From an uncultured bacterium (GTDB lineage Bacteria > Babelota > Babeliae > Babelales > Vermiphilaceae): a DNA stretch of 64,000 nt. The notes under the pieces were generated by a model. It saw only the letters and a list, made by a program, of their open reading frames with translations, searched no databases and was not told the origin of the DNA. This document shows, piece after piece, positions 1 through 64,000 of the stretch (positions are counted from its first letter, which is position 1; every line of letters starts with the position of its first letter). The position numbers and the translations under genes were made by a program. The stretch is from contig OY969561.1 of assembly GCA_963701085.1 (NCBI GenBank), forward strand, positions 1,056,001 to 1,120,000. The letters run 5' to 3'.

Positions 1-30
1 GCGTGTTGAAAGTCAATTAGATTTACAAAT

Positions 31-60
31 AAAATAAGGCTCCATGCGGAGCCTCTTTTT
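31..60. terminator. Rho-independent terminator-like hairpin downstream of the hisS operon
   Basis: aggctcc-atgc-ggagcct stem (37-54) with A-rich left flank and T-rich right flank. Confidence 0.6.
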
Positions 61-589
61 ATTCAATACGTTTAAATCGTGGCACATTTGTACCATCAAT
101 TTCTATGTTTTCTAAGAACATTTCCAAAGGGCGATGCCAGATTTTGCTGACAGGATTATCGTACAATGCTTCATATACAACGTACCATGATAAATCTTCT
201 GAATAGCATGAAATAGCAAGAATACGATAATCTTTATTTTTGTAGTGGCGCCAAATTTCGCCTGATTTGATTTGTGTTTGCATATTATACTCATTTAAAC
301 CATCTTCTAAACTAACATCCCAAATTGATAATTCTTTTTGATATTCAAGCCATTCTTTATGATTTTTTTTTAATTTAGAATATTCATCATTTGCTTGTTT
401 TAAAATGGTTTCTTTGTCTTTTTCACACCATGCAAGATAATCATTGATGGAATCTTGAAATGCTTTTTTGAGTTCATTAACATTTTTCCCTTGGAAAGTA
501 ATGATATCTTTGAGACCAATTACTTCACCATGAAATATTTTTGCTTCATTATCGTACGTTACTTCTCCAAAATAACCTTTATATTTCAT
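59..589 (-). CDS. Chimeric ORF: HicB-like N-terminus, antitoxin-like helix, DUF1653-like C-terminal domain
   Basis: MKYKGYFGEVTYD..FHGEVIGLKDIITFQG..ELKKAFQDSINDYL is HicB-like; GEIWRHYKNKDY..VVYEALY..WHRPLEMF..PRF is DUF1653-like. Confidence 0.65.
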   Translation of the reverse strand: MKYKGYFGEVTYDNEAKIFHGEVIGLKDIITFQGKNVNELKKAFQDSINDYLAWCEKDKETILKQANDEYSKLKKNHKEWLEYQKELSIWDVSLEDGLNEYNMQTQIKSGEIWRHYKNKDYRILAISCYSEDLSWYVVYEALYDNPVSKIWHRPLEMFLENIEIDGTNVPRFKRIE

Positions 590-594
590 TATTT

Positions 595-1854
595 TTATTT
601 CTTCAACCGTGCAACAAGATCAACTTGAGCAACAGCTTCTTCAGCCCCCGTGGTCATATTTTTGAGCATGACGGTGCGATTTTGTTGTTCAGTTTCACCC
701 AAGATAAGTGCGTATGCAGCGCCAAGTTTGTTTGCTTTGCGCATCATGGTTTTGATTGAACCTTCAAACAAAATATCAGTACATATGTTATGAGCACGTA
801 ATTCATCTGCAAGTAGCAGTGCCAAAGTATGTTGCGTAGCAGTCATAGGAATTATGAGATGTAGTGCGGGAGGATGAGGGATATTGAGCTGATCGCGCAG
901 TGGTTCTAGTAATAACATAAGACGTTCGATGCCAAATGCGGCACCAACAGAAGGTTGGTCTTGATTGCCGCCTAGATCTTTTACTAATTGGTTGTATCGT
1001 CCACCGCCACAAAATGTGTCTTGTGCGCCAAGATTTTTGCTGACGAACTCAAATACCGTTTTAGTATAATAATCAAGGCCACGGACCAATGTTGGACGAT
1101 ATACGTGAGAGATGGATAAAAGACTGAGTTGTTTTTGTAGCTCCTGCCATTCTTGTGTACAAGCCTCGCAAAGATTATCAGCAATATAGGGAGCTTGTTT
1201 ATATATTTCTTGGCACTGCGGATTTTTACAATCAAAAATACGCATAATGTTGTGTTCTTTTCTTTCTCGGCATTGATCGCAGATGTTTTGTGCAACTTCT
1301 GGTTTATCCATAAACTTTTTTAAGATGACAAGATAGTTTTCACGATCTTGTGTACAGCCTAAAAAGTTGAGGACAAGTGCATAGCTATTTATTTTTAAAA
1401 TTTCATGAAAAAAACGGTCAAGCATCGCAATAAATTGTACATCTTGTGCAATTGCCCCGGAACCAATAACTTCCATTGTGACTTGATGGAACTGACGGAA
1501 TCTTCCTTTTTGAGGACGTTCGTAGCGGAACATGGGGCCGTATGAAAAAACTTTCCATGGAGTGAGTTCAATATGATGTTCATTAAATGCACGCACGGTG
1601 GGTGCTGTGCCTTCTGGTCGTAAACAGATGCGATCTTCACTGCTTGCTTGGCGGGACTCTATAACAAACATTTCTTTGGAGACCACATCGGTGTATAGCC
1701 CGAGTGAACGGTGAAAAAGGTCAACAAATTCTAGAATGGGAGTTTGAATTTCATTGAAATGGTAGATGATAAGATGTTTTTTTACTGAATCAATAATAAA
1801 GTTAAACAGCGTGCAATCTATAAAATCTTGGGTGCCTTTTACGCGTGGAATCAT
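595..1854 (-). CDS. hisS: Histidine--tRNA ligase
   Basis: RVKGTQD, KEMF, LRPEGTA, FRYERPQKGRFRQFHQ, LVRGLDYYT, GGGRY, AFGIERL motifs. Confidence 0.98.
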   Translation of the reverse strand: MIPRVKGTQDFIDCTLFNFIIDSVKKHLIIYHFNEIQTPILEFVDLFHRSLGLYTDVVSKEMFVIESRQASSEDRICLRPEGTAPTVRAFNEHHIELTPWKVFSYGPMFRYERPQKGRFRQFHQVTMEVIGSGAIAQDVQFIAMLDRFFHEILKINSYALVLNFLGCTQDRENYLVILKKFMDKPEVAQNICDQCRERKEHNIMRIFDCKNPQCQEIYKQAPYIADNLCEACTQEWQELQKQLSLLSISHVYRPTLVRGLDYYTKTVFEFVSKNLGAQDTFCGGGRYNQLVKDLGGNQDQPSVGAAFGIERLMLLLEPLRDQLNIPHPPALHLIIPMTATQHTLALLLADELRAHNICTDILFEGSIKTMMRKANKLGAAYALILGETEQQNRTVMLKNMTTGAEEAVAQVDLVARLKK

Positions 1855-1884
1855 AATAATTATTCCCTGTTTTAGTTCTTTCCT

Positions 1885-1984
1885 GCGCTCGCCCCTGACC
1901 CTTCGGCAAGCTCAGGAGTAAACACCCGCCTGGCCTCCGAAGCCTCGGCGAAGGACGGCTTGAAGGGTTTTCTTCGAGCGCTCG
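1885..1984. repeat. Composite palindromic element: one arm of the family-A hairpin with nested family-A and family-B units
   Basis: gcgctcgccc...ttgaagggttttcttcgagcgctcg matches the reverse complement of the right arm in murE/recD2; it is interrupted by cccttcggcaagctcagg and cctccgaagcctcggcgaagga. Confidence 0.85.
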
Positions 1985-2119
1985 GTTATAAAATTTCTTA
2001 TTACAGATTATACCAAATTTTAACAAACAAAAAAACATAGCAATTGACTTGATGAATCTATTCATGGTAGAGAATACAAGAAGTAGTAACATAAAGACGG
2101 AAAAACCAAAAGGAGAAAA

Positions 2120-3751
2120 ATGAAGCATAAAAAATTAGTAGCACTTTTATCATTAAGTGCTATGGCAGGATCATTATCAGCTGATTGCGATAGAAATGAT
2201 AGTTCTTTGTTAGAAGCAACAAATAAAACAACACTTACCATTCATCCACTTTTTGTATCGCAACAACCAGAACTTGTTTCAGGATTCCGTAATGATCGCA
2301 ATCAAACGCGTGAAAATGGTTGGGGCGGAGCATTCCAAGCAGTACTTTTTGGAAGCCGCACATCAGATGGAAAAGATTTAGCTCGTTACTTTTTTCCCGA
2401 TGCACATGAATCATTAGTTGCTGCCAATGATGGTCCTGTAGCAGGCCAAGCGGGATTTAGTGTAAAAAAAGATCTTCTTGCGCAAGATTTTAATGTCTTT
2501 ACGGTGAATAATAATTTTGAAAGTACTATTTCCATTGAACCGCAACAAAGCGTTATTGGTCTTGGTTTGCATGTTCGTCAAAGTTTTTGGAAAAGTCATG
2601 AAAAAGGAAGAGGCCTTTGGATAAGCTTTTCTGCTCCTATTATGCACGTCAAAAATGATATGAATTTTTTTGAAAATGTAATGAATGATGGTGGTGGTGC
2701 AAATGAAGCAGCTAATCCAGTTGTTGTTGCAAATATGACTGAAGCATTCCAACAATCAGATTGGAAGTATGGTAAAATTACCGAATGTGCAATGAAAAAA
2801 ACTGGCCTGGGTGATATAGAAGCAAAGGTTGGTTATGAGTGGTTGCAACATGAGCCAGTGCATATGGAATCATATTTTGGTCTTGTTATTCCAACAGGTA
2901 ACAAAAATGAAGGCGAATTTGTTTTTGAACCAATTGTTGGCCGTGGTAAATATTTTGGAATTATGCTTGGTAGCTCGTTGGGTCTAGAAATTTGGACGAG
3001 TGAAGATGGTGATAAAAATCTTCGTTACGAATTAGCAAACCATTATGAAGTGTTGTTTAAAAAAGATCAAAAACGTTCTTTTGATTTAAAAAACAAACCA
3101 TGGAGCCGTTATTTGCCAGTGTATGCTAATCAAGAAGAAGCAGCTGCAGCGGCAGCGCTTGTCGGTGGACCAAATCCACTTTATGCTCAAAATGTTTCAA
3201 CTCCTGGTATTAACGTATTCACGCAAGAAGTAAAAGTAACGCCAGGCTTAACAACAGATATTAATACAGCATTTGTCTTTACATGGAAAAAGTTCCAGGC
3301 TGAAGCTGGTTATAACTTCTTAGCAAAACGGGCTGAAAAGGTAGAACTTGATTGTCCATGGCAAGTAGGGCCGGCGCTGAAGCATTTCCTTGGAGCAGGT
3401 CAAACTAACCCAATTCGCACGATCAATGGCAGTCCATTTTATGAACAAATTGTGAGCAGTATACCAGTACCGACGCCAACACCAGTTGTGCCAGGTGTTC
3501 TGATTATTCCTGTGCAAGTAGCGCCAGCAGATTATGAAATAAGCTTGATTCAAGAATCAGATTTAGATCTTAATTCTGCAGCAACACCAGCACTCTTTGC
3601 TAACACGTTGTATGCTACGCTTGGATTCCATTGCCAAGATAGAGAATATCCGATATTTGGTAATTTTGGTGCGTCATACACATTCTCAAAAAATAATGAT
3701 GCAGTTCCACGTCGCTGGGTTCTGTGGGTAAAAATGGGCGTATCGTATTAA
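2120..3751 (+). CDS. Secreted protein, possible outer-membrane beta-barrel
   Basis: 543-aa ORF with aaggag RBS, signal peptide and amphipathic C-terminal strand ending in an aromatic residue (WVKMGVSY). Confidence 0.7.
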   Translation: MKHKKLVALLSLSAMAGSLSADCDRNDSSLLEATNKTTLTIHPLFVSQQPELVSGFRNDRNQTRENGWGGAFQAVLFGSRTSDGKDLARYFFPDAHESLVAANDGPVAGQAGFSVKKDLLAQDFNVFTVNNNFESTISIEPQQSVIGLGLHVRQSFWKSHEKGRGLWISFSAPIMHVKNDMNFFENVMNDGGGANEAANPVVVANMTEAFQQSDWKYGKITECAMKKTGLGDIEAKVGYEWLQHEPVHMESYFGLVIPTGNKNEGEFVFEPIVGRGKYFGIMLGSSLGLEIWTSEDGDKNLRYELANHYEVLFKKDQKRSFDLKNKPWSRYLPVYANQEEAAAAAALVGGPNPLYAQNVSTPGINVFTQEVKVTPGLTTDINTAFVFTWKKFQAEAGYNFLAKRAEKVELDCPWQVGPALKHFLGAGQTNPIRTINGSPFYEQIVSSIPVPTPTPVVPGVLIIPVQVAPADYEISLIQESDLDLNSAATPALFANTLYATLGFHCQDREYPIFGNFGASYTFSKNNDAVPRRWVLWVKMGVSY

Positions 3752-3769
3752 TAATAGCTTTTTATAAAC

Positions 3770-3808
3770 AAAAAAAGATCCTGGGTTTTTCCCAGGATCT
3801 TTTTTTTT
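3770..3808. terminator. Bidirectional intrinsic terminator
   Basis: A-run, gatcctggg-ttttt-cccaggatc stem-loop, T-run, between convergent genes. Confidence 0.85.
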
Positions 3809-3816
3809 CACCGTTA

Positions 3817-5013
3817 TTAAAATTGTGCGGTCGACATCATAGCGAGTTTCATTCCAATATCTTTAACCGATTTACTCAGGTCTTGTTCTTTTATATATTT
3901 TATTAGTTCTTTTTGTGTGTCTAGATTAAGCTCTGAGAGTTTATTTACGATTTTCGCTTCTATCATTGGAAGTCTCAGAAGGCCGTCAGCAAGTTGGTCT
4001 TTGAATGCCTGCTCTGTTATTATGCTAATCACTTGACAGAGGCGCCATATACCCATGTCTCCGAGCTTGTTGGTTTTAATAAAGGAGTTCAAATTCATAT
4101 CAACGTTGGCTTGTAAGTCTTCTTCCATTTGCCGTTGGTTTGGTTGCCCTGTCATAGGTTCTTTTTCTTCAATAGGAACTTGTTTCGCTATTATAGCGAG
4201 TTGCCTTCCAATATCTTTAACCATTTTACTCAGGTCTTGTTCGTGTATATATTTTATTAGTTCTTTCTGTGTATCTAGGCTAAGCTCTGAGAGTTTATTG
4301 ACGATTTTTACTTCTATCATTGGAAGTCTCAGAAGGCCGTCAGCAACTTGTTCTTTGAATGCCTGCTCTGTCATCGCGCTAATCGCTCGACAAAGCTTCA
4401 ATATCTCCACTTCTCCGAACTTCCATCCTTGCTTGTCAAATTCAATAAGGTGGTACAGTTTCAGATCAACCATGTCTTGTAAGTCTTTTTCCATTTGTTG
4501 CTGGTTTGGTTGCCCTGTCATAGGTTCTTTTGTTGGCGCTAGTTCTTGTTCTAATTGCTCTCTTCTTTCTTTTGCATCTTCAAATAAATTATCAAGTTTT
4601 GCCTGTGTGTTAGGATTAGGATTATTGATCTCGTTTATAGGAACAACGGTGCCGGCTACATGTAAGCTGTCTAAAGCGCTTGCTAATGAACCTTTTTCAA
4701 TCTCTTCGAGCTCAGAGATTCTCACGCGATACATAAACTGTATCATTTTATCGGTAAATTTTGATTTATCCGGCATAAATACATCGTTTACGTTCATGTT
4801 TCTCAGTTCAGTAAGGAACTGTCTGTACGTTCCTTTTTGAAGTTGCGGTTGTTGCTGTGGTTTTGGTTGCATTTGCCCCATTGGTTGACCCGTTTGTGGT
4901 CTTATTGGTGCAGTTGTTACGGGTTCTGTTTTTTTGAGACCTTTTGCAGTCGCTGAACCGATGGCGAATAATGCCAAGATTGCGAGTGTGTTTTTCAAAA
5001 ATTTCATCATCAA
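3817..5013 (-). CDS. Secreted hypothetical protein with an internal ~110-120 aa duplication
   Basis: MKFLKNTLAILALFAIG signal peptide; KEPMTGQPNQ...EQAFK..ADGLLRLPMIE..QKELIKYI.EQDLSK occurs twice. Confidence 0.8.
   Translation of the reverse strand: MMMKFLKNTLAILALFAIGSATAKGLKKTEPVTTAPIRPQTGQPMGQMQPKPQQQPQLQKGTYRQFLTELRNMNVNDVFMPDKSKFTDKMIQFMYRVRISELEEIEKGSLASALDSLHVAGTVVPINEINNPNPNTQAKLDNLFEDAKERREQLEQELAPTKEPMTGQPNQQQMEKDLQDMVDLKLYHLIEFDKQGWKFGEVEILKLCRAISAMTEQAFKEQVADGLLRLPMIEVKIVNKLSELSLDTQKELIKYIHEQDLSKMVKDIGRQLAIIAKQVPIEEKEPMTGQPNQRQMEEDLQANVDMNLNSFIKTNKLGDMGIWRLCQVISIITEQAFKDQLADGLLRLPMIEAKIVNKLSELNLDTQKELIKYIKEQDLSKSVKDIGMKLAMMSTAQF
3840..4531. repeat. Intragenic tandem duplication (~3840-4164 and ~4194-4531)
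   Basis: Shared long blocks, e.g. ttctatcattggaagtctcagaaggccgtcagcaa and tttggttgccctgtcataggttcttt. Confidence 0.9.
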
Positions 5014-5041
5014 TCCTTTTTTTTATGATATTTTTATTTTA

Positions 5042-5515
5042 TTACCATGCAAGGGATGAGCCCATGTATGCCTTATCTAATTCAAAGTCAAACTTATCCA
5101 TGGCCTGCCACCGCTGCTCTTCAAGTTCTTTTAATAGAGCAGCATCTTCTTTGGGGCCAGTAAATTGTGCATGATAATCTCTCGCTGCTTTCAATAATAA
5201 TTCTAAATCATCCTTATTTATATCTGCTGCTATGGCATCGTTTACGAGGTTGTCAACAAAGGTTTTACTCAGCAGTTGGGTTTTGCTATCCCAAGCATTT
5301 CTTGCACTTTTTACCTCATTAAAGAGTTGCGCAAAAGTTTTTACTGTGCGTTGTTGTTGTGGTTTTGGTTGTGGTTGTACTTGCCCCATTGGTTGGCCTG
5401 CTTGCGGTCTTGTTGGTGCCGTTGTTACAGGTGCTGTTTTTGTGAGACTCTTTGCGTTCACAGCTCCGATGGCAAGCAATGCTACGATTGCTAATGTACT
5501 TTTGAGAAACTTCAT
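5042..5515 (-). CDS. Secreted hypothetical protein (shared MKFLK leader)
   Basis: MKFLKSTLAIVALLAIG signal peptide, aaggag RBS; PVTTAP.RPQ.GQPMGQ shared with the 3817-5013 ORF. Confidence 0.8.
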   Translation of the reverse strand: MKFLKSTLAIVALLAIGAVNAKSLTKTAPVTTAPTRPQAGQPMGQVQPQPKPQQQRTVKTFAQLFNEVKSARNAWDSKTQLLSKTFVDNLVNDAIAADINKDDLELLLKAARDYHAQFTGPKEDAALLKELEEQRWQAMDKFDFELDKAYMGSSLAW

Positions 5516-5599
5516 ACAATTCTCCTTGTTTTTTATACGAAAACATTATTATTACTAATTTGCAGTATTGCACAGGTTGTTTTTGCTACGTAATGGTTT

Positions 5600-5637
5600 A
5601 AAAAAAGATCCTAGGTTTTTCCCAGGATCTTCTTTTT
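5600..5637. terminator. Intrinsic terminator, near-copy of the 3770-3808 hairpin
   Basis: aaaaaaagatcctaggtttttcccaggatctt. Confidence 0.75.
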
Positions 5638-5667
5638 ATTGTGCTTACATTACGTAAAACAACTTAT

Positions 5668-6183
5668 TTACTTTGGAGTTACTTTTCCACTTCTTGCCTG
5701 TCGTCTATATCGGCGAGTTCCCCTGCCAGTTTCCTTACCAGGTGTTACTACAGGTGCTATTGTTGTGCTAGGACCATTCATAGTATTGTCTATGCATTGT
5801 TGAATGGATGCCATTTTCTCACCTTCAATACGGAACAATCCAACAAAAGAGTTACAGAACTCTATCATTCTTTCCTTAAATAATTTTTTCGCGGTAGGGA
5901 TATTCATAGGAAATTCACTGGATATAATCTGCGCAAGATTTTTAATAAATTCACAGGCGCCTTCTTTTCCATAATCATTATAGTTATCTATGAAAATATC
6001 TTCCATATCGTCATTGTTTTCATTGAATACTTGATCTATGAAATTACGTATGGTCTGTTCAGTGACTACTGGTTGAGCAATTGGCTGAACTGCAGGTTGA
6101 GTTTTTTTTGTAAGCACTTTTGCATCAACTGAAACAATGGCAAGCAATGCTACGATTGCTAATGTACTTTTGAGAAACTTCAT
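5668..6183 (-). CDS. Secreted hypothetical protein (shared MKFLK leader)
   Basis: Start placed at MKFLKSTLAIVALLAI with aaggag RBS; 59 bp identical to the start of the 5042-5515 ORF. Confidence 0.75.
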   Translation of the reverse strand: MKFLKSTLAIVALLAIVSVDAKVLTKKTQPAVQPIAQPVVTEQTIRNFIDQVFNENNDDMEDIFIDNYNDYGKEGACEFIKNLAQIISSEFPMNIPTAKKLFKERMIEFCNSFVGLFRIEGEKMASIQQCIDNTMNGPSTTIAPVVTPGKETGRGTRRYRRQARSGKVTPK

Positions 6184-6336
6184 ACAATTCTCCTTTTTCT
6201 TGAGAAAAACGTTATTATTACTAGTTTCAGCATTGCACAAACAATTTCTATTGTGCAATACTTTTATTAAAAATAGTGTTAAATACGTAGAAAATACCGT
6301 GTGGATAGTATAATAAGTTTTTATAAAATGGTATTT

Positions 6337-9042
6337 TTATGAAGTTTGCCACCATTGCCGGAAGTAGTCTATGACGTTAGAAATAGGTTTTTTAATGGTT
6401 TCTATGATGGTTTTGACAACCCCAACAGTCTCTTTTTGTGGTGCTTTTTCTTCAGCAACTGCTTTGGAAACTGGCATTTCTACTGCTTTTGGTTCTTTTT
6501 TACTGATTTGGTCTTGTAGTTGTATTTTTTGTTGTAATTGACGTTTAATCCAGTCTGGTAGCAGTTCTTTCCAATTTCCGAGCATATTTTCCCACCATGT
6601 TTGGTTTTGTGGCTGAACTTTTTTAATACTTTCTACTTCTTGTATTGGTTCTTCTTTTTTGGGTTGACCAGTTATCTTATCCCCCGTGCGTGATTTATAG
6701 GGTGATGATGGGTAGTTGCTGGGGAAGTTTTCCACTGCTGTTGATGATGATGAGGCCGAAGGGGTTGTTGAAGGTGTTTGGGTAAATGTACGCGCTGCTG
6801 AGGGGCTGCTGGTTGTAGTGCTGGTGTAAGAGGGTGTTCTTCTGCTAGTGGTTTGACTAGCTTCCATACTAGAGGGGGTTGTTGGTTGGGTAATAGCAGA
6901 GATTGGTTGAGTAGTAGGTTGTGTTTCCTCTTGCGGTGGCAAGGTTGGCTCATATATTTTTGTGGTAGATGTTTCTTTGGGGAGGGTGATTGTTTCAGGA
7001 GATACTTCTGTTTTCTTTTCTTTCTCAGTGGTTAATGCTACTGGGCGTGGAGCTGTTAACGCTGTGGTTCTTTCTTCAGTGCTTTTTTCTTCTTGATATT
7101 CTTTTCCTTCTTTTCCTTCGGGACCTCCACCTTCACCTTTTTCTTCTTTTGTTTTCTCTTCTTTTTTAGCTTCTTGCTCAACTTTTGCTTTGTCCAATTC
7201 TTGAGATTGCAGTTTTTGTTTTTGGAATGTTTCTAATTCTGCATGAATGAGTTCCAGATCACGCTCATAGTTTGCGCTTATTTTTTGTTTTGCTTCATTA
7301 TTTGCTTTTTCGATTAATTGTTGTTTTTTTGCTAATTCTTCTTTTGATACCGCTTCTAATTCTTCAAGTTTTTTGAGTTGCTCTTGATTTGTTTTATTAA
7401 TAAATTCTTGTGATTGTTCAAGAGATGCTTTAGTTTGTTGTAGTTGTTCTTTTTTTTCTTGTTCTATGCGTTCTAGCTCTGTTTGAGCTTTTATCTCTAT
7501 TTCTTTTTTTTGTTGAGCAAAATCTGTTTCAGCATCTTGTATGCGTTCTTTGATTTTTGTAAATTCGTTTTTGGTTTGTGTAAGTTCTACTTCAAGTCTT
7601 TCTATTTCTTGAGCTTTTTGCTCAGCTTCAATAGCTTCTTTTTTTGCCTGTAATGATTCAGCTTTAATTTGTTCTAACTCTTTTGTGCGCTGAGTTGATT
7701 CAATTTTTTGTTGAGCTGCTAAGGCATCAGCTTCTTTTTGAGTTGCCAATTCAAGAGCGCTGTTTTTTTCTTGAATAGCCTTTAAGTGTTCTTCTTTTTT
7801 TAATTGTGTTTCTTGGATTTTAAGTTTATTTTGCTCCAATGCAGCTTCATTATCGGCTATGTCTTTCATTAGTTTTTCTTGTTCAGCTTTACTTGCAACT
7901 TTTTCTTGTTCAAGTTTGAGTTGTCTCAGCTCTTCTTCAGCTGTAGCGAGTTCTTGTTCAGTTCGTTCTAAACGAGCATTGTCTTTTTCAAACTGTTCGT
8001 ATTCTGCATCAACTTCTTTTTTTAATTTTTCTTCAGTTAATTGTGCCTGTTCTGCAGCAGCCTTTTGTCGGGCGGCCTCTTCTTCCGTTCGTAGCTTTTC
8101 AGCAGCAGCAGACTGTTTTTCTTGTTCCTCAGCAAGTTCTTTTGCCTTTAACTCGTTAGCTTTTTGTTCTTCTAGCATTTTTTTCATGCTCATTTTTTTT
8201 GGTTTTTTTACAACTTCTGTTGGTTTTGTTTCAGGCAATATTTGTTTTTCTACTTCTGCAAAAGCTTCTTCTAGTTCTTTATTTGCTAGTTCTTCTGTTT
8301 TTTCAGCCTCAGTTTTTTGAGATACTTCCTCTAATGTTTTTTCTTTGAGCATTTTTTCTAGATCTGAAAATTGTTCATCAATATAATGTAATCTTTCTTG
8401 TGAGGGATTTTTCTGTGCCTCTCTCACTAAGCTTTTCAGTTCTTTTATTCGCTCTTTAGGTAAGAATTTTTTTGCTTCTCTCGTGAGCTGAGTAAAATGA
8501 TCTATCTTCAATGCGAGTGTTATAGTGGAATATGTTTCATAAAATAAATCTACAGACTGTTGGTTAATTTTTTTTGGGTTACTTACATAGATATCCATGA
8601 GCTTGGCTAATTTTTGATAGTCTTCTATTTGTTGAGGGAGCCAGTATTTGGTTTGTTCGGCTTGTTTAATGAGATCTTTAAAGTTGTTTACATTAATCCT
8701 CAGCTCTTCGAGAGCTTCAGGTATTATAGCGGTGCTTGGTTTTTGGGATATGAGAGCATGAGATTGCTCTGTAAGCTTACTTCCGGGGCGGATCGGTTGT
8801 CCTGGAAATAATACAGGTGCTTGGCCTTTAATTTGTGTGGATGGAGTTCTTGCCTCAGTGGTAGAGGTAGAAGGTGTACGGTGTTCTGTGGGAGTCTTAT
8901 ATGTTGGTGGAGGGGTTATTGCTCCAATTGGTCTAAGAGCTTTTGTGGCTCCTGTTGCCAATCTTGTTGTCATACTATGTGAATACGTAGGCAAAAGAGC
9001 GCAGAGGAGCAATGGGATAAGAGTGATTCTGTTTTTTTTCAT
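6337..9042 (-). CDS. Large secreted coiled-coil and Ser/Thr/Pro-rich hypothetical protein
   Basis: ~900-aa ORF; gagga RBS before MKKNRITLIPLLLCALL signal peptide; long E/K/Q helical region. Confidence 0.8.
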   Translation of the reverse strand: MKKNRITLIPLLLCALLPTYSHSMTTRLATGATKALRPIGAITPPPTYKTPTEHRTPSTSTTEARTPSTQIKGQAPVLFPGQPIRPGSKLTEQSHALISQKPSTAIIPEALEELRINVNNFKDLIKQAEQTKYWLPQQIEDYQKLAKLMDIYVSNPKKINQQSVDLFYETYSTITLALKIDHFTQLTREAKKFLPKERIKELKSLVREAQKNPSQERLHYIDEQFSDLEKMLKEKTLEEVSQKTEAEKTEELANKELEEAFAEVEKQILPETKPTEVVKKPKKMSMKKMLEEQKANELKAKELAEEQEKQSAAAEKLRTEEEAARQKAAAEQAQLTEEKLKKEVDAEYEQFEKDNARLERTEQELATAEEELRQLKLEQEKVASKAEQEKLMKDIADNEAALEQNKLKIQETQLKKEEHLKAIQEKNSALELATQKEADALAAQQKIESTQRTKELEQIKAESLQAKKEAIEAEQKAQEIERLEVELTQTKNEFTKIKERIQDAETDFAQQKKEIEIKAQTELERIEQEKKEQLQQTKASLEQSQEFINKTNQEQLKKLEELEAVSKEELAKKQQLIEKANNEAKQKISANYERDLELIHAELETFQKQKLQSQELDKAKVEQEAKKEEKTKEEKGEGGGPEGKEGKEYQEEKSTEERTTALTAPRPVALTTEKEKKTEVSPETITLPKETSTTKIYEPTLPPQEETQPTTQPISAITQPTTPSSMEASQTTSRRTPSYTSTTTSSPSAARTFTQTPSTTPSASSSSTAVENFPSNYPSSPYKSRTGDKITGQPKKEEPIQEVESIKKVQPQNQTWWENMLGNWKELLPDWIKRQLQQKIQLQDQISKKEPKAVEMPVSKAVAEEKAPQKETVGVVKTIIETIKKPISNVIDYFRQWWQTS

Positions 9043-9281
9043 CTGATTCCTCTGCTTTTTATCTTTATAGCGCCATTTTTTTATTTTATTCCTTTTTAAA
9101 ACATACATTTTTTGGAATGGTAAATTCAAGAAACTAATAATTATTGCTTTTATCGAGTAGGTAGCTGAAATTTGTAAAAACTAAAGCAATTATTGCTATT
9201 TGGATTTTGAGATGTATACATTGAAGGAAAAGGATATGGGTGGGGTGAGTAGTAATGTGGAGTAAAAAAAGGAGCAAGATT

Positions 9282-9715
9282 ATGGTGAATAAAAGTAAAA
9301 GATTGATGATTATGATTATGTTGTAAGGATTGGTGTGAGTAGTAATGTGCTTGCATGTCTGACTACGGTCATTAATGATAGCAATGGTAAAATAGCTATT
9401 TTTAATAAGAATGATAAAAGTTTTATGCTTATTCCAAAAAATGGAAAACGACCATTTGGCCGCCATCATACGTATGCCTGTTTTGCTCTTTATACCCAGC
9501 AACCAAAAACGCCACTTTTGTATAGTCGAGCAAATGTTTGCAAACAGAATGAATGTGGTAGTAATGGCAATGTTCAATTAAAGGTTTCTGATATAGTAGA
9601 TAATACGGGCGAAGCACAATTATTTACCATCACCAAAAATAAGCCGCACTCTTCTATGGTGCGTGAATTACCCATGATACAAAAAAAGAATTGTCATACC
9701 TGTAATGGTGAGTAA
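9282..9715 (+). CDS. Small secreted Cys-containing hypothetical protein with an apparent 1-nt frameshift in the signal peptide
   Basis: aaggag RBS and ATG at 9282 (MVNKSKRLMIMIML*) are one base out of frame with ORF 9335-9715. Confidence 0.5.
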
Positions 9716-9717
9716 AA

Positions 9718-9868
9718 CCCTTCGATACTTTTTTGCAAGCAAAAAAACTCAGGGTGATACAGCGATACATTTTTGAGGACAAAAATACTCAGTATGAGCG
9801 GAAAGAAGTCTATCGTGATTTCCTTCCTCCGCTCACCCTGAGTGCCCCATTAGGGGTGTATCGAAGGG
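9718..9868. repeat. Cluster of three family-A-related REP-like units between convergent genes
   Basis: cccttcgatac-[hairpin]-actcagggtga (9718-9757); cgatac-[hairpin]-actcagtatgagcgg (~9764-9801); inverted ccgctcaccctgagt-[hairpin]-gtatcgaaggg (9829-9868). Confidence 0.8.
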
Positions 9869-9879
9869 GGGTTATGTTT

Positions 9880-12328
9880 TTATGCAGGGTCATTTTCACC
9901 AGAAAAGTTGAGCCGTTCAAGCTCAGCATCGCGGCGCTTTTCAAATTCCTGTGCATTAAACTGGGTAAGATTGAGATGGAAAATATGATGGACAATATCA
10001 AAGCGGATATGGGTCATCATTTCACGGAACATATCAAATGCTTCACGTTTATATTCAATGAGCGGATTTTTTTGTCCCCAGCCACGTAAGCCAATGCCTT
10101 CTTTAAGATGATCAAGATTGAGCATGTGCTGACGCCATGCCTGATCAATTGTTTCAAGCACGAGCCATTTTTCAGCTGTTTTAATGACATTTTTCATTGT
10201 GGTGTCTGCGGTATAGATCATATTGTTCAAGTAAAAAGTTAATAAGATCTTTTTCAAACTGTTCAACATTGCGTGTGCTGATGCCTGCTTTTTCAAAATC
10301 TTTCTGCGTAAGCCTGGTCATATATTCTAAAGCTTCATATACTTTTTCAATTTGTTCTGTTTTGATGTTTCTTTTTGGTGCATTATATGCAATAAGCATC
10401 TTCAACAATGGTAGCAATAAAATCACGAATAAGTTCATAAATGCGATTTTCACCTTCAAGTGCATCAAGGCGATGATTGTAGATGACAATACGTTGTTGA
10501 TTGAGAACATCATCATATTCAAGTAAATGTTTACGGTTATCAAAGTTGTGTTTTTCAACTCGTTCTTGTGCGCGTTCAATTGTGTGTGAAACCAAGCTTA
10601 GATTCAATAATTTCATCTTCTTGCATACCAAAGAACTCCATTTTTTTCTTGAGTGATTCGCCGGCAAAAATACGAACTAAATCATCTTCAAGAGAGATAT
10701 AAAAACGAGATTCTCCTGGGTCGCCTTGTCGGCCAGATCGTCCTCGTAAGCTGATTATCAATACGTCTGCTTTCATGCCGTTCTGTGCCTAAAATATAAA
10801 GACCACCAGCTTCAATTGATTCTGGGGTGAGTTTAATATCAGTACCACGACCAGCCATATTGGTAGCAATAGTAATGTGGCCAGGTTCTCCTGCATGGGC
10901 AACAATTTCTGCTTCTCGTTCATGTTGTTTTGCATTAAGTACATCATGAGGAATACCATTTGCGTTTAAAATATGCACTTAATAGTTCTGATGTTTCAAT
11001 GGCAATGGTACCAATAAGAACTGGTTGTCCTGCTGTGTGACGTTCTTTAATATCTTCAACAATTGCTTTATATTTTGCATTTTTTGTTAAAAAAATAAGA
11101 TCTGGCATATCTTTTCTGATCATATGCGCGATTGGTTGGAATAGAAATAACATCAAGTTTATAAATGTTATGAAATTCTTCACTTTCTGTTGCAGCAGTA
11201 CCGGTCATACCCGCAAGTTTTTTATAAAGTCTGAAAAAATTTTGGAAAGTAATGCTGGCAAGTGTTTGGCTTTCGCGTTCAATTTCAACATTTTCTTTTG
11301 CTTCAATGGCTTGATGTAATCCATCACTGTAGCGTCGTCCTGGTAAAATACGTCCCGTAAATTCATCAACAATCAGAACTTGATTATCAGTAATAACATA
11401 TTCAACATCACGTTTAAAAAGTGCATGCGCGCGTAGTGCTTGATTGAAGTGGTGAAGTAGTTGCATATGTTCAATGAGAATATAGATTTTTAATATTAAA
11501 TGCTGCTTCAACTTTATCAACGCCAGATTCTGTCAAAAGAACTGAGCGTGCTTTTTCATCAACTTCATAGTCATTCATCTTTTTCTAAGATAAGAAACAA
11601 CACGGTCAGCATCTCGTATAGAGCGTGCTACTTCTTCAGATGAACCGGAAATAATAAGTGGTGTACGTGCTTCATCAATTAAAATTGAATCAACTTCATC
11701 AACAATGGCAAAAGAAAGCTCGCGTTGTACATAATCATTCAAGCGGAACTTCATATTATCGCGCAAATAATCAAATCCAAGTTCATTATTTGTTGCATAT
11801 AAAATATCAGCTGCATAGGCTTTTTTACGTTCTGCATCATTCATAGAATTTTGTAGACATGCAACGTTAAGTCCAAGGAATGTGTAAATAGGACCCATCC
11901 ATTCAGAGTCACGGCGTGCAAGATAATCATTAACGGTAACAAATGTGCCCCCTTTGCCCGTCAAGAGCATTAAGATAGAGGGCTAATGTTGCGGTGAGTG
12001 TTTTACCTTCACCCGTTTTCATTTCAGAAATTTTACCTTGATGCAGTACAATGCCGCCCATAAGCTGAACATCAAAATGGCGTTGGCCTAAGTTTGCGTT
12101 TTGCTGCTTCACGCACAACGGCAAAAGCTTCTGGTAAAATATCATTAATGTTTTGCCAGCAGCTAACTGTGGCTTTTAAATTCAATTGTTTTGTGGGCGA
12201 GTTGTTCATCGGTTAGTGAGTTGTATTGAAGGTTCAAATGCATTAATTTGTTCAACAACAGGGAGCATTTTTTTTAATTGGCGCTCATTATTTGTGCCGA
12301 CTATTTTTGCGAGTATCCGTGAGATCAT
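9880..12328 (-). pseudogene. secA: Preprotein translocase SecA, broken into at least 9 ORF fragments (probably sequencing or assembly indels)
   Basis: [82 protein letters not shown] motifs in consecutive shifted frames. Confidence 0.93.
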
Positions 12329-12555
12329 TGCAATCCCCATTTTTATTAGGTTTTAAAAGTACATTATTTCTTGCAAGAGTATCAAAAAAATAGATTTTGC
12401 TCAATATACGTATTTTCTCATCAGTAGCTACTTTATGACAAAGAGAAAATAATCTCTTGCTATATTATTATAATTATGGTACAGTTATTAGTGATAAGCA
12501 TACAAATAGTATTGTATGTGGCATTTTAACCAAATATTAAGAGTTGGAGATGTTT

Positions 12556-12840
12556 ATGAATAAATTATTAAGTCTCACTATAATGGTTTCAGTGCTCTCT
12601 GTTTTTGGTGTAGGTGCTATGGAGCGCTCTGAAGGAGCGGCGTATCCGCAGCTTACTCAGCAAGAGTTTGACGCACAACTTAGACAGCAAAGAGAAGCTA
12701 GGACAAGAGAGGCAAGAGAGCAGATGAGGCTGGAAAGAGAACAGCAAAGACGTGGTGCGCGACGTAACTTAAATCCTGAATTAGAATTGTATGATCCTAA
12801 TCGGGGTGAAGGTGCTTATCCTGTTGATCCTAATTTATAA
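12556..12840 (+). CDS. Small secreted hypothetical protein
   Basis: ggag RBS, signal peptide MNKLLSLTIMVSVLSVFGVGA-ME, terminator downstream. Confidence 0.65.
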   Translation: MNKLLSLTIMVSVLSVFGVGAMERSEGAAYPQLTQQEFDAQLRQQREARTREAREQMRLEREQQRRGARRNLNPELELYDPNRGEGAYPVDPNL

Positions 12841-12861
12841 TTTCTATGAACATACGTTGTT

Positions 12862-12896
12862 AAAAAAAAGCTCTTTGAAAAAAAAGAGCTTTTTTT
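12862..12896. terminator. Intrinsic terminator
   Basis: aaaaaaaagctcttt...aaagagcttttttt. Confidence 0.7.
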
Positions 12897-12963
12897 AATT
12901 TTTGAGATACTTTAATATAGAGAGCATCGTAATAGTAATTTTTGATCAAAAAAAGGAATCTCT

Positions 12964-13326
12964 ATGAAAAAAGTGGTGTTAGTTCTTGTAGTTGTTTTGG
13001 TAAGCAGTGCCAATAATGCTTTTCAGGGTAGTCAGCTTATACAAAAAGATGCTCCTTGTGGATATAATCAGCGTTTTCTTGATGCCGAGAGTCCAAGGGA
13101 TGAGTACGTGCATGTTGAAGAAAATCAAAGTGATATTGATGAATACGATCAGAATGTTTGTGACAATGTACAACCACCAAAAATATCTGCTTTAGAAGCT
13201 TCTTTAAGAGATATTATGGGGAAGATTCTTGTGCATTGTTTGATCGTAAAAGAGATGGCTACTGTTTGTTTTAAAGAAATTCAAGACACTCTTAATAAAT
13301 GGTTTGCTGTTGTGTTGAAGGCGTAA
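12964..13326 (+). CDS. Secreted hypothetical protein
   Basis: aagga RBS and hydrophobic N-terminus MKKVVLVLVVVLVSSA. Confidence 0.65.
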   Translation: MKKVVLVLVVVLVSSANNAFQGSQLIQKDAPCGYNQRFLDAESPRDEYVHVEENQSDIDEYDQNVCDNVQPPKISALEASLRDIMGKILVHCLIVKEMATVCFKEIQDTLNKWFAVVLKA

Positions 13327-13354
13327 ATTTTTAAAAAAAAGAAAATAGTTCCTC

Positions 13355-14134
13355 ATGAGCGATATGGCAGTGCATAAAGATACGCATGAATTTGCTGTAT
13401 ATAAAGAATCATTATCTTTGTTACTACAGAAACAAGGTCCTGGTAGTAGTGTAATCTTTTCTGACGAAAAATTGTTCCATCGTATGGTGACGGTGTTGCG
13501 CCTGCGCGTTGGTGACGGGTGTATTTTTTTTGATAAAGAACGGTATATAGTAGCCAAAATTGAATCTTTTGTTGGGAAAAAACAGATTCAGGTGATAATA
13601 GAATCGGTACATCCAACAACCATTTTGCGTCCAAATATCACCTTTTTACTCCCTATGCTCAAACGTGATGATTATGAATCAGCTTTATATGCGCTTACTG
13701 AGGTTGGTGTGAGTACGATACAGCTCGTTTTTACTCAAAAAACCGGAAATTGCTGGTCGAAAGAACGGGATAATGATCGTGCTCAGCGAATACTCATTGC
13801 TGCGGCAGAGCAATCTAAAAATTTTGCATACCCACGATTGAAAGCGCCTATTTCTTTGGAGGTGGCATTACAAGAGCAGCGTGATGTTGGTGGAGGAGTA
13901 AAAATATTTTTTGATCCGCAGGGAAGCCATTTTTTTGATGTAATGAATAGATTGCATGATGACCGACCAGAACATGTTGTGCTGCTTATTGGGCCAGAGG
14001 GAGATTTAACTGTAGAAGAAAAAAAAATGGTACGAACAAACAAATTTATTTTTTGTGCTCTTACCCCTACCATTATGCGGGCTGTTCAAGCGGCAGCTCT
14101 TGCTGCTGGTTTTGTTCGATCTCTTCTTGTGTAG
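13355..14134 (+). CDS. rsmE: 16S rRNA m3U1498 methyltransferase RsmE
   Basis: H..TVLRLRVGD, LTEVGV, AAAEQS, LLIGPEGDLT..E, IMRA motifs of the SPOUT RsmE family. Confidence 0.88.
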   Translation: MSDMAVHKDTHEFAVYKESLSLLLQKQGPGSSVIFSDEKLFHRMVTVLRLRVGDGCIFFDKERYIVAKIESFVGKKQIQVIIESVHPTTILRPNITFLLPMLKRDDYESALYALTEVGVSTIQLVFTQKTGNCWSKERDNDRAQRILIAAAEQSKNFAYPRLKAPISLEVALQEQRDVGGGVKIFFDPQGSHFFDVMNRLHDDRPEHVVLLIGPEGDLTVEEKKMVRTNKFIFCALTPTIMRAVQAAALAAGFVRSLLV

Positions 14135-14211
14135 CTTTATGGCAAATGTATTCAAATAGTACTTACATTTTTGTTGATTTTTTATATTTTTGAGTATTAC
14201 ACTGTTATTAG

Positions 14212-15168
14212 TTGAGGATGAGAAGAGATTTTTGGGTGAGGATAGGGGAGAGTGTAATGGAAAGCAGACAAGCGGGAATTTTGCGACTGAGCATCATAAT
14301 GGGGTTTTTTAGCGTCAGTATATTTTTTTTGAATAATAATAAAAAAAATTTTATTACGGCAACCCATATTGATGTTTTAAACTTTAAAGTTGACCCTATG
14401 GCAACTCTTTCATTGGATCAGGCATATGAAGCAATGCATTCATTGTTTATTGCTCATGATAGTGATCTGATTGTTAAAGTTATGAGTCAATTTAAATATC
14501 GCTTTGCTCATGATCTTATTGAGAAAATGATAAATGATGATGTTGTTTGTCTGTCTCATGAAGAAAAAATGGATATCATTTATGGTTTGGTAGCTCATTG
14601 TGGTACAAAAAAGAATGTTCAGTATGAGTTATTAGATCTTTTGTTGAAATATCCTGTTTTGCACTCTCAGACTCCCGCATTACTTTCTTTGGCTCGTGGT
14701 AAATATGCAGATATTATTGCGTTGTTTATTGCCTGGGGCAAAGATCGTCAGAAAAATGAAGCTTATCCTCATGATCTTTTATCTTCTTATGCTGAGCAGG
14801 CTTTTGCTGCAGCCTTAAAAAATGATGATTATGAAGCGATTGAAATGCTGCTGAGTAAAAAAGTTCGTATTTCTCAAGTCAAATCTTCAGCATTGCTCTG
14901 GGATATCGTGGAGCATGGCAAAAATAATAAGTTCATATCCTTGCTGGTTCGTCACGCGCAAGCGGATGTTAATTATGCAGAACAAGGTAAAACGCTGTTA
15001 ATCGCGGCTGTTGAAAAAAATAATATAGATATTGTGCGTGTGCTGTTGGATGAAGGAGCTGTTGTTGACCGTGTCAGTGATGGCGAACTTGGAACGGCGC
15101 TTACTGTTGCAATGAAACATAATTATCATTCTGTTGAACAGCTACTGCGTGAATACGGTGCGGCATAA
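14212..15168 (+). CDS. Ankyrin-repeat protein with N-terminal membrane anchor
   Basis: ADVNYAEQGKTLLIAAVEKNNIDIVRVLLDEGA and GTALTVAMKHNYHSVEQLLREYGA; true start may be 14257. Confidence 0.85.
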   Translation: MRMRRDFWVRIGESVMESRQAGILRLSIIMGFFSVSIFFLNNNKKNFITATHIDVLNFKVDPMATLSLDQAYEAMHSLFIAHDSDLIVKVMSQFKYRFAHDLIEKMINDDVVCLSHEEKMDIIYGLVAHCGTKKNVQYELLDLLLKYPVLHSQTPALLSLARGKYADIIALFIAWGKDRQKNEAYPHDLLSSYAEQAFAAALKNDDYEAIEMLLSKKVRISQVKSSALLWDIVEHGKNNKFISLLVRHAQADVNYAEQGKTLLIAAVEKNNIDIVRVLLDEGAVVDRVSDGELGTALTVAMKHNYHSVEQLLREYGAA

Positions 15169-15203
15169 AAAATGATTTTTTTAATTTATAATGGATAGAG
15201 AAG

Positions 15204-15449
15204 ATGAAAATAGTTAATTTATTGGGTTTGGGTATTTGTTTGTTGAGTTTTAATATTGTTTGTATGGATAAAAATAGAGAGCAACGGCCATTAACGCCGA
15301 ATCAAGAATTGAAAATATGGCACTATAATAATATGCGGGAATTAGAAATTGAACGTCGAAGGGACATGCACTTTTTACAGATAGAGTCAAAATTACAACT
15401 AAAAATGCTTGTGGTGGAAACTGAAAGAAAGTACGGAAAGCTGGATTAA
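15204..15449 (+). CDS. Small secreted hypothetical protein
   Basis: Signal-like N-terminus ending IVC-MD. Confidence 0.55.
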   Translation: MKIVNLLGLGICLLSFNIVCMDKNREQRPLTPNQELKIWHYNNMRELEIERRRDMHFLQIESKLQLKMLVVETERKYGKLD

Positions 15450-15452
15450 TTT

Positions 15453-16121
15453 TTATAATTCTACCGCATGTTTTTTGAGATGAAGCGGCATCAGATAGCC
15501 ATCAGATACATCTTTATTTATAAATTTTTCTAAACCTAATCTGCCAATGGTTTCAATAGAGCACATTGGTGGGTTATTTTGTTTGATAATGGCGCTATTT
15601 CCGTAAATTTGTTTAATAAGATCATGGTGAAGGGTTACGCCGTTACCAATAAAATTGGTGGGGTGAGGAGCGCTAGAATGAGCGCGGTGAAGAAAAGCAT
15701 CAATTTTTTGGTATCCCTTAGATAAAACTTGATCCTGGTGTGCGATGCAATAATAAACTTCATTATTGAAAGCATTTAATAAAACAACGGTGTTTTGATA
15801 TGAATTGTCATAAAACTCTAAAAATGTTGCATCAAGGCCATCGATACCAATTAATGGCAGTTGTGTGGCTAAATGCAGACCATTAACTGAAGCAATAATG
15901 GAGCGTAAGGTAGAAAATGGTCCGGGGCCACAATTAACGGCGCAAAAATCAAAATCACTGATTTTTGCGTTATTTTTTGTGAGTAGCTCATCAAGTAAGG
16001 GAATAAACAGTTTGCTGGCGTGGCGTTTATCTTCACGCTGTTTATCAACAAATGTATTATTGATAAACAGCGCTATCTCGAAAACTTCATAGGTGTTTTG
16101 AATTGCTAAAAAGGAATGCAT
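15453..16121 (-). CDS. tsaB: tRNA threonylcarbamoyladenosine biosynthesis protein TsaB
   Basis: RHASKLFIPLLDELL, AVNCGPGPFSTLR, PLIGIDGLDA motifs. Confidence 0.9.
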   Translation of the reverse strand: MHSFLAIQNTYEVFEIALFINNTFVDKQREDKRHASKLFIPLLDELLTKNNAKISDFDFCAVNCGPGPFSTLRSIIASVNGLHLATQLPLIGIDGLDATFLEFYDNSYQNTVVLLNAFNNEVYYCIAHQDQVLSKGYQKIDAFLHRAHSSAPHPTNFIGNGVTLHHDLIKQIYGNSAIIKQNNPPMCSIETIGRLGLEKFINKDVSDGYLMPLHLKKHAVEL

Positions 16122-16129
16122 GATATCTT

Positions 16130-16309
16130 TTAGTTGCGGTTTTTAGATTTTTGCTGCTGGTAAAAAAGACTAAACGAATCATATTCGATTGTTTTTTCTT
16201 TCTTTAATATTATTTTACCACAATTTAAACATTTCCACCCCTCAAAATTGAGAGGATTATCAAAAAATGATTGGAGGACCAATAATCCGTCACATTTTTG
16301 ACACTTCAT
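16130..16309 (-). CDS. Small zinc-ribbon protein
   Basis: aggag RBS; MKCQKCDG...WKCLNCGK (two CxxC pairs). Confidence 0.65.
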   Translation of the reverse strand: MKCQKCDGLLVLQSFFDNPLNFEGWKCLNCGKIILKKEKTIEYDSFSLFYQQQKSKNRN

Positions 16310-16433
16310 ACAACTACTCCTTTCAGCTATAAGCCTATCACTACAATACAATGGTACTAACGATAGTGCTGATGCGCTTCAAGTTGTTTTCCTTTTGTTT
16401 TTAAACCTAAAGCATAATCATGCTTCTTGTCAA

Positions 16434-16877
16434 TTAAACTTGGTCATCGGTAGGCGTTTGGTAGAATCGCTTGTATTCAAGATAGGAACTGAGAAAAATT
16501 GCAGCGGCAATAGCATGGGAACGGAGTTTATCTTCTTTTGTTTTTGTTGATCTTATAGTGGCAGCTTGTTTGCTTGTTAAGCGTTCATCCCACATTTTCC
16601 ATTCAATAGAGGGAAAATGATTTTTAAGTTCTTCAGTCATGGCAATAACTTTTTTTGTTTGATCACTTTCTGTGCCGCGCATTGTTGTGGGAAGTCCAAC
16701 AACAATAGTTGAGATGTGTTCTTTTGGGATTACTTTTTCTAAAAAAGTATATAAATCAGCTGTTTTTGTTGTGTCGTAAGGACGTGGCAAAATGCCAAGA
16801 GGGTCAGAAATTGCAACTCCGGTCCAACGATCACCAATATCAAGCGCAAGAATCTTCATTTTTTTGGCCTTATCCAA
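16434..16877 (-). CDS. ruvX: YqgF/RuvX-family pre-16S rRNA nuclease
   Basis: ILALDIGDRWTGVAISD, VVGLP, WDERLTS, AAAIFL. Confidence 0.93.
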   Translation of the reverse strand: MDKAKKMKILALDIGDRWTGVAISDPLGILPRPYDTTKTADLYTFLEKVIPKEHISTIVVGLPTTMRGTESDQTKKVIAMTEELKNHFPSIEWKMWDERLTSKQAATIRSTKTKEDKLRSHAIAAAIFLSSYLEYKRFYQTPTDDQV

Positions 16878-16944
16878 ATATTAAAATTTCAGTATACTGG
16901 ATTTGTCGAAGTTGTAAAAAATTAATTTTTCCCAAGGAGTATTT

Positions 16945-18282
16945 ATGGAATTTGTTCAATTAATAAAACAACTCAGTGAGCTTGTTTCTGGCTGGCCGCT
17001 GATGATTTATGTCATAGTAATTAGTCTTTTATATACCATTGCTTTGCGCGGGATTCAGTTTAGATATCTTTTAACTGCTTTAAAAGCAACCGTATCTCCT
17101 TCAGGTCAGGGCGCTCAACAACAAGGCGATGTTTCTCCTTTTCATGCATTTATTAATACTATCAATTCAAATTTAGGTAACGGTATTATTGCTGGTGTAG
17201 CGACTGCTATTTATGCAGGGGGTCCTGGCGCAGCTTTCTGGTTTGTTGTTTTTGGTTTTGTGTTGATGTCGGTGCGTTTTGCTGAAGTATATTTAAGCAC
17301 ATATTATGCATCTCAAGAAACAGAAAAAACCACACTTGGTGGACCAATGCTTTACTTAAAACATGTTCCTGGTGGTAAGTATCTCCCTTTTACCTACGCA
17401 TTTTTTTGTATTTTCTACGGATTAATTGGTGGTAATATAATTCAAGCAAATTCAATGGCTACTAGTCTTGCTGCTACCTGGGCTATTGCGCCACTATTCA
17501 GTGGATTAGCTCTTTTAGTGTTTGTTCTTTATATTCTTCTTGGTGGTGCTGAACGTATTATTAAAATTTCCGTCAGCATTGTTCCGGTTAAAGTTGCGGT
17601 GTTTATGATTTCTACCATAGCAATTTTACTGTTTCACTATAAATCTTTACTACCAGCGTTATATCTTATTGTCTCAAGTGGTCTTGGATTGCAGGCATTT
17701 GCAGGTGGTGTTGTTGGATTTTCTCTGCAGCAAATGATTGCTGCCGGAATGTCTCGTTCTATTTTTTCTACTGAATCAGGACTTGGTTCTGCAGCAATTA
17801 TGTTTGGATCCACCGGTAATGATGATGCAATTCAAAATGGTTTTATGGGTATGGTGAGCACATTTATTAGTACCTGTATTGGTTTTATTATTGCATTATG
17901 CATTGTTGTATCCGGTGTATGGAATAGTGGTTTGAATAGTACAGCATTAACTATTGCAGCTTTTGATACGTTATTTGGTGTTTATGGTGGATGGATAGTA
18001 AGTTTTCTTTCTATTAGTTTTGGTTTTGGTGTTATGGTTTCTTATGCATATGTTGTGCGTTCTGCATGGTTCTTTGTAACAAATAATCGTTTTGCACATG
18101 GATTCATGGTGGTATACAGTCTTTGTGCATTTGGTGGAGCATTAGCAACTGTTGATTTGGTATGGTATTTAGCAGATATTATTATTGCAGTAATGCTTTT
18201 GATTAATTTATATGGATTACTAATGTTGTTACCAAAAGTACGAACAACATTACTCAATCAACTTCGTGATTATAAGGCATAG
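16945..18282 (+). CDS. Alanine/glycine:cation (Na+) symporter, AGCS family
   Basis: GNGIIAGVATAIYAGGPGAAFW, GGPMLY, RSIFSTESGLGSA motifs; multiple TM helices. Confidence 0.9.
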   Translation: MEFVQLIKQLSELVSGWPLMIYVIVISLLYTIALRGIQFRYLLTALKATVSPSGQGAQQQGDVSPFHAFINTINSNLGNGIIAGVATAIYAGGPGAAFWFVVFGFVLMSVRFAEVYLSTYYASQETEKTTLGGPMLYLKHVPGGKYLPFTYAFFCIFYGLIGGNIIQANSMATSLAATWAIAPLFSGLALLVFVLYILLGGAERIIKISVSIVPVKVAVFMISTIAILLFHYKSLLPALYLIVSSGLGLQAFAGGVVGFSLQQMIAAGMSRSIFSTESGLGSAAIMFGSTGNDDAIQNGFMGMVSTFISTCIGFIIALCIVVSGVWNSGLNSTALTIAAFDTLFGVYGGWIVSFLSISFGFGVMVSYAYVVRSAWFFVTNNRFAHGFMVVYSLCAFGGALATVDLVWYLADIIIAVMLLINLYGLLMLLPKVRTTLLNQLRDYKA

Positions 18283-18291
18283 TATACGTTT

Positions 18292-19869
18292 ATGAATTCA
18301 CCAATTACTATTCCCAGCATATTCCCCGTTACGTGTCACACTGATTTTGTGGGACATGGATCCTGTTTTGTTGCTATTGAAGGGTATGCGGATAATGGTG
18401 TTAAGTATATTAGGCAAGCTATAGAAAAGGGTGCACGTACAATAGTCGTGCACCACAACACTTTTTTAGATGACGAATTATGTTCATTCATACACATGCA
18501 TGGAGTTGTTGTTGAACGTGTTGATAATACGCGCAAGGCGTTAGCTGAACTTAGCACTCAAGCTGCTGGTTTTCCCGCAAAAAAGTTACGCATTATTGGT
18601 ATCACCGGCACTAAAGGCAAAACAACAACCTCTTTTTTACTTGAACATATTCTCCATTCTGCCGGTTATAAAACGGCACTCATTAGTTCCGCTCAAAATC
18701 GCATTTGCGGTCACAATTTTTCTGCACCGTTAACAACACCGCAACCTGATTATTTACAGCAATTTCTGAAGTTGTGTGTGGAACATAATGTTGATTATGT
18801 GGTGATGGAAGTTGCTGCTCAAGCGCTTACACTTCATCGCGTTGCGGGCATTACATTTTGTGGTATCATTTTTACTAATTTTTCTCATGAGCATTTAGAA
18901 TTTTATCCAACACTTGATGATTATTTTTATGCAAAAACATTAATTTTTGACATGGCCGCACATGATGCACCGATATTGGTTAATGGCGATGATGCACATG
19001 GCATACAATTACTTGATCAACATATGCATGCTGTAGGTTATGGATTTGGTAATATTTCAAAAATTACTGTATCATCTGAGATTTTATATTCTAGCGCTCG
19101 TCCTGAACTTGTTGAAGGATATCCTCGAGCGCTCGAAGAAACCCTTCAACAGGTTCAGGGTGAGCGCGAAAAAACAAAAACATTGTCGGGTAACTCTCGT
19201 GATGTATGTTATAAAGGCATACATATATCTGATCCTATTCATGGCATTATGTTTGAAGTGCAGTACCGCAATGATGCGATGACAGTTGTCTGCCCAAAAT
19301 TGTTTGGGGCTTATAATGGCTATAATGTATTAGCGGCAACAAGTATGGCATTAGCATTATCCATAACACCCGATACTGTACATGCAGCATTACTTTCCTT
19401 TTCAGGTGTTCCGGGTAGGTTGCAGGAACATGTTCTTACTAATGGTGCGCGTTGTTTTATTGATTATGCGCACAATCCAGAATCATTTGAAGCAGTTTTA
19501 TCAACATTACGTTCTCTCACCCATCAGTTAATTGTATTGTTTGGTGCTGGTGGTGGCAGAGACAAGTCTAAACGTCCAATGATGGGCGCTATCGCCGCAC
19601 AGATTGCCGACATTGTGGTAATCACCTCAGATAATCCTCGCTTAGAAGACCCAATCGTAATAGCAGATGATATTATACAAGGTATACCTGTATCCTTGAA
19701 ACACAAGGTTGTGCAGGAACTTGATCGTAAAAAAGCAATTGAACATGCCTATTTTTTATCGGACCAGGGTTCTATTATCGCATTGCTGGGCAAAGGTCCT
19801 GATGAATATCAGATTATCGGAACAACAAAACATTATTTCAGCGAACAACGCGTTGTTGAGCAGTTGTAG
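18292..19869 (+). CDS. murE: UDP-MurNAc-tripeptide synthetase MurE (carries an in-frame palindromic insert)
   Basis: GITGTKGKTTT, TTP, VMEV, FTNFSHEHL, VPGRLQ, IDYAHNP, GGRDKSKRP, TSDNPR, GKG motifs. Confidence 0.95.
   Translation: MNSPITIPSIFPVTCHTDFVGHGSCFVAIEGYADNGVKYIRQAIEKGARTIVVHHNTFLDDELCSFIHMHGVVVERVDNTRKALAELSTQAAGFPAKKLRIIGITGTKGKTTTSFLLEHILHSAGYKTALISSAQNRICGHNFSAPLTTPQPDYLQQFLKLCVEHNVDYVVMEVAAQALTLHRVAGITFCGIIFTNFSHEHLEFYPTLDDYFYAKTLIFDMAAHDAPILVNGDDAHGIQLLDQHMHAVGYGFGNISKITVSSEILYSSARPELVEGYPRALEETLQQVQGEREKTKTLSGNSRDVCYKGIHISDPIHGIMFEVQYRNDAMTVVCPKLFGAYNGYNVLAATSMALALSITPDTVHAALLSFSGVPGRLQEHVLTNGARCFIDYAHNPESFEAVLSTLRSLTHQLIVLFGAGGGRDKSKRPMMGAIAAQIADIVVITSDNPRLEDPIVIADDIIQGIPVSLKHKVVQELDRKKAIEHAYFLSDQGSIIALLGKGPDEYQIIGTTKHYFSEQRVVEQL
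19094..19167. repeat. 74-bp family-A hairpin (MITE/REPIN-like) inserted in frame in murE
   Basis: gcgctcgtcctgaacttgttgaaggatatcctcgagcgctcgaagaaacccttcaacaggttcagggtgagcgc encoding ARPELVEGYPRALEETLQQVQGER. Confidence 0.95.
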
Positions 19870-19986
19870 TCACTAGTTCTCTTCTTATTGTATCTATTTC
19901 TTGTTTGTATATGAGTTGCTTTGATACTATGCAAATAGAATTATACGATTTGTTTATAGCTAAAAAATAGGCAAGGGGACGATTAT

Positions 19987-21636
19987 ATGAATAGTGTAAA
20001 AATAGTTTTTCTTACCATCACGTTTTATTTTTTTTCTGGGTTAAATTTTTTGAGTGCAATGGAATCGGAAGTGAAACCAGCAGCAGAAAATGTTGCAATT
20101 TCACATACGAGTAGTTGGCAACAGGATTTAGCTAATTTATTAAATAATAAAAATTGGGATGATGATGGCTATCCAAAACAAGAATGGATCGACAATGCTG
20201 TTCAAGATGCTATAGAGCTTATTGAAGATAAGAAGAAGACGAGTGATGATCTTTTAAAGGAGCTGGGAGATGTATCGCGAAAATATTATAAGGATCGAGT
20301 TATACAAGTAAAAACTATACAAGATATAAAAAACAATTTTTTAGGAAATATTAAAGTTGCTCTGCAAAAGAAATCTGAACTGCAGCGAGTGGCAGAGAAA
20401 GAAAATAAAAAACTTCAAAAAAAGCAGGAAAAGCATGATCGAAAAGAGTTGTTTTTGAAAAAATTTGAAGAAAATAGACAACAACAGCAACAAAAATTAG
20501 AAAATGAGGCTCTGCAACTATTATTAGAGCAGCGTAAGAATGAGACGGTTTGGGAAAAATATTTAGCTGATTTATCAAAAGAAGAAAATTGGCATGATGG
20601 TGCTGAGATAGAACAAAAATGGATGAGTCGTATTGTGAAAAGTGGTGGAGAAAGTAGCGTGCCAACGCAGGCATGGATGGAAAAGGCTGCTGAATTTGCA
20701 GCAAAACTTATAAAAGAAGATAAAGCAACTACGATTAATATAGTGGTGCGTGCTCTTGATAAAGCATTATGGGATCATTATGCAAAGGTTCCTCAGAAAG
20801 TCTTTGTTGAAACAATTGAATTCGTAAAAGATAATTTTTATAAATTGTTGGAAAAAAAACAAGAATTAGAACGAAAAAGACAGAAACGGCAAGATAGACT
20901 AGCGGAACAAGAAAGACTAGAACAAGAGAAAGAAGAAAAACTAAACCAAGAAATAGACAAACTAATAAGGTCAGAAGAAGAAAAACAACAAAATGAGTAC
21001 AGACTAAAATATCAAGAATTAGAGCAAGAACTAAAACAAGGATTGAAACCATTATTAGGCAGAATCAGTGAGGGATGGAAAAAAGCACCAAGTGAAGATT
21101 GGCAAGGTAACATTGTCCGTGTTGCAAATGGGCTCATAAAAAAAAATAATACGCCAGCAAAAAGAAGTGAAATTTATAATCAAATAAACAACGCGATTAA
21201 TGGTTATAGCAAAACATTGTGGTTCCCTAATAGACAAGCAATAGCAGCTGCTAAAAATAATATCTTTAAGCAAATATATAGTGCTACTGTACCAGAGTTT
21301 AAGCAATTTGCTCACTATTTTAAAGAAGTTGCTCAAAGCCCAGCACAAGAAGACAATGGGATTGATATGCACTGGATTTATGATACAAAAGAAAGTTATT
21401 ACAATTTAAATCCAACAACGTTAAAAAAAATAGCAGATGATGCTGCAGTATTGATTAAAGATAGAATGGTGCCAAAAAGTGTCATTGAAAACATGATGAG
21501 TAGAGAGTTAGTAGAAGCACGGAGAGGTAAACATCCACAATTGCGGTCTCCAGGTCAACTAGGAATAATGAAAGCAACTCTCTACGCGAGTAGCAGAATT
21601 TTTGTGCAGGGCAGAAAATTGAATAAGTCTTTATAG
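19987..21636 (+). CDS. Secreted coiled-coil hypothetical protein
   Basis: 549-aa ORF with signal peptide ending LSA-ME and K/E/Q-rich helices. Confidence 0.75.
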
Positions 21637-21725
21637 TCCTTGCTATATTTACAATATCTCTATTTGGACGTACAATCATATGCGTGTTAAAAAACAGGCA
21701 TAATGATTTTTTATTGAGGAGGACT

Positions 21726-23762
21726 ATGGTTCCACAATTGTGTATTCTCGGATGTATAGCATTGCTCGGCCTTGTGGTTGTAGCAGTGCTTTTTTATGCT
21801 ATCCGAAAGTTAGAGGTTCATAACCAAAAAGCAGAACAAATTGCAGCAGCAATTCATGCTGGTGCGATGACGTTTTTGCAGGAAGAGTATAAAATTATTG
21901 CCGTGGTTGTTGCCATTGTTGCGATTATTTTAGGATTTATTTTTAAAAGTGGATTAGCAGCGCTGATATTTGTAGGCGGTGCATTTATTTCTATGCTTAT
22001 CGGTTTTATTGGTATGGTTGCGGCAACATCAGCTAATGTCAGAACAACAATTGCTGCAAAAGATGGTGGTGAACCAGCAGCATTTATGGTTTCATTTTAT
22101 GGTGGTGGTGTTATGGGATTTGCTGTTGCAAGCTTTGGCTTGTTAGCATTGACCAAAATTTTCTACTTATTTGGGAATCATCCTGACTTTGTTATATTGT
22201 TAACATGCTTTAGTCTTGGTGCAAGTTTAGTGGCATTTTTTGCGCGTGTTGGTGGTGGTATTTTTACCAAATCAGCAGATGTTGGTGCCGATTTAGTTGG
22301 TAAAGTTGAAGCAGGTATTCCTGAAGATGATCCTCGTAATCCTGCAGTTATTGCTGATAACGTTGGTGACTGTGTTGGTGATACTGCAGGCATGGGCGCT
22401 GATATTTATGAATCATATGTTGGCGCAATTGTTTCTACTGCAATATTGGCTATTGGCTCACAGATGGATCCTGAATATATACTGTTTCCTTTAGTTCTTG
22501 CAGGTATTGGTTTGGTCAGTTCTATTGTTGGTCTGCTATTTAACTTAGTATTACGCTGTGAACCAGCTGCAATGCTTCGCAATGCAACCTATGTAGCAAT
22601 TGTAGCTTTTCTTGCTGCAACGTATCTGTATCAGGTAAAGAATGGCATTGAAATGAGTTTATTCATTCCAATCGTGCTTGGATGTTTATCTGGAGTTGTT
22701 ATTGGTGCAATTACTGAATATTACACGGGTGGTCAACCGGTTATTAATATTGCAGAATGTTCACGATCTGGTGCAGCAACTAATATAATTTACGGTCTTT
22801 CTGTTGGTATGGAATCAACCGTAGCGCCGGTAATTATTTTAGGACTCATTGTATTGGTAGCACATCATTTTGGTGGTTTGTATGGTATTTCCATTGCAGC
22901 AGTTTCTATGCTTTCTACCGTTGGTATAACCATGACTGTTGATGCTTATGGCCCGATTGCAGATAATGCTGGTGGTATTGCGGAAATGGCAGGATTTGGA
23001 CCAGAAGTCAGAAAAATTACTGATAAGCTTGATGCATTGGGTAATACTACTGCGGCAATTGGTAAAGGTTTTGCAATTGGTTCAGCATTGCTTACCGCTC
23101 TTGCAATATTTTCTGCATATGCGCAACAAGCAGGAATTGATGTTCTTAATATTTTGGATCCGTATATTTTAACGGGTGTATTTATTGGTGGCACGGTGCC
23201 ATTTGTTATTTCAGCATTAACAATGCGTTCAGTCAGTGATGCTGCAATGAAAATGGTGATGGAAGTTCGTCGTCAGTTTAAAGAAATTCCTGGTATCATG
23301 GCAGGAACTGCGCAGCCTGATTATAAACGTTGTGTTGCAATCAGTACCAAGGCTTCATTGCGGGAAATGGTATTGCCTGGTGTATTAACGATCTCTATTC
23401 CCGTAATTGTTAAGTATACACTTGGCGTGCATGTTCTCGGTGGTGTCCTTGTAGGAGCAACTGTTGTTGGTGTATTGCTTGCACTTTTGATGGCAAATGC
23501 TGGTGGTGCATGGGATAATGCTAAGAAATATATTGAAGCTGGTAATTTGGGTGGTAAAGGATCGGTTGCTCATATGTCAGCGGTTATTGGTGACACGGTA
23601 GGCGACCCTTTCAAGGATACATCTGGCCCAGCACTTAATATTTTAATTAAGTTAATGTCGATCGTTTCATTGTTACTAGTTCTTAGTTGGTTAGAAAATA
23701 ACATGTGTAAAAAAAAGAGCTGCAGAATTTCTGTGGCTCTTTTTGCGTGGTGCAGAATATGA
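21726..23762 (+). CDS. hppA: Membrane-bound pyrophosphatase, K+-dependent, probably Na+-translocating
   Basis: [76 protein letters not shown]; gaggagg RBS before ATG 21726. Confidence 0.96.
23712..23744. terminator. Intrinsic terminator (copy 1 of a 33-bp direct repeat)
   Basis: aaaaagagctgcagaatttctgtggctcttttt. Confidence 0.75.
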
Positions 23763-23817
23763 ATAACTTGAAAACAAATGAGCTCTATGCCATCCTGTTA
23801 TTGAGCAAGACTCTTTC

Positions 23818-24066
23818 ATGATCATGAACTATAAAGGAACTCAGATGCTAAAAAATAAGGCCCCTTTATCTAAAATTACTCCGCAATATATTATTGATAA
23901 AGCTGGTAAAAAAACAGGCGTAATTCTTGATATTCTTGCCTTTGAGCAGCTTTTGGAAGAAATAGAAGATATTTATTTTGGATCCATTGCTCATAAAGCA
24001 TTACATGAAGAAGATGAGTATATTACGCATACCGATGTTAAAAAAAAGATAGCTAGGAAACGTTAA
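23818..24066 (+). CDS. Putative type II antitoxin
   Basis: QYIIDKAGKKTGVILDILAFEQLLEEIED; stop overlaps the toxin start (taatg). Confidence 0.75.
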   Translation: MIMNYKGTQMLKNKAPLSKITPQYIIDKAGKKTGVILDILAFEQLLEEIEDIYFGSIAHKALHEEDEYITHTDVKKKIARKR

Positions 24067-24350
24067 TGGCAAGTAATTTTGAAGACTTTTCTATTGTATG
24101 GCTTAAATCTGCCCATAAAAGTTTTGAAAAATTACCTATGCTTACCCAAAAATCTATTATAAAGCAGATAGATCTTTTACCCACTTCTTACGAAAATAGT
24201 GATATAAAAAAACTCAAAGGTCATTCAGATCTTTACCGGTTACGAGTCGGTGACTATCGCATTATTTTTTCAATAAATAAACAAGCGCAACAAATTCGCA
24301 TATCTGCTGTTGGTCATCGAAGAGATATTTATAATTTAATCAGTAACTAA
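24066..24350 (+). CDS. RelE/ParE-family toxin
   Basis: IKKLKGHSDLYRLRVGDYRIIF..VGHRRDIY. Confidence 0.92.
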   Translation: MASNFEDFSIVWLKSAHKSFEKLPMLTQKSIIKQIDLLPTSYENSDIKKLKGHSDLYRLRVGDYRIIFSINKQAQQIRISAVGHRRDIYNLISN

Positions 24351-24367
24351 ATTTTTTTTGAAAACGT

Positions 24368-24400
24368 AAAAAGAGCTGCAGAAATTCTGTGGCTCTTTTT
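24368..24400. terminator. Intrinsic terminator (copy 2 of the 33-bp direct repeat)
   Basis: aaaaagagctgcagaaattctgtggctcttttt, 32/33 identical to 23712-23744. Confidence 0.8.
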
Positions 24401-24482
24401 TTTTATGTGCATGATGATGCAAGTTGTTGCGGTTGGCGCAATAATAACCGTATGCTGAAGATATAAAAAAAGGAGTGACGTC

Positions 24483-26018
24483 ATGAAAACAATATTTCAT
24501 AAGAAGTTTCTCTACTACATTTTAAGTTGCTATAGTTACTCAGCGAATTTTTCATTAGCGCTCGCCCTGAACAGTTTTATCCCCATCTTCAGTTCCTTTC
24601 AATGGGGTCCCCGGTTTGGAGTGAAACGAAAACTGGGGCAAAAGGGTGTCTTCGAGCGCTCGAGGATATCCTTTTGCCCCAGTTTTCGTTTTATTCCAAT
24701 CGGGGTCCCCATCAAGAGAAGTCGAAGATGGGGTGAGCTGACGAGCGCGGGGAATAAAGGGCAAGACTATTGGTTGTTATTATATTGTTTGTTAAGCATT
24801 GGTGCATTGTCGTATGCAGATGATATGCCTTTTAAACTTGGTGTTGAAAATATTCCCACTTCATTATTTAAAAAAATCTGTCCTCATAAAAAAAATGATT
24901 CTTGCATGGTTGGTTTAATCACCAATCAGACCGGTGTTGATCAAAAAGGTGTGCGAACAATTGATATTCTTGTGCAGCGCGGATGCGCATTGCGGTATAT
25001 TTTTGCTCCAGAACATGGGTTGAATGGTGTTCTTGCCGAGCGTGATGTGCACGATTCTGTTGATAAAAAAACAGGTGTTCCGATTATTAGTTTGTATGGC
25101 AATGGTTCGGGAAAAATGATTGCACCTGAGTATTTGAATAACATTGATTTTTTAATATTTGATATTCAAGATTCTGGCATGCGCCACTATACCTATATTT
25201 CTACACTGCTTAACACCATGAAAATCGCCGCAGAACATAATAAACCATTTGTGGTGTTAGATAGACCTAATCCATTGGCAACAGTTATGGAGGGCCCTCT
25301 TGTTGCTCCCGAACTTATCTCATTTATTTCCATTGCCCCGATTCCATTACGTCATGGCATGACCATTGGCGAACTTGCATGGTATTTTAATAAACATGTT
25401 TTAGATAAACCGGCAGTGTTGCACGTGGTTAAAATGAAAAATTATGATCGTACACAAGGTTTTGTTGGTGAACTTGTGCATCAATTATCACCAAATCTGC
25501 AATCACTACAATCATGTTATGGCTACAGTTTTTTAGGATTATTGGGAGAAATAGAACCGTTTGATGTTGGTGTTGGTACACCTATGGCGTTCCGTTGTAT
25601 TGCATTACCAGAAAGCATGCACGTGCCGCATGGTGTATGGGAACGGTTGCAAACAATACTCAGTTCATTTGGGGTGCAAAGTTTTCCATATCACCATGTT
25701 AATACAAAGAATAAAAAGAAGAATAGAGGATTGCGGTTGGAGTTTTCTGATGTTAATGATCTGCATGCATTTGAGCTTTTTATTACGATTTTGCAGTTTT
25801 TTAAAAAAGAGAAGATAACATTTTCTTTTTCAGCGGCGTTTAATAAAGCGGTGGGGACTAAGGATGTACAAGAATTAATTGCGGGAAATGTGTCCGAGCG
25901 CCAGTTTTTTAGACAAATACATAAAGATTTGCAACGCTTTCACCGGCGTGCGCAATCTTCATTCTTTTACCAACCAGCACCCGTAATTGCGTGTAAATCT
26001 TTGATCACCTCTTTGTGA
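24483..26018 (+). CDS. namZ: Exo-beta-N-acetylmuramidase NamZ (DUF1343/YbbC) family, with a palindromic insert in the N-terminal leader
   Basis: VGLITNQTGVD, FAPEHG, PIISLYG, FDIQDSGMRHYTYISTL, VLDRPNP, RHGMTIGELA. Confidence 0.88.
   Translation: MKTIFHKKFLYYILSCYSYSANFSLALALNSFIPIFSSFQWGPRFGVKRKLGQKGVFERSRISFCPSFRFIPIGVPIKRSRRWGELTSAGNKGQDYWLLLYCLLSIGALSYADDMPFKLGVENIPTSLFKKICPHKKNDSCMVGLITNQTGVDQKGVRTIDILVQRGCALRYIFAPEHGLNGVLAERDVHDSVDKKTGVPIISLYGNGSGKMIAPEYLNNIDFLIFDIQDSGMRHYTYISTLLNTMKIAAEHNKPFVVLDRPNPLATVMEGPLVAPELISFISIAPIPLRHGMTIGELAWYFNKHVLDKPAVLHVVKMKNYDRTQGFVGELVHQLSPNLQSLQSCYGYSFLGLLGEIEPFDVGVGTPMAFRCIALPESMHVPHGVWERLQTILSSFGVQSFPYHHVNTKNKKKNRGLRLEFSDVNDLHAFELFITILQFFKKEKITFSFSAAFNKAVGTKDVQELIAGNVSERQFFRQIHKDLQRFHRRAQSSFFYQPAPVIACKSLITSL
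24558..24748. repeat. ~190-bp composite hairpin: family-A element with matching inserts in both arms
   Basis: gcgctcgccctgaac...tcgagcgctcga (24652-24663)...gacgagcgc; arms pair, e.g. aaacgaaaactggggcaaaagg with ccttttgccccagttttcgttt. Confidence 0.9.
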
Positions 26019-26083
26019 GTGTTAAAGTTTATCGCTTCCTGCTAATTTTGTAATTATCCATTTTAAACCATAATAAATGTTGC

Positions 26084-27144
26084 TCATAAAGGTGGTAATT
26101 CCATTCCATATAAAGCTGATGGCTCGAGTAACATATATTGGTTGAGGTTTAGGTTCCTCGCTAACTTCGGTTTTAATTTTTTAGGTATTTCGACCACAGT
26201 TGGTGAAGGATGCTGCTCGTAAGTACTTATTACTGATTCTGGTTCTAGTGTTTCTTCTTCTGAAGGGACTTCTTCTACCGTCCCTGGTTCTTGAATAGGT
26301 TCTTCTTCTGGTATAATTGATATGATCATTGTGGGCTGATTGTGTTGCAATGTTATTTCTAGATAGAATAACGTTTGATCTGGCAGGCATGTTTTTATTT
26401 GAGCCAATTTGCTTTCTATTGTTGGCCACTGTTATTGGTTGCTACGTAATTAATGTAAGTTATCGCTTCTTCGTTAAGTTTGTTTATATATATAGTTGGA
26501 TCTTGTTTTACTTTTTTAATTATTTCTACTGTGCCAGATAGTCCTCGAAAATAGAGAGGAGTATATATCGAAAAATCTATTTTTGGATTTTCATGTGGAT
26601 GGTATTTTATTATATTTTCGAGCAGTTCTTTTTCTTTTTTTTCCTCACTATGTGCAACTATTAATTGTCGGGAAATTTGTTGTGGTATTTGTTTCACTTT
26701 TTGTTTTTTTTGAATGGATTGTTGTCCTAAATCAAAATACTCCTTTAAGATGGGATCACTTTCTGGAAAATAACTCTTTAAAATTGCTAATTTTACTTCT
26801 GATGTTGGGTATATAGGGTTGTTGATAATCCATTGAATACCTTTATTTGCATGGCTATTTAACTGTTCTTTATATTCTTTAAGTAGAAATAAGAATGTAG
26901 TGTTAGTAGGGTTTTTTTTGCGTAATTCAGTTAATTTGTTTATTTGTTTGGAAATAGGTTCAAAATAACCAAATTTGTAAATCAACTTATTGTTGTTGAG
27001 GTCTTCTTTTAGTTGATCAAGGGTTTCTAAATAGCCTTCTTTTATAGGATATTCTTTTAATTCAAGAAGAGGATTCATGCCACATGCATTAAAAAAGATC
27101 ATGATCATGCTGAATGTAGCAATATGCAAAGAATTATATTTCAT
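26084..27144 (-). CDS. Secreted hypothetical protein, apparently split by a frameshift near 26420
   Basis: ORF 26416-27144 (signal ending ACG-MN) followed by 26084-26407 in another frame. Confidence 0.5.
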
Positions 27145-27234
27145 GTGACCTACTCTTTTTTTTTACTATTGAATTCCATTTTTTTAATTAGTTTGTTTCA
27201 TAAGTTTATATTTTTATGCAAATGCGCCGATCAA

Positions 27235-28792
27235 CTAAAATGGCCACCATGAACGCAAATAGCTAAAGAAGTTACCAAAGGTTTGTTTTATTGCGGTGAA
27301 TTGAGTAGTTATCCATGATGGTATCCATCTTTGTGATTCTTGTCTCTCTTGTTCCAATATTCTTGCTCGTTCTAATAACTCTTGGTCTAGCCTTCGTTCT
27401 TCTCTCTCTCGATATTTTAGTCTTGCCTCGTTTTGTTGTTTTTCTTCTGCTGACCTTATTAGTTTGTCTAATCTCTCTTGCTCTAGTCTTTGTTCCTCTG
27501 CTATTTGTTGGTCATGTTTTTCATAGTCTTTTAGCGCATTTAGAATTTTGTTTCGATCCTCTGTGGTAATGCGCTCGTTTTGTGCATTTTTTGCTACTTC
27601 TCTTCTAAAGCCGGCATTAAGAGCTCTAAGACATTTCTCTGTAAGTTGTGCAGATTCTGATATTTTCTTTTGCTGCTCTTGTTCTAGTCTTTCTTGTTCC
27701 GCTAGTCTTTTTTGCTCTGCTATTATTACTTGTTCTAATTGCTTTTGTTCATCTCTTTGTTGTTGCAGTTTCCATTCTCGATAAGAACTGGCTTCTTTAA
27801 ACTTTTGATCTAGTTTGTTATATCGTTCAGAGAACTCATTTTGAAGATTTTTTCGTAAATCCGCAAGGAGCACAAGGTAATCAAAAAGCTGGTCTATGGT
27901 AAAATTTGTGTAATCTACTAATATTTGTTGATCGATTTCGGTGAACAAATTTATTTGATGAGAGACAATGCTGAGTAACTCCTGGTATGTTTCTTTTTTT
28001 GTTAGTCTCTTCGGGGTTTTTTGAATTTTTTAACTGAGCAATAGATGCTTCTAGATTTGTTTTATATGTACGGAGAGCTTTTAAGGGAATTTCTTCTTTT
28101 TGTAGCTTAGTTTTCAGTTGATCGTTGAATTGAAGTTCTAGTTTATCTATCTCTGTTTCAATTTCTGCCTTTTTGTCCAAACCAAAAGGATAGTTCACGT
28201 TGTTCAATTTCGTATTACTCTTTGAGTCTCGTGAGCTTGTAGGTTTTTTATAGAGAGAAGATTCAAGTTCTTTATAGATAGCCGGTTGAGGGAGATTATA
28301 GAGATCGGTTAATATGTTGAGTTTGTTTTTTAAACCGATTGGTTGTTGGTTGAGATCTTCGATTATCTTGTTAATGGTTTTGCCATTAATAATTTTTAGC
28401 GTGTAATCTATGGCGCTCAATTTATTTTTTGTTAGTTTTTTGGGCGTTTGAAGCTTTGATGAAATATCATCAATGATAGGTTTATATTTTTCTTGTTTAA
28501 GCTCATCAATATTTTTAATTTGCTCTGAAAGTGATTTGATTCTTTTTTGAGTGGATTTTTGTTGTAAAAAGCTGATAGGTTGTTTTTTAAGTGGCAATGC
28601 TTTTGAAATCTCTTTTTTTTGTTTCTCGGAGAATGAAGATTCAGAAATCATTGATTGAGGCAAATCAATAGTCCTTGGTTCAGAACGTTCAAAAAAACTT
28701 GATTGCATCAAGTCTCCTTCCATGCTCAAAGCTGGAGAGGTGATCGTAAGCATGATAAGTAACGCTGCATACAACGAATTATATTTTTTCAT
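27235..28792 (-). CDS. Secreted coiled-coil hypothetical protein, apparently split by a frameshift near 27950
   Basis: Overlapping ORFs 27881-28816 (MKKYNSLYAALL..ALS-ME) and 27235-27948. Confidence 0.55.
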
Positions 28793-29254
28793 AGTTTTTT
28801 TACTCATTTTTAACATTATTGCTTTCTATCGTCTTGTTTCTATTATACAGGATTTTATAAATAAAATGTAAGACTCGGTACTTTTTTTTTATACAATCAT
28901 GCAGTTTGGCTCATTGCGAGCCTTTTTGCATTTGATGTGGATTGGAATATTGAGTGAAGGGGAGGAGGGTAAAATAGACCATTTTTTGATAAATGAATTA
29001 CCCATAGGCGTTTTTAGAGAAATGTTTTTGCAAATGATTTACTTGTTTTTATTTGAGTAGAGGTCATTTTTTATTGCAAAATTGAGCTGTTCGCTCCTTG
29101 TGGCTGCGGCAATAGAAAGATGTTATGCCTGTGTTTTTTTATCCTAAATGAATTAAAAACAATTCGACGGTTGAAAAATATTTAAGAATATATTTTCTAT
29201 AAAAAGTTGAAAAAACTATTTGATTATAGGGGAGTTAGTCATTATCCTAGAATG

Positions 29255-29270
29255 ATACAACATGTTGTCT
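29255..29270. promoter_or_regulatory. Possible NrdR box upstream of nrdA
   Basis: Palindrome acaacatgttgt; core CAACATGTTG resembles the NrdR consensus; ~160 bp upstream of nrdA. Confidence 0.4.
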
Positions 29271-29431
29271 TTTTTCATATAGCAACTATTTTAAAAAAGT
29301 TTTATATAAAAATAAGTTTTTTTAGTGCGCTTGTAATGCTTCAAACGCACTAATTAATCGTTGTATTTTTGTCCTCTAACAAGATGTATAGAATTAGTAG
29401 TGTGTAACACCTAAAAAAATTAAAGGATGAT

Positions 29432-31987
29432 ATGGAACAGCACGATCGTGTTTCAACCGCACCTTTTTTGACAAGTGATGCGGGTGAAAAAACAGAAAAA
29501 AATTTATATATGTTTTCTGTTGTAAAACCTGATGGAGTTCGGGAGATAGTAAGTGAAAAGCGGTTGCGACGAACGATTGGCTGGGCCTGCGTTGGGTATG
29601 AATCTTTTGTTGATGTTGAGTTAATTCTGAGTGAAACATTAAAAAATGTTTTTGATGGAATTACTCCTCAAGGCATAGCAGATGCTTTGATGCTAGCAAC
29701 AGTTACCTTTATTGAGCGTGATCCTGCGTATGGTAAAGTTGCGGTACGTTTACAGTTAAAAAAATTGTTTAAACAGGTAACACATAGTTCTATTATACGT
29801 ACTGATAGTGAAGAAGTTTATCGTAAATCTTTCGTGACTGGTATTACAACAGGCATAGATCTTGAACTGCTTGATGAACGTTTAGCTAGTTTTGATTTGG
29901 AATATCTTGCACAACAGTTATGTATTGAGCGGGATAATTTATTTGATTATATGGGTGTTAATACGTTGTATAAACGGTATTTTCTTAAACATGAAATACG
30001 TCATATAGAATTACCGCAAGTTTTTTGGATGCGTATTGCGATGGGGCTTGCGTATAATGAAGCAGATAAAAATAAAGCTGCTGTTGATTTTTATAACGTG
30101 ATGTCAACATTGCATTATGTACCAAGTACGCCAACATTGCTCCATGCAGGCCTCTTGCGCCCACAATTAAGTTCTTGCTTTCTTTCAACCGTGGAAGATG
30201 ATTTGGTGGATATTTTCAAAAGTTATTCAGATTCTGCGTTGCTTGCAAAATGGTCTGGGGGCGTTGCCGTTGATTGGAGTAATATTCGTGCCTGCGGAGC
30301 GATGGTCAATTCTATTAAAACGGAAAGCCAAGGTGTATTGCCGTTCTTGAAAATTAATAATGACGTTGTTGCGGCAATTAATAGAAGTGGTAAACGGCGT
30401 AGTGCTGCGGTTGTATATCTTGAAACATGGCATTTAGAAATTGAAGATTTTATTGATTTGCGCAAAAATACTGGTGATGAACGTCGTCGTACCCATGATA
30501 TTAATACCGCAAACTGGATTCCTGATCTGTTTATGAAGCGCGTAATTGCTGATCAAGAGTGGACATTGTTTTCTCCTGAAGAGACTCCTGATTTGCATCA
30601 TTTATATGGCAGTGCATTTGAAAGACGTTACACAGAGTATGAAGAGCTCGTGAAATTAAATGCTATCAAAATGCACAAGACACTTTCTGCACGAGGTTTG
30701 TGGCGTAAGATGTTAAGCCGATTATTTGAAACAGGTCATCCATGGATTACGTTTAAAGATGCATGTAACGTACGTTCACCGCAGGATCATGTTGGTGTTG
30801 TTCATAGTTCTAACTTATGTACAGAAATTACCCTTAATACTTCAGCACAGGAAATTGCCGTATGTAATTTGGGGTCAATTAATCTTGCATATCATGTGGC
30901 AAACGGCAAACTTGATGAAGAAAAATTAAGTAAAACAGTTGCGGTTGCCGTGCGCATGTTGGATAACGTTATTGATATCAACTATTATCCGGTTAAAGAA
31001 GCGCAAACATCCAATATGCGTCATCGTCCGGTCGGCCTTGGGGTTATGGGCTTTCAGGATTTATTGTATCAGGTAGGTCTTAATTTTTCATCAGAGAAAG
31101 TAATTGAATATTCTGATGAAGTAATGGAGTTGATTGCATATTATACCATTTTGACCTCATCGCAATTGGCCAAAGAACGTGGAGCATATGCATCGTACAA
31201 AGGTTCTAAGTGGGACCGTAATATTTTCCCTCAAGATACTATTGATCTTTTGGAAAAAGAACGCGGTGTTGCTATTGAATGTTCACGCGGTGGTAAACTT
31301 GATTGGACTCCCGTTCGTGAGCATGTACAGCGCCATGGTATGCGTAACTCAAATGTTATGGCAATTGCGCCAACAGCAACCATTGCAAATATTGCAGGAG
31401 TGTTCCCTTCTATTGAGCCGATTTATAAAAACATCTATGTTAAAACAAATATGAGTGGTGAATTTACCATTGTTAATAACTATTTGGTTGATGATTTAAA
31501 GGCTCTTGGATTGTGGGATCATGAGATGCTTGAATTGCTCAAGTATTATGATGGTAATGTGCAGATGATTGATGCTATTCCCCAAAATTTAAAAGATAAA
31601 TATCAAGAAGCGTTTGAGATTGGTCCATTACATCTTATTAATATTACTGCAGCACGTGGTAAATGGCTTGATCAAAGTATATCGCACAATGTTTTCATGA
31701 AAGGTGTTTCAGGGAAAATGTTGAACGATATTTATGTTGCTGCGTGGAGAGCTGGTCTTAAAACAACGTATTATTTGCGTACGCTTGGTGCGAGTCAGAT
31801 TGAAAAAGCAAGTTTGGATGCAAATAAGTTTGGCTTTACGCAAAAACGAATTTATAAAACAATGGATGGCGCAGTAGTTGAACTTGCTGAAATAGATAAA
31901 CAAGATGTTGTTTCATCAGATGAAGATATTGTTGCGGGTACTTCATGCAGTATTTCAGATGATCCTGCATGTGATGTGTGTCAATAA
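29432..31987 (+). CDS. nrdA: Ribonucleoside-diphosphate reductase alpha subunit (class I, N-terminal ATP-cone-like region)
   Basis: PSTPTL, QLSSCFL, SSNLCTEI, VCNLGSINL, AIAPTATI, KTTYYLR, C-terminal CDVCQ. Confidence 0.97.
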   Translation: MEQHDRVSTAPFLTSDAGEKTEKNLYMFSVVKPDGVREIVSEKRLRRTIGWACVGYESFVDVELILSETLKNVFDGITPQGIADALMLATVTFIERDPAYGKVAVRLQLKKLFKQVTHSSIIRTDSEEVYRKSFVTGITTGIDLELLDERLASFDLEYLAQQLCIERDNLFDYMGVNTLYKRYFLKHEIRHIELPQVFWMRIAMGLAYNEADKNKAAVDFYNVMSTLHYVPSTPTLLHAGLLRPQLSSCFLSTVEDDLVDIFKSYSDSALLAKWSGGVAVDWSNIRACGAMVNSIKTESQGVLPFLKINNDVVAAINRSGKRRSAAVVYLETWHLEIEDFIDLRKNTGDERRRTHDINTANWIPDLFMKRVIADQEWTLFSPEETPDLHHLYGSAFERRYTEYEELVKLNAIKMHKTLSARGLWRKMLSRLFETGHPWITFKDACNVRSPQDHVGVVHSSNLCTEITLNTSAQEIAVCNLGSINLAYHVANGKLDEEKLSKTVAVAVRMLDNVIDINYYPVKEAQTSNMRHRPVGLGVMGFQDLLYQVGLNFSSEKVIEYSDEVMELIAYYTILTSSQLAKERGAYASYKGSKWDRNIFPQDTIDLLEKERGVAIECSRGGKLDWTPVREHVQRHGMRNSNVMAIAPTATIANIAGVFPSIEPIYKNIYVKTNMSGEFTIVNNYLVDDLKALGLWDHEMLELLKYYDGNVQMIDAIPQNLKDKYQEAFEIGPLHLINITAARGKWLDQSISHNVFMKGVSGKMLNDIYVAAWRAGLKTTYYLRTLGASQIEKASLDANKFGFTQKRIYKTMDGAVVELAEIDKQDVVSSDEDIVAGTSCSISDDPACDVCQ

Positions 31988-31988
31988 T

Positions 31989-32111
31989 CCGTTCGTATGG
32001 TTCGACAGGCTCACCACGAACGGGTTTTTAAGAATTCAATTTCCCGTTCGCACTGCCTGTCCTTCGTAGCTTTAGCGAAGTAGGGAGCTTGTCGAAGTGA
32101 GCGAATGGGAA
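31989..32111. repeat. Inverted pair of family-A REP-like units between nrdA and nrdB; the second contains a nested family-B unit
   Basis: ccgttcgtatggttcgacaggctcaccacgaacgg (31989-32023); ttcccgttcgcactg[cctgtccttcgtagctttagcgaagtagg]gagcttgtcgaagtgagcgaatgggaa (32041-32111). Confidence 0.85.
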
Positions 32112-32128
32112 TAAGAAGGGAAAATATA

Positions 32129-33130
32129 ATGAATAAAAATGGAATTATAAATAATTCAACGGTAGATCCAAATAAAATTTTGCCAATGAGATATCCATGG
32201 GCGCGTCAGCATTATAAAGATGGCGTTGCAAATAATTGGACGCCAGAAGAAGTATCAATGCAGCATGATGTTGAGCAATGGAAATCATCTACGGTTTTAA
32301 CACCATCAGAACGCCGCTTGATTTTATGGAATCTTGGTTTCTTTTCAACGGCTGAATCGTTGACAGCAAATAATTTGGTGTTGACCGTGTATAAACACGT
32401 AACCAATCCAGAATGCCGTCAATATCTATTGCGTCAGGCGTATGAAGAAGCGGTTCATACTGATACATTTATTTATTGTTGTGATTCATTGGGGTTAGAT
32501 CCAGATGAAATATACAAGATGTATGAAACGGTACCTTCTATTAAAGCAAAAGATGATTTTGTGGTTGGTTTAACAAAATCAATTTTTGATCCAAATTTTA
32601 CCACTGATACCACGGCAAACATTCAACGTTTTTTGCATGATTTAATTGGTTTTTACGTGATCATGGAAGGTATTTTCTTTTATGCGGGATTTGCAATGAT
32701 GCTTGCATTAAAACGTCAAAATAAAATGATTGGTGTTGGTGAGCAGTTTGAATATATTATGCGTGATGAAAGTCTTCATCTTGCATTTGGTTGTGATTTG
32801 ATCAACGTGATAAAATCAGAAAACCCTGAAGTGTGGACAGAGTCATTCCAACAAGAAATTGTTGAGTTGATTAAACAAGCAGTTGTGTTGGAAAAGGTTT
32901 ATGCGCATGATGCGTGCCCACAAGGAATGTTTGGTATTAATGCTGAGCAGTTTGCTGAATATGTTGAGCATATAACGGATCGTCGCTTAGAGCGGATTGA
33001 TTTGCCAAAAATATATGGCACTAAAAATCCATTCCCATGGATGTCTCAATCAACTGATTTGAGCAAAGAAAAGAACTTTTTTGAATCACGTGTTACGGAG
33101 TATCAGACAGCTGGTTCATTGGAGTGGTAA
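32129..33130 (+). CDS. nrdB: Ribonucleotide reductase beta subunit, class Ic (Mn/Fe)-type signature
   Basis: FFSTAESL, EEAVHTDTF, MEGIFFYAGF, RDESLH, EKNFFE. Confidence 0.95.
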   Translation: MNKNGIINNSTVDPNKILPMRYPWARQHYKDGVANNWTPEEVSMQHDVEQWKSSTVLTPSERRLILWNLGFFSTAESLTANNLVLTVYKHVTNPECRQYLLRQAYEEAVHTDTFIYCCDSLGLDPDEIYKMYETVPSIKAKDDFVVGLTKSIFDPNFTTDTTANIQRFLHDLIGFYVIMEGIFFYAGFAMMLALKRQNKMIGVGEQFEYIMRDESLHLAFGCDLINVIKSENPEVWTESFQQEIVELIKQAVVLEKVYAHDACPQGMFGINAEQFAEYVEHITDRRLERIDLPKIYGTKNPFPWMSQSTDLSKEKNFFESRVTEYQTAGSLEW

Positions 33131-33152
33131 AAGTAGCATAGCTATGAATGAA

Positions 33153-33202
33153 CCTGTCCTTCGTCCTTCGACAAGCTCAGGATGAGCGGAGAGCGAAGTA
33201 GG
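33153..33202. repeat. Family-B unit with a nested family-A unit, downstream of nrdB
   Basis: cctgtccttcg[tccttcgacaagctcaggatgagcggag]agcgaagtagg. Confidence 0.8.
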
Positions 33203-33305
33203 ATTAATGTAGGGAGAAGAATAAAAAAATTCTTCTCCTTTTTTTTGTCAAAATAGTTATGTATAGTGCTTGTGAGATTTGTTTTTTTACATAAAGGAGT
33301 TTGGC

Positions 33306-33557
33306 ATGGAAAAGAAAATAGTTGTTGTAGCATCTCTTTTGTTGTGTGTAGTCGCATTACAGGGTATGAATACTAGTAAAAAAGTTGTTATTAAGGATAG
33401 CAAAGATTTTGACAAAATTGTTCGTGCACGCGATATGTATAAAAAGAGTAATAATATTGGTATGAGTGATGTAACAAGAGGTAATAAAATTAATTGCGAT
33501 CCTATTCAATCTTCAGATACAAAGAAGCAAGACGCTACAAAAACAGAAGAAATATAA
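33306..33557 (+). CDS. Small secreted hypothetical protein
   Basis: aaggag RBS; signal peptide ending LQG-MN. Confidence 0.65.
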   Translation: MEKKIVVVASLLLCVVALQGMNTSKKVVIKDSKDFDKIVRARDMYKKSNNIGMSDVTRGNKINCDPIQSSDTKKQDATKTEEI

Positions 33558-33583
33558 AAATGTAATAAAGAGAGGAGTGAGTT

Positions 33584-34684
33584 ATGTTGAAAAAAATAAC
33601 GAACTGTTCATTACTGATATTATCATTCTTATTCATGGCGCATGGCATGAATCATGCCGCTCAATTTCTTAAATCACCTGAGGTTCAGGAGTTGGAAAAT
33701 GTTGTTGGTCAAGCTGTTAGTAATTCTGCAGTGCAGGATGAAGCGAAAAATATTTTTAATGAAATTACTCACAACACATCGAGTATATCAACGACTACTA
33801 CAACGACCACTAATTCAACTTTGCCTACAGTACCGAGTATATTAATTAATGGTCAAGAGGAGTCTAAAAAGAGTCCAGTACCTAATTTGGATTTAGGTTC
33901 CTTTTTGTCTCCCACGAGAGCTACGAGCACCTCAATACCAAAAACACCGATTCATAACGCTAGGCAACTATCACACAATGTTGCAAATGCAAAAAGAGCA
34001 CAAACAGAGCGTAGTGCACGGGCAAGTAGCAATGGAGGCTCTCAGGATGTTGTTATTAACATGGCCAATATGCCAAAAAGAAATATGTTATCTCAATCAT
34101 CACCTCCCATTCAAGATAATGCTTTAATAGATGATTTGGCAGCAATGGAGAAAAAATATTTACCTAACGAGGTATGGGGATTTGTAGCTAAAGCGAATCC
34201 TGTTCTTCACAAATTTGCACAAGATCATAATTTATCTTTGGATGATTTTTTGATGTTTGCTGATTTGAAAAATCAATTTGATGTTTCTCCGCAGGCTGTT
34301 GTTGATCAGATAAAAAATAAATTGCCTGATGATAAAAAAATAGCTGATTGGAAGCAACGTGAAAAGTATGAGAAGATAAAAAAAAATAATCCGGACAAAT
34401 ATGAAGAAATAATTTTGGAAATTTTTAAAGATGTTCTTGATCAACAAGATGGTCAAGGTAAGCCATCAGCGTTTGCTGATACGCATATTGATTTGTTAGA
34501 AGGGCAGGTTGCTGAAGATCAGAACACTAAGCGTAATTTATGGATAGCGGTGGCTGTTAAAGCAGTAATGCTTGTTGCGGGCCTTGCGGGAACTTTAGCC
34601 TGGGGTGCTTATGGTCAAGCGCATACACCGAGCACTGCACCGACTCATGCTCCAACTTTCGCTCCTACTTTTGCTCCAGTATAA
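33584..34684 (+). CDS. Secreted or membrane-anchored hypothetical protein
   Basis: gaggag RBS, signal peptide, C-terminal TM helix and APTx repeats. Confidence 0.7.
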   Translation: MLKKITNCSLLILSFLFMAHGMNHAAQFLKSPEVQELENVVGQAVSNSAVQDEAKNIFNEITHNTSSISTTTTTTTNSTLPTVPSILINGQEESKKSPVPNLDLGSFLSPTRATSTSIPKTPIHNARQLSHNVANAKRAQTERSARASSNGGSQDVVINMANMPKRNMLSQSSPPIQDNALIDDLAAMEKKYLPNEVWGFVAKANPVLHKFAQDHNLSLDDFLMFADLKNQFDVSPQAVVDQIKNKLPDDKKIADWKQREKYEKIKKNNPDKYEEIILEIFKDVLDQQDGQGKPSAFADTHIDLLEGQVAEDQNTKRNLWIAVAVKAVMLVAGLAGTLAWGAYGQAHTPSTAPTHAPTFAPTFAPV

Positions 34685-35116
34685 TTATCTATATACTTTG
34701 TTGATCAATGTTGTGAGAGCTTTTTCCGTTAATGGGCCGCCATCATAGCGGCCTATTTCTTTGCCGTTGCGTAAAAATATGAGCGTTGGAATGCTGGTGA
34801 TTTTGAAATCAGCCGATAGATCTAAGAAAAAGTCGCGATTTATTTTAATGAACCTGATATTTGGCATTACTCCTGCAACGGTTTCAACGATTGGCGATAG
34901 CCGTCTGCATGGTCCACACCAATCAGCATAAAATTGGAGAATTACGTTGCCAGTGCTGCTGAATGATTTGAGATGTGTTTGTGAAGAACCGGCTGTTTTT
35001 TTCTGGTCATGTAAATAAAAGATGTTGGTTATGGGGTTGTTGTTATTGCAAAAGAGTAAACAGGTGAATATAGGTGCTAGTAAAAGCATGACTATGAGTA
35101 AGCGTTTGTTTTTCAT
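34685..35116 (-). CDS. Thioredoxin-family protein with N-terminal signal or anchor
   Basis: FYADWCGPCRRL, SIPTLIFLRNGKE. Confidence 0.9.
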   Translation of the reverse strand: MKNKRLLIVMLLLAPIFTCLLFCNNNNPITNIFYLHDQKKTAGSSQTHLKSFSSTGNVILQFYADWCGPCRRLSPIVETVAGVMPNIRFIKINRDFFLDLSADFKITSIPTLIFLRNGKEIGRYDGGPLTEKALTTLINKVYR

Positions 35117-35299
35117 AATATTCTCATTATTTAATGTATGTGTCCTTATTATTAGCGTATATTTATTTTCTATTTTCGCAAATGGGGTCTCAAAAAGCCT
35201 TGTTAATGCTGTTTTTATGGGAAAATGGCTGTATACTGAGGGTATATAGGGATTTTTGGGGGGTTAAAAAGTTCCATTTCTTGTTAAATGTTCTTTCCT

Positions 35300-35693
35300 C
35301 GCGCTCGTCCTGAGTTTGTCGAAGGATATCTTCGAGCGCAGTATTAAGAGTTAAATATGCAAAATTACTTTTATCTGTATATTTTAAAATGTGTTAATGG
35401 TGCCTATTATGTAGGGCATACAGATAATATTGAACAGCGTCTGTCAGAGCATCATTTGGGTGTAATTAGTAATTGTTATACAAAAAATAAAAGACCTTTA
35501 GAGCTTGTGTTCCTACAGGATTTTCCTACAAGGGATGCTGCATTTCATGCAGAGCGCCAAGTTAAAGGATGGTCTCGTAAGAAAAAAGAAGCATTGATGA
35601 GAAGCGATTGGGAAGAAATAAGACAATTAAATGTTTTACATAAGAAACAAAGATCGCTCGAGGATATCCTTCGACAAACTCAGGACGAGCGCG
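35300..35693. mobile_element. GIY-YIG cassette 1 bounded by 39-bp inverted repeats (35300-35338 and 35655-35693)
   Basis: cgcgctcgtcctgagtttgtcgaaggatatc(t/c)tcgagcg in inverted orientation, 38/39 match, around the nuclease ORF. Confidence 0.8.
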
Positions 35694-35704
35694 GGGAAGA
35701 ATAG
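35357..35704 (+). CDS. GIY-YIG nuclease (YhbQ/UPF0213 type)
   Basis: YLYILKCVNGAYYVGHTDNIEQRLSEH..YTKNKRP..AERQVKGWSRKKKEAL; reads through the right IR. Confidence 0.93.
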   Translation: MQNYFYLYILKCVNGAYYVGHTDNIEQRLSEHHLGVISNCYTKNKRPLELVFLQDFPTRDAAFHAERQVKGWSRKKKEALMRSDWEEIRQLNVLHKKQRSLEDILRQTQDERGEE

Positions 35705-35742
35705 GATTTGTTTGTTGAAGAATTAGAATAATATGGAAAAGT

Positions 35743-36405
35743 ATGAATAAGCATGATAAAGCGGCATTAATAGAGCAATTGCTCGCGTATGTGACGGATA
35801 ATAAGCGTGAAAAAATGCAGGCAGTGCTTGTAAACCGCACTCGTTATATTACCGTTATCTTGGAAGATCTCTTTCAGCCGCACAATGCGAGTGCTGCATT
35901 GCGTACCTGTGATATTTTTGGAGTTCAGGATGTTCATGTGGTGGAGGCAAAACATACTTTTAAAGCAATTCCAACCATTGCTATGGGATCATCAAAATGG
36001 GTTGATGTGTATTCTTATTCATTAATCACCGATTCAATTACTGAGCTGAAAAAGCAGGGGTATCGAATAGTTGCAACAACACCACATACTGATTGTTACG
36101 AGCTACCAAATTTGCCACTTGATCAAAAAACAGCACTTGTTTTTGGTAGTGAACAAACCGGGTTATCGGAGGCTGCTTTAGCCCAGGCTGATACGTTTGT
36201 TAAAATACCCATGTATGGCTTTGTGGAAAGTTTTAATGTATCTGTGAGCGTTGCTCTTTGTTTGTATGATGTTATTAATAGATTACATCGTTCATCATAT
36301 GTATGGCAGCTTTCTGAGGACGAAAAGCACGATATCATGCTTGCATGGATTCGTAGGATATCTCAAACGGCAGCATTGCTTGAAAAAGCAGAAAAATTGG
36401 ATTAA
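35743..36405 (+). CDS. trmH: TrmH-family tRNA 2'-O-methyltransferase (SpoU)
   Basis: LEDLFQPHNASAALRTCDIFG, ALVFGSEQTGLS, IPMYGFVESFNVSVS. Confidence 0.88.
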   Translation: MNKHDKAALIEQLLAYVTDNKREKMQAVLVNRTRYITVILEDLFQPHNASAALRTCDIFGVQDVHVVEAKHTFKAIPTIAMGSSKWVDVYSYSLITDSITELKKQGYRIVATTPHTDCYELPNLPLDQKTALVFGSEQTGLSEAALAQADTFVKIPMYGFVESFNVSVSVALCLYDVINRLHRSSYVWQLSEDEKHDIMLAWIRRISQTAALLEKAEKLD

Positions 36406-36420
36406 AAAAATTGGATTAAA

Positions 36421-36450
36421 AAAAAAGAGGAGCTGAAATGCTCCTCTTTT
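36421..36450. terminator. Bidirectional intrinsic terminator
   Basis: aaaaaagaggagc-tgaaat-gctcctctttt between convergent genes. Confidence 0.85.
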
Positions 36451-36473
36451 AAATTCTTATAAATAACTAAAAT

Positions 36474-36872
36474 TTAGTTACTGTCTGTTGCATATTCGTC
36501 ATCGCCAAAGATATCTTCATCAGCGTTAACATCTTGCGCATTGTATGCTTGTTGTAATTGGTACGCTGCATATGCTGCTGCAACTAATACCATAGTGCGA
36601 CCAATGTAATTGTTGTTAACATATGCTTGAAAATTTCCACCTTGTAGGTAGCTAATTTTTGTAAGTTGATTTAAAAATAAAGGATTAACAGCCCAGTTAA
36701 CGATTAAGTCTGTTGCGTCAACAGTGTATTTTGCTGCGAAAGCAAAAGGAGCTTTTGCTAAGTTAATTACTTCCGAAAAAAAATTAGATTGAGTTGAAGT
36801 TGTGTTATCCATAGAAAACACAGAAGAAGCTGTAAATAAAACTGAGAGTAATGCAATACGTGATATGTTCAT
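36474..36872 (-). CDS. Secreted or membrane hypothetical protein
   Basis: aagga RBS; signal peptide ending VFS-MD. Confidence 0.65.
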   Translation of the reverse strand: MNISRIALLSVLFTASSVFSMDNTTSTQSNFFSEVINLAKAPFAFAAKYTVDATDLIVNWAVNPLFLNQLTKISYLQGGNFQAYVNNNYIGRTMVLVAAAYAAYQLQQAYNAQDVNADEDIFGDDEYATDSN

Positions 36873-37015
36873 AGAGAGTCCTTCAGTATAGAGATTATAA
36901 TTGATGACACTGTTTTATACTTCATTGTGAAGTATCTTGACCTAAATCGTATCCGGAAAACGGCTTTGTGTCAACGGGGGGTAAAAAGGGAAAGAGGGTA
37001 TGGCTATAACCTTGT

Positions 37016-37435
37016 TCATGCGCGCGCATAGATACATTTACCATAGTGCTTAATTGAATAACTAAGCGTAGATTGATCGTTTGAATAATCATCAAATTCT
37101 TCTTTGGTGTAAACCAAAATATTTTTGGCAATTTTAACACCAATAAGAGCTTTATGTCCTTCAGCCATAAGAGCATATCGCTGTTGAAGACCAGCCATAT
37201 CATCATTTACAATTACCAGGATACCAATATCAATAGTATCTTCTCGCTGCGGTTCTAATAAATAAATTTCACGAGGGTTATATGTTTTAACAAGTCGTTT
37301 TGTGATTTCTTCTATTGTTTTTTGATCTAGTTGTTGCGTTTCCACAATGATTACCTCAACATTAAATTGATCTGTATAATAAATATACTTTATCGTTAGT
37401 TTATAGGTTATACAAACTCTTATGGAGACATTCAC
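37016..37435 (-). CDS. Minimal nucleotidyltransferase (MNT)-like protein, degenerate
   Basis: IEEITKRLVKTYNPREIYL...DIGILVIV...NILVYTKEEF..IKHYGKCIY resembles MNT antitoxins, but the FGS motif is missing; start uncertain. Confidence 0.6.
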   Translation of the reverse strand: MNVSIRVCITYKLTIKYIYYTDQFNVEVIIVETQQLDQKTIEEITKRLVKTYNPREIYLLEPQREDTIDIGILVIVNDDMAGLQQRYALMAEGHKALIGVKIAKNILVYTKEEFDDYSNDQSTLSYSIKHYGKCIYARA

Positions 37436-37436
37436 A

Positions 37437-37550
37437 ATGAGCAGTAGATTTGCTAAGGATTTAAAGGCATCGCTTAAAGAAGCTATTGCCTATGAGAAAG
37501 CTGGCCTGCCAGCCGTAGCTTTACGCGAAATAAATAATTTTGATTTTTAG
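37437..37550 (+). pseudogene. Possible truncated HigA/XRE-type antitoxin N-terminus running into a family-B repeat
   Basis: ggag RBS; MSSRFAKDLKASLKEAIAYEKAG followed by repeat-derived codons and a stop. Confidence 0.35.
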
Positions 37551-37671
37551 TCTGCCCGCCGTCGCTAAAGCTATGGCGGACAGCTTTCGCCATTTATTGT
37601 AAGTATTTTTTTTGAATTTGTATCCAACCTTTAAAAAAGCTGGCTTGCCAGCCGTAGCTTTACGCGAAGGC

Positions 37672-37674
<3 letters not shown>
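37497..37674. repeat. Three family-B palindromic units at the tRNA-Arg 3' end
   Basis: aaagctggc(c/t)tgccagccgtagctttacgcgaa at 37497-37529 and 37636-37668 (32/33); inverted ctgcccgccgtcgctaaagctatggcggacag at 37552-37583. Confidence 0.85.
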
Positions 37675-37748
<74 letters not shown>

Positions 37749-37796
37749 ATCTCATGATTATTAATTATACCAACAAATTTCAAAAAATCATTAGAA

Positions 37797-39296
37797 TTAA
37801 TAGCTTATTGGGATAAATAATTTAATAAACTCAGCGGTAATAGTGTGTATCTGTTTTTGCAGTTCATCTGATATATCCTGTGTTTGGGCGATGGTAGTAT
37901 AAACATTGGGATAGACAGATTTGATATAACTTACGCATTGAAGTGCAAAAGGGTTGACTTGGTTGAGGGCGATGGAATCAAGAAAACCTTCTTTTAAGAA
38001 TAAGAGCATAAGCGCTTGATCAACAAATGAAAATGTTATGTATTGAGGTTGTTTGAGAAGCTCAATTGCACGTTTGCCGCGTTCAAGTTGCCGGTGTGAT
38101 ACTTCGTCCAGTTCAGCGCCAAATTGAGCAAATGCAAGTAGCTCTTGATATTGGGCAAGTTCTAGACGTAAAGCGCGGGTCATTTTTTTAACTGCTTTGG
38201 TTTGCGCAGCTCCACCAACACGAGAAACTGATAACTCAGCGTTTACTGCAGGGCGAATTCCCTGATTAAAGAGGTTGGTATCAAGAAAAATTTGGCCATC
38301 GGTGATAGAAATAAGGTTTGTTGGGATATATGCGGTAATATCATCACCTTGAATTTGTACAATAGGCAATGCCGTGATGGAACCACCTTTTGCTAATTTT
38401 CCTGCACGTTCAAGCAATCGGGAATGGAGATAAAAAACGTCTCCTGGGTAAGCTTCTCGGCCTGGTGATCGTCGCAGGAGGAGTGACATTTCACGAAATG
38501 CTATAGCATGATTGCTCAGATCATCATATACAATGAGCACATCTTTGCCTTGATCGCGGAAATATTCAGCAATAGTGCATCCAACATAAGGAGCAAGATA
38601 TTGACTCAAGACTGCATCGCCAGAATCAGCACTAATAATAACTGAATATTCAAGCGCACCATTTTTTTCTAATAATGAAACAAGTCGAGCTAAGTTTGCT
38701 TGGCGTTGTCCAATGGAGACATAGATACAAATGACGTTTTTGTCTTTTTGATGCAAAATTGTATCAATCACTATTGATGATTTACCCGTACTTCTGTTAC
38801 CGACAATCAGTTCTCGCTGTCCTTTTCCGATAGGAACTAAGACATCAATTGCCAGAATACCAGTTTCGAGGGATTCATTTACGGGAGATCGCTCCATAAT
38901 ACCAGGAATATCTGTTTCTATAGGACGAAATTCTGTTGTATTAAGATCGCCAGCACCATCGCATGGTAATCCTTCAGCGGTTATAACACGGCCAAGCAGC
39001 GATGAGCCAACAGGAGTTGTAAATACTGAATGAGATCTCTTTGCTGTTTCAAGTTCTGCAACCGGAATTGATCTATCAATTAAAAAAATAGCAGCTGAGT
39101 TTTCATTGAGCTGAAAAACAATACCGCTATTTCCGCCTTCAAAGGTGATCAGTTCACCAAGCATGGCATGTGATAAACCATATACCGTACAAATGTTATC
39201 GCCAACGCGAATAACGGTACCAATTTCTTGGAGTTGTTCTTCTGGTAAATCACGCAGTGATCGTTCAAAGAGTGATATGAGATCAGTGTTTTTCAT
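37797..39296 (-). CDS. atpA: F0F1 ATP synthase alpha subunit
   Basis: [61 protein letters not shown]. Confidence 0.97.
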
Positions 39297-39309
39297 ATTT
39301 TTTTGCTTT

Positions 39310-39855
39310 CTATTTTTCTAACTTCTGCAAGGTTTGCAGATGCTTGCGTACTGAATATTCCCAGAGATAATCATCGCTTTGCAATCTGAGGCCTGCAATA
39401 AGTGATGGATCAAGGGAAGGTGTACCGGTAATGTTTTTATTAAGTAATTGCCCAAGGAATTTTTTAATTGATTCAATTTGTTTTTCATGAAGATTGTGAG
39501 CGCTTTTAAGAGAAAATTCAACGTTGTTAGTTTGGTTATTATAGAGCTTGATAATACAGAATAGTACATCAGGGATGTAAAAAGAGCGATCGTGTGTAAT
39601 AAGTAGCAACATAATTGCTGATAGCTGATGCGGTAAAGAGAAGTGTCCAATAAGGTCAGCAATCATTGATTTTTTTCTTTTTTGGTCAAACTGTGGTAAT
39701 TGCAAGAAAAGTAGCGTTTGCTTATGTTTTTGTAAAAATTTTTGCGCTATGAAGATTTTTCCTATATCAGCAAAAGAGCACGCTTTGGGGAAAACAGTCA
39801 TAAAAGCAGCAGCGTATTTTTTTGAAATATTTCTATCAATAGGTGTGTAATTCAC
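39310..39855 (-). CDS. atpH: ATP synthase delta subunit
   Basis: SKKYAAAF..., DPSLIAGLRL..WEYSVR; lies between atpF and atpA. Confidence 0.85.
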   Translation of the reverse strand: MNYTPIDRNISKKYAAAFMTVFPKACSFADIGKIFIAQKFLQKHKQTLLFLQLPQFDQKRKKSMIADLIGHFSLPHQLSAIMLLLITHDRSFYIPDVLFCIIKLYNNQTNNVEFSLKSAHNLHEKQIESIKKFLGQLLNKNITGTPSLDPSLIAGLRLQSDDYLWEYSVRKHLQTLQKLEK

Positions 39856-40349
39856 GATATTCTTTCATCCATAAAGTGAAGAATTGAATTAAGATACGCT
39901 GATCCCTGCTGTTGATCTTTAAATTGAGTAGAAAGAGATTTTTTTACATCAGCAACAACAGTTTGAGTGATAATATTTTTAACGCGGCTATGTTCACGTT
40001 GAATAGCATTATAAGCCATGCGCTTGTGTACGATTGCTACGGTGCTATTGTGTTCTTTTTCTTGATATTCCCGTTCAAGAGCAACTGCTTTTTTCCACTC
40101 ATCAATTTTTGATCTAAATTTTTCACATTGCAAGGCATCTGTTTTGAGAAGAATATCAAGATTTAATTGTTGTTTTTCAAGATGCGCTTGTTGTAAAAAG
40201 AGAGAATCTTGCATCTCCTTTTTTCGTGCTATGCTTAAAAAAAGGTCAGGCATAACATGTTTTTTAAAAAGAATAAAACCAACGCTGAGTAGAGCGGCAA
40301 AGTTGATGAGTCTAAACGCGATGGCAATAATGTCTTGATTAGTGAACAT
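39852..40349 (-). CDS. atpF: ATP synthase subunit b
   Basis: FRLINFAALL N-terminal TM plus coiled coil; operon position. Confidence 0.75.
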   Translation of the reverse strand: MFTNQDIIAIAFRLINFAALLSVGFILFKKHVMPDLFLSIARKKEMQDSLFLQQAHLEKQQLNLDILLKTDALQCEKFRSKIDEWKKAVALEREYQEKEHNSTVAIVHKRMAYNAIQREHSRVKNIITQTVVADVKKSLSTQFKDQQQGSAYLNSILHFMDERIS

Positions 40350-40713
40350 GTTTTATTTTTTCCTCTATAATGCCGTGTACGTCAGCGATTATATGCGCTA
40401 TGTCTGTGGGTGATAATTCAGCAGGTGCGGCAATACTGTTTTCTGTATCGTCTACAAAGAACGGTATTTCTTTAGGAAGATGTGGTTGATGCGTGTTAAA
40501 GTATTCCTGACAAATGTGCCAGTGGCGTTGCCGTTCTTTTTCTTGAATTTCAAGGCTTTTTTTCTGTTGATCAATGATATCAATCATAGCATTTTCCTGG
40601 GCTTTTTCATGCTCAATAACGCTGACGACTGGTTTAAATAAAAAAAATCGCACCATCCAATAGACAATAAAAAAATTGAACGCTTGGACAAAAAGTGTTG
40701 CATTTATATTCAT
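40339..40713 (-). CDS. ATP synthase subunit b'
   Basis: MNINATLFVQAFNFFIVYWMVRFFLFKPV; operon position. Confidence 0.75.
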   Translation of the reverse strand: MNINATLFVQAFNFFIVYWMVRFFLFKPVVSVIEHEKAQENAMIDIIDQQKKSLEIQEKERQRHWHICQEYFNTHQPHLPKEIPFFVDDTENSIAAPAELSPTDIAHIIADVHGIIEEKIKHVH

Positions 40714-40718
40714 TGAGA

Positions 40719-40973
40719 TCACCCAATTTGAGAGCCAAAGAGTAGCAATGCGCCAGAAATTAAGAGGCAATAGATTGAAGACGATTCTACGATAATAAGT
40801 GCAAAAATCATTGTTGAACGAATTTTATTTGCGCTTTCTGGATACTTGCCAATATTTTCACATGCCTTCATGCCAATGATTCCTTGACCAAGAGCTGGAC
40901 CAAGACTTCCCACGCCCATCGTTATTGCGGCACCGAGAAAAGCAGCTGCTTTTGCATAAAAGATTCCATCCAT
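40719..40973 (-). CDS. atpE: ATP synthase subunit c
   Basis: Two TM helices, GPALGQG, IVESSSIY. Confidence 0.95.
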   Translation of the reverse strand: MDGIFYAKAAAFLGAAITMGVGSLGPALGQGIIGMKACENIGKYPESANKIRSTMIFALIIVESSSIYCLLISGALLLFGSQIG

Positions 40974-41238
40974 GGATGACCCCTTTATTTATAATTATTG
41001 TTGTTATTACCTTCTTTTCCTAGTGTAACGCCTTTTTTTATTTTTTCACAAGAATAATCTTGACAAAAGGCTTATTTTTGACAGAAATCGTTAAAGTTGC
41101 TCTTTGGTTGCAGTGAGGGTAGTATCATTTTTTCTAAAATTTTGTAATAATCATTACTATAACCATCGATATAATGGCATGATTTATCTGTTATTTTTAA
41201 AAAAAATCTGAAATTTAATCAAAGAAATATAAAAAATT

Positions 41239-42915
41239 ATGATGTTTTATCTATTAAATTTAATCTGTTCTGGCCTGTTGTTGTGCAGTACATATTCGCT
41301 ATTTTTACCACATCACATTCACGCAGTTGATAGTAAGCACCTGATAGAAACAAAAGATTTTGATTTTGATACCATTTACTTTGATGAGGATGATGATTAT
41401 CAATTTGAAGAATATCTTGATACTGCCGGTATGGACCATATCTCTCGTGCGATAGATCCTTCACAGGTTATGTCTATTCTTAACCTTCTTAAGGTACCCG
41501 CCATTTTAGAAGAGCCTATTTTCTTGCACACCAATATTCTTAATAAACGCAGTTTGCTTGATCAGCCAATTTTTGAGCCAGATAGAGCAGAATTTCCGGG
41601 CAGCTTGGTTGTTGGTGCCAGTGCATTTGTGCATAAAATAGATCGTTCCAATTTCACTAAACATAGCCTCAAGTTGAAGTCATATATCGCGCTCACTGAA
41701 GCATCATTGATTTCTAAGCTTGAAGATACGCTTACTATATTAGATAAGCTCGCGCCAGGTTCTCTTATTGACGTTGCTAAAATATTTTCTCTTTTTGAGA
41801 ACGTGAGCGTGGAAGAGCGGCAAGTTGGGTTTATGTTGCATTGTATGAAGAGCTGGCGTCATACGACTTTGTTTGTGATGATGCCCATTTATTATCTTGA
41901 AAGTAATTATTCTTTTACTCAAAAAGAGCGGGATGCGATAGCCGAAGAGTTGGGAGCTACAGATCCGGAAGAAGAATGGCGATTTGCACAAGCGCATATT
42001 ATTAGCGATAAAATAGGATTTGGTGATCTACGTATAGAGATTGATAATACTACGCTCAAGCGTCCATCTTATACATTGCGCTGTGGTGGTTTTGCAACCA
42101 TTCCAACAGCATGGATCTGGGGAGGAGGTTTTGTAGGTTCACGATTTGCCAAACCTTCAACATTACCAACTCTTGAATTAGATCCTTTTTTTGATGCACT
42201 CGAAAATCCTAGTTTAGGTAAGCAGGATATTAATAAAATTATAGCTGAGTTACTTTTTGATAGTTTGGACCGTGTTGATGCTGATCTTCTTGATGTCCCT
42301 CTTGGTAATAATAAACATCTTGGTATTGGTGGTTATGTACGGGGGAAGTTGCCCTTGCGGCATTATATGAGCACAACGTTTGCTGATAGGATGCACTTGG
42401 CGAGTCGTATATCCTTGGAGTTACAATTTCCTGCAACAGAAAAACGTTTTTATATTAACAAAATTAATGAAGCTGCTTTTGCTGATCGTAATTTTGAAGA
42501 TCTTGATCCTGATGTTGCTGCGGCAAATTTACAATTTCTTAAAGAGCAGGCTATTTCGCGGCTTTTCTTGCGTGCATTTGATACACGCATTATCCCGGGT
42601 GTTATTTTTCGTGCATCGGGAGGCCTGTATTATAAAGGACAAGCATGGGGCTTCAATTTAGGGCCAGATTTTTGGTTGCAGAATAAAGCTCACTTTTCAA
42701 CAATATACGCTCCCGCAAAAACAGTTCATATGCTCGATATTCCCAAAGCAAAGCAGTCTATTGCGTATCAGGCTAAAATTTATGGTGGCATTGTTTTTAA
42801 GCATAAAACAGAAAGAAGTACATGGATTTTTTCACTGAATGCGGATGCTTCACTCTTTGAGCGAGGACTTGGTCAGGATTATACGCTTTCCTTTAATTTT
42901 GAATCAAGCTTTTAA
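41239..42915 (+). CDS. Secreted protein, possible outer-membrane beta-barrel
   Basis: 558-aa ORF, hydrophobic N-terminus, C-terminal YTLSFNFESSF. Confidence 0.65.
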   Translation: MMFYLLNLICSGLLLCSTYSLFLPHHIHAVDSKHLIETKDFDFDTIYFDEDDDYQFEEYLDTAGMDHISRAIDPSQVMSILNLLKVPAILEEPIFLHTNILNKRSLLDQPIFEPDRAEFPGSLVVGASAFVHKIDRSNFTKHSLKLKSYIALTEASLISKLEDTLTILDKLAPGSLIDVAKIFSLFENVSVEERQVGFMLHCMKSWRHTTLFVMMPIYYLESNYSFTQKERDAIAEELGATDPEEEWRFAQAHIISDKIGFGDLRIEIDNTTLKRPSYTLRCGGFATIPTAWIWGGGFVGSRFAKPSTLPTLELDPFFDALENPSLGKQDINKIIAELLFDSLDRVDADLLDVPLGNNKHLGIGGYVRGKLPLRHYMSTTFADRMHLASRISLELQFPATEKRFYINKINEAAFADRNFEDLDPDVAAANLQFLKEQAISRLFLRAFDTRIIPGVIFRASGGLYYKGQAWGFNLGPDFWLQNKAHFSTIYAPAKTVHMLDIPKAKQSIAYQAKIYGGIVFKHKTERSTWIFSLNADASLFERGLGQDYTLSFNFESSF

Positions 42916-42920
42916 TCTAC

Positions 42921-43811
42921 ATGTGTAATATGGTAATAAAAAGAATAGAGATAAGAAGATTGGCATATTGTTTGAAAAAGGAGAGTCAATTGAAGAGAAT
43001 AATGTGTGTATTACCATTACTCGTTAGTGCGCTCATAATATATCCATCAGAAAAAAATATTATGCTTGAATCATCAGTAATAAAAGTAGCAGATGGCACG
43101 TTTCTTAATGCCGATAAAATAGAGTTTATTAGAAAATTTCGTCGAACATTACTTACGTTTATTTTTGGTGACCAGCTCTCTAATAATCAACGCAAGGGTA
43201 AGTACTTCTTTTGTGGTAAGTGGCATGGTGTAGAGTCTCTTGCCCGCATTGAGCAAGAATTGGCTACTTCAACACGCAAAGAAGATGTTGAAAAACGACT
43301 TGCAATTGAAGAATTGTTAACGCACGCTAAAGCGGATTTTATTGTCCAATCAAGTGAATTTATCGAAAGTGGACGTGGTGCAAAAAACATTATGGTTGTG
43401 CTTATTCAAGAAGATTGTCAAAAGCGTAATCGCCTGGATAGTTTGTTGTTAGATTGGGCTAAGACCAAAGAAGGGCAAGAATCAACAATGTTTGAACGTC
43501 AGATCACCAGTTTTGGTCATTATTATTATTTTTTGACTGATTTGGTGAATTTTTTATTGGATCTTGTCCATAGTTGTCCCAAAGCAGAAAAACAGTTTAA
43601 AGATCGTGTTGCAAAGTGGAGTGCTGTTAAAGCGATACTACCAACTGTGTTAAAAAAAGCGCATGTAAAAAATGAGTATGTTAATGAAATTGAATTTCTT
43701 AAATATCTTAAAGAGCGGTATCTTGATTCAATAATGCTGAATGAGATTACTCCTCAGGTTATTGTTCCTTTATTAACAGAATATATAAAACATACGAATG
43801 CACATGCCTGA
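42921..43811 (+). CDS. Hypothetical protein
   Basis: 296-aa ORF overlapping the recD2 start; start uncertain. Confidence 0.65.
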   Translation: MCNMVIKRIEIRRLAYCLKKESQLKRIMCVLPLLVSALIIYPSEKNIMLESSVIKVADGTFLNADKIEFIRKFRRTLLTFIFGDQLSNNQRKGKYFFCGKWHGVESLARIEQELATSTRKEDVEKRLAIEELLTHAKADFIVQSSEFIESGRGAKNIMVVLIQEDCQKRNRLDSLLLDWAKTKEGQESTMFERQITSFGHYYYFLTDLVNFLLDLVHSCPKAEKQFKDRVAKWSAVKAILPTVLKKAHVKNEYVNEIEFLKYLKERYLDSIMLNEITPQVIVPLLTEYIKHTNAHA

Positions 43812-46092
43812 AATTGAATCCTTACAAGGAGTTGTTGATCGCGTTATTTATCAAAATCAAGAAAATGGCTTTGCTGTTTTTGTTATCCAACTGAACGCAA
43901 AAAATAGTGTTACTGTCAAAGGATGTGTGCCGACAATTACTGCTGGCGAACAGGTATTGGTGAGCGGCGTTTGGAATATGCATCAAAAATTTGGCAAACA
44001 GTTTGATGCGCAATCATGTGAAAAGCAGGCGCCGACTTCTATTCTTGGTCTTAAAAAATATTTGGGTTCGGGGCTTATCAAAGGTATTGGTCCGGTTTAT
44101 GGTGATAAGCTGGTAGCAGCTTTTGGTGAAAAAGTTCTTGAAGTTATTGATCAACATCCTGAGCGTCTTATGTCTGTTCCCGGTATTGGTGCTAAGCGTG
44201 TTGAAAAAATTGTCACTGCCTGGAAAGATCAAAAAGAGATTTCCAACATCATGGTTTTTTTGCAAAATAAAGGAATTTCTTCTACCTATGCAGTAAAAAT
44301 TTATAAGCAGTACAAAGAAAACGCTATTGCTATTATTGAGGAAAATCCATATCGCCTTGCACAAGATATGTGGGGTATTGGTTTTAAGACTGCTGATCAG
44401 ATAGCGCAAAAAAGTGGTATTGCTCCTGATTGTAAGCGACGCATTGTGGCAGCAATTTTACATGTTATTCAGACAACATCGAGTGATGGTAATTTGTATA
44501 TACAGCTCGAATTGCTTAAAAAAGAGATGGCAGAGTTGCTTGAGTTGGAACTTGAAGGCATTCAGCATACAACAAAATGTGCGCTGCATGATCTGTATAA
44601 TGCTGATAAAATAAAATTATTAACGCATAACGATATTCATTATATTACGTTGCCTTCATTTTATTTTTCTGAAAAAGGTATTGCGCATAAAATTGATAAA
44701 ATGGTCACATCGGCACCACATCATACATTTGATTTGGAGAAAATAAAAAAAAATTTATGGAATGATTCCTGTTTAAATCATTCTTCCCGCGCTCGTCCTG
44801 AACCTGTTGAAGGATGTCCCCGAGCGCTCGAAGAAACCCTTCAACAAGTTCAGGGCGAGCGCAAGGAGATGCATAACAATGGTATTGCCCTTAATGAACA
44901 GCAGCAGGAAGGTGTGCTCGCCTGTTTGCAGCACAAAGTTACTATTATTACTGGTGGCCCGGGAACGGGTAAAACAACACTTATTAAAAAATTATTAATG
45001 CTGCTTGATCTACAACGAGTTAAATATGCACTTGCAGCCCCAACAGGAAGAGCGGCAAAACGTATTACGGAAGGCACAGGAAGGCCCGCTTCTACTATTC
45101 ATCGGTTGCTTGATTTTGATGTAAGTACCATGTCTTTTAGATACAATGAATCCCATCCTCTTGCGGTTGATTATCTGATTGTTGATGAAGCATCGATGAT
45201 TGATGTGTTTCTTGCGAACGCATTGATTAAAGCATTGCCAGCATCGGCACATCTTGTGTTGATTGGTGATATTGATCAGTTGCCATCAGTTGGTGCGGGT
45301 AATTTTTTACATGATATGATTGCGAGTAAAAAAATTGCCACCATAAGTCTTAAGCATATATTTAGGCAAGCGCAAGATAGCCTTATTATTATTAATGCCC
45401 ATCGTATTAACAATGGAGAATTCCCAACGACGGAACATGAAAATTCGCGCAAAGATTTTATTTTTATTAAAGAAGATAATCCAGAAAATATACCAATGCA
45501 TTTGGAAGCTATTTATAGTAAAGCATTACGTCATTATGGCATCCACAAAGATGATACAATTGTACTCACACCGATGCATCGTGGCGTTGCAGGAACACAA
45601 AAATTAAATCATGATTTGCAACAGCTGTTGAATGGTAATAATGGTGGACCGGCTGTTGGGTATGCAGGAGCGCAGTTTCAGGTTGGTGATCGAGTGATGC
45701 AGCTGCGTAATAATTATGATAAAAATGTGTTTAATGGTGATATTGGGGTTATTGAAAGCATTAATGCAGAAGATAAAATAGTGCACGTACGTTTTTTTGA
45801 AAATATTGTTGATTATGAAACATCAGATCTTAATGAATTGGTGCATGCGTATGCAATTTCTATTCATAAAAGCCAAGGATCTGAATTTTCTGCCGTTATT
45901 ATTCCGGTTTTTATGCAGCATTTTATGATGCTGCAACGAAATTTACTGTATACCGCCGTTACGCGTGCAAAAAAATTATGTATAATCATAGGGCAATCGC
46001 GTGCTATTGCAATGGGAATAAAAAATAATAAAAGCAGCGAGCGTATTACGTTTTTACAACAATTTTTGACAACAGATTTAGCATGCCGATAA
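43798..46092 (+). CDS. recD2: ATP-dependent RecD-like DNA helicase RecD2 (carries an in-frame palindromic insert)
   Basis: YLGSGLIKGIG HhH, ENPYRL..GIGFKTAD, TGGPGTGKTT, APTGRAAKR, VDEASM, GDIDQLPSVG, IHKSQGSEF, YTAVTRAK. Confidence 0.95.
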   Translation: MHMPEIESLQGVVDRVIYQNQENGFAVFVIQLNAKNSVTVKGCVPTITAGEQVLVSGVWNMHQKFGKQFDAQSCEKQAPTSILGLKKYLGSGLIKGIGPVYGDKLVAAFGEKVLEVIDQHPERLMSVPGIGAKRVEKIVTAWKDQKEISNIMVFLQNKGISSTYAVKIYKQYKENAIAIIEENPYRLAQDMWGIGFKTADQIAQKSGIAPDCKRRIVAAILHVIQTTSSDGNLYIQLELLKKEMAELLELELEGIQHTTKCALHDLYNADKIKLLTHNDIHYITLPSFYFSEKGIAHKIDKMVTSAPHHTFDLEKIKKNLWNDSCLNHSSRARPEPVEGCPRALEETLQQVQGERKEMHNNGIALNEQQQEGVLACLQHKVTIITGGPGTGKTTLIKKLLMLLDLQRVKYALAAPTGRAAKRITEGTGRPASTIHRLLDFDVSTMSFRYNESHPLAVDYLIVDEASMIDVFLANALIKALPASAHLVLIGDIDQLPSVGAGNFLHDMIASKKIATISLKHIFRQAQDSLIIINAHRINNGEFPTTEHENSRKDFIFIKEDNPENIPMHLEAIYSKALRHYGIHKDDTIVLTPMHRGVAGTQKLNHDLQQLLNGNNGGPAVGYAGAQFQVGDRVMQLRNNYDKNVFNGDIGVIESINAEDKIVHVRFFENIVDYETSDLNELVHAYAISIHKSQGSEFSAVIIPVFMQHFMMLQRNLLYTAVTRAKKLCIIIGQSRAIAMGIKNNKSSERITFLQQFLTTDLACR
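44789..44862. repeat. 74-bp family-A hairpin inserted in frame in recD2
   Basis: 69/74 identical to the murE copy; encodes ARPEPVEGCPRALEETLQQVQGER. Confidence 0.95.
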
Positions 46093-46748
46093 AAAAAATA
46101 ATTTTTTGTTTATGCATCATGGGCATAACCTTGCCTATTATTGTACGGGAAAAACAACCACGTATTGTTGTTATTGATCCTGCTGGTGATGCTAAACGTA
46201 CTGGTAGACGCATTGGTGATAGTTTTGAGCGTGGTCTGACATTGCAGTGTGTTGAAAAAATAAAAGAGATCATTGGAGAACGTGCTCCGCATATTAAAGT
46301 TGTTCTGACGCGCATGCCGGGTGATAATGTGTATGACTTACAAAATGCATCTTTGTCTAATCGCATTCATGCAGATCTTTTTGTGAGTCTCAATTTTTAT
46401 CATACGCAAGAAACTAAGCCTACTCTGTATCTGTACCAATTTTCTTATGGCAATGATTTTGCATGTTGTCAGCAAGGTTTAACATTACAGAGCTATGACC
46501 AGGCATATAGAATTAATAAAGAGACAACTGATGCGATGTGTCAGTTGTTTCAAAAAGAGCTTTTGCAACAAAAATACCATTCGCTTTGTACAGTTGCAGG
46601 GCCTTATCATTTGCCGATAAAACCATTAATTGGTATTGTCGCACCAAGTATTGCGGTTGAAGTGGGATTAAAAGGTAAAGATTTGTGGCATTATTATAGT
46701 GAGCCGTTGGCAAATGCTATTATTACCATTGTTGATGAGTTGGAATAA
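46083..46748 (+). CDS. N-acetylmuramoyl-L-alanine amidase-like protein (Amidase_3 fold), catalytic His residues apparently lost
   Basis: IVVIDPAG, ERGLTL, KVVLTR, ADLFVSLN, PSIAVEVG. Confidence 0.75.
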   Translation: MPIKKIIFCLCIMGITLPIIVREKQPRIVVIDPAGDAKRTGRRIGDSFERGLTLQCVEKIKEIIGERAPHIKVVLTRMPGDNVYDLQNASLSNRIHADLFVSLNFYHTQETKPTLYLYQFSYGNDFACCQQGLTLQSYDQAYRINKETTDAMCQLFQKELLQQKYHSLCTVAGPYHLPIKPLIGIVAPSIAVEVGLKGKDLWHYYSEPLANAIITIVDELE

Positions 46749-46814
46749 GCGATCAGATCTTTTTTGTAAAGAGTGAATATAATAATATGGTATCTATCAA
46801 AGTAGATTATGTCC

Positions 46815-47222
46815 TTCCCGCGCTCGTCCTGAACTTGTTGAAGGATGTCCTAGAGCGCTCTTAATAGAGATAATAAATATGCAAAATCATTTTTACATGT
46901 ACATTTTAAAATGCATAAATGGTGCATATTATGTTGGACATACAGATAATATTGATAAAAGAATGTCCGAACATAATTTAGGTTTAATTAGTGGTTGTTA
47001 TACTAAAAATAAATGGCCCCTAGAGCTTGTGTGTCTTGAAGTTTTTTCAACGAGAGATGATGCATTTCATGCGGAGAGACAAGTTAAAGGTTGGTCGCGC
47101 AAGAAAAAAGAAGCTTTTATACAAAATGATTGGGACAAAATTAAAAAACTTAATTTTTTACAAAAATAATGATGGGGAGCGCTCGAGGACATCCTTCAAC
47201 AAGTTCAGGACGAGCGCGGGAA
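46815..47222. mobile_element. GIY-YIG cassette 2 bounded by 46-bp inverted repeats (46815-46860 and 47177-47222)
   Basis: ttcccgcgctcgtcctgaacttgttgaaggatgtcct(a/c)gagcgctc in inverted orientation, 45/46 match. Confidence 0.82.
46879..47169 (+). CDS. GIY-YIG nuclease (YhbQ/UPF0213 type), paralog of 35357-35704
   Basis: YMYILKCINGAYYVGHTDNIDKRMSEH..AERQVKGWSRKKKEA; 71/96 aa identical by manual alignment. Confidence 0.93.
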   Translation: MQNHFYMYILKCINGAYYVGHTDNIDKRMSEHNLGLISGCYTKNKWPLELVCLEVFSTRDDAFHAERQVKGWSRKKKEAFIQNDWDKIKKLNFLQK

Positions 47223-47245
47223 AGCAAGAATAATTTGAGGTAACC

Positions 47246-47791
47246 ATGAATAATATCTCTCGTTCTCATATAATCATCGTCAGCACCTCTTTTATATCAG
47301 CACTCCTTTTTTTTGCCATATATAACCAATGGATATTATTCCGTGCACCTTGGAGCGCGAATTATGGTAGTGATAGTGCATCAGTTATACAAAAGAAACA
47401 GGTGACGCATTATTATTTTCATGGTGATAAGTGGAAAACAGAAAAGCAGGAATTGTTGTGGACAGAAAGTGTTGAGAAAAATATTTTTCAACTTATCAAT
47501 GCGTGGCTTACGCTTTTAGATGAAGAGCACATCACGGCAAAGAAAACAATGCTGCAGTCGGCATTGATCTCAACAGCCGGCTGTGTGTATCTCTCTTTTG
47601 ATCATAATATTTTGGGTAAAGAAGAGACGATTTTTAGAAAATGGATGCTTATTGAGGGATTACTTAAAACAATCATCTTACATGATATTCCCATTAAAAA
47701 CGTACAATTTCTTGTCCAACACCAGCCGCTCCACGATGCTCATCTTGATTTTTCTCTGCCATGGCCAATTCATGGATTTATAAAAAGCTAA
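47246..47791 (+). CDS. GerMN-domain-like membrane protein
   Basis: N-terminal TM; VYLSFD...LLKTI...KNVQFLV...HLDFSLP; follows an amidase gene. Confidence 0.55.
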   Translation: MNNISRSHIIIVSTSFISALLFFAIYNQWILFRAPWSANYGSDSASVIQKKQVTHYYFHGDKWKTEKQELLWTESVEKNIFQLINAWLTLLDEEHITAKKTMLQSALISTAGCVYLSFDHNILGKEETIFRKWMLIEGLLKTIILHDIPIKNVQFLVQHQPLHDAHLDFSLPWPIHGFIKS

Positions 47792-47883
47792 ATTAGGTGT
47801 TACTACAATATTCTTATTTTTTTAACTTTATTAATTATACTAACGTATGATTTTTTTGTTTTTTTACCTAGAAGGATAGGTTT

Positions 47884-48525
47884 ATGTATAAGAAGGTAAG
47901 TAGTGGTATTCTTGTTGTTGGTTTTTTTAGTTTATGTGGTGTTACTTTTGGAATGGAGCGGGAGCATGTTTTAATGCAGTTAATGCGGAAAGATATTATT
48001 CCTATTTTGTTGCTGAATGATTATATAATTAATGCTCCAACAGCATATCAGGCTTTGCTCAGAGAGGCATCCCTTGGACAAGATATAATGAAGCCCATGA
48101 TTAACAGTACAAATGAACAAATGAGACAATATTATGAAGAAAAGGGTGTGGTTCATCGAGTCCCTGATGCTAAAACGTGCAAAAGAGTGACAAGTTATTA
48201 TGTACAGAATCCTTGTTTTAGAAAGGCAGCAATTTTGTATCAGAATGAATTTGGATTAGATGCTGCCAATGATTCTAGCGCTTCTCTAAGAATACGTACG
48301 CTGAATTATCGTATTTCTCCCTCAAATTTTAAATCAGTTATGCATTGTGAATATCATCGTATTCTCGAAAATCTTGGTGTATCAATTAAAAAGGATCTTG
48401 TTTTTTGGTTGTCAGATAAATGGAAACCGGTTTTTATTGAGTTATATGCACCGGATGAGCCTTCTGATTGGATCAGAATTGAAAACTATTACGGATACAT
48501 TAATGATAATTGTTTCTGTTTTTGA
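47884..48525 (+). CDS. Secreted hypothetical protein
   Basis: Signal peptide ending TFG-ME. Confidence 0.65.
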   Translation: MYKKVSSGILVVGFFSLCGVTFGMEREHVLMQLMRKDIIPILLLNDYIINAPTAYQALLREASLGQDIMKPMINSTNEQMRQYYEEKGVVHRVPDAKTCKRVTSYYVQNPCFRKAAILYQNEFGLDAANDSSASLRIRTLNYRISPSNFKSVMHCEYHRILENLGVSIKKDLVFWLSDKWKPVFIELYAPDEPSDWIRIENYYGYINDNCFCF

Positions 48526-48540
48526 TGAGAATGATTTGCA

Positions 48541-50094
48541 TTATAATTCCAGTTTTTTTTGAGAATAGAGTGTATCAAAATGTTGATTTACTTTATTTTC
48601 ACTCTCATATTTCAATAATGCAGTACCCTCGAATAATTCTTTAAATTCTGCAAATGCATAACGATTTTCATCAAACAGAGAGTTGTTGCACAATGAATCA
48701 TGTACAGCAGCAATATCAAGTTCTTTTATTACCGTATAGGCTTGGTATTGTGTAGCTGTTGGGGTTGTTTTTGTAAGCCGTGCGTTGTTATATTTTTTTA
48801 CTAATGTGCAAAAAAGAGAAATATATTGTCTTATATTTTCAGGAGAGTGTTTTGAATCAAAAAACCTACAAAATAGCTCTTTAATTGATGGAAATGATTC
48901 AAATCCAATAATGTTAGCAGCAAGATCATCCTCATTAATTATATCTCGCGCGTTTTTTGCTTTATCAATCATTTGTATAAGATGGTAGAGATCATAGGTG
49001 GTGCCATTGTGGAGTAACAGATCATAAGCATGAGTGTAAAATTCATTTTTAAAATCTACGTAAGAACCTTGTGAATAATCCTGTAATAGTATGCCGTCAT
49101 TTTCATACAAATAAGTCGTGAAAATATTTACAGATCCAATATCAAGCTCTTGCATAGCATGCCGTAAAGCGCAGGTGAGTTGAAAAAAGGCTGGATATGT
49201 TAAGAAGTCATTATGTGTATGTGTTGTATTCGTAACAGTCTGTTCGTTTGTATCAGATGGTGCAGTGAGGATGTCTTTAAGGCGGGTTTTTTTTGCACCA
49301 AAGTGAAGAGGTGGTTGTTCACCTGTTTCACGTACCGTTAGGTTGTATTTTTTTAAAAGACTGAAAAAAAGAGGGTAGAATGGGGTCATATCAATATCAT
49401 TAATAGTCAAAATTCCTTTTTTATTATACGCAAACCGCCCCATACTATCTTCATGTATACCGCTATTTCTTGCCTCATTCATATGTTGGATTAAGCGAAC
49501 AAGTTTTTTATTTTGATATTTTTGCTCAAGTCGTTTTCCATATTCACCACAGACAATACGGCAAGATTCATTGTACAGTGATTGCATCATATTTTCATCA
49601 GGTCGTAAGGAGTTGGTGAGTAAAAGTGGCTTTTGCACGGATGTGCCCTTCGTAGCCTTGGCGAAGTAGGGTTCTTGCTCAGTAGATTTACTCTGTTTTT
49701 TGTAGACGGGGGTAAGAAGTTGAGCCTCATTAGTAGTTGCCACTGGTTGGTCACGTTTATAGGTCATATCCATGACTTTATTATATAGTGGCCAATTTGT
49801 ATTGACGATTTGATCATAGGTTTGTTGTTTATTTACGTCTGGCTGCACATTGGTATGTATGGGTTGGGAATAGGGGTTTGGGTCAAAAATAACCAAAGGA
49901 TGTCCTGTTGGGGTGATACAGGGCCAGTTGCGTTCATATGTCATATTTGTAAAACGTTCCCAACCAAGCTCATTTGCTTTGAACACAGGCACATTTTGTG
50001 GCGCAGGATGATGAATTTTGGGACGTTCTCGTTCCATGCATGAGGTGGTGAGAGTAGTGATGGTCAGAAATAAAGAGAGATATATTTTTTTCAT
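48541..50094 (-). CDS. Secreted hypothetical protein, tandem paralog 1
   Basis: MKKIYLSLFLTITTLTTSC-ME; MTYKRDQP, YNLTV, KKYNN..TPT..Q..AY shared with neighbours. Confidence 0.75.
   Translation of the reverse strand: MKKIYLSLFLTITTLTTSCMERERPKIHHPAPQNVPVFKANELGWERFTNMTYERNWPCITPTGHPLVIFDPNPYSQPIHTNVQPDVNKQQTYDQIVNTNWPLYNKVMDMTYKRDQPVATTNEAQLLTPVYKKQSKSTEQEPYFAKATKGTSVQKPLLLTNSLRPDENMMQSLYNESCRIVCGEYGKRLEQKYQNKKLVRLIQHMNEARNSGIHEDSMGRFAYNKKGILTINDIDMTPFYPLFFSLLKKYNLTVRETGEQPPLHFGAKKTRLKDILTAPSDTNEQTVTNTTHTHNDFLTYPAFFQLTCALRHAMQELDIGSVNIFTTYLYENDGILLQDYSQGSYVDFKNEFYTHAYDLLLHNGTTYDLYHLIQMIDKAKNARDIINEDDLAANIIGFESFPSIKELFCRFFDSKHSPENIRQYISLFCTLVKKYNNARLTKTTPTATQYQAYTVIKELDIAAVHDSLCNNSLFDENRYAFAEFKELFEGTALLKYESENKVNQHFDTLYSQKKLEL
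49646..49671. repeat. Family-B palindrome within the reading frame of paralog 1
   Basis: cccttcgtagccttggcgaagtaggg (peptide PYFAKATKG). Confidence 0.8.
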
Positions 50095-50097
50095 AGG

Positions 50098-51639
50098 TTA
50101 TTTCCTTGGAGGATAAAATTGATCAATACATTCCTGTATATTTTCGTCAGAAGAGTTAGTTAATATTCTTATATTATCAATTAATTCTTTAAATTCATCA
50201 AATGCATATATTGTTTTGTTGAACAGCGTATTATCACATGAATCAGGTAAGGCAAAATCGGAGTTATAATAGCGGAATTCGTTATAAGCTTCGAATTGAT
50301 TATATGTTGGTGTTTTTTTATCTTTTCGTTGATTATTGTATTTTTTTATGAGAAGGCAAAGAATACCAATAAGTTTTTTTGTGTAAAATGTATTATGAAT
50401 TTTTCCTGCGACAGGGCTTAAGAATGTAAAAAGTTTTTCTGTTGCTGTTAGTTCTGATTCAATAATATCATAGCCAAAATCATATTCTTGTTTTTCAGGA
50501 ATTAATGTTGTTCCGGCTTCGATTATTTTTATTACATCATACAGGCGGCTATTTATTGACCCTTGAAATTCTTTTTCATATATGGTGAGCAAGACTATAG
50601 GGTATGTCAGTTTATAAAACTTATCTTTTAAATTAGCATATGATAATGGTAAGTAATCATTTTGTGGAATTTCTTTGTTTGAATAGACATAAAAAAGAAA
50701 ATTCTTCATCATGCCGTTTCTGTGTTGCTTACTTGCATACGATTCTAAATTATAAAATGCAGGATAGTTACGGCATACTGATACAGGGTCATATGCATAA
50801 TTGATTTTGTTTGTGTTGGCAGAAGATGGAAGGTCAAGAATTTTGGCAAGTCGGTTGTTAGTTGTTTGGGTTGATGATAACTCATTATTATTTGGAAGAG
50901 GTTCCTTTGTGTTGTTGACCGTCAGGTTATAGTGTTTTAAATAACCAAAAAAAAGCACCATTTTTTCTTCTAATCCTTCTTGGTTATCCAGCCATTTATC
51001 ATATGAATATTTTCCCATAACATCTTCGTCTATATTTTTATTCTTTGCAGTATTCATATCAGTAATCAAAGTTATAAGAGTTTTTGTAGAAGGGTTTTTA
51101 ATAATAGTGAATGCATTATCATATAATTGTTGCATATCAGTATTAGGTTGCACCTGAGGCTTTGTTAGCAACAAAGTCTTTTTTTCGCGCGTTCTTTTTG
51201 ACGTGTGCTTGTCCGCCGTAGTTTTACCGTGTCCTCCGATCTGTCCTCCGTAGCCTTCGGCGAAGGATGGAACGAAGGAGGATAAAGAAGTGTAGGTAGA
51301 GGTTGTGTTGTCTTCAGGTACTGTTTGTACGTAGACGGGAACAAGAAGATCATTTGCATTGGTAGATACCACCGGTTGGTCATGTTTATAGGTCATATCC
51401 ATGATTTCATTATATTTTTGCCAATTTGTATCGACGATTCGTTTATAGGTTTGTTGATTATTTACTATGTCTGGCTGCGTATTGGTATGTATGGGTTGGG
51501 GGAGGAATGGGGTTTGGCTAAAAATAGTTAAAGGGAATCCTGTTAGATTGGTGGTACAGGGCCAGTGGCGTTGTTGTTCCATGCATGAGGTGGTGAGAGT
51601 AGTGATGGTCAGAAATAAAGAGAGATACATTTTTTTCAT
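50098..51639 (-). CDS. Secreted hypothetical protein, tandem paralog 2
   Basis: Start placed at MKKMYLSLFLTITTLTTSC-ME; C-terminal part highly similar to paralog 3. Confidence 0.75.
   Translation of the reverse strand: MKKMYLSLFLTITTLTTSCMEQQRHWPCTTNLTGFPLTIFSQTPFLPQPIHTNTQPDIVNNQQTYKRIVDTNWQKYNEIMDMTYKHDQPVVSTNANDLLVPVYVQTVPEDNTTSTYTSLSSFVPSFAEGYGGQIGGHGKTTADKHTSKRTREKKTLLLTKPQVQPNTDMQQLYDNAFTIIKNPSTKTLITLITDMNTAKNKNIDEDVMGKYSYDKWLDNQEGLEEKMVLFFGYLKHYNLTVNNTKEPLPNNNELSSTQTTNNRLAKILDLPSSANTNKINYAYDPVSVCRNYPAFYNLESYASKQHRNGMMKNFLFYVYSNKEIPQNDYLPLSYANLKDKFYKLTYPIVLLTIYEKEFQGSINSRLYDVIKIIEAGTTLIPEKQEYDFGYDIIESELTATEKLFTFLSPVAGKIHNTFYTKKLIGILCLLIKKYNNQRKDKKTPTYNQFEAYNEFRYYNSDFALPDSCDNTLFNKTIYAFDEFKELIDNIRILTNSSDENIQECIDQFYPPRK
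51208..51283. repeat. Nested family-B composite in frame in paralog 2
   Basis: cttgtccgccgtagttttaccgtgtcctccga[tctgtcctccgtagccttcggcgaaggatgg]aacgaaggagga; peptide SSFVPSFAEGYGGQIGGHGKTTADK. Confidence 0.85.
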
Positions 51640-51643
51640 AATG

Positions 51644-53008
51644 TTATTTCCTTGGAGGATAAAGGTGATCAATACATTCCTGTATATTTTCGTCAGAAGA
51701 CCGAGCTAATATTGTTATATGATTAACTAACTCTGTAAATTCATCAAGTGCATATATTTCTTTGTTGAACACCGTATTATCACATGAATCAGGTAAGGCA
51801 AAATTGGAGTTACAATAGCGGAATTCGTTATAAGCTTTGAATTGAGTATATGTTGGTGTTATTTTATCTTTTCGTTGATTATTGTATTTTTTTATGAGAT
51901 GGCAAAGAATACCAATACGTTTTTTTGCACGATGCGGATTATCGTCTAGTTTTATGATGCTTAACAATATAAAAAGTCCTTCTTCTGTTGTTAGCTCTGA
52001 TTCAATAATATCATAACCAAAATCATATTCTTGTTTTTTAGGAATTGATGTTATTCCGGCTTCGATTATTTTTATTAAATCATACAGGTAGATACCTACT
52101 GTTTCTTGATATTCTGCATATTTTGTGTAGCAGATCACACAAGATGCCAGCTCATAAAACTTATCTTTTAAATCAGCATATGATAATTGTGAGTAATTGT
52201 TTTGTGGGATTTCTTTGTTTGAATAGACATAAGAAATAAAAGTCTTCATTAAGCCGTTATAGGGCTTCATACTTGCATACGATTCTAAATTATAAAATGC
52301 ATGATAGTTATGGCATACTGATTCATGGTCGTATATATAATAGGTTTTGCTTGTGTTAGCAGAAGATGGAAGGTCAAGGATTTTGGCAAGTTGGTTGTTA
52401 GTTTTTGGTGTTAATTTTTTTTTGTATAACTCATTATTATTTGGAAGAAGTTCTTTTGTGTTGTTGACCGTCAGGTTATAGCGTTTTAAATAACCAAAAA
52501 AAAGCACCATTTTTTCTTCTGATGCCTCTTGTTTGTCCAGCCATTTATCATATGAATATTTCCCCATAACATCTTCATCTATATTTTTATTCTTTGCATC
52601 ATTCATATCAGTAATTAAAGTAATCAGAGTTTTTGTAGAAAGGTTTTTAATAACAGTGAATACATTATCATACAATTGTTGTATATCGGTATGAGGTTGC
52701 ACGGGAATAAGGGTGCGTAAAAATGGCTTTGTTTCTTCTTTTTCACATTGTTTTTTTGTTAGGGCCGTATTATTTGTATGCATTGGGCGGTAGATGGGTG
52801 TAAGTTCAATTTCATTGATAGCAATTGTTTGGTCGCGTTTATAGGTCATATTCATAATGTTATCTAGATATTTCTCGTTAGTATCATATGCCTCGCACAC
52901 AGGTATATTTTGTGGCACAGGATGATGAATCTTGGGGCGTTCTCGTTCCATGCATGAGGTTGATACAATATGGGTTGCGAGTAATAAAAAAGCAGATATT
53001 TTTTTCAT
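51644..53008 (-). CDS. Secreted hypothetical protein, tandem paralog 3
   Basis: aagga RBS; MKKISAFLLLATHIVSTSC-MERERPKIHHP. Confidence 0.75.
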   Translation of the reverse strand: MKKISAFLLLATHIVSTSCMERERPKIHHPVPQNIPVCEAYDTNEKYLDNIMNMTYKRDQTIAINEIELTPIYRPMHTNNTALTKKQCEKEETKPFLRTLIPVQPHTDIQQLYDNVFTVIKNLSTKTLITLITDMNDAKNKNIDEDVMGKYSYDKWLDKQEASEEKMVLFFGYLKRYNLTVNNTKELLPNNNELYKKKLTPKTNNQLAKILDLPSSANTSKTYYIYDHESVCHNYHAFYNLESYASMKPYNGLMKTFISYVYSNKEIPQNNYSQLSYADLKDKFYELASCVICYTKYAEYQETVGIYLYDLIKIIEAGITSIPKKQEYDFGYDIIESELTTEEGLFILLSIIKLDDNPHRAKKRIGILCHLIKKYNNQRKDKITPTYTQFKAYNEFRYCNSNFALPDSCDNTVFNKEIYALDEFTELVNHITILARSSDENIQECIDHLYPPRK

Positions 53009-53167
53009 GCGATAATTCCTTGAAGGCATAATTAATGGTCATAGCATTGCATATTTTATAGCATGAATGAGTACGATCGTCCATGGGTGTTTTTTTGTGT
53101 ACTTGACTCTTATCATTATAAAAATATATGTTTGGGAATAGATGAATTTAAAAAAAAGGAAGAGATT

Positions 53168-53380
53168 ATGTTGAATGCATTTGAACAATTGCCGAATAAA
53201 TATCAAGGAATATTATATTTCGGAGCAGGATCGGTGATGCTTTTGTACGCTCTTGGTTTTATTGAAAAAGGTATCACGCTGATTATAGTTTTGTTTGCGC
53301 TTTATTTAATTGGTGTTGGTTGTGTAAAAAGTGGATTGTACCAAAAAATGATGGGTACAATAAAACAGGTAAAAAAATAA
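53168..53380 (+). CDS. Small membrane protein
   Basis: aagga RBS; two hydrophobic segments. Confidence 0.55.
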   Translation: MLNAFEQLPNKYQGILYFGAGSVMLLYALGFIEKGITLIIVLFALYLIGVGCVKSGLYQKMMGTIKQVKK

Positions 53381-53401
53381 AAGAAAAGGAATAGCCGATC
53401 G

Positions 53402-54295
53402 CTATTCCTTACCATATTTCTGAATTTTATAGGACATGGTTTTCCAGATAGCATCTTGCATATTCTTAGGGAATGTGGACCACATTGTTATTAATTCTTT
53501 ATAAGGGATAGTACATTTTAATGCTACATCCTTTATAAGATTTTCAGGTGTATCTATTTTCTTATTTGGTTTTTCAATAAGTAGCCATGTGAGCAGGGCT
53601 TTCTTGAGCAGCAGTTGCTCTAATGTATAATCAGCATAACGCGCAAATATACGTATTTTGTGATCATCTGAAGTTGTTGCAACGAGCTTTCCCTCGACGT
53701 CACAGCAGGCTGAACAAGGCGGGCTGCCAGGTGAAAAAGAATCAATTTTTTGATATGTTTGTCTATCAAAGATATGTACTTTGCCAAACAATGATACAGT
53801 TGCAATGAATCTTCCAGGTCGGCTAAAGTAGTCTAAATAATCCGAGTCATCAAGTTCATATGAAAGAACTCTTTGCTGTTTTTGTATATTAAATCTCTGC
53901 ACTTTGCCACTATGTGATGCTATTTCAAGGTATTCTTTAGAGGGATAAAAGCAAACTGAGGCAAATTTGTAGTTACCATAATTAAAAGAAGCAATTTCTT
54001 GATGTTTTTGTATATCAAATATACGTGCCTGGCCATTAATGAATGATGATGCTGTTGCAAGGAGGTTTCCAGAAGGGTCAAAGCAGATTGAAGTAATGTA
54101 GCTACTATGTTCAAATATTTTATCTAAATACCACCATTGTTTTAGGTTTACATGGTTAATGATTTCTTGTTTAACGTCATTGGAGATGGTATGTTGCAAC
54201 GGAATTAGGTTGCATAGTTGTTTACGTTGCAACTCCATGCCTGTTAAGGAAAAATATATAGTAGTTGTAAGAACATACGCATATATTGTGTTCAT
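53402..54295 (-). CDS. WD40-repeat secreted protein
   Basis: HSSYITSICFDPSGNLLATAS..ARIFDI and GKLVATTSDDHKIRIF; signal ending LTG-ME. Confidence 0.8.
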   Translation of the reverse strand: MNTIYAYVLTTTIYFSLTGMELQRKQLCNLIPLQHTISNDVKQEIINHVNLKQWWYLDKIFEHSSYITSICFDPSGNLLATASSFINGQARIFDIQKHQEIASFNYGNYKFASVCFYPSKEYLEIASHSGKVQRFNIQKQQRVLSYELDDSDYLDYFSRPGRFIATVSLFGKVHIFDRQTYQKIDSFSPGSPPCSACCDVEGKLVATTSDDHKIRIFARYADYTLEQLLLKKALLTWLLIEKPNKKIDTPENLIKDVALKCTIPYKELITMWSTFPKNMQDAIWKTMSYKIQKYGKE

Positions 54296-54308
54296 GACGG
54301 ATTTGCTT

Positions 54309-57300
54309 TTATTCCTTTCTTATTTTTCCGTCATCAACTAAGCCATGTTTGGATGAATGAGTGTCAGCGGGTATTTTGGTTTCAAAGTACTGACCGAATT
54401 CATCAATTTTATACATAGGTATTGCAAAGTCAATGCCATTTTCTCTGAATGCTTTTGCAATGAGCAAACGGATATCACTGCCAAGATCCCACATTTCAAG
54501 CGTGTAGGCAGAGCTGACAAAGCAGCGTACCATAAATTCATACCCATATTCAGTAAAATTGCTTAAACGAATAATAGGACGTGGATTTTTGAGTACATTG
54601 GGGTGTTCTTCCGTTGCAGCAAGTAAGATAGATTTCACACGCTGAGCATCTTCCTTAAAATAGACATAGAGCGTGATATCATTAAGCGCGATAAAGTTGC
54701 GAACATAGTTCCAATTTTCAATTGATTTACTGACTATGAGTGTGTTTGGCACGATAATTGTTGTGCTATTTTTTCTGCGTAAAACAACCGCGCGTGGGGT
54801 AATTTTACGAACAACACCCATGGTTTCTTCATCAACTTTTATGTAATCACCAATTTTAATGGGGCGTTGGACTAAGATTACAAAATAAGAGATAAAGTCG
54901 CTAATAGGGTCTTTGAGATACAAACCAATACTCAGTGCTAACGCAATAAAGACGTTACCGATTAATGATCCAAGGCCAACGCTATTGAATGCAAAGAATA
55001 CCGCGATAATAATAACAATGTATTGAATAATGCTGTTAACGGTATGTTGTACCCCTGATTCAACTAATAACAGATCAAAGATGCGTGCAAGAACATACTG
55101 TTTTAATGAGTAGGCAATGGTAAGACCACCAATAAAGAATGCAATGATTTTTAATAAAGACATGATGGTAATGGGGTGCATGGTGTCTTCAAGAATGAGT
55201 GGTACTTTGAGCCATTGTCGTAAATCAGTGAATGTAACATCCCATCCCCATATTTTTGCCGCACCAATAAATCCGATAAATCCTAAGATAACAAATGATC
55301 CAATGATGACTAAGCCAAAATAGGTTTTTGCATATGAAAAGCGTTCGCGAACAATGGCGTCTTCTTGGGAGAAAAAGAGCATTGATGTACTCTTTTTTAC
55401 AAAATCATGAAGTAATGACAATAGTTTCATAAGTATTGCCATATAAATGGAGCCGGAAAGTAGGTAAAGGACCAGTCGGCCAAAACCAACATATGGGTTG
55501 CTCATGATAATAATGGCAACAACAAAGAACAGTATAAGATAATAATAGTGATCAACGTGAGCGTGCACCCATCGCCAAAAATCAGAATAATCAGGAATAA
55601 TTCCCATGATCTGTTCTTTGGTGATCAAAAAGATCAATGAAATTTGCAAAATAATAAAGTTTACGGCAAGGAGGATATTGGATAACTCTGATCGTAAGTA
55701 CACCGGTGAGAGCATAAAAGCTTGGCGGAAGAAGAATACGATGATCGTGAGATATACCAAGGTAGAAAAGACAAGCTCAAATCGACGTTGGAACTCTTCA
55801 GAAAGTAATACATGACTATATTCTTCATTCATGGACATCAACATTTTCATAAATCGTTGAGAGAGATACAAAAGATAGGGAATGGAAAAGAGGTAAAAGA
55901 GAATAAAGAGATAGTTATCAGGGATAACGCAGCAGAATAACCATATCATCATCCATGTAAAAATGCCGCGGCTGAATGTACAGGCAAATGTGATAAGTGT
56001 GCCAAGAATAAATCCTGCCATGCTTATTAAAGCACCATGATTGCCGCTGCGAATGAGTGTTAATGTGATGAGCGCCGATTGATGTTTTTTTATGAACAAG
56101 AGTGAGAATATGAGTGTAAGGAGGGTAAAGAATAAAAAGAGGACATTAAGTCGGGCGAGAAAATCCGTCATAAAGATGAGTAAGAAGCACTTTGCTATTG
56201 AATTTGGCCATATAGATACGAATATCATTAAAGAAGCTTTTCGCATCGGAAAGGATATTTTTTACCCCCTCAAGCGTAATTGCATAGGCTGGGCGATACC
56301 ATATGGTGCTGGTTTGCAGTTCAGTGCTAATAAAATCAATTAATCGTACCGTGCTATTGATTTCAGCGATTATTCCTGAATAGATCCCTGTTAATTTGCC
56401 CAAGATATCAATTTGTTTTTTGAGTGCTCTATCAGCGCGTGTTACATAGGCAAGGAATTGGTTATGTTCTTTAATTTTATTTTTAAAAATAAGATCATTT
56501 TGTTTTTCAGTGTCTTCACGGAATGCATTGACTCTATCAAGAATTTTTTTGATTTGATTAAGAGAGTTGGCTACAGCATTTATTTTAGTTTGATAAAGCT
56601 TGCTGTTTTCTTCAGCAATTTTCTTTTTTGTTTCGTAATCAGTGCGTTCTTTGGTGATCTCTTCTTCAGTGAGAAAACCTCGTGTAGAAATTTTATGATA
56701 GGTTATTTTTGCTTCAGTTTTTATTTTTTTATAGTTAAATTTCTCTTCTTCAAGTGCTAAATGTGCATCCAGTAAATCTTTTTCCTTGGTATAGAGAATA
56801 ACTTCTGCATTTAATGCGCCAATCTGTACAAGGCCTACATAGGAGTCTGATGTTTGTTTTGGTTTTTTACTCCATTCATCAACTTCGCTGCCGAGAGGAA
56901 TTGAAAGTTGCTTACTCAATTCGTTGAGCTCTTTTTCTTTATTTTTTTGGAGAGTTACTAATTTTTTCACGATCATGCCGTAGTGAATCTTTGTGAGAAA
57001 AATAGGTTTTTTGTTCCCTTGCTAACTCTTCTTCAGCGAGCGCTAGGTCTGCTTCACTGACGTGAATTGCTGATTTGACGATGCGGAGTTGTTTTTTGAA
57101 AAGATCAAGATAAGATTTTGCTAAAAAGAGCTGTAGTTCAAGTGATTTTATACGATAATTGATTTCTTTAAATCGTATATCGGCAAGCTGCTTTTTATAT
57201 TTATAGAGATGATCTTCGAGTTTAATAATTTCTTTTTCATGCTCAGTATCTCCACTAAGCATGCTGTTTGCAGCAATAGCTTCAGTATAGGCCTTGATAT

Positions 57301-57929
57301 CTTGTTGACGTCTGTCATATTCTTCTTGGAGGGTTGTTATAATTCTTTTTCTGCTTTCTTTTTCTACACGCATGCTTTTTTCTTGTTCCGCCAATTGTGT
57401 TACTCGTTGTTCATAATCAAGAATATGATCATGTAATGATTGAAGATCATCAAAAGAGTAGTAGAGACGTTCGTTGTAGTTTGTTCTTTTTCTTGAATGA
57501 TTTCAAAATAAGGGTCTTCAAGAAAGGATCGTAATTGTGTAATAATTTCGGTAACGAGTGAGATATAGTCATCATAAATACGTTGCATATCTTTGAGTGT
57601 TTGTTCTGATTCATTAAGTATTGATTGTTGTTTTAAGGAGAAAATCATCTTCAGAATTTTTTTGTAACCCGCTTTCTACATTGGCTAAGTAATGTTTTAA
57701 CTTCATCTAATTTGTCGTAAAATTTTTTCCGTAAAAGATTTATTCGAACTCATTAGTTCGGATTGTTCTTTTTCAAGCTCATCTAATAGTTTTTGTTTTT
57801 CCTCAATAACGCCAACAAAAAATTTTTGACTGGTGATCAGTTTTTACAAATTGTTTGAAAAAATCTCCGCCATGGCAGATGATGTTAAGAGAGAAGGAGT
57901 ATAAGAGATGCTTTTTTTATTATTTTCAT
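54309..57929 (-). pseudogene. Large MscS/MscK-like mechanosensitive channel, frameshifted in its N-terminal half (possibly assembly error)
   Basis: C-terminal MscS motifs (SIGLYLKDPISDFIS..QRPIKIGDYI, IIVPNT, NW); coiled-coil fragments 56146-56976, 56939-57394 and 57400-57648 in shifted frames. Confidence 0.8.
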
Positions 57930-58531
57930 AATGCCCTATTTTCTGCTAAAAAATGAACTGTCTTAAATTCATTAACATATGGATGTTGCCAAATGCAACA
58001 CCATAACCATCTATCCAATTCTTTTTCATACACTGTATCAATTGTTATTTCATTGAGTTTTTCAATATTAATAGTGTTTAGGTGGGTAATAAGTTCTGTG
58101 CGTGCTTCATTTAGTTCCGGTATACTACCCATACTTGTGAGCAATTTTAATAAAAAAAACTTTTTAAATTGCGTTGTCATGAGTGCATGCTCAGTTATAT
58201 ATAAAAAGGCAAGAAGATCAAATACCTCTTTTGAGCAACTGCCTACATTGGTGAAATAATAAATGAGTTCAAGTACATGATGGAAAAAAAGCATATCAGC
58301 TTGTGCTAAAGAAAGAGGAATGTATAAAAGAGTGCTATCGCTTATAAAATGTATTGCCTGTTGTTGTTTGATGTTATAGGTGATAAGTGCACCAGTGGAC
58401 AGGGAAGGTGTTGTGGTAACACATTCAATTTTTCCCTGAACTTTATCCAAAACTATCACTTTATATGGTGATGAGCTATTTTTTCTTAAAATAATACCCA
58501 CAGAACCCAAAAACACTATCTCGCTCCTCAT
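57926..58531 (-). CDS. recO: DNA repair protein RecO-like
   Basis: GIILRK..KVIVLDKVQGKI N-terminal OB-like region and FLLKLLTSMGSIPEL helix. Confidence 0.55.
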   Translation of the reverse strand: MRSEIVFLGSVGIILRKNSSSPYKVIVLDKVQGKIECVTTTPSLSTGALITYNIKQQQAIHFISDSTLLYIPLSLAQADMLFFHHVLELIYYFTNVGSCSKEVFDLLAFLYITEHALMTTQFKKFFLLKLLTSMGSIPELNEARTELITHLNTINIEKLNEITIDTVYEKELDRWLWCCIWQHPYVNEFKTVHFLAENRAL

Positions 58532-58685
58532 GTATATATATTAATCCTAACGCACAAGAAATAATCTCGCTAGTATTACGTTAAAAAATATAAATATCTT
58601 TTTTTATTAGCAAATAATGTGCTAAGTTAAATTTATGGAAAAAAAGAATCATAGTTTTTTCTTATTAGAATATTAGGGGGTTAGT

Positions 58686-60360
58686 ATGAAGAAATGTACG
58701 ATGTCCATGGTCTTTACTTTATTTGTATATATTATTTTTTTTATTCCCATATCCGTTTTAGGGTATAATGCTCGGCCGCCGCGCTTGACGGTGGTGTTAG
58801 TTGTTGATCAGTTTGCGCATCATTATATTAATAAGTTGTATCCTCATTTAAAGCATGGGTTAAGGTATTTGTTGGATAATGGTGTTGTGTATACCAATGC
58901 ACATATGCCGCATGGTCAACCAAGTACTGCAACTGGTCATGCAGGTCTTAATACAGGAACATGTGCAAAAGACCATGGTTTTATTGCTAATGCATGGTAT
59001 GAGAATGGTAAGAAAGTTGCCTGTGATGATGATGCATCAGGCAATGCTCTTGTTTTTTCGCCTGATGGAATGCATGATTATGGCAAATCGGCACAAAGAT
59101 TAATGGCTGATGGTTTATCTGATCAATGTGTATTGCAGTCAAAACCAAACAGTAATTTTGCTGTATATAGTATTTCTGGAAAAAGTCGTTCAGCAATTGC
59201 AACAGCGAGCAAGCTTGGAAAAGCATTGTGGTTTGATCATCAAACAGGGATTTTTACTTCGAGTAAAGCATATTTTGATAGTTTACCTGAGTGGATACAG
59301 GAATTTAACAGCACTCATGATCTGAGTAAAAAGAGTCCAATAACATGGAAACCTATGTATCCAGAAAGCCCGTATGCGTATAATTTTTTTAATATTAATA
59401 ATTATGATTATACCCATGAAAAACCGATGATTAATAGGGCGCTGCCGGTGTGTGATGAAGCGCATCCTCACCATAAATATCATTGGTTTGAAAAAACGCC
59501 TCAGGCTAATCAATATATTTTAGATTGCGCCCAAACATGTATTAAAACACACGTGAGCAGAAAACACAGGGATCGTTTGCTGTTATGGGTATGCCTCAGT
59601 CCTCTTGATAAAATTGGACATAAATATGGTCCGAGTAGTATGGAAGCAATTGATATGATTTATCATCTTGATAAACAGATACGTCGTTTTATTCGTCAAA
59701 CGCTCAGGGTGATTGGCAAGCATGAAGTGGTATTTGCTCTTACTGCTGATCATGGCGTGATGCCAATTCCTCAGCTCCTTGCGCAACAAGGATTAACACA
59801 AGCTCGTAGGCTTGATCGTGTTGAATTGATCAATAATATTAATAAAAAAGTTAAAGAAAAGTATGATCTTGAACAGATAGTTACTGGGTTTAAGTGTCAA
59901 GAATTGTTGGTTAATGAGCCTGCTTTACAGCAATTGGATTCCACAAAACATGCAGAAGTTATGAGGGATATAAAGTTTTATGCATCGCAAGAACCGGGGA
60001 TTCTGAATGTATGGTTGTATGATGATTTTATACATCTTCCTACTCAGCCCAATACCATAGAAGAAAATATTAAAAATCAGTTGTTTAAAGGACGTAGCGG
60101 TTCAGTGATCATTAAAACAGAACCGTATGTTGTGGTAACCCATTGGAAAGAGGGAACTGAGCATAAGACACCGTATGATTATGATACGCATGTGCCATTG
60201 ATAATTTTCCATCCGGGTAAGTTTGAACGCAGAATATGTGCGCAAACGTGTTGCTGCGTTGCAATTGGCCAATACACTTGCTGAACTGTTGAATGTTCCT
60301 AAACCATCTGCATCAACATATGAGATATTGCCTGACTTGTTCGATCCTGAATATAAATAA
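58686..60360 (+). CDS. Alkaline phosphatase family protein (PafA-like), frameshift near 60230
   Basis: VVLVVDQF, STATGHA, SGKSRSAI, DKIGHKYGP, LTADHG, YDYDTHVPLI; the shifted frame continues LQLANTLAELLNVPKPSAS to a stop at 60360. Confidence 0.88.
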
Positions 60361-60364
60361 GCGT

Positions 60365-60415
60365 AAAAAAAAAGAAGGTCCTGGTGCATAGTGCATGCAG
60401 GACCTTCTTTTTTTT
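60365..60415. terminator. Bidirectional intrinsic terminator
   Basis: A-run, gaaggtcctg...caggaccttc stem, T-run, between convergent genes. Confidence 0.85.
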
Positions 60416-60593
60416 AATTCATTGGTGGGCGTTTGCCACGAAGAAAGTTCATTATAACTGATAAGGCAAGCAATATAATGAAAATAAAGAAAAGCATTCT
60501 TGCTATCTCAACAGATACTATTTCCACTCCGGTGAAACCTAATAATCCGGCAACAATTGCAAGAACTAAAAAGGTTATAATCATATTTAACAT
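60414..60593 (-). CDS. DUF1328/UPF0391 small membrane protein
   Basis: aaggag RBS; FLVLAIVAGLLGFTGV...IARMLFFIFIIL. Confidence 0.85.
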   Translation of the reverse strand: MLNMIITFLVLAIVAGLLGFTGVEIVSVEIARMLFFIFIILLALSVIMNFLRGKRPPMN

Positions 60594-60682
60594 AAACAGA
60601 CTCCTTTGAATAAACATTTTTCCTATATTATGAACATAGTTGTTTATACGATAGGATGACTGCCATGCAAAAAGCTACAAAA

Positions 60683-62854
60683 TTATGAGTTTAATCCCAT
60701 TTCTTGTAAGAACGCCTGTGCATTAGGTTCTCTACCCAAAAAATTATACAGTAATTCGTTCGGATCTTGTGCGCCACCTTTGCCAAGCACTTCTTTAATA
60801 TATTTTTGACCAATTTCAGGGTTGAGTAAACCATATTGTTTGATGGTTGCAAACAGATCAAGTGCAAATACTTTAGACCACAGGTAGCCATAATATTTTG
60901 CACTATAGCCGGTTAAGTGGCCAAATGAGGTGTAAAAGTGATTGTCTTCACAATATGCCATGTATGGCAACATTGTTGTGTACAATTGTTTCATAATTGC
61001 ATGAGGGTTTTTACCGTGCCCTCCGACCTGTCCTCCGGAGCCTTGGCGAAGGGGGAAGCTTTCAGCGAAGGATGGGTTTTCCCCATTTCCAAAATATGAT
61101 AGTGCAATGGAAGAAAGATATGTTTGGCGGGTGACAAAATAACCGGTTGTTAAGTTTTTGAGTTGAATTATTGTATCAATTATATCATCAGGCAACGGTT
61201 GCCCGGTGATATAATGTTTGCTTACTTTTTTTAAGATATCCTTATCATGCAACCATTCTTCCAGCATTTGTGAGGGTAGTTCTACAAAATCAGTTTTTGT
61301 ATGTGTTCCTGATAATGATGCGATTGAAGTAGCTCCTAAAACCGCATGAAGTGCATGGCCAAATTCGTGGAAAAATGTTTGAACTTCAGCGCGTTTGAGC
61401 AGTGAAGGCTTACCATCAGTTGCCTTGGAGAAATTAGCAATGACAATTGATACATCAGGAATGCGGGTGCCATCAGCTTTGTATGTTGACGGAATAATAG
61501 TGGTATGTGCCGCATGGCTGTATTTATTGGGGCGAGGATAAAGATCAAGTAAGAGTGTGCCGAGTAATACGTTACCTGCTTTATCAAGTACGCGTACAGC
61601 GGTTACCTCTTTGTGCCACAATCCGCTTACCGGAACTTCCTGAAATTCAATACTGAAAAATTGACGGTAAACATCAAGTAATTCATTAATGGTGTTTTGC
61701 ATAGGGAAGTACTCAGCTATTTTTTGTTCATCAAGATTGAAGTTATTTTTTTTATAACTGTTTTCAAGATATGCAAAATCCCATGGTTGAATTTTACCGT
61801 TCTGCGTTAACTCAACTGATGGAGGTAATGTTTGAGTAAGCGTTGCCATTTCCGCTTGAACTTTTGCCAATGATTTTTGTGCTAAATCAGCAATAAAAGC
61901 GTGTGCTTTCTGCGGCGTATGAGCCATTTGATCATCAATATCACAATGAGCAAAATCACTGTATCCAAGGAGTTGTGCAAGTTCATCACGCTTGGTGATA
62001 ATTGTTGTGAGTAACGCATCGTTGACAGGATATGCACGATTGTTAAATGCAATGTATAGTTTTTTACGTGTTTGCGGAACTGAGCAATTTTCCATAACTC
62101 TAAAGTATGTTGGGTAATCTACGCCAAGAGTATAGAACCCATCAGGTGTGGGCGTGAGTGTGTTTACAAAATCATTGTCTAAACCAGCAAGATCTTCACG
62201 TGTTACGGTAATTGAGCTATTATCTTGCGCTATATTGCGATCAAAATTTGCGCAGAGACTAGCTAATTCTTTGCGGAGTGCATTCACGAATGCTAATGTT
62301 TCATCAGGAAGTGATAAGCCTTCGCGTTTAAATGAGTTAATCGTATCGTTTACAAAATAACGTTGTTGTTTGGAAAGATTTTCATTTTCTATTGTTTGTG
62401 ATTCATATGCCATAAATGCATGATAAAGAGCTTTATTGCTTGTCACATTATCAACCCAAAAAGCTTGGATTCTTATAGAGGCATCATGCGCTGCATTGCG
62501 AATATTGGTATCTGGGCTCAGGAGCTCCAGTGCTTCATAGACCCGTTGTGCAATAGCAAGGTTAGATAATGAACACACTTCATCCAGTGGTCGTGCGGTA
62601 TTTGCATAAGTACGCTGATCATCAGGAACGGCAATAATAGCGGCAATAATGTTTTTTGCTTCATCAATATAGAGGGGTGTTTTTACCGCAATATCATCTG
62701 TGGTCAACGCGAAAAGAGAGATAATATCGGATGTATGGAATGCTTTGGTAATCATCTTTTTGTCCAATTCATTTGTTTTTGAGCAATAACTTAAGGTGGC
62801 TAAGAAAATAATCATTATGCCAAAAAAAAGTAAGCTCAACGAGTTTTGCTTCAT
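60683..62854 (-). CDS. M3-family zinc oligopeptidase (thimet/neurolysin-like), carries an in-frame palindromic insert
   Basis: LDLYPRPNKYSHAA, FFHEFGHALH, DFVELPSQMLEEW, FGHLTGYSAKYYGYLWS, FLGREP. Confidence 0.95.
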   Translation of the reverse strand: MKQNSLSLLFFGIMIIFLATLSYCSKTNELDKKMITKAFHTSDIISLFALTTDDIAVKTPLYIDEAKNIIAAIIAVPDDQRTYANTARPLDEVCSLSNLAIAQRVYEALELLSPDTNIRNAAHDASIRIQAFWVDNVTSNKALYHAFMAYESQTIENENLSKQQRYFVNDTINSFKREGLSLPDETLAFVNALRKELASLCANFDRNIAQDNSSITVTREDLAGLDNDFVNTLTPTPDGFYTLGVDYPTYFRVMENCSVPQTRKKLYIAFNNRAYPVNDALLTTIITKRDELAQLLGYSDFAHCDIDDQMAHTPQKAHAFIADLAQKSLAKVQAEMATLTQTLPPSVELTQNGKIQPWDFAYLENSYKKNNFNLDEQKIAEYFPMQNTINELLDVYRQFFSIEFQEVPVSGLWHKEVTAVRVLDKAGNVLLGTLLLDLYPRPNKYSHAAHTTIIPSTYKADGTRIPDVSIVIANFSKATDGKPSLLKRAEVQTFFHEFGHALHAVLGATSIASLSGTHTKTDFVELPSQMLEEWLHDKDILKKVSKHYITGQPLPDDIIDTIIQLKNLTTGYFVTRQTYLSSIALSYFGNGENPSFAESFPLRQGSGGQVGGHGKNPHAIMKQLYTTMLPYMAYCEDNHFYTSFGHLTGYSAKYYGYLWSKVFALDLFATIKQYGLLNPEIGQKYIKEVLGKGGAQDPNELLYNFLGREPNAQAFLQEMGLNS
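61008..61075. repeat. Nested family-B composite in frame in the M3 peptidase
   Basis: ttttaccgtgccctccga[cctgtcctccggagccttggcgaaggggga]agctttcagcgaaggatggg; peptide PSFAESFPLRQGSGGQVGGHGK. Confidence 0.85.
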
Positions 62855-62895
62855 TTTTTCTACTCTCCTTTAATTTTTTCCGATGTAGCAGTTAC

Positions 62896-63186
62896 TTATA
62901 ATTTTGCAGGTTGTTGCTTAAAATTTATAGGTTGTTGCTTAAAATCAGGATTGACGACGAAAAGTGTTTGATCTGTGTTGATAATAAATTTATTATCAAC
63001 TATACGAAAACCAGAGTTTTTATTGATAGTATCTAATGTATTTATATTATCAACTGTGTTATCAACGCAATCGTTTCGTAGAGAGGTAAGTGTTTTTTGT
63101 AATATTTTTGTATCTTTTTTTGTATGTTCCATTGTCCATATGTTGCTGCATAAGCTTAATGCAGTGATAATGATATATTTTTTCAT
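62896..63186 (-). CDS. Small secreted hypothetical protein
   Basis: Signal-like N-terminus ending IWT-ME. Confidence 0.55.
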   Translation of the reverse strand: MKKYIIITALSLCSNIWTMEHTKKDTKILQKTLTSLRNDCVDNTVDNINTLDTINKNSGFRIVDNKFIINTDQTLFVVNPDFKQQPINFKQQPAKL

Positions 63187-63251
63187 ACGGCGTCCATTTT
63201 AGAAAATAGTGAGATAATTGACTAATATTATTTATGATATACAAATATGCT

Positions 63252-64000
63252 TTATTCGACAAGTGGGGGGGGTAGGAGTTTTTTTAACTGTTGCCATTCG
63301 GCACGCAAGGCAATAGCCGTCTCAAAATCAAGACGTTCGGCAGCTTGTTTCATCTGTTCTTCCAGCTGTATAATACGAGTGGCATTGTCTTGTGGATGAG
63401 CAGGTGCCGTTTTTTGAACTTTTTTATCTTTTTTAGATTTAGACGCTTGCGCAATAAGCTCTTGAATATTAACAATACTTTTAATGACATCCCGTTTTAC
63501 TGTTTGTGGTGTAATGCCATGCTGTTTGTTGTAGGCAATTTGTAGCGTTCGTCTACGGCTTGTTTCATCAATTGCTGCTTTCATTGAGCCGGTAATCTTG
63601 TCGGCAAAAAGAATTACTTGTGCTGCCACGTTACGTGCGGCGCGGCCGATAATTTGAATAAGTGATCGTTTGTCTCGTAAAAAACTTTCAAGATCAGCAT
63701 CCATGATAGCAACCAATGCTACCTCAGGAAGATCAATTCCCTCACGGAGTAAGTTAACACCAACAAGACAATCAAAAGTACCAAGGCGCAACTTCTGTAG
63801 CAGCTCAGTACGTTGTGGTGTTTTAAGATCACTATGCAAATAGCAGACTTTAATTTGTTGTTCTTCAAGATAGCGTGCCAATTCTTCTGCTAATTTTTTG
63901 GTCATTACCATGACGAGTGAGCGGTATCCTGCAGCGGTTGTTTTGTTGATTGAGCTGATGAGATGACTAATTTGTCCACTGCGGCCATGGATGGATATTT
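63252..64000 (-). CDS. uvrB: Excinuclease ABC subunit B, 3' part (truncated by the window edge)
   Basis: TKKLAEEL, YLHSD, GVNLLREGIDLPEVALVAIMDAD, LIQIIGRAARN, C-terminal UVR AAERLDFETAIALR. Confidence 0.97.
   Translation of the reverse strand, partial: ISIHGRSGQISHLISSINKTTAAGYRSLVMVMTKKLAEELARYLEEQQIKVCYLHSDLKTPQRTELLQKLRLGTFDCLVGVNLLREGIDLPEVALVAIMDADLESFLRDKRSLIQIIGRAARNVAAQVILFADKITGSMKAAIDETSRRRTLQIAYNKQHGITPQTVKRDVIKSIVNIQELIAQASKSKKDKKVQKTAPAHPQDNATRIIQLEEQMKQAAERLDFETAIALRAEWQQLKKLLPPPLVE

Follow-up and report, generated by a model that had tools for sequence, protein, structure and literature searches.

Within the window (the whole 64,000-nt stretch of DNA analysed here, part of a 1.2-Mb Dependentiae genome), two short genes predicted to encode GIY-YIG nucleases are each enclosed by inverted repeats, and the same repeats recur elsewhere with no gene between them. 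This arrangement raises the question of whether nuclease and repeats belong to one mobile system and, if so, whether the nuclease is the enzyme that spreads it.

Two nuclease cassettes and a fixed-loop hairpin unit

The initial annotation placed two GIY-YIG genes in the window, and we confirmed both ORFs and their matches to PF01541. The two cassettes consist of the following features:

35295-35338, plus strand: left hairpin unit (arm) of cassette 1, located by inverted-repeat search; loop variant GAGTTTGTCGA
35357-35704, plus strand: GIY-YIG nuclease gene 1, 115 aa (PF01541, E-value 1.3e-17)
35655-35698, minus strand: right hairpin unit of cassette 1, inverted; 42/44 identical to the left arm
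46806-46860, plus strand: left hairpin unit of cassette 2; loop GAACTTGTTGA, fold -7 kcal/mol
46879-47169, plus strand: GIY-YIG nuclease gene 2, 96 aa (PF01541, E-value 2e-18; AlphaFold2 model)
47177-47231, minus strand: right hairpin unit of cassette 2, inverted; 50/55 match to the left arm

The bracketing was therefore recovered as claimed; however, the matches of 42/44 and 50/55 are slightly below the 38/39 and 45/46 given earlier, because the arms were extended further here (to 44 nt in cassette 1 and 55 nt in cassette 2). The distance between the arms is exactly 316 nt in both cassettes. The genes share 78% nucleotide identity, and their products are identical at 71/96 residues, as annotated. 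The ORF of gene 1 has no stop codon ahead of the right arm and reads through it; based on alignment, the arm-encoded tail is 19 residues long. An Rfam search of positions 34000-48500 returned a tRNA as its sole match.

The two nucleases scored 64.2 and 66.9 bits against PF01541 (cut-off 22.6), and the 96-aa protein is a single domain, such that the whole protein is the nuclease domain. AlphaFold2 predicted a strand-strand-helix-strand-helix core for this protein with a mean pLDDT of 88.8. Foldseek ranked the UPF0213 proteins 1zg2 and 1ywl first and second, followed by Slx1, with UvrC and I-TevI as weak matches; by sequence, 1zg2 and 1ywl matched with E-values of 1.5e-13 and 3.9e-11, and yazA aligned with 42.5% aa identity (E-value 8e-12). 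With UPF0213 members as the top matches in both sequence and structure, the label “YhbQ/UPF0213-type” in the initial annotation is reasonable, as a statement of similarity to named members rather than a family assignment by a curated model. Five residues that we take to be the expected GIY-YIG catalytic positions (Y8, Y18, R28, H32 and E66) are each at least 90% conserved in 71 sequences. No NCBIfam model scored above its cut-off, and the group I intron endonuclease model reached 16.5 bits vs a cut-off of 56. [quoted passage not shown] In two Bacillales plasmid records, yazA is annotated beside a tRNA methyltransferase gene, and our literature search found no function or repeat association reported for UPF0213.

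Each arm is by itself a small hairpin, in which a covarying stem closes a conserved 11-nt loop (GAGCYTGTCGA; mostly GAACTTGTTGA in the source genome). As single-stranded DNA, the left arm of cassette 1 is predicted to fold with the stem GCGCTCG+TCCT around its 11-nt loop (-9.5 kcal/mol, z -2.4). The window contains six copies of a 24-nt arm core at ≤3 mismatches vs 0 in 100 shuffles. Across 102 units, 87% of stem cells were paired vs 65% in shuffles (0/500 of which reached 87%), double-sided stem changes numbered 100 vs 31.6, and pairing at slid control positions was at most 52%. Whereas the arms were originally described as a terminal inverted-repeat pair, the conserved entity is instead the fixed-loop hairpin unit: the stems of the left and right arms differ at 18 of 41 related loci, and at these loci every arm is at least 4/5 paired internally, with compensation arm by arm.

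Apart from the cassettes, the window contains these copies of the unit:

33164-33187, minus strand: single hairpin unit, core only; loop GAGCTTGTCGA
19088-19170, no strand assigned: gene-less palindrome, in frame in a Mur-ligase ORF (18292-19869), separating the middle domain from the C-terminal one
44783-44868, no strand assigned: gene-less palindrome, in frame in a RecD2 ORF (43798-46092); two inverted units sharing the centre GAGCGCTC
24558-24712, no strand assigned: composite of arm fragments and palindrome centre with another repeat module in between, by direct reading
1880-1985, no strand assigned: composite of an arm fragment, other repeat modules and the inner end of an arm, by direct reading

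The gene-less palindromes are two hairpin units fused at a common GCGC-centred dyad. Their presence in frame in the Mur-ligase and RecD2 ORFs agrees with the earlier statement that the same arms form hairpins without the gene in murE and recD2. Translated, the palindrome in the Mur-ligase ORF gives the peptide ...ARPELVEGYPRALEETLQQVQGER..., and the predicted single-stranded folds of the Mur-ligase and RecD2 palindromes have energies of -26.6 and -28.5 kcal/mol (z -6.4 and -7.4). At the two composites, listed previously at 24558 and 1885, pieces of the arms are indeed present, but they are broken up by other repeat modules.

Copy number, mobility and association with the nuclease

The genome-wide copy count proposed in the initial annotation yielded four cassettes, 131 hairpin units of the main type and 63 of a second type. 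All four close nuclease paralogues in the genome are bracketed, three of them by the main hairpin; the fourth (58% identical) is bracketed by a split-loop hairpin variant, to which the 63 units belong, and the pairing of this paralogue with its own split-loop repeat recurs in genomes G007 and G010. For the main arm type, there are 38 gene-less palindromes vs 3 cassettes. Self-BLAST of the genome for multi-copy segments also returned many paralogous gene families, and intergenic gaps were found to be repeatedly invaded by different repeats.

We searched the genome for five transposase and recombinase families (Y1_Tnp, rve, DDE_Tnp_1, TnpB zinc ribbon and Phage_integrase). Profiles PF01797 (Y1_Tnp), PF00665 (rve), PF01609 (DDE_Tnp_1) and PF07282 (TnpB zinc ribbon) gave no match anywhere in the genome; as a positive control, PF01797 matched in 6 of 14 genomes. 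Three Phage_integrase matches (tyrosine recombinases) lie far outside the window. Within the families searched, the window is without a DDE, HUH/Y1 or recombinase gene, as annotated, and a RAYT or IS transposase elsewhere in the genome, which would have spoken against the annotation, was absent among the Y1_Tnp, rve, DDE_Tnp_1 and TnpB families.

Both window cassettes correspond to empty sites in genomes of the same genus; conversely, cassettes of G004/G009, G007 and G010 occupy sites that are empty in the source genome. The RecD2 and Mur-ligase palindromes are absent from G001, G005, G007 and G010, which are all four of the congeners aligned. Since orthologous sites are occupied in some sister genomes and empty in others, both the cassettes and the gene-less palindromes are mobile. 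At the compared sites, in intergenic regions and in protein linkers, sequence divergence was too great to define target-site duplications or exact element ends, which counts against the mobile-cassette reading.

The flanks of nuclease homologs, which the initial annotation suggested examining, were analysed at 78 related loci from Dependentiae, Chloroflexota, Sphingomonadales, Burkholderiales and others. Within 150 nt, the hairpin motif was found upstream in sense orientation at 48 loci, downstream in antisense orientation at 44 and on both sides at 31; at control positions, the corresponding upstream and downstream counts were 2 and 0 of 268. The nuclease and the inward-facing hairpin are therefore coupled across phyla. 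Nuclease presence also tracks repeat number, as had been anticipated: among 251 Dependentiae genomes, the nuclease was detected in 37 of the 44 with at least 10 units vs 54 of the other 207, a comparison among mutually related genomes whose p-value overstates the case. A search for phage or plasmid vehicles returned only UPF0213/YazA-like matches with 35-48% identity, several of which are probably host DNA.

How the hairpins and the nuclease gene may spread

We consider it somewhat better than an even bet (probability of roughly 0.55) that both loci hold copies of one small mobile cassette, in which a UPF0213-like GIY-YIG gene lies between inward-facing cognate hairpins and its product spreads both the cassette and the palindromes. 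The gene-less palindromes would then stand in the role that REPINs or MITEs have relative to a transposase gene. By analogy with the Ssn nucleases compared below, the nuclease would bind the hairpin in single-stranded or extruded DNA and would nick beside it; host replication and repair might then turn such breaks into copying or movement of the DNA between or next to the units, with the spread of the cassette, and of gene-less palindromes in trans, as the outcome. The initial annotation proposed an autonomous/non-autonomous pair mobilised by the nuclease; the nuclease-repeat link and the mobility in that proposal hold, whereas binding, cleavage and a causal path from cleavage to spread are steps that we infer.

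Several observations count against a mobilising nuclease. GIY-YIG enzymes are hydrolytic and form no covalent intermediate; a 96-residue hydrolytic nuclease cannot join DNA, so transposition would need additional host steps. Single units are divided 30 vs 29 between the replication strands, with no leading/lagging bias, and hybrid dimers show no clear trend; because an IS200/IS605-like lagging-strand single-stranded DNA mechanism might predict a bias, its absence weighs against the cassette reading. Seven genomes with at least 10 units have no detectable nuclease. One of these seven is G005 (98% complete, 32 units), in which the copies are 86-92% like those of the source genome and show no greater decay than those of sister genomes that have the nuclease. 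Conversely, the strict loop pattern was unmatched in 31 genomes in which the nuclease is present.

Alternatively, the nuclease gene may be a homing-type passenger: the palindromes would spread otherwise (by replication slippage, recombination or an unseen enzyme), and a selfish nuclease gene would cut palindrome centres and be copied in by repair via its own arms. The gene always sits exactly at the palindrome dyad, flanked on either side by 2 to 8 bp of GCGC-centred core, and the excess of gene-less palindromes over cassettes of the main arm type would also be in keeping with homing. At one site, G006 has a cassette where the source genome has a gene-less palindrome, which could look like a homing event; however, the arm subtypes differ, ruling out conversion between cassette and palindrome and indicating two independent insertions. 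For five cassettes, the orthologous site is empty and offers no palindrome that might have served as a homing target; in other phyla the gene lies between two separate hairpins with different stems, rather than between halves of one palindrome; and the 96-residue single-domain protein lacks a homing-type DNA-binding domain. We regard this alternative as unlikely.

A second alternative is a domesticated nuclease that serves the host, with hairpins as marks for restricting or shaping incoming or recombining single-stranded DNA, as proposed for SsnA/NTS, and with the cassette-like appearance as a relic. The nuclease is under purifying selection (dN/dS 0.11-0.15 among the paralogues at dS of about 1.2-1.3), and dS above 1 together with purifying selection on all paralogues indicates that the genes have been long retained; such constraint on the nuclease is also in line with the mobile-cassette reading. 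The sister enzyme Ssn modulates natural transformation (Chenal et al. 2025, PMC11893778), and the position of yazA beside a tRNA methyltransferase gene in two Bacillales records, taken as an ordinary chromosomal one, would likewise suit a host function. Set against this retention is a patchy distribution (91 of 251 Dependentiae genomes and 7 of 9 in the same genus), a copy number that varies from 1 to 5 per genome with stops in some copies, cassettes at non-orthologous sites with empty counterparts, and hairpins inserted into essential genes, which together look selfish rather than regulated; furthermore, no PADLOC defence model matched. A host-serving role appears slightly less probable than a homing passenger.

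Coincidence, in which common intergenic repeats or terminators happened to adjoin nuclease genes in a repeat-dense genome (131 plus 63 units in 1.2 Mb) whose intergenic gaps are struck repeatedly by different repeats, merits almost no weight, as it is already contradicted by the orientation-specific flanking at 48 and 44 of 78 loci vs 2 and 0 of 268 controls, and further by the identical arm spacing despite 78% nucleotide identity of the genes and by the fourth paralogue's own repeat variant, likewise paired in G007 and G010.

Returning to the mobile cassette, a broader and more speculative reading, which we think possible but on balance doubtful, is that a whole class of hairpin repeats, whose mobilising enzyme has long been missing, is moved by the UPF0213-type GIY-YIG nuclease. 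That enzyme would be a purely hydrolytic, hairpin-guided “transposase” of fewer than 100 residues that spreads itself and its palindromes within and between genomes of at least five phyla, including by in-frame insertion into essential genes, and chromosomal YhbQ and YazA would be its domesticated descendants. If so, the orphan UPF0213 family (YhbQ, YazA) would gain a function. The mobile-cassette reading itself would extend the 2025 Ssn discovery to a second, UPF0213-like GIY-YIG clade and would suggest a testable function for the orphan family. The hairpin of this clade is distinct and sharply defined, with a fixed 11-nt loop and a stem that is free in sequence but paired, and the conserved loop is an obvious candidate substrate for a new site-specific single-stranded DNA nuclease. 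Within the genus, the pattern of occupied and empty sites demonstrates the mobility of both cassette and palindrome, and the flanking seen across phyla shows that protein and hairpin travel together. For hairpin repeats that enter genes in frame, such as the Rickettsia elements, the nuclease would be a candidate enzyme.

Relation to known hairpin-repeat systems

The initial annotation left to a literature check whether such an association had already been reported; the idea is in print for the sister Ssn family. As described in the main text of Chenal et al. 2025 (Nat Commun 16:2388, PMC11893778), small GIY-YIG Ssn nucleases (family cd10448) are flanked by dispersed NTS/SRM hairpin repeats, their presence correlates with repeat number, they cut single-stranded DNA only, site-specifically beside their own hairpin, and a role for SsnA/NTS in natural transformation is proposed in Neisseria; the authors already compare the Ssn architecture to insertion sequences, IS200/IS605 and REP-associated transposases. 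Like Ssn, the protein described here is a single-domain GIY-YIG nuclease of ~95 residues (96 here) encoded between inverted, genome-dispersed hairpins. Unlike the SRM, with its 3-5-nt loop and 5' GTC tag, the unit here has an 11-nt conserved loop, and pairs of units are joined into long palindromes found inserted within ORFs; the evidence for mobility here comes from empty sites, which the Results and Discussion of that paper do not report. The published SRM pattern had 0 matches in the whole genome vs 1-2 in five shuffles, and the repeat therefore falls outside the SRM definition.

In a small GIY-YIG tree (117 columns, long branches flagged), six Ssn-type proteins (two NTS-flanked and three more with hairpin inverted repeats among them) form their own clade with support of 100/97, which none of the 47 family rows joined. 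The nuclease and an Ssn-type protein share 38% identity over 69 residues. Whereas Ssn proteins are defined in the main text by BLASTP against SsnA (E <1e-10, at least 75% query cover; PMC11893778), the best E-value against the ORF set of the source genome was 2.3e-9, obtained with NTS-flanked stand-ins (G152/G273) as queries in place of N. meningitidis SsnA. Judged by sequence, the protein falls outside the Ssn clade and nearer to UPF0213/YazA, set apart from the system of Chenal et al. 2025 as its main text describes it. Our literature search, which included motif strings, found no description of a UPF0213-like nuclease paired with an 11-nt-loop hairpin.

CGTC-tagged REPs and Rickettsia palindromic elements (Di Nocera et al. 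2013, PMC3733652) are short hairpins found in many phyla, often as inverted dimers and sometimes intragenic, and are said to be without a dedicated transposase. The units described here are similarly short, form inverted dimers and lie partly within genes. However, CGTC-tagged REPs are defined by an unpaired CGTC/TGTC tag, an 8-9-bp stem, a 4-5-nt loop and a CCA tail (PMC3733652), whereas the units described here have CGTC within the paired stem and an 11-nt loop, and so do not fit this definition.

As in REPtrons (RAYT plus REP/REPIN), a single gene lies between inverted hairpin repeats, gene-less dimers are dispersed, and the hairpin is likely recognised in single-stranded DNA. Unlike in REPtrons, the enzyme has a GIY-YIG fold, in a genome with no Y1_Tnp domain; and whereas RAYTs are described as mostly single-copy and vertically inherited, the nuclease gene is multi-copy and patchy.

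Cassettes, arms and paralogues

The initial annotation described two GIY-YIG genes lying within inverted arms, with the same arms joined without a gene inside a Mur ligase and a RecD2 helicase. Based on ORF calls, Pfam matches and arm alignments, both descriptions hold, and both gene-less palindromes are in frame.

Features of the window
35357-35704: GIY-YIG nuclease gene 1, 115 residues (Pfam GIY-YIG, E 1.3e-17)
35295-35338 and 35655-35698: inverted arms of cassette 1, 42/44 bases matching
46879-47169: GIY-YIG nuclease gene 2, 96 residues (Pfam GIY-YIG, E 2e-18)
46806-46860 and 47177-47231: inverted arms of cassette 2, 50/55 bases matching
18292-19869: Mur ligase ORF, palindrome between the middle and C-terminal domains
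43798-46092: RecD2 helicase ORF, palindrome in a linker
9837-9867: one split-loop unit

The two nucleases have 71 of 96 residues in common, and the arm-to-arm distance is exactly 316 nt in both cassettes; gene 1 has lost its stop codon, and its ORF continues through the right arm. Folded as ssDNA, the Mur-ligase and RecD2 palindromes reach -26.6 and -28.5 kcal/mol, respectively. Near 24558 and 1885, the "composites" consist of pieces of arm separated by other repeat modules. A tRNA gene (37675-37748, minus strand) is the sole Rfam match within 34000-48500. Genome-wide, the GC skew forms a clear V with a minimum near 1.01 Mb and a maximum near 0.38-0.42 Mb; the position of the minimum places the window just past the likely origin.

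The genome is a single contig of 1,198,634 bp (37% G+C) whose nearest named records belong to Dependentiae (TM6, Babeliales). In it, 141 sites match the 24-nt arm core with ≤6 mismatches (38 short inverted pairs, 3 pairs around a GIY-YIG gene and 59 single copies), and the strict loop pattern identifies 131 units. At least six palindromes lie deep within long ORFs (5 of the 38 pairs and the one in the Mur ligase). Several dimers are hybrids of a GAGCC-loop arm and a GAACT-loop arm and recur in the same configuration, which suggests that the dimer is copied whole. Diverged paralogous segments are dense across 50 kb of the genome (~385,000-433,000), and three copies of a 2-kb segment share 86-90% identity (10135-12193 vs 473042-477552).

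All four close nuclease paralogues in the genome are bracketed by arms.

Paralogues elsewhere in the genome
231646-231942: third paralogue, flanked by a shorter arm variant
339150-339440: fourth paralogue, 58% identical, flanked by the split-loop variant CCTGAGTG-(extra stem-loop)-GTATCGAAGG

The split-loop variant keeps the same frame, with an extra hairpin in place of the 11-nt loop; its family (CCTGAGTG-(variable stem-loop)-GTATCGAAGG) comprises 63 units with compensated inner stems. Its pairing with a fourth-paralogue-type nuclease recurs in two relatives (G007 and G010), suggesting that nuclease lineage and loop type co-diverge. A fifth, distant GIY-YIG protein of ~80 residues (genome 843888-844091) lacks such arms. 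This protein, with the motif ...HNSGGS.HT...RPW..., is kept in a sister genome (loci L111 and L116 in G007), and together with these relatives it forms its own long-branch clade without flanking inverted repeats.

The three closest paralogues have pairwise dS of 1.17-1.31 and dN/dS of 0.11-0.15, indicating that they are old and under constraint. Although the genes have diverged between cassettes to dS >1, the two arms of each cassette have private variants in common; for example, both arms of cassette 1 carry the loop GAGTTTGTCGA, which is found nowhere else. Such sharing suggests that the arms have been homogenised, perhaps through an intermediate in which they pair by folding back.

AlphaFold2 modelled the nuclease with a mean pLDDT of 88.8, and the best structural matches of this predicted fold were the UPF0213 proteins 1zg2 and 1ywl, followed by Slx1 (TM ~0.6, rmsd 2.2-2.5 Å). 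The first two were also matched by sequence (E 1.5e-13 and 3.9e-11), and B. subtilis yazA showed 42.5% identity. At E ≤1e-10 the family comprises 1040 clusters (50% identity); the greater length of many database members (>96 residues) probably reflects ORFs extended into the repeats during gene calling.

The hairpin unit and its association with the nuclease

A single arm folds alone, with a stem of GCGCTCG plus TCCT and an 11-nt loop (-7 to -9.5 kcal/mol; z-scores -1.6 to -2.8). We compared 80 related loci encoding relatives 45-76% identical to the nuclease; the hairpin unit recurs among them in Dependentiae, Chloroflexota/Dehalococcoidia, Sphingomonadales, Burkholderiales, Binatia and others. 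Two loci had flanks too short to count. In the remaining 78, the motif was present in sense orientation ≤150 nt upstream in 48, in antisense orientation downstream in 44, and on both sides in 31, compared with 2 and 0 of 268 control pseudo-positions 1.5-2.2 kb away. The three closest loci have a GAAC loop variant that the pattern does not detect, yet inverted repeats of 31-93 nt are present in them.

Across 102 aligned units, the loop GAGCYTGTCGA is ≥90% conserved at 10 of 11 positions, and the five loop-closing pairs covary: 87% of cells pair vs 65% in shuffles (0 of 500 reached the observed value), double-sided stem changes number 100 vs 31.6, and slid stem controls give ≤52% pairing. Both arms were present in 41 loci: their stems are the same in 16 and differ in 18, where each is paired at ≥4/5 positions; the other 7 loci are irregular. 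Because stems in the two arms can be independent, what is conserved is the hairpin and its loop; the inverted-repeat ends proposed earlier are present, but their complementarity only follows from two inverted units. Some related cassettes (L008, L039, L051 and L131, the last at about G010:C1 1200569-1200844) have longer perfect inverted repeats, of 73-93 nt or, in G010, extending ~70 nt past the unit; the extra length comes from another unit in tandem or from unrelated flanks.

We searched 251 Dependentiae genomes and called the nuclease at a profile E ≤1e-12. It was found in 91 genomes, in one to five copies (some with stops), and the loop pattern in 99. In the comparison that the initial annotation had proposed, nuclease presence was associated with repeat number: 37 of 44 genomes with ≥10 units encoded it, vs 54 of 207 others (odds ratio 15; related genomes are non-independent, so the p-value is only indicative). 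The nuclease was undetected in seven repeat-rich genomes, including G005 (98% complete, 32 units). In 31 genomes that encode the nuclease, the strict loop was not matched; variants of the loop, e.g., the split loop, may take its place there.

Occupied and empty sites

The feature is genuine, and it moves. Cassette 2 lies between genes that almost abut in three congeners (G005, G007 and G009), where this intergenic site is empty; in G003 and G004 the site holds other repeat units. This gap (46749-46805 in the window, with orthologous sites in G003 and G004) received different repeat types independently in different genomes of the genus, and is thus an insertion hot spot. Match coordinates indicate that cassette 1 is missing from its site in G010 and G005, which have gaps of 40 and 8 nt, respectively. 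Conversely, where G004 and G009 have a cassette in common, the window genome has an overlapping stop/start (TAATG), and fourth-paralogue-type cassettes of G007 and G010 occupy two further sites that are empty in the window genome. Where G006 has a cassette, the window genome carries a gene-less palindrome of a different arm subtype; we read these as independent insertions. The Mur-ligase and RecD2 palindromes are absent by direct alignment from all four genomes aligned (G001, G005, G007 and G010), and flank matches suggest that they are missing from all ten congeners.

No target duplications could be defined at the compared sites, and no strand bias of repeats relative to replication was seen. 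Among five families searched genome-wide, Y1_Tnp, rve, DDE_Tnp_1 and the TnpB zinc-ribbon gave no match; three tyrosine recombinases are encoded elsewhere than the window.

The best-supported reading is a mobile cassette in which the gene for a nuclease specific to the hairpin is combined with two copies of the cognate site; the gene-less dimers would be its non-autonomous relatives. Judging by a sister family and by the pattern of conservation, the nuclease would bind and cut the hairpin, and the mobility, the correlation and the lack of another candidate enzyme suggest that cutting may drive hairpin spread. Coupling and mobility were confirmed; mobilisation by the nuclease is a proposed extension of them, somewhat more likely than not. 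It is unlikely that the nuclease gene is a homing-type passenger, and slightly less likely still that the nuclease serves the host.

Comparison with Ssn nucleases and CGTC-tagged REPs

The mobile-cassette reading has a precedent in the Ssn nucleases, the sister family. As described in the text of Chenal et al. 2025 (PMC11893778), SsnA, a GIY-YIG protein of 94 residues, cleaves ssDNA next to the NTS hairpin; Ssn-related motifs (SRM) of this kind flank the ssnA homologues, 81% of genomes with >200 motifs encode a homologue, and NTS-ssnA-NTS is likened to an insertion sequence and compared with REP-associated IS200/IS605 transposases. The concept of a REPtron-like pairing of nuclease and hairpin is therefore already in print. 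The main text of that paper makes no mention of UPF0213, cd10456, YhbQ, YazA or Dependentiae, and we found no description of a UPF0213-like nuclease paired with a GAGCYTGTCGA hairpin in the literature searched.

CGTC-tagged REPs, defined by Di Nocera et al. 2013 and said there to be without a dedicated transposase (PMC3733652), have an unpaired tag and a 4-5-nt loop, a definition that, as given in that text, does not suit the present unit.

The anchor was an Ssn-type gene from NTS-rich genomes, with canonical NTS copies on its flanks. The window nuclease aligned to it with 43 bits (38% identity over 69 residues) and to a YhbQ-like protein with 52 bits; Ssn-type queries against the window genome's ORFs reached E 1.6e-9 at best, above the 1e-10 criterion stated in PMC11893778. 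The published SRM pattern has 0 matches in the window genome, and in a small tree the six Ssn-type proteins group apart (100/97), with 0 of 47 rows of the window nuclease family falling in their clade. The main family clade (97/83) also contains a single long-branch UPF0213-like row, and three basal rows were not resolved. Ssn-type genes at L120, L123 and L113 (Sphingomonas G032 and Dehalococcoidia G033) have hairpins unlike the canonical NTS, e.g., GTTCCCCGGCGAAGGCCGGGGTCCAT. One Sphingomonas genome contains both Ssn-type and UPF0213-like cassettes, each with its own hairpin.
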